DNA of 63,684 nucleotides, counting the filler, from Bigelowiella natans CCMP2755 (Eukaryota > Protista > Cercozoa), in assembly GCA_000320545.1 (NCBI GenBank). It is 3 parts of 3 records of this genome, joined end to end, with 100 filler letters (N's around TTAATTAATTAA, not from the genome) between each part and the next. Parts side by side here need not be neighbours in the genome. Positions count along the whole stretch, not along the records: positions 22,709 to 50,839 come from ADNK01002906.1; 2 more parts are not named here. The stretch is one strand, 5' to 3'. Shown one piece after another: positions 1 to 63,684 of the stretch. The stretch's first letter is position 1, and each line of letters starts with the position of its first letter. The translations under genes and the position numbers were made by a program. The notes beneath the pieces were generated by a model, which was not told the DNA's origin, did no database searches, and saw only the letters and a list, made by a program, of their open reading frames with translations.

Positions 1-159
1 GCCCCCCGGCCCCGTTTTTTTTGGTTGGGCCCCCCCCGACACCAAAGTACGCTACAAAACAAATCGGGTTTATGAGTTTTCTTTTCTTTCCCCCGCTCGG
101 TTTCTTGACCTTTTTTTCCCCCCCCCCTGCCCCCCCTCTCCATCTCTATACTTCTGCAC

Positions 160-224
160 CTGATGTCATATGCACCGCTAGGCCAAAGTCGCCGATCTTC
201 AGCAGCAGTCTCCCTGATGATGAC

Positions 225-255
<31 letters not shown>

Positions 256-291
256 TATGGATGTTAACTCATCTCGCGACAAATATAACCA

Positions 292-348
<57 letters not shown>

Positions 349-375
349 ATAATATTTTCTGTATGCTCTATACAT

Positions 376-406
<31 letters not shown>

Positions 407-667
407 CGTCTGGAAGTATCCGAACCATTATATTCTGATGAAACACCGTCACGAGGAGAAGCAAGGACGATGGCGGAGGGCGAAGAAGAAAGTTAATGAT
501 TGCGTGAGAGGGGGGGGGAGGGTTCAAAAATTGTAAAAAAACAGAAAATACGCGGAGAAAAGCCGCCTCCTTTGGATGGGGAGCAGTAGCAGGTAATAGA
601 ATCAAAGGAAGTAGAAGGACTAGAAGATGTCACATGCAGCACCGTAGTAGATCGCGCATTAAATGCC

Positions 668-716
<49 letters not shown>

Positions 717-871
717 CTAAATATAGTGTAAAGGGGAGATTACCTCCAGCTTGATGTCCGTATGTACGATATTCATTCGATGAGTCGATTCCAAGCCAAG
801 GCAGACCTAGTAAGAAGTAGGAGAGCATGGGGGGGAGGGGGGATATCAAGGCTATCAGCCATGTTTTCCTG

Positions 872-923
<52 letters not shown>

Positions 924-1389
924 GCACACATACTGCCCTCTTGAATACTTCTCCCTACCCCCAAGCCTCCTCAAGAAAATGAGATAAGGAAAGCTCAGCA
1001 TCGATAGCCGTTGGTCACGGTGAGGGAAGAGAAGGCCCCCATCGTAGCTCTAGACGGGTCTCATATCATAGTCGGCAGAGGGCGCGACTTGATGTCGTTT
1101 TGGTCTGTTGTTTGGCGTGCATATAACTTGGGATCTCCTCCTCCTGCTCCTCCTCCTCCTACCACAACTACCACTACTACCTGGTGGAGGGCATCGAGAA
1201 CTTGGAACGGCGTGAGATCGACGAAGTCCTCAGCGTCCATTAGATCACGAAGACAGCCGCCTGAGGCCATAAACCAGCAGCAATCCAAGAGTTTCCATGT
1301 TGATGTTTGCATGAATACATATAACATATAATATTTATATATTATTGAGTATCTGTAGTCTATCGAGCATGCTATGCATGCTATTAACT

Positions 1390-1435
<46 letters not shown>

Positions 1436-1687
1436 GTATGATTTGGGAACGGAAGGGAGGAGGTCATCATCATCACCACCACCATTATAACTACCACCAT
1501 TAAATAATTAGCTATTCTCCACGCACAGCATACATCTGTTCATTGCATGATTTCCTACTACGCCGCACCGTTGCAATGTTCCATGACGATGCAGACGAAT
1601 TCGTCACTCTCCACATCCCCAAAGCTTTGGCTGAATGAATGACGGAGGCGGAGGAGGAGGATGAGGCCATGGTAAGATCTCTCATAG

Positions 1688-1743
<56 letters not shown>

Positions 1744-2203
1744 TGGTGTGGTGGGGAAGGTGGTTGGCTATCTATACACGCACCGATGAAGGAATATATC
1801 GATGTATTGCACAATATTTCGATGTCGCAGAGAGATTAATTTCTTCGCTTCTTCCAGGGCCTTTAATACGAACCATCACGAAGGCAGGGGGGTGGGGGGG
1901 ATGAATTGGGGCGAAGAAGTAGAATGCTCACAATCCTGCTCGAGAGAAGATGATGTATGATGATGGCTGCTACAAAATTCCTTCTATTCTAAAGGAGGAA
2001 ACAGCGGCACTGCATAAGATGTGAGAACAGCCGCAGAAGGAAGGAATCTGCAAGGTGTTCGCTGCTATGAAATCGTGCGTCTGCGACGGAGAAAGAACGA
2101 CCTCTTGCACGGCACTCATATCATCCATATCGACCTACAATGGGATGGGAGAAAGAAGCATAATGCATACATGTACATATATATTTATATATATGTATGT
2201 ATA

Positions 2204-2246
<43 letters not shown>

Positions 2247-2627
2247 CTTGTGTTTGTGTAAGCACGATGCTGCTCCTACCTTTTACCTAAAATTAACAGG
2301 AACAAGGCAGATGATGGGGAAGATACAGAGCAATGCGGCGTACCTTGATCATCTTCACAACTTTCGGATCCTTTGAGCCCTTCAGCTGGCAAAGATATAC
2401 CGAACCAAAACCCTGTGGTGGTAAAAGCAGCAGCAGCAGCAGCAGAAGAAGAAGAAGAAGAATGATGTTGCAGTCACTCTACGATGTGCCGATGTTCATG
2501 GAGCAAATGCAAGTCTTTGACTGGTGCTTTGCTCTAATGTATGGACCCGTCGTTCGTACTTATAAACGCACACACACACACACACACATGCATGCATTCA
2601 TCTGTGTATCTTTGCATCCCCCCGTCC

Positions 2628-2682
<55 letters not shown>

Positions 2683-2885
2683 CCCCAGAGCCGAGCTCTC
2701 GGCCTCTGATGAGGAGTCCTTTATCGATTGTATATCTGAACCTACCAATATCGGGTGGGGGGGGGGGGGGGGGGGAGTGTGTGTGTGTGTGTCATGGTAC
2801 GCGTGTGTGCTGGCCCTCACCGCTTTTCTCTCGCCCTTCGATGTGTAGTGACATTGGAATGAGACGTTGTGCGCGCGCACATGTA

Positions 2886-2922
<37 letters not shown>

Positions 2923-3020
2923 ACACACTACGTGCACACACTACCGTGAGTAGCGCCGCGTGAATCGGCAGTAGTCCCACATCCCACAGCAGCACGTCGA
3001 TAGCCCTTTCATTGGAAGAG
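160..3020 (-). CDS. Multi-exon Ser/Thr protein kinase (partial; 3' end runs off window start, 5' exons may extend to ~4.9 kb)
   Basis: Spliced minus-strand exons give RELGSG|GFGSVYLCQ..VVKMIK|VDMDDMSAVQE|ALEEAKKLISLRHRNIVQYIDIF..|..CIVMEHCNG|GCLRDL..|VCLGLESTHRMNIVHTDIKLE|NIMVRILPDG|RLLLKIGDFGLAVHM. Gly-loop, HxD and DFG motifs are in order with GT-AG junctions. Confidence 0.9.
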
Positions 3021-5595
3021 ATCGGCGAAAACGACGAAGATGATGATTTTGATGATCAAATCAGAAGAGATTTCAATACAACGTGGAGAAGATGAAGTGT
3101 TGGAAGGGGGGGGGGAGGGATAGGTTGGAATAGTGATGGCTATCATGAATCTCAAACATAGCACACACACACACACACACACAGAGAGAGACACAGACAC
3201 ACACCTAGAATCGAACTCACAATCAGGAAGCATAGTCCCCACCCCATGAGGTCCTGATCAGGTGATAACACGCACAAACAAACACAAACACAAACAGACA
3301 AAACCGCGCATGATTGCGCAGTAGATAGGTTCGCAGTTCTCCGTATATTACCTTCGTTAGCAAAGCCACGCCACCACTCACCCACCACGACGACCGCAAC
3401 TACTTATTCTAATTCTAATATCACTGCTGGTGTTGCAAAGCGCACCTCCGGGAAGAGTGCTTGAAGGGCCTGATCAGTCGCCGACTGGAACGCTTGGAAT
3501 CTGGCACTTGACCCACTGATTATAGCAGCAGCAAAGAGTCAGCAGAGGGGAGGGTGAAGAATATGCACTAGAGAGCAGCATGAATAAGAACATAAAGCGA
3601 CTCAATAAAGAAGCTGCCGCTGGCAGATTCAACATAACATGTATACCGCATCGTTGCTTTCGCCAGAGCCATTGCGACACGCTCGATTGCATTAAGTAGG
3701 TCCTTCTTCTTGACCCCTGTATTGTAAATTTGAATCGTGAAAATAGAGGTCAGAGCTTCTGTTTATAACGCAGCCCCTCTCCTTTATTTTGACGTGACAG
3801 ACGCGCGACCTTCACATTCTGCGCCAATAATTGGATCATTTTCCGATGCATCTTCGCCGTCCCTGCACGAGTAGCTTAATGCTCAGACCGCAACAATCGC
3901 AAAACATTCGAGAGGAAGAAGACTGAACATGCAGCTCATTCACAGCACCCACCTCTTTTCAAGACTGGAGAGCAGCAGTTCTTCCATCTTATCAATAGTC
4001 GACTCAAGAATTCGTAGCATTTCCTCCTCCGACACGCCGTAATCCGTGCCTGTGTGAGTTGTGGTGAGAATTGCCAGCCTCCCTCGGGTCATTTAATTTT
4101 GGTTAATTTCGTTGGCGATCTTACTCCACATAGATTCCAGCGCGTCCTCCGAAGCGTGCTGTGTGAATTCTGCATCTGTCCACTGCACAATTCGCCTGGA
4201 CAATTTTCGTCACCTCCGTCAGTCATCAGAAGAGTGATTGGATGTGCAAGGAGGCATGATGCAATGAGAGTAAGCACCACCTGAGACATCGATTTTGATC
4301 CTTAACGGGCACCGAATCGAAGCGGATCGTCATGCTAATAATCTTGGCTAAGTTTAAGTGGAGGTATGACGATAGCGAGTACAGGTTCTTCCCTTCCGCA
4401 GGTGGCTGGGACGGAGATGGCGACTGCTGCGAGTGTGGCACTCCGACTACGAGCTACCGGAATAGATCACACTCATAAATTGGAATGGAGCAAAGAGAGA
4501 TGGGAGGGGGGTAAACATTTATTCTAATATACCGTAGCAGAGATGAGCAAATGCCACAAGATGCATCTAGTCCCCCCGAGCGCTCTGGGAAGGGCATTCA
4601 GATGGCCCGAATGCACCATGTTCGGCGCCATTGTGCCCGAGTGAAAGGCCACCTACTTTTTGGTTGGAATTTGCAAGTCGCACTATTGAATTCACCTGCA
4701 CGCAGATTTTTGTTCGGTGCATTCTTGTCGCACCACCGGATTCACCTGCAAACCTCCAGACACTGTGCAAGGAGAGGCGGAGAGCGTCTCTCGCAGTCCG
4801 AGGAGGGGCGGGCTTCTCGTTCTTCTAGCAGAAGCAGGTTTCTGCTTTCCCTTCTTTTTCCTTGGTGCAGACGACAATGACAAGCACCTGACCTCCGTTA
4901 GAAGGCTCTTCGGAAGGCCACTGTCAGTTCCTGCAGTGTTTGGTTTTGAATCAATTGCAATTGCAATCCGTGACGTACAAGCAAAGAGATTTTCTTAGTT
5001 TGGTGCAAATGCATGTCTCCTTTATGTGGTTCTTGCGCACGTTGTTTTGCATCAATGCTCAATATTATGTTCAATGTCGTTCATCACGTGAACTCCATGA
5101 TTGTTGGCTTGGCCCGACGTGACTTTAGATTTGTTTTTGTTTTTCAAGCATCGCAGCAATCAGCGCAGCGTCGGCTTGCCAATACGTGATTACAATCGCA
5201 TTAAATCATACCGCGCTAGTCTAATGTGCGATGTCTCAGCGGTACATAGCAAAATTTTAACAAAAATTTTGCATTGTGGCTTGCTTTTCAATTACCCACA
5301 CAAAAAGTATGCGCCTAAATACTTATGCGTTGTTCATGCAGATGACTTAAGGAACTACTCAATATCAGGATTTCGAAGTCATTACTCCAATCAAGCCGTC
5401 AACATATGTCCTGTCACACAGTATTGTTAACAATACGCATATCATATGATTTGCTTCCGAACGTATTATATATCATCCAAAGACCCAATACCCTTATAAC
5501 GCATGCGTGTATGATATTTTTCATCGGAGGTGAATTGGAAAGTTAATAGTCACGTCGTTTGGCTCTACACTAGAAAAATATCTCTAGCTCAGCAG

Positions 5596-8022
5596 ACCTT
5601 TCTCTGAAAACATAGTCTTCGTTTGCGGATTCTAAGTCTTGCTTGAGCTGATCAATATCGATCCACCTACGAAAAATGAGCTCCATCGTATGAGCTGTGT
5701 CTTCACATCCTCACTATACTTCGCACTATTCATGCCAAGATCGTCATCGTTGTAACTCGCATTCTCCATCGTTGTTCTTATGAGCCATAGGTGGGTTTTC
5801 ACTTACATAGCCTCGTCCACTTCTCCGTCTGCAACCACAATCTTCTGTTCTTCTGGAGAGTTCAGCTGATTTTTGAAACAGGAAGTTCAGCAGCAAAAGT
5901 GGTGTGAAGAAGCACGGTGCCCTCTTCCATCTCCTTCCTACGCCCCTCGCTTCCTCTCTCTCACCTTAGCGTAGTCGATTACGTACACATCCTGCAGCTC
6001 CCGGCATATGAACTCTCCATGCTTCTCCGTGAACCCCTTAGCATCGCTCACAGCCTTAGTGCGAAAGGTAACACAAAAGGAGGAAATGATGCGGGTCGAA
6101 GCGATCATATCACTGGTAAGAGAGGTAGATTCGATGATGGACACGTGGAATAATAGACAGGCGAGTGTCCCCAACCCCCCTCATTTAACCACCACTCTAA
6201 CCACTGCTACAACTACAACTTTCATGCTACTACCAGTATCTACGATGCCGACTATTCTACTATCTACTTTCACGAAGCAAATTCGAAGGTTTCGATTGTT
6301 ATCGTAATTTCAACTCTGTTCTTTTCCCTTCTTCTTCTTGTTCTTCTTCTGAATGCAGCTCCGATGTCGCTACGCAAGTTACCGTGAATATCAAATCCAA
6401 GTCCTTTGTCAAGACATGAAGGCCTAGATCCATTTAATAATACATCAATTACAGGGTGAATTATGTGACCGCGAATTTCCTCAACGTGCAAACTGACTTT
6501 ACAGTATGAAATTGAGAGCATTGTATATCTACCTAATTCCTCCTCTATTTCACGCAATGCTGATGATGTTGTTAACACACACAATTTGAGGCAAGTGAAA
6601 TTCAGAAGAACAGGTGATGATTTTGGCCTTAGTCTATTCTTCTTTCTCCTTCCTCTCCTTTTTCTTTTGTCCTTCAATTCAAAGATTAAGTCGGTTGGAA
6701 ATAGGAAAACGCTCTTCGTTTCAAGGAAAAATAATCCAATATTCACTGCGGACATTGTCCTCGCGGTTGCTATCTTCAAACCGGTGTCTAGGCTATCGTC
6801 GCCAACTTCGATGTGTCCCGCTGCAGATACATCGAGCTTTCCGGGGTTTGTGTCCTTTTCATTTGTAACGCAATTGGACGAATTCGCTTAGAGTGTTGGT
6901 CAAAAGGGAAACGCATTGTTGTTGTTGTTGTTATTTTCAGCAGCCTTTTGGCGTAGATTTGGTAGCCTTCTAGTAGATGTGGATTATTCTACATATAGAA
7001 GTAATTGGATGTGTTTATGATTTACAAAAACTATATGTGTCAAGACTCCATCTTCGGGGACCTTATTCATGCTCCGTCGTTGCACGAGCACCTTTCCTTG
7101 CTAAAAGATACATTATATCGATGATGCAGCCCGATACAATAGTTTATATCCTTAGAAGTATTTTATAATTTATCTCCGTCCCCCCCCCCCCCCCCTCTCC
7201 GTGTGTGGTGCGTGTGAGCGTTTCTTCTGTAGAATTGATAAAGACCTTGGAGTCTAAGAGCCAGATATGTACCGAGTGATGCCAATCCCCGTCTGCAAGC
7301 ATACACACAGAAACAAAGTAATAATGCGTTTTGGCCACTCAAAAAGATGTCAGAAACAAGGCCGAGGATCTGATGAGTCGCACGGCACTTCCTGCTGTAT
7401 TGGTGAGTTTTGTCAGGATTTCAGTGAGTATATTCAACCTCTGTGTACATCGGAGCGAGCTTTCCCTGTTCCTGTTCTCTTTGGCTCCGTAAATCCGCCG
7501 TGGTTACTGTAGTTTTGCGTTGAAATTTTAGTCGCACAATGTAGATTATTACTTGCAATCATGCACATACTTTCATCATATACCATTCATAGAAAGAAAT
7601 TTCGGTTGATGTATTGGGGCAAACATACTCTGGGGGAGGGAAGACGAGAGCCAGCATCTCCTTAGGGTTGTATGAGAGATCCTGTTGCAAGTTATTTGAG
7701 ATAAGGAATACAAAGAACCTGCACCCCAAAAATTCGCAGCTCAGGGTCTCAATAAAACCTTTTCAACGGATCCTTTTGCTTTGATGATCCCTGTCGTCAG
7801 CCATCGCCTCAGATTGCGGTGTAAGCGCGACGGACTGTTCAAACCGTTCGAACATCGCGAGGCCGAGTCACTCCCCCCCCTCCTCAAAGCCATCGTCCTT
7901 CCCCTTGGCAACGACGAGGACAACAAACGCCCCATGCGGCACCCAAGAGATGAAAACGACGACGATCCTGCAGCCCCCTTCGCGAAGGAAGCTGCCAGCA
8001 TGAGCAGGACATGGCGCTGCAT
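5596..8022 (-). CDS. Probable multi-exon hypothetical protein with hydrophobic/Ser-Arg-rich leader
   Basis: Exon-like segments bounded by AG/GT (WIDIDQLKQDLESANEDYVFRE; LNSPEEQKIVVADGEVDEA); N-terminus MQRHVLLMLAASFAKG... No recognised domain; structure and limits uncertain. Confidence 0.35.
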
Positions 8023-8393
8023 CGACGGTTCGGGACGGGGGGCCACGTACACACTCACAGCTGAGGATTTATTTACTCGTATAATTTTTACTCCGACGGA
8101 AACATTGTCGCAGGTCCAAGATCCCATTCCTTTTTTTTATTTCCAATGCCAATATCTCATTAATCAACGTCTCGGATTCTGAGAGAATCATTCACAGCGG
8201 TTCATACCCAGGGAATTTTGCCCTACGGTAAGGCTACAACGGTGCAGCAGAGCAAAACTCCAAGCTGATTTGGTCTCTAAGAAACACGGCTGCGATCATC
8301 TTCTTCTTAAAATAATTCATTACCGAAAAACTTCGTAAATTCTCTGCCTAAAACGGAACTCAGCGCCGCCACAATCGTGCGTTCCAGTCCATC

Positions 8394-9349
8394 ATGGCGG
8401 ACGAATTAACCCCCGTCATCAAACTGGGCCAACCAGTTCAATACTGCCCGATGTTAGGTAGTTGTTCTGGCCACGAATGAGAGGAAGCGTCGTAGTTCTT
8501 GAAAAGATGTTACTTTACTATCCATTCGTTTCGTTCACAGAATGCAGACTGCCATTCGAGTACTGCAAGTACGGTCCCTGCCCAGGGAAGTGCGATGCGT
8601 GGGTTGCGACAAATTTGCCAGATCTATATGCGGAACTAAAAGGTTCTCCTAACGGTCCATATCCCCTTCTTTCCACTTTGGTATCTCTCCCTCCTTTTCA
8701 CCCCTCCTTTCCTTTAAGGCCTATGCTTGCACCTTTATCACTAATTTACCTTTCCCTGATTTCTCTGCATTTTGAAGGCCAAGGTGACGATGCAAAAGGC
8801 GAAAGTAAGAAACAGAAAAGCAAAGATAGAGGTTTGAAGCACCATGATCTTCTGTCCAATGCACCTCACAAATTGATATTTATATTCTTAGGAAAAGCAT
8901 CGAAGAAAGCTGGGAAAACGGCCAGCGAGAAGCAGGTCAAGATTTATCAGTTTCAGCGAAGTAAGCGCAAGTTTATCACGGCGATTATTGGACTGGATGC
9001 ATTTGGATTGGACCTAAAGCAGTCTGCGAAGAAGATGTCGAAACAATTCGCATGCAGCTCCTCAGTGGTGAAATGTATGTGATATCTTGGAAGTTTCATT
9101 CTCGTAGCACCTGGTTGAAATCACCTCACGTAAACGTGCAGGTACACCACCTCCCAACGAAATTCATGTTCAAGGGGACGTTAAGTTTGACGTAGCTGAC
9201 TTCATTTTAAATAAACTGAAGGTATGTGAGTATGATAATGCGGAACAACTCGCTCTAAAACAAGATTTCTGTAACTGTAGATTCCGAAGGAGCTGATTTT
9301 CTTTCTGGAAGGGAAAAAGAAGAAGAAAACCCCAGCCTTTGCCAATTAG
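8394..9349 (+). CDS. DENR: Density-regulated protein / translation machinery-associated protein 22 (SUI1 domain)
   Basis: MADEL..VQYCPML|ECRLPFEYCKYGPCPGKCDAW zinc-binding N-terminus; QRSKRKFITAIIGLDAFGLDLKQSAKKMSKQFACSSSVVK..EIHVQGDV SUI1 domain; TAG at 9347-9349. Confidence 0.92.
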
Positions 9350-9889
9350 ATACAGCGAGAAGAAATAAATACGCCTAGCTCATCGACAGCTGTAAGCCAT
9401 CTGTGCATCTATCTGCGACATCGCAGTGCTCGCTGCATCTACATGTAGCAATGGTGACTATACTTGCTGGTCAACTCCGCATATCATTTTGTCCGTATAT
9501 CCGCGCACAATGAAAGCTCTGCCAGCGCCCCTCGATTATTCCTCGAACAGGGGCCCAGCTAACCTCTTTGCGGGTGGTTCTTCATGTACATGCGCATGCA
9601 TCATCACACGGGTTATGCGGCGCGTGTCTATTGGCTAGATCTCGCGTACGTAGCTAAGGTGATCGAATGTCAGCGCCCCGTAATTATCGCACACGTACGG
9701 CGGGTTATGATTTTCTTTTTCGTCAGCTGCGTACTACTATCTACGCATATCAAGATATTTCCGTCATCAAATAATGATTACGTTCTCATAAATTAAACTT
9801 CGAACAAAAATATGCATAAATTTATGTGAGCGATAGTACGACAAGTAGTGCACAGTCATTAGTGCAGGTAGTGGTAGGTAGCGCTTATT

Positions 9890-9932
<43 letters not shown>

Positions 9933-10128
9933 AATAACAAAGAATGAGCGATACGGTGCGACGCACATGTGTAGATGAAATCCATTTACTGAGGTTGAAA
10001 GCGCAATGTGATGTATTATGCCGAACGTTAACGCGCATGGCCAGAGACTGCGATGTTGTCGAAACATCCATGCTCGAAAGGGATATCCTCGGCCATGTTT
10101 GGGCTGCAATGTGCCATCGCGAATAAAC

Positions 10129-12062
10129 CTACTTCGTGTGCGCCAAGGTACCAGCTCCTTGACCGAATCCATACCCCTTGTGATATAGCAAGGCACATGT
10201 GCGTTTTGTGTGTGAGAAAGTCATTTGTGAATGTACGCTTGGAGTGATGCGCAATAAAGGTGTTTCGCTTTATTCATTATGGAAATGTTTTATTCATATG
10301 AAAATGCTTATCAAATCGGTTAAATATCAACCTTAGGACCAAATTTTTTGCCGTAACACCTAGATGCAGCAAACAATACATTAAGATGATTCGCCTCCAA
10401 TATATCACTAAGAACATATTAGAGAAGGATGAAGCGCGTGTTTAGTGATGTCGTACGCTCTACAGAAGATGTCGCCTGTCAAAGAAGTAGGAAAAGAAAC
10501 AGAAATATATAAGATTAGGAGGTGGATGGTCGTTGACGCTATAATTGTGAGCAGCACTTATTATTCACATTCATGTATTACCCTCCGCCTCAGTGATGTT
10601 GTTGGAACTGAGGCCTTTGTTACATTCTTTACATCGAAGACACGCCTTATGCCATGTGAACCCTGCTGCGAGTGCCTTCTCGGCATGGTACACAGATTTT
10701 CCACATCTTTTACACTTTGGCGCCCCGCCGAACCGATTTTTTTTTTTCTTCGTTTTTACTTTACCCTCGTTCACACTTCCCACTGACAGCTTGCTGAACT
10801 GTACACGAAGAAACAGCCGCGTCAATTGGTGAGAAGATCGGTAATAATATGGTTACCGTAGAAACGGGAGCCTTAACCACAGCGAGCCGTTCTCCGCAAC
10901 TCGTGCAAAATTTAGCACCCGGCTGCATGATATCATGATTAAGCCACAACAAAACTAATTTCAGTTCCATCAGTTTTATCACCACCTGAATAGCCGCTGC
11001 ACAGCTGGGACAGCCAGATCCGCCGCTTGGTTTTGGGGAGGTCACAACCGGTTTGGGCTCTCCCTGAATAATATACGTTGTTTTCTACTGTACGTGTGCA
11101 TGATATGGTGGAGGGAGAGGGCAGGTAAAATTAGGAGCAGACTTCTTAATGAATAAGAGTACCTTCGATCCACATTCAGTGCAGAATTTTCCAGATATCT
11201 CAACATTGCATCTTTCAAAATATCAATCCCTCTTCATTCGATATGCATCAAATCTATGAAGATGTTCCTACTTTTTGCAGAACAGGGTCGAAGATTCAGC
11301 TAGTTTCTTTTCAGGCTTCGCAGCAGGTTTCTCAACAGGCTTCGATGGTTTGGATGAAGGAATCTATCGGTTATATTGCTCGAATTACTTCATGGGAGTG
11401 AGACTTCTACCATATTCATCGTTACTGTGAACAATGTGTATTGCGTCTGTATTCTGTGTATGTGTACGTCAATGTCTTACCACTTTTTCGCTCATCTGCA
11501 GGATACCTGCACCGCCGCCGAAGCCATAGCCCTATCAGGAGTTTGTTTATGTCTTGGTCATCACTCATTTTTGCATCCCGTGTATATCAGTAATGAGATA
11601 ATGGCGCATTCCAAACCTTTGGTCCAAAACTCTTGCCATGGCATGCTTTACACCAAATCTCATTTTCCTGTGATGCAGCAAAGATGCCATTTGAATTATC
11701 AGACAACAAATAACATTTCATAAAATATTTCCTTCGTAAGTTGATTTGTACTACCGCGTCTAAAGCATTTCCTGAATACAACCCAGTTTTGCAGCCCTTA
11801 CATGTCATACATTTTTTGTGGTAGATTCTCCCAGCGCATAACACCTGGCATCACAATGTGAAAAACTGGAAAGATTGCAGGAATAATCGAAGAACCTTCT
11901 CGACAGCATAAACTGACTTTGCACACCTGTTTTGACGTATACACTGTCACACAGCTGTCGGTGCTTGTTCGTAACCGTTGATATCGCAACCATGCATCGC
12001 AGGACAAAACACAAAGCTCTCGAGGACCTCGCACACTTTGGCGCGCCTCCGAACTTGGGCAT
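10129..12062 (-). CDS. Cysteine/glycine-rich protein (CRP/CSRP)-like two-LIM protein with central zinc ribbons
   Basis: [55 protein letters not shown]; second [51 protein letters not shown]; linker with KFCTECG and [15 protein letters not shown]. Confidence 0.9.
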
Positions 12063-13339
12063 TAATCTCTAGATAGGAAACCGTTCCCCGAAAACAAAGC
12101 AAAAATTGAGACTGAGAGTCAAATCGATGAAGGAGAGGGAGACAGGCGAGCCCAAACGATACTCTCGCTCGTTTGCTTCAGTTTCAGTGATAAGGCAACG
12201 CGATATGGTGTTTTTCATGTCGCAGTAATAAAAGACATGGGGTTACTTCCCCATATAATCATCGACCAAAACACGCCTGCGACTGGGATTTGACCGGGGA
12301 AAAGCGTCCGAGCGGCACGCGCCACCTTACCTCCGATCCTCCTTTTCCGCTCAAAGCCGAACTTAGTGACCGCTGGAATTTTGGAAAATAAGAATGGGGT
12401 ACTTGCTTCCTAGCCCTGCGCCTGCCGATTCTTGAAGCCGCGAGTAAAAGTCTGCCTTTGTTTCCGGAACTTCGGAACCTCCATGTACAGAGCGCGCTCT
12501 TCCCTACCATTCTTTGAACGTGCGCAGGACAGCTCCAGGAGGCTTCGCCAGTCCTTCCAACAAACCAAACATGACCCATTCCAGCAGATGCCAAGAAGTA
12601 ATTAGCATCCCCTCTCTACCGCAACTACATCCAACTCTGACGCGCTCTCTTGGATTCTACAGATCTAGGACGAGCAACAGACCATTCCTCCGTGTTGAAA
12701 AATTTGCGATCATAAAGAATGATGCTGAAATCATGGAGACGAAAATGGATGAGAAGCTACCTCGGATGGCGGTTGCAGCATAGCACATGTAATCAGAAAG
12801 GAATTAATTTTTACGGAACCTGAATCATAGAAGATTGTGTGCCGGATTTGAGTAGTCTGGTTCACAAGCTGTTTGAGTTACGTTGACATAGTCAGTTCGT
12901 TAATTAGCTGAGAAAACTACGGTACTGTTACTTGAAATTTGATAGGGATTCAACAAAGTTACAAGTAAATTTCAGCATTTAAAAAGATATGTACATGTAA
13001 AGAAAGTTCTCGTTTTTCGATGGATAACATCGCACATCTTCGCTCAACAGCAGCAGAACATGACACATTGCGGTCGGTCGCAGCATCTAGGCATGCCCCG
13101 TCTAGCAGTGCTGTTTCTACTTCATTACTAGACTGGCATGCGAACTCCGTAGCTATGAATTAATTTATACTAAGTCTTCTAATGTATTATTGTTGCGCAC
13201 ATTACTTTTTCACAAGTAACAGTAGATGAGCACAAATGCATTCTAGTGTTGTTGGATGGAATTGTTCTACAGTCTAGAGTTGTTGACATTGTTAGATTGC
13301 CATTCATCATGCACGGCTATCACGCCATGAATCGCTTAA

Positions 13340-14937
13340 TATGTCATGGATAGAATGTCCTGCTGCGTTCCAACCACTTGGATTTGGGGGATAGATGAGA
13401 CGATGCCTTGTAGAGGTTGTGTCCTTAAGGCTACTGCTATCATTATGTGGACAATTATCACTATCATTAACATTCTTCCTAGTTTTCACCACATCATTAT
13501 GATTTCCAATCTCCTTCTTGTCTTTACTAGTTTCTGTTTCCTTCATCTTTCTTCTCCTCTTCTGCTGTTGTCTTGGTACTTTAGTCTCTTCGCCAGCTGG
13601 ATGCCTTGTGGTGAAAAAGAAGGATAGAGGAGGATTGTTCAAAAAATTAGTACCTAGTGGGTAGAATTACACTACACAGTACTATGGAGATAGATAGGTA
13701 GTGAGAGAGAGCGAGAGAGGGGGGGGGAGACAGAGAGAGGGAGAGAGAGAGAATAGAAATTACAATATATTGCACACTTACCATGGGACAAATGCCTCGT
13801 TTCTAATGGATGCGAAGCGTCCTAAAGGCAAATCGCCATCAGCACATCCCGCACTCTCGATCTTGTAGTGTCGCAGCCGCCGTTCGGCCTCACGGATTAA
13901 ATTGCGCCAAAAACTGCAAAGGGACAGCGTCAACAAGAGGAACGCATAAAACTTAAACACTCACAAACACACATGTCACTATTGAAATAGGTATAATTAT
14001 GGTTTTCAGCTTACAACACGCTGCACCACCTGCCAGAGCGCTCATACTCTTTCGATAGCCAGAAGTTATGGACCTCGCTTGGGGGAGCCAAGTCAGCCAT
14101 TGGACCGCCAATTGCCCCTCCAATGCCTGCACATTCGAAACCGTGATTCAAAGTGTAATGTGTGATTTTGAATCGCATATAGGATTTGTAAGGTATATCC
14201 CTCTCTACCCCACTGGCCGTATTCTTCACAATAACCGAACTCCGTGAAATTGGAAAATTGTTATGATCCAATCATAGTTCATATTTCACCTTCGCCGGCA
14301 GCTTCGGCCGGGGCTGCGGAGTCGTATTTTTCAGAGTGCTTGAATACATAGAGAGTGATCTCACGCCCTGAAAATAGGCAATGGAAAGGGGTAAATGAAT
14401 ATTAGGTAGATTATACAAATAATGCAAAAAGCAAAAATTGGGAAGTCAAAAGACGAGATGCCCTCTCTCTTGAAGGTTTGCTGTTTTTTATTTATTCCCT
14501 TTTATTCTACCTCGTTGGGTATCAGGCCATTTACCGTCTCCAAGAGCCTCGGCAACAGTCACCTGATTATGTCGACATACTGTCGGATTCATGGTTTACC
14601 ATACATCATGTTGATACAGCTATAGTTACCCTACCTTTATCCCAAATTCGCAAGCATGGTCAAGGAAAACAGCACAGAGAATATCCCACGCCAACCCGAG
14701 GTTTTTAAGATCCCTGGTCAATTTTAATCTCAGGATATGATATACGACATCATCAAAATTTATTCCGACTTTTTGATGGAGAAATGGATCTTCCAGTCTG
14801 GCGTTGTGTGCCCGTGTGCATTTTGAGCTAGCCAGTAGACGCGACACCTCTCCGTGCAAACTAGTTTTTAAAAGGATAAAGCACATGCTGTAAGACATGC
14901 TTCGGGTGCTGTTGAGTGTGCTTTAAAAGTATGTGTA

Positions 14938-15026
<89 letters not shown>

Positions 15027-29656: not shown

Positions 29657-30016
29657 ATGATCTCCGCCGCCCTCCTCGTCATCTCTTCCCTGACCTTCAG
29701 CGCAATGGCACTGGAACACAAGCCCTCGCAAATGTTCCTGGAGGCTAATGCAACCAAGGCCGTTGCTGCCAGGTTTAACAGAATCGGAGATGTCTGCCTT
29801 GGAGATGAAATTGGAGGCGCTACTGAAGGTCTGGCATCCCTGGGAAGCCTCAATGCCGTAGCAATGTTCAACGAATGCAAGAGAAACTGTGAAAGCAGCG
29901 GAGCTTGCATCGCCTTCAACGTAGCATATGATGACGCCGTCGGAGAGGCGCAGCAAGCTGTATGCTACGAGTACAAGACCATCGTAGGGGTGATGCCGCA
30001 CAGAAAACAACCCTAA
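29657..30016 (+). CDS. Small secreted Cys-rich protein, PAN/apple-like
   Basis: Single exon; signal peptide MISAALLVISSLTFSAMA; CKRNCESSGACIAFN...CYEY Cys spacing. Confidence 0.6.
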   Translation: MISAALLVISSLTFSAMALEHKPSQMFLEANATKAVAARFNRIGDVCLGDEIGGATEGLASLGSLNAVAMFNECKRNCESSGACIAFNVAYDDAVGEAQQAVCYEYKTIVGVMPHRKQP

Positions 30017-30849
30017 GGCTAACCATGAAGCCTAACCATGATATCCACAGTAATTATAAATCAAGGGTAACTTTGTTTGCGTATGTGTTGTATGTGTAAT
30101 ACTCAGAGCGAATTGTACGGGGATTTGTACATCAACAAGAGGCACCTCAAGGATAACAAGTTTGGACCTCATGAGCACATTCTTGGTTGCTACATTCAAG
30201 TGAATCAAGGGTGCTAAAAATGATGTAGCTAGGATTCTTATTAGCTTAGTAGAAGAGTCGTCGAAAACTTGGAATCTCATTGTCGTCACAAGTAGCCGAC
30301 CCTTAACCTAGAAATTATTAATAAAATGAATTGAAATGGAATGTAAATGAGTAGCGCCACGCTACCATAAGGATCCATTATCTTTAAATTAGAAAGTGGA
30401 CATTGATGAAAAAATATCATTGCACAATCGCTACTCGCAAGTTAGGGAATGTGCAACATCAAGGGACAACCTTCCAGCACTGCTAGTGACCGCATAGCAT
30501 CTGCGGGCGCTACTGCCGCCGATCGCATTGGCGTCAAAAATACGACGCCAGTGTATCATGCATGATGTGTCAGTACGCCTCAGTGCATTGTGTTTACAAT
30601 GACCAGCAGAAACTTGCAACATCGACTTTGCGAGTTGCACAAACCATGCTTTGTGCGCGCGGCCAGCGGCGCGCTCCACAGCTCCGTCAAACCTGTAACG
30701 AATCGCTAGAACATGCATTTAGAAGCTTTTGCGCGCGACCAAGCGCGTCATGTGATGTGATGGACATTGGATTTGCTCGCATTCTTTAAAATTTTTCGTG
30801 CATGTCACATTTGGTCAAACACACGCGCAAAAGCATCCAAAATATGGCA

Positions 30850-31481
30850 GAGAACAAACGCGCAGCGTGCATCCTCTGCGCAACGCGGTGTGAATTTTCA
30901 CACTTTGTCATTTCGTTGGAAGGAAAGTGGGTCATTAGCTGGGTTCGCATTGCACATGCTGCCTCCCCATGCCCTCTCGAAGCAACGGTTGTCACCCGGA
31001 TGACGATTTGGTGTTGCCTCAGGACAACCATTGTCCAACTTTTTGCAGCATTGAGTTGGAGCAGGAGCGGCCATGCAACATTTTTTGTCATTTCGTTGGA
31101 AGGCAACTAGGTCATTAGCTGGGTCCACATTGCACATGTTGCCTCCCCACACCTTCTCGAAGCAACGGTTGTTAGCCGGATGACGATTTGGCATTGTCTC
31201 AGGACAACCATTGTCTAGCGTTCTGCAGCATTGAGATTCAGCAGGATTGGGAGTGGGCATCACAGTGGGATTAGGAGTAGGCATTGGCGTCGGAGGCGGT
31301 GTTGGAAATGCTGTTGGGTACGTGGAAGATGCGATTCCGTTTTGAAACGCTTTGTGGAACTCGACTTCCTCGATGAGGGAAGAGTTAGCCTCTTGCTGCT
31401 CATTCAAGGCAATGAACAATGAACAATGAAGAAAGCGTTGATCAAAACTACATGCGCCAGAACCACATGGGAGACAGGCAT
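30850..31481 (-). pseudogene. Degraded gene for secreted protein with Pro/Thr stalk and two ~60-aa Cys-rich repeats
   Basis: MPVSHVVLAHVVLINAFF leader frameshifted at a (TTCATTG)x3 run; PTPPPTPMPTPNPT stalk; 180-bp tandem repeat QCC..LDNGCPE..PNRHP..NRCFE..WGG.MCN..PAND; lies in a TpA-poor island. Confidence 0.6.
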
Positions 31482-31604
31482 TTGCACGCAGCAGAGCCTC
31501 AACAACACTCGTTGCAAGGACTTGTCAGCACCCTGTTGGTGAGAGACACAAAAAATCAGCCGCATCCCATGAAATTGGCATGGATGCCGACACGTGCACG
31601 AAGA

Positions 31605-31733
31605 GGGTTAGGGTTACCCTAATGACATTCTTTTCAAAATGATCAGTTTTCTACGGTAATTACCGGTAATTACCGGTAGAAATGATCAGTTTTCTACGGT
31701 AATTACCGGTAATTACCGGTATTTACCGGTAGA
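31605..31733. repeat. Telomere-like GGGTTAGGGTTACCCTAA followed by a 43-bp direct repeat built from palindromic (TAATTACCGG)n units
   Basis: Read directly: aaatgatcagttttctacggtaattaccggtaattaccggta twice. Confidence 0.85.
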
Positions 31734-31918
31734 AGCGTCAATGACGTAAAAGGGTCTCATCATATTTGTGTGCACAAACGACTTATTTAGACAAAAAAAT
31801 ATTGATGTTTTATGTACGTCAATATTTCATTAAATATTTCGCGTAACTTCGGTAACGACTTCCCCTCTCCTCTTTCTCAGTACATTGCATCTTGCCGGAC
31901 ACAAGGTGAAGCGCCGTC

Positions 31919-33974
31919 ATGGGTGATAGCAGTCCCCCACAGTTGGACAAAATTCCCTCTGTCTCTTCGTACGACGGTTCGAAGAAGTTTGCAATGAAGG
32001 AAATCGTTTGGAAAACAATCATGAACGGAGGCGACCCACTAGCGGCAATCACCAGCGTTGCATGGAAGGTTGCATTGAAGGGTGCTCACGTCGAAGCTAT
32101 GGGCGTGCTTGGGAAGTCTCTAAACCTTGACAGAATTGACTTAAGTGTTGACGAATTAGAAAGAAAACTCCTTCACAACTATTCGTGGAAGAGCTGCTCC
32201 GCATCTAATAGTTCAATGGAGACCAAGACGCGCGAATCTGTTCTGATAACATGGGGCATTTTGTTCTCCAAAATGGCTTATCTGAGCGTACCCAAGATCG
32301 AAGATATTAAGAACAAACTGGGGTTTCGATCTTATAGATCAGCGTATATTGAGGACCGAGAAATTGAGGGCTTTACGCAGGCCGCTATGCTGTATAACGA
32401 AGACGAGATCATCGTCATCTTACGTGGAACGAAGAGCTCGAAGGATATGCTTCACAACAGCGAGTTTGCGCTCAAGGATCATGTTCATCGTGGCTGGCGC
32501 TGGCTGGCAAAATATCTTTGGAAAGGGTTCTGTAGAAAGGTGGGTGAATTGGAGGAAAAGGGAGATTCAGCTAACCCAAAGCGGCGACGTGTCCATTTAT
32601 TTGGACATAGCCTCGGTGGCGCCCTTGCGGTTCTCTTGGCTGAGAACTATTTTTCAAAGAATCCCAAGCTTTTCCAGGTCTGTAAAGTAGTAACCTTCGG
32701 CAAGCCAAAAGTCGGGGACGCGGCCTTCGTGGAGAGAGTTGCGAATAGCCTGAGGGGCGTCGTGTGGAACGTGGTCTATTCCGATGGAAAATCGCACGAT
32801 CGCATCTGTAGTTTCCCAACTGGCGAGAGATACAAACACGAGGGCAAGAAAATTATTCTGAAAGACTGGGAACACAACTGCGAGGATGAGGATGAAGACA
32901 ACGAAGGGCGCGATGGCGATGAATGGGAGCACAAGACGTACGATGAGTTAGAAGCACAAGGATCCGCAGAGGCGCACGATAGAACAGACGACTCATCGGC
33001 AATCAACGACCCTCGGAATGCACGGGAGAGCGCTAGCTCCTTTACAGCTGCTAAGAGCATCGTTTACACCGGTGTTGGAACCATCTCAAACAAGATAAGT
33101 ACTGCCTGTGCGCACCTGAAGGAAGCAAGTGCGAAGGAATCGTTGATAGAATCTGGACGATACCTGTACAATGAGGTAAAAGTAATAATATACGTGCTTT
33201 TTTGCTTTACTCGAGTGACAGTAGGGCACCACAAGCTTCTTGCACGGTCGTTAATACTTGCTGCGCCTTCAGGTTGAGTACGCTATGAATCCTACAAGAC
33301 TCATGCGCCACAGACCGTCGCTGTACTTTAGAGCTGCGTGGCAAAACATCCCAGCAGAAAAAGGTACCACGACTAAAATGCTCTTCCATGTGTAGCCGAC
33401 AATTAGACGCTTTGCATAGAATGATGCGGAGGAAGGAAGAATTGCCTTATGTCTTCTACTACGCATGTTGATTTGGGAAAATACCCACTGAGCTGTGTGC
33501 GTACATGTTATGTTTCTCGCAAAATACGACGTAGCTATTCTAGAAAAGATCCGAAAGGTGCCGACTGCAAATGGCCTGTCCGTGGCGTCTGAGGGGGGGA
33601 AGCAAAAGAAAGCATTAAAAAAAGAGGCAGATTCCAAGGATGCTGCTGAAGCCAATGGCATCAATGACGCATCGCAGCACATCAACATTCCTGCTAGGTC
33701 CTCCCGCACATTCGACAAAATCTGCAACTTTGCCAAAGGAGGGACGTTTGATTGGCATCTGAAACTGAAAGAAAAAGACATTTCACTGAGAATCGACTGG
33801 ATTGACGGGGAGGGTGTTCCAAAAGCTGTTTTTGGTACCAACAGAGTTTCGGAGCACAGAGGGACATTGGCAGTGAAATCAAGGGGACAACTTCTATTCA
33901 CTTTTGACAACGGATACAGCTGGATGAAACCGAAGGACGTTCACCTCGGTGTCACGTTTAAACCTTTGAGCTGA
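31919..33974 (+). CDS. Class 3 lipase with C-terminal GOLD domain (3 exons)
   Basis: IIVILRGT, HLFGHSLGGALA nucleophile elbow, VTFGKPKVGD, HDRI, MRHRPSLY (exon 2); C-terminal LLFTFDNGYSWMKPKDV GOLD signature; introns ~33176-33272 and ~33364-33534. Confidence 0.85.
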
Positions 33975-34627
33975 AGGACAAATGATAACTTCTCTTAAAA
34001 GAGAGAGAAGGCACCGCCAGCATGACACGGTTGGCCGTCGATCGCATCAAATGCGGACGCACGATGATCAACCACGTACACGTTCGACCACGTGTAGCCA
34101 ACATCAATTGATGGGAAATGAAATAAGGGGCATGATAGCATGGCACATGTTTCTGCTACGCATCTGTCTGGCATTCATTTCTCACACATGGCCAGCGCAG
34201 GCTGACAGCTAGGCAGCACAGAAAGAAAGCGAGGCCCCACATGAAAATGACACTGCTGCATGCATGAAACGGATGCAATGAACGTGTTGATTTTTTTCAA
34301 TTGTTATCCCTGCGTAGTCATGCAAAGTTGCGGCCACTCTGGCCACTGCTGCATGTGCGAAGCTCACGTTGTGCGTCACGTGCAGTGCAAGCATGCCTGT
34401 GGCTGGACATCACCCCGATCGTGAATCAAATGGTTCCAACACAGACGACACGAGTGATCACACACACGATGAGGGCGACGAATCCAGTTCAATGAACGCG
34501 ATGCAACACGATGAAGGTGATGACGAAACAAGCGCAGTGCCAATTGTGTGTGATGTGCAAGTGACAATGACAACAATCATTGCAACTGCCAATGGCAGTG
34601 TGTGTGCAAGGCACACCTCGCAAAGCG

Positions 34628-35055
34628 ATGCGACAGCATCATGCGACTGTGTCATTGTGCTGCATCACATTGCATCATCATGCTTGTGTTTCCCAGGGGG
34701 CATTTTTTGAGGGCGGGGGCAGCATGTGTGAAGTGTGTGAGCATTTTGATGCATGCATGCATGCACATCATGAAAAGTTTGGTTTTTGTAATGCCCCACA
34801 TCCCCCCCTTGATCATGTGCCGTGCCGAGCTATGTGCTATGTGCTGTGCGGTGCGAAGCGACATGCGACTATGTCATGCGACAGCATCATGCGACTGTGT
34901 CATTGTGCTGCATCATGTCACATTGTCATACTCATGTTTCATCTGGGCATGTTTTCAGGGGGCGGGGGTTACACACATAAAGTATGTGAGTATTTTAATA
35001 TGTACATGTACATGTATACATACATGTTAAAAAGTTTGGTTTTTGAAAAGCCCCA
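34628..35055. repeat. Degenerate ~170-bp direct repeat pair (34628-34800 and 34876-35055) near the element's left edge
   Basis: Shared atgcgacagcatcatgcgactgtgtcattgtgctgcatca...gggcggggg...aaaagtttggtttttg. Confidence 0.8.
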
Positions 35056-35169
35056 GAAGCCCTCATTGATTGCAAAATGAAGGAGGTAAAAGAAAGCACT
35101 AATTTGAGTGGGGTTGAAATTAAAAATGAAGAGGAAAACGATATAAAGAATTGGATATTATGACATTAA

Positions 35170-35664
35170 ATGGAAGAGTTAAAAAATGAATTATTAAAAA
35201 TAAGAAAAAACATGAAAATAATACAACTTGATGTCGCTAAAATGAGAAATAGTTTGAAAGAGGAGCATGTCAGTGTGGAAAAAGGTTGTGCTTTGGAGGG
35301 AAAAATTAAAAATGATGGAAGAAAGTTATATAAATTGTTAAAAGAAGAAATGAGAATAGCGACCAAAATGCATAGAATGAAGAACAGAGAAAAAATGAAA
35401 TGATACAGCAAAAACTACAGAGAAGCAAATGAAGAAAAAATAAATCAACAAAAGAAAGAATGCAGAGAAGCGAACAAAGAAAAAATAAAACAATACAACA
35501 AAAAATATAGAGAAGCAAACAAAGAAAAAATGTTAGAAGAAATGAAACAAAAGGTAGATTGTGAGTTCTGCAATTGTGCTGTGACCAAAAAGCATTTACG
35601 AAGACATCAAAGAACCAAGAAATGTTTGAAAACAAGACAACAACACACACCATCAACAAAGTAG
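35170..35664 (+). pseudogene. Virus-type basic protein with YREANKEK repeats and C-terminal zinc finger; internal TGA
   Basis: Reading through TGA at 35401-35403 gives YREANEEK/CREANKEK/YREANKEK...VDCEFCNCAVTKKHLRRHQRTKKC. Confidence 0.7.
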
Positions 35665-36190
35665 AACATACAAACACATGTTCCTACCTGCAAAACAAAC
35701 AATTGACATTCAAATGGTGTGCCTACAAGGACATTTCACCACAAGTTTTCACAAAACAAATGAACATCGCATCAAATTTGTGTGATGTTCATTTGTGCGA
35801 CTGCTTACATGCGACTGCTATTACGAAGCGATGTGCCGTGCCAATGCACATGCGACTGCCATTACGAAGCAACATGCTGACACATGTGCGACTGCTACAA
35901 CACACATGCTCAACAACACATGCCATTAGCAAAAGGATTCCACTTTTGCAAAACATCCAACTATGATTTCCATTCAAAGAATTGTCTCACTGTGAGATTG
36001 ATATGAGCAATGTTGATCAAGTAAATGCAAGCAGCACAGCAGATGAAATCCATGATGTTGACTGCAAACTCAGTGAAATCGTCCTCGCAATGGATGAACT
36101 AAAAGCCGAACTGAATCCTGAATTCCATCGCAAACTGAGAGATGAACTGATGGAAGTCCACATTTGTCTAATGAGCGAAGTTGTAGATGG

Positions 36191-39001
36191 TCATGAACAA
36201 CTACACTTTCTCCAGACTGGACCCGATGTGTGTGCGGAAGCAGTCCACACAGCGATGCGAATGTGCTCCCCAGATTTGAGATGACCATCACCATGCCCAC
36301 CAACAGCAAACAGTTTGCCATCCCCAAAGGCCACACCCAAAGCATTCCTCTCAGTGTTCATGTCAGGGATTTCCTTCCACCCCGCACCCACATTCTTCAA
36401 ATCCAGATGCTCCCCAGATTTGAGACGAATGCCACCATCATGCCCACCAACAGCAAACAGTTTGCCATCCCCAAAGGCCACACCCAAACGACACCTCCAA
36501 GCATTCATGTCAAGAATTTTCGTCCACCCCGCTTTCACATTCTTCAAATCCAGATGCTCCCCAGATTTGAGACGATTGCTACCATCATGCCCACCAACAG
36601 CAAATGGTTTGTCATCCCCAACGACCACACCCAAACCACTCCTCTCAGCATTCACATCAGGGATTTTCTTCCACCCCGCATCCATTTTCTTCAAATCCAG
36701 GTGCTCCCCAGATTCGAGACGAATGCTGCCATCACACCCACCAACAGCAAACAGTTTGCCATCCCCAACGGCCACACTCAAAGCACTTCTCTCAGTGTTC
36801 ATGTCAGGGATTTTCGTCCACCCCGCATCCACATCCTTCAAATCCAGATGCTCCCCAGATTCACCACCAAACCCACCAACAGCAAACAGTTTGCCATTCC
36901 CAACGGCCACACCCAAACCTTTCCTCAAAGCATTCATGTCAGGCAGTTTCTTCCACCAAGATTTGCATGGCTGCATTGATTTGGGTTTCAAGTTTGTCGT
37001 CGTCGTTGCAGAGGTCGATGATGAAATTGAAATCCATCTCCAGAAACATCCCCGTGATCTTCGGGGCCAGTTTGTCCCCGACCACTTTCTTGATCTTGCG
37101 ATGGAGGACTTCCCCCGCGAAGTCCTTCCACTCCCGCTCGGTGCTCACCCCCAGGATTTGCATGGCTGCATTGATTTGGGTTTTGAGTTTGTCGTCGTCG
37201 TTGCAGAGATCGATGATGGAATCAAAATCCATCTCCAGAAACATCCCCGTGATCTTCGGGGCTAGTTTGTCCCCGACCACTTTCTTGATCTTGCGATGGA
37301 GGACTTCCCCCGCGAAGTCCTTCCACTCCCGCTCGGTGGCAGGAGTGGAAGGACTTCGCTCCAGCTTTTCTTCCAGCTCCCGGATGAGTTTGTTGGCCTC
37401 CTCCTCTGCCTTCTGCTTCTCCTCCAACAATTTCCTCTCATCCGCTTCTGCTCTCGCTTCTGCTCTCGCCTCAGCCTCCCTGACGGCCTCTTCTTTGTTC
37501 TTCTCGGCCATCTCCAACTTCTCTTTGAGCTCCTCTGCTTCGTCGTCCAATCCAAGTTGCTTCAAAAACTGGAGAGAACTCGTTTTGGGAGCAATCTTGT
37601 TGAACCCTTCGGCCAGTTGACCTGCCTTGGGTCGCTTGGTTCTGTCTGTGTTCAGGCACAATTTCATGGTTTCCTTGAGAATCGGGTCTGTCTCATCCAT
37701 GTTGTCATGCTTCAGCCTCCCGTTCTCTGCAGCATCTCTCAAGACATTCTTGCTCACCCCTTCAAACGGCATTCTCATCTCTACGAGGTGGCACATCACC
37801 AGTCCCAGTCCCCAAATGTCCGACTTGTGACCGCATTCACCACTGAACTGTTCGGGAGGCGACCACTCTGGTGTTCCTCCAGTGGAGACCTTCATCTGCG
37901 AGAAGGTGGAGCTCGTGTGGGCAGAGGCCAGACCGAAATCCAAAATCCGCCCATTTCGCCACCCCTCGCTCATCCACTAGCACATTTTGGCTTTTTGCAT
38001 CGTGGTGAATGACTCGTTTTTCGTGCAGAAAATGAAGTCCGTTCGCCAATTGCTTGGACCAAATGAGGCGATGCTCGTTCCCAATTGTGCATGTGTCACA
38101 GTCATCAATCACATCACTCAAGCTTCCGAGAGAGCAGCAATCCATCACAACAAAGACATTCGGTTCCATCGCCCCTCCAAACACCCGAACAACATTCTCG
38201 TGCCGAAGGGAAACCGATGCAGTGAGCTCTTTCTTGAAAAGCTCCATTTCCTTCAGGGCAGCATTGGAGCTACCAAACTTGGTTTTGGACTCCTCAAAAG
38301 CGACATCCATCCCCTGATGCTTGGCCAGATGTGCGATTCCCATTCCACCCTCTCCTGATTCTTTTGTGATCTTGACATTCTCTCTGCGAATCACCCACTT
38401 GGCCTCTGAAATCCGTTCCCTCTCCAGTGGTCGTTTCAGCTCGTTCACATCTTTCTTGCTAGCCTCCACCCAAAAAGGAAATGTCATTGTGTTGATGGGG
38501 ACAGGATCAAAATCAAAATGGTCTCACCTCCTTCTGCCGATTGCTCTTGGCCACCTGTTCCAGTCCATCAATCACCTCGTCGCGGAATTTGCGATGCTCC
38601 TCCTCACAACGATTCAGTTCTGCGAGAATGTCGGTCTGGAGCAGCTCATTGATGCGGAACGTCTGTTTCATCAGGCGACCAGATTCCGATTTGTTCTCAG
38701 ACCGTTTCCAAAAGCATTTCTTGAACCAGCCCTGACCTTGGAACGATGCGACAAAGTCTCGCACTTCATCAAAACATTCCTCAATTTCTTTGAGAACTCC
38801 CTGATTCAGCTTCCGATTGTGCAGATTGACCACGGAAGATTTCAAGAGGCTGAAGCACTTCTTCAGTTCCTTCACCATTCGGTTGTTCTCTTTGGCCTCG
38901 TCCAAGACGGAGCATGTGCAATTGTGGGCCTCCAAGATTTCTCCCACATTGACCACCACAGTGAGTGAATTGAGATGTGCGGATTCGCAACTGTTCGCCA
39001 T
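36191..39001 (-). pseudogene. MLKL-like helical N-domain + TKL kinase + coiled coil + 2x MLLE(PABC) + Kelch repeats; inactivated
   Basis: Kinase GEGGMG..LRHENVV..VIHHDAKSQNVLVD..ADFG/LA..GTPEWSPPE..KSDIW; MLLE GEVLHRKI..LAPKITGMFLEMD x2 (195-bp repeat); five Kelch repeats (~147 bp); 7-nt insertion at DFG, frameshift before Kelch, one intron with a mutated acceptor. Confidence 0.85.
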
Positions 39002-39121
39002 TTCCAAGAGTTTCCTGAAGATTTCACTGAACATCCGCAAAAACCGCCTTTGTTTCAATGTTCATTCAGTGAAGTGCGAACTTCGGTTTTCGTTTCCTGA
39101 CATTTTGCGATTTCAACACCT

Positions 39122-39529
39122 TCAACCCACCTCCAGGAGGGTCACCATGGGAATGCAGACATTCTTCATGCAACACCCTCTGTGTTTGAGATGAGTGGTT
39201 TTCATTTTGAATGCATCAAATGCTTCTTTGTCGCATTGGACACATTTGATTTTGTCAGTGAACTTGAAGAAGAAATGAATGGTTTTGCTCGTGTCTGTGT
39301 TTTGCATCTTCTCAATGTTGATGCAGGTGGCATCGCATTCATCGCTCCTCATTTTTCTTCCTTTTACTTCTACCAGTGTCTTTTTGAGTTCATCCTCAAA
39401 GTCAAACTTTGAACACCTGCTCTTTGCTATCAATTTTACTTTTAAGAGGTTTTCCATCAGCGGTTTCATCTCTAATTCGGTCTTGTGACCTGCTATGTAC
39501 TCCTCGTTACTACAGATGTTTTTGTACAT
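39122..39529 (-). CDS. PD-(D/E)xK-family nuclease, viral type; 3' half hypermutated
   Basis: SKFDFED..LVEVKGRK..C(Y)DAT..K..H(Y)FFFKFTD pattern. Confidence 0.6.
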   Translation of the reverse strand: MYKNICSNEEYIAGHKTELEMKPLMENLLKVKLIAKSRCSKFDFEDELKKTLVEVKGRKMRSDECDATCINIEKMQNTDTSKTIHFFFKFTDKIKCVQCDKEAFDAFKMKTTHLKHRGCCMKNVCIPMVTLLEVG

Positions 39530-39573
39530 GTTGAAAACAATTTACATAATATTTCATTCTAAACGAATATAAC

Positions 39574-40719
39574 ATGACAAAAGATAAAATACCTTTGTTA
39601 GGCAACCTACTACTGCGAAAAGGGTTTTACAGCAAAGAGATAGAGGACATACTAAACCTGGTCGCATTCAATAAGAAGAATGTGGAGGTGTTAGGTAGTT
39701 TTCAATTACGGAGTCAGTTCTATTTCAGTGATATTGACCTCTTTGAAAGCAATGTTAGAATACCAATCAACAGGATAGCAGATGGATTCAAAAAGAAAAT
39801 AAAGAAGATGCTGAACGACGATAAATACTATATTGGTGATACAAAATGCGGAGTGGCGGAGCATTTGAGGGTAATAAATGATAATATATATATCCACAAC
39901 AATAAGGTACATAATTACAACCGAAAGGAGATATTGGAGAGATTACACAGACTGAGAAAGCATTTACCTGACTACAAGAAACTAAAAAGACTGATTATCA
40001 CCAATCCTAATGAGGAGCAGATAAATAAAATAAAACAAATATTCAGGTTTCATATCGTCAGGTGGACCCCAAGAGAGATATTACAAGGTTGTAAGACTTT
40101 GATAGATGATAGTAAATACAAATTAGTAGAGGGAATGAAATCTCCTGCTCTCTTTAAGTTAGATTTTTACAAGTATATGAATAATAATAATTTTTTAGAG
40201 TTTAGTATCATTTATGATTTACGGAATAGCAAAGGGCAGAAACTAAACAATATACCATACGATACGAAGCAAACACTACTTAACGACATCCACAAATACA
40301 CAACAGAGGGTCAATATTTTAAGGTTTTGAAAAGGAGGTTTTCTTCATTACGATACGAGCATGTTTTTGAGAAGAAGAAGAGTAATAAGTCCAAATTAAT
40401 CGTTCTCTCAAAGATGCTAAATAGCAACTTGGGGAATTTATATCAAGTCAAAGCACTTATAGACAACCTACTCTTCTTAATAGAGAACTTTGATGATTTA
40501 AATAAGGATAGAATAAACAAATCTATTGACGACATCATAGATAAATTATCCTTTGTAAGTTTAAGCAAGTTTGTGAGAGAGGAAGATGACATCATAGATG
40601 ATTTAAAAATGATGCTAAAGGGCAAGTCTATCGGTGATATGAGTGAAAACCTGGAGGATATTTATAATACCATAGGAGATATTATAAATAAAGAAAGTTA
40701 TAAGTATATTAAAATATAA
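39574..40719 (+). CDS. Putative Pol-beta-superfamily nucleotidyltransferase (intact, 381 aa)
   Basis: VLGSFQLRSQFYFSDIDLFE fits hGS-x(n)-DhD; later FKLDF may supply the third carboxylate; intronless, AT-rich, Tyr-normal. Confidence 0.6.
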   Translation: MTKDKIPLLGNLLLRKGFYSKEIEDILNLVAFNKKNVEVLGSFQLRSQFYFSDIDLFESNVRIPINRIADGFKKKIKKMLNDDKYYIGDTKCGVAEHLRVINDNIYIHNNKVHNYNRKEILERLHRLRKHLPDYKKLKRLIITNPNEEQINKIKQIFRFHIVRWTPREILQGCKTLIDDSKYKLVEGMKSPALFKLDFYKYMNNNNFLEFSIIYDLRNSKGQKLNNIPYDTKQTLLNDIHKYTTEGQYFKVLKRRFSSLRYEHVFEKKKSNKSKLIVLSKMLNSNLGNLYQVKALIDNLLFLIENFDDLNKDRINKSIDDIIDKLSFVSLSKFVREEDDIIDDLKMMLKGKSIGDMSENLEDIYNTIGDIINKESYKYIKI

Positions 40720-40784
40720 ATTCAACCCTTTCAACAATATAATAAATACTCTTGAAGGTGTTGAAATTAAAATTCACAACAAAT

Positions 40785-43331
40785 TTAAAATATTCCACTA
40801 TTATTGAAGAGTGGACTATCAGTTAATTTGTTTATTAATTGATAACCTGGAGTTGTTAGGTCAATACCATTGTTGTTAGCATTAGAAGGATTATTATTAC
40901 CGCCAAATTGTGTAAGGGTTCTACAAGCAAATTCTCCCTGAACCAGACAATCTCTATATTTATTCCAATTTGCTATGTATGGTCTGGTTCCATTTTCCAC
41001 AGGACCTTCTAATCGTATGGATTTATAATCAGGGTTTGTAATTCCATCATCCCCAAAGTTTGAACCTCTTAAGATGAAATCATTAATACGAATTTGAGGA
41101 AAATTATATTCACCTGATAATACTATATCCAATTGAGTTCTTAAAATATCTATTTGGTCTTTCAAGTAATTATTTTGGGTTTCCAATTGCTGTAGTTTGT
41201 TGGATAATAAAACACCATTTTTCATCTTGATTTCTCCATTAAATGTAGTCTCACCACCTATTTTTACATTATTCATATGTGTATCACCTGTAAAGTGAAT
41301 ACCATCACTATTTGATAAAATACGATTCGTATAATCTGCACCTGGTAGGTGAACAAAATCAATGTAGCAGGTGCCAGAAACCATTTCTATTGAAGAAGCA
41401 TTGTTAATGTCTTTTCCTAAATAAATACCATCACTTTGTGGTTGTGTGGTGCTTCTTAAACCATTCACAAAAATTGAACTTGAAAACTGATGTTCATTAG
41501 GGTTAGATGATAAAGTTATTGGATTTAATTTCGTTTCTAACACAGACACTTGTGTCATAAGTTCGGTTGTTTTAGTTTCTATTGTGTTTGTTTTTTCTAA
41601 TATCTTTAATTTTACCTCCCCTATATTATCTATTACCTCTAATTCATTACATAAAATTTGAATATTACCACTATCATCTTTAAATCGCATTTTAGGTGTT
41701 CCTGAATGATTAGATAATTGTAAATCATTATCAACACTGAATATTTTTGGTTCTTTTCCTAATACAGATGAAGAAAACTTTAATACATTGGTTGATAAAA
41801 CACTTGTATTATTAATATTATTAGCATTAATAACCAAACCATTCGTAGCATCATTTGTTATTTTGTTTGACAGATTATAATCGCTTAATGTGGTGAGTTT
41901 CTTCTCAAACTTAGATTTGGTGCTGAAGGTTAATCCATTTATGCTATCGCTTGTAATCCCACTTATCGTTCCAGATGATGTGGAAGGATTAAATATACTT
42001 CCATTCAGGTAGAGGTTGGTGAATTTACCATCTACTCCTTCAATCTCTTTCGCTTTTATCTTGGTATCACTTGCTGATGATAGAATGATAGTAGATGGTA
42101 AGGAGTTTTTATTAATCTGCATGGTTTCATCGTTTAAGGTGTAGGATATGGAAGGACTTTGAGTTGTTGTAAACTCAAGACCTTTGAGATTTTCAATAGT
42201 GTTGTGATTCAAACTAAGATTCCTATTCATATGAACACTTTTAGTATCAACAAATAATGGGGCAGAATTGTTTGTATCGTTAATAAGGTTATCAGCATTC
42301 GTCGTCGTTGTATTATTGGTGGTGGTTGTCAGGTTATTCAAATCAAACGATTTATATGTTCCGTCAGTCTGCTTTTGCGATATAGTTTCAACATTTATGC
42401 TCTTGGTTGTGAGATTATTGGTATTAATTATATTATCACTCTGTAATTTTTTAGAGATGACATCTCCATTTGTTTTTAACTGGATATTTGTAGTGCCTGT
42501 AGTTGCACCTGTTGGTAATTCATTCACAAGAAAGTCCTTGTTTGTGATATTAATGTTGGTAGGATTGATAGTGAAATGGTCTATTTTCGTGCCTATATTA
42601 TTAATATTGGTTGTATTGCTACCAATATTGGTTGTATTATTGCTTATATTAGTGGTATTGTTGCTAATATTAGTTGTGTTTGTTGCTACATCAGTTTTGA
42701 TGGTGTTTATCCCACTTTCATTGGTAGATATTCGGTTAGTATTGGAAGTGATATTGCTTGCATTGGTGTTAGTTCTTGTGCTATTGGACTGAATAGAAAC
42801 ATTATGTCCGTTTATTGAACTCTCGTTGTTAATGATCCTATTGGTATTCTGTATTATTCTATCCCTGTTGTTAGCAATATCATCATCATTGGAAATTCTT
42901 TGAACCAAGTTCTAATTGACTTTGGTCGTGTCATTAGCAATGTTGGTGGTATTCTCACTTATCTTTGTGAGTTGGGTCGCGAGATTGTTACCATCCAGGT
43001 TAATACTTGTGAAATTCGCAGTATCTGCTGTGATAGTCTTCCCAGCATTCAACTGAATGTTCTTGCTAAAGTCTATTCTGTCATTCGTCGTAGTTGTTAT
43101 GCCATCTATTCCTGCTGAAATGTTGTTGTTGTTCGTTGTAAAGTTTTGATTGTTCAAGGCAAGTGAAGCAGATTTGATGTCATCTTCAACCATCATGTTT
43201 TTCACCCCAATCGCATCTTGAACCTGAATTCCTTTTGCTTCTAATGTTCCGTCGTTGTTCACATCCATCATCAATCTGCCATCACTTAATCGTGTAAAAT
43301 GATTTGCCGCACTCACATGTGTGTTTGACAT
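40785..43331 (-). CDS. Fibre/adhesin-like structural protein; two ORFs in the same frame separated by one TAG at 42912-42914
   Basis: NTTNISN-type heptads and Asn/Thr-rich beta segments; ...KVN*NLVQR continues in frame. Confidence 0.65.
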
Positions 43332-43446
43332 GGTTTAGATGAAAAAATGTTGAACACATGTTCATTCCAGATTTCAATTTCAACACCTTCAAGGGTGTTG
43401 AAAGGGTTGAATGTCAACATCAGAATGAACACATGAATGCACGTGA

Positions 43447-44061
43447 TCAAATTTGACTTTGAATGAAATTTCCTGATGCTTCAAATTGAACTCCTGCCTT
43501 GATTCTCACAACTGGATCAGAAGGGTCGGTTTCATCAATTTCTAAATGCTCTTCCAATTTTGCGAGACGAGGTTCTTGATTGTCAAATCTTTGCTGTTCT
43601 GAAACAACCGCATCAGCAATTTTCTGGTCCATGTCATCATCACGAGTTTTCAATTCTCCTTCAATTTGGGTCAATCTGGCACTGTCGTTTGCAACCAATC
43701 CATCTAATCTGGAAATCTCACCATCCACAAAGGCATTTCTTGTGTTGTGAGCATTTTCTGAGGATGATCTCGCACTGGTTTCAGCAGCGAGTTTGCCTTC
43801 AATGTCAGTTTTGTTGTCATCAATTTCTTGCTGCAAATTGGTGATTGCATTTGCAGTGGCAGTGTCAGCATTGTCCATCTGTGTTTGCAATCCTGCTCTT
43901 GCTGTGGCATTGGCAGTCTCGCTGTCATTGCAAGTTGTCATGTGGGCATTCAAAGAATTTGACACAGCAGTCTTCTCTGTGTCAATCCTTGTGATGGTTG
44001 AACCTGTGAGTGCTCCATCAATTGATGCGGCATTTCCAAAATGTGCAGTGGCGGACATCAC
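43447..44061 (-). CDS. Coiled-coil putative structural protein (hypermutated)
   Basis: Ala/Thr/Glu-rich heptads (LAAETSARSSSE); no Tyr; C-terminal SGNFIQ similar to neighbour. Confidence 0.5.
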   Translation of the reverse strand: MMSATAHFGNAASIDGALTGSTITRIDTEKTAVSNSLNAHMTTCNDSETANATARAGLQTQMDNADTATANAITNLQQEIDDNKTDIEGKLAAETSARSSSENAHNTRNAFVDGEISRLDGLVANDSARLTQIEGELKTRDDDMDQKIADAVVSEQQRFDNQEPRLAKLEEHLEIDETDPSDPVVRIKAGVQFEASGNFIQSQI

Positions 44062-44097
44062 ATGACATGGTTTGGAAAATGATCATTTTTGAAGATT

Positions 44098-44448
44098 TCA
44101 TCCCTGCTCCAAGTTGCCTGTGACCTTCAAATCACAAGCGGTCGTTGTGTTCTTGTTCGCATGGTCTGTCTGCAGTGCTTGCAGTGTTTGATTTGTCGCA
44201 TCCAGCACATCCGCTTTGAACGATGCAATGTCGTTCTTTGTCGCATTTGTCTCGCTCTTCATCTCACCCACTTCATTTTGCAGACTTGTGATTTCAGGTG
44301 CTTGCAATTGGTCACTTGCTTTGATTTTGTCACACTCAATGTCATCTGAATCAAAGTCAACATTGCCGACATTGAACTCCACTGCCTTGGTGGTCCCATC
44401 AACATTCAAATGGTTCGCAAAACTCACATTTGTCATGACATGCTGCAC
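44098..44448 (-). CDS. Short coiled-coil putative structural protein (hypermutated)
   Basis: HVMTNVSF..NVDG start and TGNLEQ end parallel the 43447 ORF (HVMSATAHF..SIDG; SGNFIQ). Confidence 0.45.
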   Translation of the reverse strand: MQHVMTNVSFANHLNVDGTTKAVEFNVGNVDFDSDDIECDKIKASDQLQAPEITSLQNEVGEMKSETNATKNDIASFKADVLDATNQTLQALQTDHANKNTTTACDLKVTGNLEQG

Positions 44449-44515
44449 ATTTCATTTGAAAAGAAAAAACATCACGTTTGTTGAGTGATGATCACAATGT
44501 TTTTTTTGATGACAA

Positions 44516-45706
44516 TCAATTCATTTGCACAAGCACACTTTTCTCCACTTCAAAGTGTTCAGGAAGTGTCTCCTCTTTCCATTTCCCAAGTTCATCACTG
44601 ATTTCAAAATGCATTGCTTTGCTTCTTGCTGTCACCAAACTGTCGGTGTGACTGTGCACAACACAGTCTTTGCATTCATTTGTCAAACCAACCACACAGG
44701 TTCTCACATGAGAGGCAAGAAATGGTGCCATTCTGCAGGCATGGCATTCAAAATTCTTCTTTTCTTCTTCAAATTTGGTCAAGGACAATGTCGCACATCC
44801 ATCAGGTCCCATTTTGCATGTGGGGGTTTCATCACTTTCTCGGTCATCAATTTCTGTCACTTGCTTTGTGTTGACCTTTCTTCTCAATTTGGTTTGGAAT
44901 GCACCCCACAGTTTGTTCATTGTCAGTTTCACTGAATCTTGAGATTTTGAATGAGGTGACAATCTGTGAAAGAATTCACCAAAGAGTTTCATGGACTTTG
45001 ATTTCTCTTTGTGATGTGAACAATTGGTGTCCAATGGGTTCAATTTCAATCCTAATTCTTTTGCTTGTTTCAGTTCAAGATGAGTGCAAATGTCATGTTT
45101 GTTGCATTTGAAAAATGCATCATCATCTTTGCTCATTTCAACACAATGCAGACCACAATTGAATTTGCAATGCTCATCAACTTGTTCCTGTGATGTGGTT
45201 CTTGTTTCAGGTGTCCCCAAAGAAACAGTGAAATGATTGCTACGTGGGACGGATGTGCATTTTTTGTTCAAATCCAATTTGATGTAGTCTTTGTTTTGAT
45301 GTTCTCCATCCACACCACATCGCATCCCACCACGACTACTTTCACACACCCATTTTTCTTCCATTTCTGTGGTCGTACCAAACTCTACCTCCTGTGGTCT
45401 GAACTGATTCCAAATGTGCAAACTCATCTCTGCATCATCGTAGTTGCTTCGTTTGTAGTCACAACCTGTGATTGCTTTGAACTGATGAAAATCGTTCATT
45501 TTCTTTTCACATTCTTCAATCACATTGCTGTTCTTGGATGGTTTAAGAACATGCAAATTGTGCCCTTCCAGTGTTTTGCTTCGCAGGATGTTCTCACCAT
45601 CTACAGTTAAATGGCATTCTTTCTCATCTCTGTTGTGATGACAGACACCAAAGGTTTTTCGGTTGCAATTGGTAGCACATCTGTGTTTCTTTTTTTTCGG
45701 CAACAT
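44516..45706 (-). pseudogene. Compact family B DNA polymerase (protein-primed-PolB-related), hypermutated
   Basis: SSRGG, motif A DLNKKC(Y)TS, motif B KLTMNKLWG, RMAPFLAS, motif C VVH(Y)SHTDSL, LGKWKEE; no obvious exonuclease domain. Confidence 0.75.
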
Positions 45707-45757
45707 GCATGTTAACACATGCATGAAAGAGTATTTCTTTGAACACTTTTTCGCACA

Positions 45758-45982
45758 TTGTTTGAAATGAAGGCAAAATCGTAAAGGCATTACGAGTCTT
45801 TCATTGCAATCATTGCAACACCTTCCTTTTTCATGAGGTGATGCATTGTTTCCCCATCCTTCAAGTAAACTATCACACATGCAACAATGACGATCATTCG
45901 GATGTTCAATATCATTTGTCATCACATCATGTTTGCATTTTTTTTTTCCAGATTTACCTGACACATTGTTTTCCATTTTCAT
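45758..45982 (-). pseudogene. Small Cys-rich zinc-binding virus/phage-type protein; stop codon erased
   Basis: CCMCDSLLEGWGNNASP..GRCCNDCNERLVMPLR; CAA at 45758-45760 sits where the paralogous junction has a stop. Confidence 0.6.
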
Positions 45983-46027
45983 GTTGACACACATGAAAGA
46001 GTATTTCTTTGAATGCTTTTTCGCATG

Positions 46028-46414
46028 TCACTTAAAATGATTAATTGGAACGGACTGTGCAAAAAAATCGTCCCCATGAAGGTCTGCACTACCGAAACCT
46101 TCTTGTCTGTTGCTTGGGCAGTGAACACCATCACCGAGTGTTGTCATTCTTCCTGACATTGGCATGTTGCATTGTGAGATGTGAACGACTTGGATTTCTG
46201 TGTTGTCGTTCATTTTCCCTCTGTTTTTCAGTTTGTTCATTTTCCTCGCGATGATTTCATTTGCTGTGGTGGCATCAGGGAGATGCTTTTCACCTTCCTT
46301 TTTGAAGTCACACCTTCTTGTGCACAGGAATTCATTCCTTTTCTTCATGTTTTGTTTTCTTTCCTTTGATTTGTCATCACATGCTTGAAACTTCAATCTG
46401 ACTCCATTACTCAC
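46028..46414 (-). CDS. Hypothetical viral protein (hypermutated)
   Basis: 128-aa ORF co-oriented between helicase and PolB; no Tyr. Confidence 0.4.
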   Translation of the reverse strand: MSNGVRLKFQACDDKSKERKQNMKKRNEFLCTRRCDFKKEGEKHLPDATTANEIIARKMNKLKNRGKMNDNTEIQVVHISQCNMPMSGRMTTLGDGVHCPSNRQEGFGSADLHGDDFFAQSVPINHFK

Positions 46415-46417
46415 ATG

Positions 46418-48331
46418 TCACATGCATGTGAGAGATGAATCTTTGAACATGCACCATGCATTCACGTCTACCTCTTCTTCATCATCTTCTTTCTTCATCA
46501 ATTTCTCAAAGTAGAACTTTCCTCTCACTTCACCAAAAAGAAATTTGTTTGCTAACATTTGCTTTTTGAAGTTGCTTTTAGACACGTGCACAGGAGACCA
46601 ACTTTCAAAGTGTTTGCAAATGTCGTTGTGTGAAATTCCATCTCCAACATCATCAGTTTTTTCGTAGTTCTCTTCAACAAAATTTGAGGTGTGATTGTTG
46701 TCGTTCAAATGATCGTTTGTGAATTTCAATGCCTTTTCAGGAGGGTTTGATTTCTCCACATCTACACGTTCTAACAACAGTTTGATGTGTTCTCCACGAT
46801 GTTCTTTGTTGTTTCTGAACTCATCTTTGAGAGTGCAATCTCTTTTCTTTTCACATTTGTTCTTGGGGTCAGGTTTTTCTTTGAATTGAAAAGGGAATTG
46901 GATGTTCAAGAACCTTCGTTTGACACTGTCATCCACTTTGTCTAGTTTGGGAGCATTGTTGCATGAACAGAAAATGGAAAAATCGGCAAGAAACTCAACA
47001 GGAGTGTCATGCATCTCTCCACAACTTGCTGTGTCATCATCGGCAATTTTTTTGAGAAAACTTGCATTGAAAGACAGTTCTTTGTCGCCTTCATTTTCTT
47101 CAGGTTCATCAACGACAACCAATCGCTCATCCACACGCTTGTGCAAATCACCATTGGGGGCATTTGCTTCACATTTGGTTGTCAGGAACTGAGAAGAAAC
47201 CACATTGCAATGTTTGGAAGTTGCTGCTTGATGAAGAGCAGTTGGCACCCCCTTCCCATTCCCACCGCTTCCCAAAAACGCAATTGACAATCCAAACTTG
47301 TCGCAAAAGAGACTGTTTGCTGATGATTTTGGCAGAAACAGAGCATCTTGTTGTGTTTCTTGCATGCCGAAAATGAAATCCAATGTGTCCTTTCTCACCT
47401 CTTGTTTGATCGGTCTTTTGGGTTCAAGTTTGAATTCAATGTGATTTGAAACAAAGTCTTTCTTTTCTGCATCTCCAAAACTTTTTGTTTCAAGGTCACG
47501 CACACAATCTTTGAACGCTGATGGGTTCTCATTTTTGTCCATTTTGTTCAATGTGTCCTCATCATTGCAGCATTTCATCAGTTTGGCGATGATGTTCTTG
47601 CTGAAGGCATTGCTTCCCACCTTTCTGAAATTCTTTGGGTGTTCTGCTTTGCATTTCTTGTCCTTTCCAATCTTGGCAAACTCCGTTTTCAGGACATGCT
47701 GTGAGCATGTGGAAATTTGGTTGTTCAAAAAGACTGGTGCTTCCTTTTTGCAGGACTTTGTGATGTTGTTCTCATCGCAGAAGAACCAAATCTCATGTTC
47801 CTGATTGCACACGTGAGCATCTTTGTTCAAATCATGAAATGGTTTTGCCCAACATTCGTCGCTGCAAGTGGGCAACACATCGGTGAAAAATCTGCAATCA
47901 ACAGCAATGACAGGTTTCCCATCAAGCACACTGATGCTGTCAACATGGTCCTGGACAGCGGAATTGTCAATGTCATTCATGTGCATGTCACGTTGTGCAT
48001 TTTCATCTTCAAACATGAACGACTGTTTTGGCAAAGCAAGTTCGTGTGAAACACAAGAAAACCATTGAACACAAGTGACACTTTTCTTGGGTCTTTGCAC
48101 GTTTGGATTGAGAAAATCAACCATCAAATCTCTGTCCAAAAGGTGCAGTTTCAAACACATTTGTTTGTGCTTTTCAAACTTTTCCATCTTGTCAAAACTG
48201 TCAATCACTTTGCATTTCTTTCTGCAGTTCAACAGAACTCGCTGAGCATTCAATTTCTTTTTGTTTCTTCGGTAGCATGCTTTCTGGGATTTGCATTTAG
48301 CATTGCCGTTCGTAGCATTTTCATTCTCCAT
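46418..48331 (-). pseudogene. D5-like SF3 helicase (primase-helicase family), hypermutated, probably fused to a small upstream ORF
   Basis: Walker A FLGSGGNGKG, Walker B RLVVVDEPE, FLKKIADDD, motif C SCNNAP, D.SVKRRFLNIQFPFQF. Confidence 0.85.
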
Positions 48332-48375
48332 TTGTTAGCATTACATAACTGTTTTCTTTTTAAATAATTTTCGCA

Positions 48376-48465
48376 CATGCGACTGCCATGTATGTGCGAC
48401 TGCCATGTGCTTACATGCGACTGCTATGTGCTTATATGCGACTGCTATGTATATGCGACTGTTGT
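48376..48465. repeat. Cluster of five (A/G)TGCGACTG-core short repeats
   Basis: catgcgactgccat, tgtgcgactgccat, catgcgactgctat, tatgcgactgctat, tatgcgactgttg; same core at 34628-34900 and 35795-35900. Confidence 0.85.
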
Positions 48466-49215
48466 GTGCGGAAACAAGTGTATTATGTTGTTGGTGAGAG
48501 AGCAACAAGATGTGTATTGTGCTTCCAACTCTTTTTTGAACTTTTGGTAGTAATCTGTTTTACTCTCTTCTTTGTCCAATGGACTTTTGCCCCAAAATTG
48601 TTTATAGGTTTGACTTCTAAAATCATCCAGTGTGACTGCCTTCCACATTCTATTTTTTGACACCTGATACCAATATTTGGTTCCATTGTGTGTAATGTAT
48701 GTGGTAAAGTCAATTTTGTATTGCTTGGCATACCCAAACTCTCTTTTTACAGTGTCCATTAAATCTGTTGTTGCCTTTTTGATGACTTCCTCTTTGACTT
48801 TGGGTGCTAACCACTTCATTGTAGTGTCGCAGTATTCAATGGCATCGTTTAATCGTGTTTTTACTTGCTTGGAATTCGCAACCATAAAACTCCATTGACC
48901 CTCTAAAGCACATTTGGCCTTGTGATATTGGATGCTGTTTTTGTCCATTTTAGAGTTTTTCTCTATCTCCTCTCCATATGCTTTACAAGCTCTTTGGCTC
49001 CATTCATCTAATTTGAGCAAATCGTCTTCATAGTGCTTTTTCAAACCTTTCAAGTTGTTATACCACTTATGGAAACTGTTGGGAGACACTTCTCTAGCAG
49101 TATTTTTTATGTCCATTGGGTTGTAACTTGCCATTTGCTGACTTTGTTGAAGGACATTTAACTGCGGGTTGTAAATCACCCACCTCTGTTTTTTTTGTGT
49201 CATCGCCTTTGTCAT
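48445..49215 (-). CDS. Hypothetical Lys-rich viral protein
   Basis: 256-aa intronless ORF, Tyr retained; 3' end may be extended by stop loss. Confidence 0.55.
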   Translation of the reverse strand: MTKAMTQKKQRWVIYNPQLNVLQQSQQMASYNPMDIKNTAREVSPNSFHKWYNNLKGLKKHYEDDLLKLDEWSQRACKAYGEEIEKNSKMDKNSIQYHKAKCALEGQWSFMVANSKQVKTRLNDAIEYCDTTMKWLAPKVKEEVIKKATTDLMDTVKREFGYAKQYKIDFTTYITHNGTKYWYQVSKNRMWKAVTLDDFRSQTYKQFWGKSPLDKEESKTDYYQKFKKELEAQYTSCCSLTNNIIHLFPHTTVAYT

Positions 49216-49471
49216 TCTATCCCAGTCAGGTTCTCCATCAGGAACATAGGTTAAAAGGAGTGGTCCCTTGTTTTTTACATTGCCATTATCAGCACCACCG
49301 CAAAGTCGCTTGGTGAGGTTTAGAGGAGTGCTGAAAATAAGAAATAATGTTAGTGAACATATTTTCCTCCCATATCAACATTCAACACATTCAACAAAAA
49401 ATAAATTGTAACTAAATAAGTTATTTTATGTTAAGAGGAAAAATGAAAATTGATGTTAAAAGTATGTATCA

Positions 49472-49855
49472 TTACCTTATGTCCTCCTCCTCTGGACGAC
49501 GAGAAGGGAAAGAAGTGTGACTTGTCTCTTCCACATTGACCTTCATTCGCTCAAGCGAAGCACAAAGCTGGTTCAGTTTAGCATCAGCATCCTTTCCCTT
49601 CTTTGTCCTCTTGTCCAGTTCCTTGAGTTCTTTATGAGCTACATCTACCTCCTTGGACATCTGGAAATATTTTCTGAGAGCATTCAATTCCGTCTCCTGT
49701 TGCTCCAACATCTGGTATAACATTTGGTTTTGCTGTAGTAGATATTCTGTGTAGTTGAAGTCCTCATCAACGGAAGCATAAAACTCTTCCCATCTCTTCT
49801 TCATCTTTGCTTCACTGGGAGATGGTGCTTTGTCTCTTCCATTCTGGTCCGCCAT
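49472..49855 (-). CDS. Hypothetical coiled-coil protein
   Basis: MADQNG..LLQQNQMLYQMLEQQETELNALRK; intronless. Confidence 0.5.
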   Translation of the reverse strand: MADQNGRDKAPSPSEAKMKKRWEEFYASVDEDFNYTEYLLQQNQMLYQMLEQQETELNALRKYFQMSKEVDVAHKELKELDKRTKKGKDADAKLNQLCASLERMKVNVEETSHTSFPSRRPEEEDIR

Positions 49856-50113
49856 TCTAAAGTCGTCTCTCACACTTGTTGCTAACTTTCAATTCAAATT
49901 CAAAAATTCATTGTCGCACTCTCAAAATTAGAATCTTTTACCAACATTTTAAATTTAACACAAATTTTGTTAAAAACTTAAAGAAATGGATAATATTTTC
50001 ACTCTGGAGACTCTCCACACCTATGACTAAATCAGGTTCCACACACCCTTGCGAATTGCCAGTGAAGGTTGTGTCTATGTGTAGACTGGTGACATCAAGC
50101 AACAGGAAGGACA

Positions 50114-50839
50114 ATGTCTGTGTCACAATTCTTGGGAAAAGATGATTGGAAAGTGAGTGTTCAAGATGGTGGAACTTACTTGGTTTCTGGGAACCAAACG
50201 AGCAACAAAGACAAGATTGTGAGCGAGAAAGTGAAGCAACTGGAAAATCATCTGAAGGGTTGGAAAGGAAATTTGAAACACGAGTTCAAGAAGCGAGAGG
50301 AAGATATGTCCAAATGTGAGACTCAATTGAGGAAACTGGAGAATGAAATTGAAAAGGGAGACAGCGATGAAGAGGATGATGACGAAGGGTTGGATGGTGA
50401 GTGCGAAGAGCGAGACATAATCCGTGAAATTATGACCCAGCGAGACATTTTGGGAAAACATCGCAAGAAAATCAAGGAAATTACCGACATGTTGGAAGGA
50501 AGGAAAGTTTGTAGCAAATTGAGGGATGCTCGGGAAATTATGAATGGTCAGAAGAGTTTGGAAGTCGATTACAAACTTACGATGGAGCAGTATGCTTTCA
50601 AGCACATAGACACAAAATTTGTGCTGAAATACAAATTCAACGATGGGAAAATATCAGTTGTGTCTCAGTTGAGCGATGAAAGTGTTTTAGTGGAAGGGGT
50701 ATCCTTCACAGGGCACAGTCTTTTCTCCTTGCGAAAGTGTGGGGACAAAGCAACTCTTGTTGCTGTGGCCCAAGCGGAAATTCAGTTGACGGATTCTATT
50801 CAAACTCTGTATGACAAGACCGCTGATGAAATCACACGA
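50114..50839 (+). CDS. Hypothetical coiled-coil protein (runs into gap)
   Basis: >240-codon intronless ORF, charged coiled coil with acidic patch. Confidence 0.5.
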
Positions 50840-50939
50840 NNNNNNNNNNNNNNNNNNNNNNNNNNNNNNNNNNNNNNNNNNNNTTAATTAATTAANNNNN
50901 NNNNNNNNNNNNNNNNNNNNNNNNNNNNNNNNNNNNNNN
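50840..50939. other. Assembly gap with TTAATTAATTAA linker
   Basis: N44-TTAATTAATTAA-N44. Confidence 0.97.

Positions 50940-63684: not shown

Follow-up and report, generated by a model that had tools for sequence, protein, structure and literature searches.

Fungal RIP, which is duplication-triggered, RID-dependent and premeiotic, acts mostly by converting CpA to TpA and makes stop codons. A process closer to the one analyzed here has been described in Bigelowiella natans, where de novo mutations of integrated viral DNA showed the same spectrum (Mettrop et al., bioRxiv 10.64898/2026.01.13.699255). In that preprint, 231 of the 302 de novo SNMs lay in two viral regions, and the A>G/T>C changes among them were all at TpA. 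The NCLDV target was a single-copy, untranscribed region of 186 kb, in which A>G/T>C at TpA accounted for 210 of 211 de novo changes, and 19 SNMs were confirmed by Sanger sequencing. The preprint also drew the comparison with RIP, whose chemistry its discussion gives as C>T, and proposed ADAT2 as a candidate (10.64898/2026.01.13.699255).

We analyzed a window of 63,684 nucleotides, filler included, joined from three parts of the B. natans CCMP2755 assembly. The locus very likely belongs with the system of Mettrop et al., which it resembles in spectrum, in the use of both strands, in its viral target and in species; the preprint measured de novo mutation, whereas the window presents an end state that could be polarised gene by gene. 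The preprint's cluster thresholds were passed by 8 of the 63 1-kb windows, seven in the element and one at 58001, with five consecutive passing windows at 43001-48000. Scaffold 146, the home of the preprint's hypermutable virophage region, is also the scaffold named in the labels of two unmutated paralogues, P0016 and P0043, although this match is at the level of the scaffold. The initial annotation had proposed a TpA-directed defence against an integrated virus and knew of no formal description. Both-strand, TpA-specific hypermutation targeted to integrated virus was upheld by the paralogues and the preprint, but the process is not undescribed; the finding is a rediscovery, because the preprint is already out for very likely the same species. 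A literature search found no reports of the process beyond that preprint.

TpA was counted along the window. Only 6 TpA were present in 36241-39360 (observed/expected 0.03) and none in 46946-48272, where base composition predicts about 193 and 112, respectively, and 43706-45052 was likewise TpA-free. These counts were exactly those first reported by eye. The deficit also held against the lowest rate of any host exon (o/e 0.3; P < 1e-14). The TG/CA excess was also seen, with CpA o/e of 1.5-2.2 and TpG o/e of 1.1-1.7 in near-saturated 1-kb bins. The proposed interval, 33980-48420, does contain hypermutated tracts, but it is not uniform: 373 of its 508 TpA lay in a lightly mutated island at 39428..43107 (373 TA of 845 sites; 101 TpA/kb). 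Between island and saturated DNA, TA+CA+TG per kb was nearly kept (229 and 218), AA+TT was unchanged (233 and 229 per kb) and GC went up from 32% to 40%. Host DNA contained 13 pure (TA)n tracts, each 13-33 units long, of the sort noted there earlier; the element had none.

Polarisation rested on protein sequences, with the majority residue of unmutated B. natans paralogues as the reference. Excluded from the counts were P0031 (identical to the window over matched stretches), the fragments P0044 and P0047, relatives below 45% identity, and the near-duplicate mutated proteins P0028, P0032 and P0050-P0052; P0042 served solely as an alternative reference. Single TpA>TpG/CpA steps explained 81 of 103 amino-acid differences in the primase (507 columns) and 68 of 78 in PolB (393 columns), and with P0042 as reference 63 of 75 and 65 of 81 differences were TpA-only. 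Non-synonymous A>G changes, sorted by the 5' base and given as edited/left, were 157/24 at TA, 8/251 at CA, 2/364 at AA and 2/251 at GA, that is, 157 edits at TA against 12 at the other three together. The alignment and context polarisation that had been suggested as a check thus gave a TA->TG/CA excess, and the unmutated paralogues carry Tyr, Leu and Ile codons. Taken together, the alignments support both-strand, TpA-specific A:T>G:C hypermutation apparently aimed at an integrated virus-like element.

Several individual motifs had been read as TpA changes. GKGVPT and VVHSHTD were borne out by the homologues GKGVLT and VVYSHTD, and the kinase motif ECGHKSDIW faced Tyr in all three kinase relatives; MDCC faced Tyr in two of the three. 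HDAKS, taken as Val->Ala, faced Ile/Val in relatives, and the reading of ESGEGG as a change from Leu was not borne out: both relatives covering the motif have Ile. Tyr is presumably the ancestral residue in the Kelch motifs of the window gene.

An error-prone Pol eta-type polymerase that resynthesised long patches and misinserted G opposite T at WA motifs should also hit AA and make transversions. However, AA was spared here (2 versus 364, with AA+TT steady), transversions were few among the window-paralogue differences, and almost all NCLDV-region de novo changes were A>G/T>C at TpA. Patch resynthesis would account for kilobase tracts with edges inside ORFs, and mutation of A:T pairs at WA motifs in antibody genes is the work of Pol eta according to the accessible part of one source (PMC6423074), but we regard this origin as improbable.

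The outcome was compared between copies. At least five copies of the element family are labelled on other scaffolds, and in five pairs of copies the same and different edit outcomes stood at 64:53; the edits were therefore largely independent between copies. The strands were affected evenly, with 31 Tyr>Cys and 26 Tyr>His in the primase and PolB of the window, and 92 and 87 in seven mutated proteins. No DNA of close relatives was found among the viral contigs and metagenome contigs scanned. Other copies, some of them from other data sets (P0053, P0028), had the same pattern with different outcomes, which argues against ordinary causes such as sequencing error, as do the Sanger-confirmed SNMs of the preprint (10.64898/2026.01.13.699255). 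Deamination of 5mC at CpG, which yields TpG/CpA, predicts the reciprocal TG/CA doublets that made up 17 of 30 adjacent double differences between internal repeats; a CpG ancestor yields the identical pattern, and the doublets were dropped as stand-alone proof. However, CpG was no scarcer in saturated DNA than in the island (18 and 14 per kb), and the unmutated paralogues have Tyr, Leu and Ile codons. For the polarised genes, 5mC deamination and viral composition are refuted and sequencing error is improbable; such ordinary causes are almost certainly not the explanation.

RNA editing of ADAR or ADAT type with U at -1, if the edited RNA were then reverse-transcribed and re-inserted, would have the same 5' preference, and mutated copies do occur among the transcript-derived proteins P0032 and P0050-P0052. 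However, both strands were equally hit and interleaved, in genes of both orientations and in intergenic DNA, and the mutation-accumulation data place new changes directly within the untranscribed NCLDV region (10.64898/2026.01.13.699255), which largely refutes this route; we consider it very improbable.

We analyzed the bases flanking the surviving TpA. Only 4 of 36 survivors had a 5'-A or 3'-T, versus about 57% in a context-free simulation, while 15 of 36 had G/C on both sides, versus about 9%. Survivors favoured CTAC/GTAG, and ATA/TAT was struck hardest; in three other copies, 4 of 5 surviving Tyr coincided with survivors in the window. Ile>Met changes (58) exceeded Ile>Thr changes (34; P 0.016), which points to a preference for A at -2. 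The secondary activity on CpA that a TadA enzyme would be expected to have was weak (P 0.008 or 0.09 depending on the reference), and Cys>Arg, His>Arg and Gln>Arg were absent from the five other mutated proteins. A test of strand direction at Tyr codons gave 10/16 (P 0.45).

The effect on stop codons was also investigated. A TpA edit creates no stop codon but can delete existing ones; in the island gene 250 edits are possible, none of which would produce a stop. Long ORFs in many frames result, because TpA loss removes stops. The locus resembles fungal RIP in that its transitions are dense, specific to a context, present on both strands, restricted to invading DNA and ratcheted to saturation; in contrast to RIP, the element loses TpA and gains CpA, its GC rises, and no stop gain is possible.

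The enzyme behind T:A>C:G at TpA is, somewhat more probably than otherwise, a putative host DNA adenosine deaminase of the TadA/ADAT fold. Such an enzyme would make inosine, which is copied as G, so that T:A pairs at TpA steps would become C:G on both strands over kilobase tracts. After integration, each copy would be edited on its own in repeated rounds, while its DNA, marked as foreign, was transiently single-stranded. The best substrate would be 5'-AT[A] and the worst a TpA with G/C on both sides, and the predicted outcome is missense inactivation at about 20% of residues with no new stop codons. The TadA8e and ADAT2-ADAT3 enzymes are alike in making A>G with T/U at -1, and the window shows the same T at -1 preference. 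In the accessible parts of the sources, TadA8e off-targets in DNA prefer TA (PMC13225742), U at -1 is the favoured context of fungal Tad2/Tad3 (PMC11156358), and amphioxus ADAT2, the natural ADAT2 that was assayed on DNA, favours GAA when it acts on adenine and can deaminate C as well, in TCG (PMC10354150). However, TadA8e is engineered and fungal Tad2/3 are RNA editors; for this locus a TadA/ADAT enzyme is a candidate. The GAA preference and C deamination of amphioxus ADAT2 are unlike that spectrum.

Because TpA is palindromic, the sequence cannot separate A-centred from T-centred chemistry. A TET/JBP-type enzyme that oxidised the T of TpA steps where foreign DNA is silenced, with the modified base or its repair giving T>C, predicts the identical spectrum. 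Mispairing of 5-formyluracil gives T>C, and single-strand deaminases usually leave strand-coordinated runs. No such runs were found in any of the seven proteins (P 0.50-0.96), although saturation over several rounds would mask them; this differs, with the same caution, from viral hypermutation of APOBEC/ADAR type, which leaves one-strand runs. Thymine oxidation works on duplex DNA and fits the absent runs, and dinoflagellate 5hmU, as described in the accessible part of one source, is TET/JBP-made, enriched on repeats and replaces T preferentially in TA and TC (PMC11572971). However, TC, read as GA on the other strand, was spared here (2 versus 251), and the dinoflagellate reports, so far as that part covers, concern silencing and not mutation (PMC11572971). 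Thymine as the target is less likely but a serious rival, and adenosine deamination is the reading that we carry forward.

The element was a mosaic of near-saturated tracts of 1-5 kb, with edges within ORFs and a lightly hit island of 3.7 kb. Its left end is likely a TpA-depleted zone at 34001..34960, with an uncertain boundary (GC 50%; TpA o/e 0.22-0.24, CpA 1.7-2.6, TpG 1.9-2.1), which contains two tandem copies, at 34628 and 34876, of a unit of about 250 nt with ATGCGACTG repeats. Next, at 34970..36202, comes element DNA that is AT-rich and broken and carries 45-nt repeats; recognised by the repeats and the TA fraction, it was lightly hit to 35555 (TA fraction 0.37) and partly converted to 36202 (0.11). 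An ORF of no assigned family (39122..39529, minus strand) spans the left tract edge at 39365-39428; its 5' part was intact and its 3' part had no TpA. The island contains a nucleotidyltransferase-like gene (39574..40719, plus strand), whose 43% relative P0033 matches Pfam L544_NTransf; it was 97% identical to unmutated copies whose source names B. natans, which supports that species as the host, and 6 of its 8 differences were TpA edits. Fibre-like ORFs on the minus strand lie at 40785-42911, 42912-43334, 43447-44082 and 44098-44451, with weak PHROGs tail/fibre matches only for the last two (E 0.0017 and 0.0004). The right island edge (about 43107-43340) falls inside ORF 42912-43334.

Two hypermutated replication genes lie on the minus strand. 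The family-B DNA polymerase-like gene (44516..45994), 79-80% identical to unmutated paralogues, had 33 of 36 Tyr changed; it had no convincing match in Pfam or PHROGs, and in the Atlas its unmutated paralogue P0021 matched DNA_pol_B_2 clusters at scores of 0.95-0.96. In the D5-type primase/SF3 helicase (46418..48331; Pfam D5_N, and PHROGs primase for unmutated P0016), 27 of 29 Tyr were changed. The right part (48273..50050) was partly converted (59 TpA/kb) and carries ATGCGACTG repeats at 48377-48461 and two ORFs without an assigned family, one of which, 48448-49374, had no match in the Atlas. No terminal inverted repeat was found within 33000-51500, and a gap follows at about 50839-50940. Eight of the ten window ORFs had no exact-sequence match in the protein collection.

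A nested fresh insertion was excluded as the origin of the island: its edges lie inside ORFs, an element motif occurs inside and outside it, and its gene belongs to the family, whose members carry neighbouring gene numbers on other scaffolds. The patchwork, as distinct from the spectrum, may instead come from recombination or gene conversion of saturated and fresh copies, or from a copy-mixing assembly. The family copies on other scaffolds and the gap 2.5 kb away would allow this, and non-TpA differences were rarer in the island gene (2/379) than in the primase (19/507) or PolB (10/393). However, unmutated copies themselves differ more in the primase than in the island gene, the island itself is TpA-edited, conversion is graded at 43107-43340 and from 48273 onward, and residual TA within a single tract varies from 0 to 9%. 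Copy mixing is accordingly a possible explanation of the patchwork, though not the one we favour.

What remains here is the decayed copy of a virus-like element and likely a B. natans provirophage. Virophage-type replication genes, primase/SF3 helicase and PolB, are present, but they are not diagnostic of virophage, because they are common to Polinton-like viruses. The element is like the B. natans provirophages (Blanc et al. 2015, as covered in the preprint and in review passages) in being AT-rich and multi-copy, with primase-helicase and PolB genes adjoining on several scaffolds; in contrast, no integrase was recognised in this copy, it has no recognised terminal inverted repeat, and it carries a host-type kinase gene. 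Pfam and PHROGs searches of the element ORFs scanned recognised no major or minor capsid, packaging ATPase or cysteine protease in what is a mutated, possibly truncated copy. Three viral contigs matching the distant P0039 (TpA o/e 0.68-0.81; no capsid match among 18 ORFs scanned) were rejected as classifiers, as they share only the nucleotidyltransferase-like gene (30-32%).

The host-type gene within the element was also hypermutated. This frameshifted gene (36191..39061, minus strand) encodes an N-terminal helical domain, a protein kinase, a coiled coil, two MLLE domains and about five Kelch repeats by Pfam, and lies in the near-saturated tract 36204-39425, where 8 of 566 TA+CA+TG sites were TA. 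Three collinear pieces match P0059 at 40-51%; no close unmutated kinase paralogue was found, the best non-self full match being 51%. A separate intergenic patch at 58330..58960 had the same signature (TpA o/e 0.18, CpA 2.01, TpG 1.85) and no match to the element. Since the captured kinase-Kelch gene and unrelated intergenic DNA were both hit, a tract-laying DNA adenosine editor might read chromatin or repeat status and not viral sequence. It would be a mirror image of RIP that prefers 5'-AT[A] over TT[A] over (C/G)T[A] and, because it can only remove stop codons, leaves transcribed Cys/His-rich ORFs open. We offer this fuller reading tentatively.

The flanking context, the tract mosaic, the absent strand runs and the stop-codon loss go beyond the preprint's main text, as do the affected host-type kinase gene and the separate intergenic patch. 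Long ORFs in many frames of TpA-depleted DNA are a warning to annotators. The locus is a fossil end state that constrains the candidate enzyme by its flanking-base rule, tract structure and strand symmetry, and a natural TpA-specific DNA adenosine editor, if true, would amount to a new form of genome defence in eukaryotes.

The TpA counts in the initial annotation proved exact: 36241-39360 has 6 and 46946-48272 has none, alongside an excess of CpA and TpG. Base composition predicts about 193 and 112 TpA in these stretches, and both deficits were significant (P < 1e-14) even when the lowest host-exon rate was assumed. Hypermutation was not uniform across 33980-48420. Segmentation gave near-saturated tracts at 36204-39425 (8 TA among 566 TA+CA+TG sites), 43113-45238 (8 of 484) and 46948-48262 (0 of 277). 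The tract at 45241-46943 was mostly converted (32 of 363), zones at both ends were partial, and an island at 39428-43107 was lightly hit, with 373 of 845 sites still TA. This patchwork, a question apart from the spectrum, could partly come from inter-copy recombination or assembly, though we think this somewhat less likely than not. The loss of TpA in the element is real and targeted. Flanking host DNA still has 13 uninterrupted (TA)n tracts, each 13-33 units long, and the element has none. An isolated intergenic patch (58330-58960; GC 53%), directly downstream of a host gene with a Duc1 domain, was TpA-poor and CpA/TpG-rich like the element, showed no similarity to it, and is possibly a relic of a different mobile element. 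The signal over a Cys-rich 180-nt repeat ORF on the minus strand (30500-31500), borderline against the thresholds in 500-nt windows, is probably coding bias.

The direction of change was determined by comparing window codons with the majority residue among unmutated copies. These paralogues retained the Tyr, Leu and Ile residues. TpA>TpG or TpA>CpA alone explained 81/103 differences in the primase (46418-48331, minus strand), 68/78 in the family-B polymerase-like protein (PolB; 44516-45994, minus strand) and 6/8 in the island gene (39574-40719, plus strand); with the single reference P0042, the values were 63/75 for primase and 65/81 for PolB. The spectrum is almost purely transitions. Edited and remaining non-synonymous sites numbered 157 and 24 for TA, 2 and 364 for AA, 2 and 251 for GA, and 8 and 251 for CA. 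Differences with more than one minimal path were assigned to the TpA path, which slightly biases the edited counts toward TA. The signal for CpA>CpG as a minor secondary activity was weak and varied with the reference (P 0.008 or 0.09). Between the island and 43113-48262, TA+CA+TG per kb was near balance (229 vs 218), GC rose from 32 to 40%, AA+TT was constant, and CpG was not lost. This dinucleotide balance excluded CpG deamination; the TG/CA doublets between internal repeats would not have done so alone. The initial reading as targeted TpA hypermutation was correct.

The surviving TpA sites revealed context beyond the dinucleotide. In 43300-48272, 4 of 36 survivors had a 5' A or 3' T and 15 of 36 were flanked by G/C on both sides. 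A simulation that ignored context gave about 57% and 9%, respectively; it was run on the island, which only approximates the ancestral sequence. The six survivors in the kinase tract all lay in CTAC/GTAG or CTAG, all five surviving Tyr codons in primase and PolB were cTAC, and four of five survivors in three other copies fell on the same residues as window survivors. Ile>Met exceeded Ile>Thr (58 vs 34), which puts the A that favours editing two bases upstream of the target adenine, at -2; Tyr codons gave only 10/16 in a test of A at -2.

A putative host DNA adenosine deaminase would edit TpA in the element, a reading we hold slightly better than even. It is favoured by the nearly pure transitions, the TA preference of TadA8e in DNA (PMC13225742) and the preference of fungal Tad2/3 for U at -1 (PMC11156358); the GAA preference reported for amphioxus ADAT2 (PMC10354150) counts against it, and it is limited in that sequence cannot separate an edited A from its paired T. 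For thymine oxidation, which we consider unlikely, dinoflagellates offer a precedent, with 5hmU reported at TA and TC in their repeats (PMC11572971), but TC was spared in the element. A Pol eta-like patch polymerase would agree with the tracts, yet AA was spared, and we regard it as more doubtful still.

Primase and PolB together have 65 Tyr positions, of which 31 now encode Cys, 26 His and 3 other residues; 5 were kept. Tyr>Cys and Tyr>His were 92:87 over seven mutated proteins, none of which showed strand-coordinated runs. At sites shared by pairs of copies, outcomes were the same at 64 and different at 53, so the copies were edited largely separately, although the window and P0003 matched at 14 and differed at 5. 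In the mutated copies P0027 and P0053, all 22 Tyr of the island gene were changed in each, so this gene is not intrinsically protected. Both read through the stop codon at which unmutated copies end and continue for five residues beyond it, as loss of TAA would predict. Mutated copies were also present in further data sets, some transcript-derived, which argues against a single-assembly artefact. The island gene offers 250 possible edits, none of which creates a stop and 167 of which are non-synonymous; inactivation would thus proceed by missense load, unlike RIP, which can make stop codons.

Genes of the AT-rich element specify a primase/helicase of D5 type (Pfam), the PolB-like protein (no convincing Pfam match; unmutated paralogue, 0.95-0.96 with DNA_pol_B_2 clusters, Atlas), fibre-like ORFs (weak PHROGs matches) and the nucleotidyltransferase-like island gene. 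A frameshifted host-type gene (36191-39061, minus strand) has an unusual architecture of helical N-terminal domain, kinase, coiled coil, two MLLE and Kelch repeats; both the helical domain and the kinase recur in its relatives P0059 and P0061, and P0059 ends in Sel1 repeats. The nearest relatives of element proteins were labelled as Bigelowiella natans gene models, with adjacent gene numbers on several scaffolds, and the island gene was 97% identical to such proteins, which makes B. natans the very likely host. ORF profile scans recognised neither capsid nor ATPase, protease or integrase, and a repeat search gave no terminal repeat, so assignment as a candidate virophage leans on the family link. 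At L001:10262-11152, a distant viral contig that has the nucleotidyltransferase-like gene also carried a C5 cytosine methyltransferase and a tyrosine-integrase-like ORF.

The motif TTCAACACCTTCAA or a near variant occurred in both orientations close to element gene ends (39112, 40721, 40752, 43379, 43398 and 49381) and is a candidate promoter or terminator. Direct repeats ATGCGACTG formed three clusters in a single orientation (34641, 34889, 35795-35886 and 48377-48453), the copies differing by TpA edits. The assembly gap at 50839-50940 bears a TTAATTAATTAA linker, and the right end of the element may lie beyond it. The lightly mutated viral DNA of 39361-43000 has 366 TpA contexts, of which three are GTAC and none CTAG, different from host DNA; avoidance of restriction-type palindromes is possible.

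The supposition that the process had no formal description did not hold, as the phenomenon is already known for B. natans. Mettrop et al. (bioRxiv 10.64898/2026.01.13.699255), the only report that literature searches for TpA hypermutation returned, found that two integrated viral regions accounted for 231 of their 302 de novo mutations. Every A>G/T>C change in these regions was at TpA, and only some of the lines were affected. The authors listed 124 TpA-depleted clusters, likened the process to RIP and proposed an ADAT2 candidate. Two of the unmutated paralogues are labelled as lying on the scaffold of their virophage region. Five consecutive windows of the element passed their cluster thresholds, so the locus may figure in their tables. 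The terms flanking, context, trinucleotide, tract and stop codon were absent from the preprint's main text. The flanking-context rule and the tract map add modest, testable constraints on the enzyme behind the edit.
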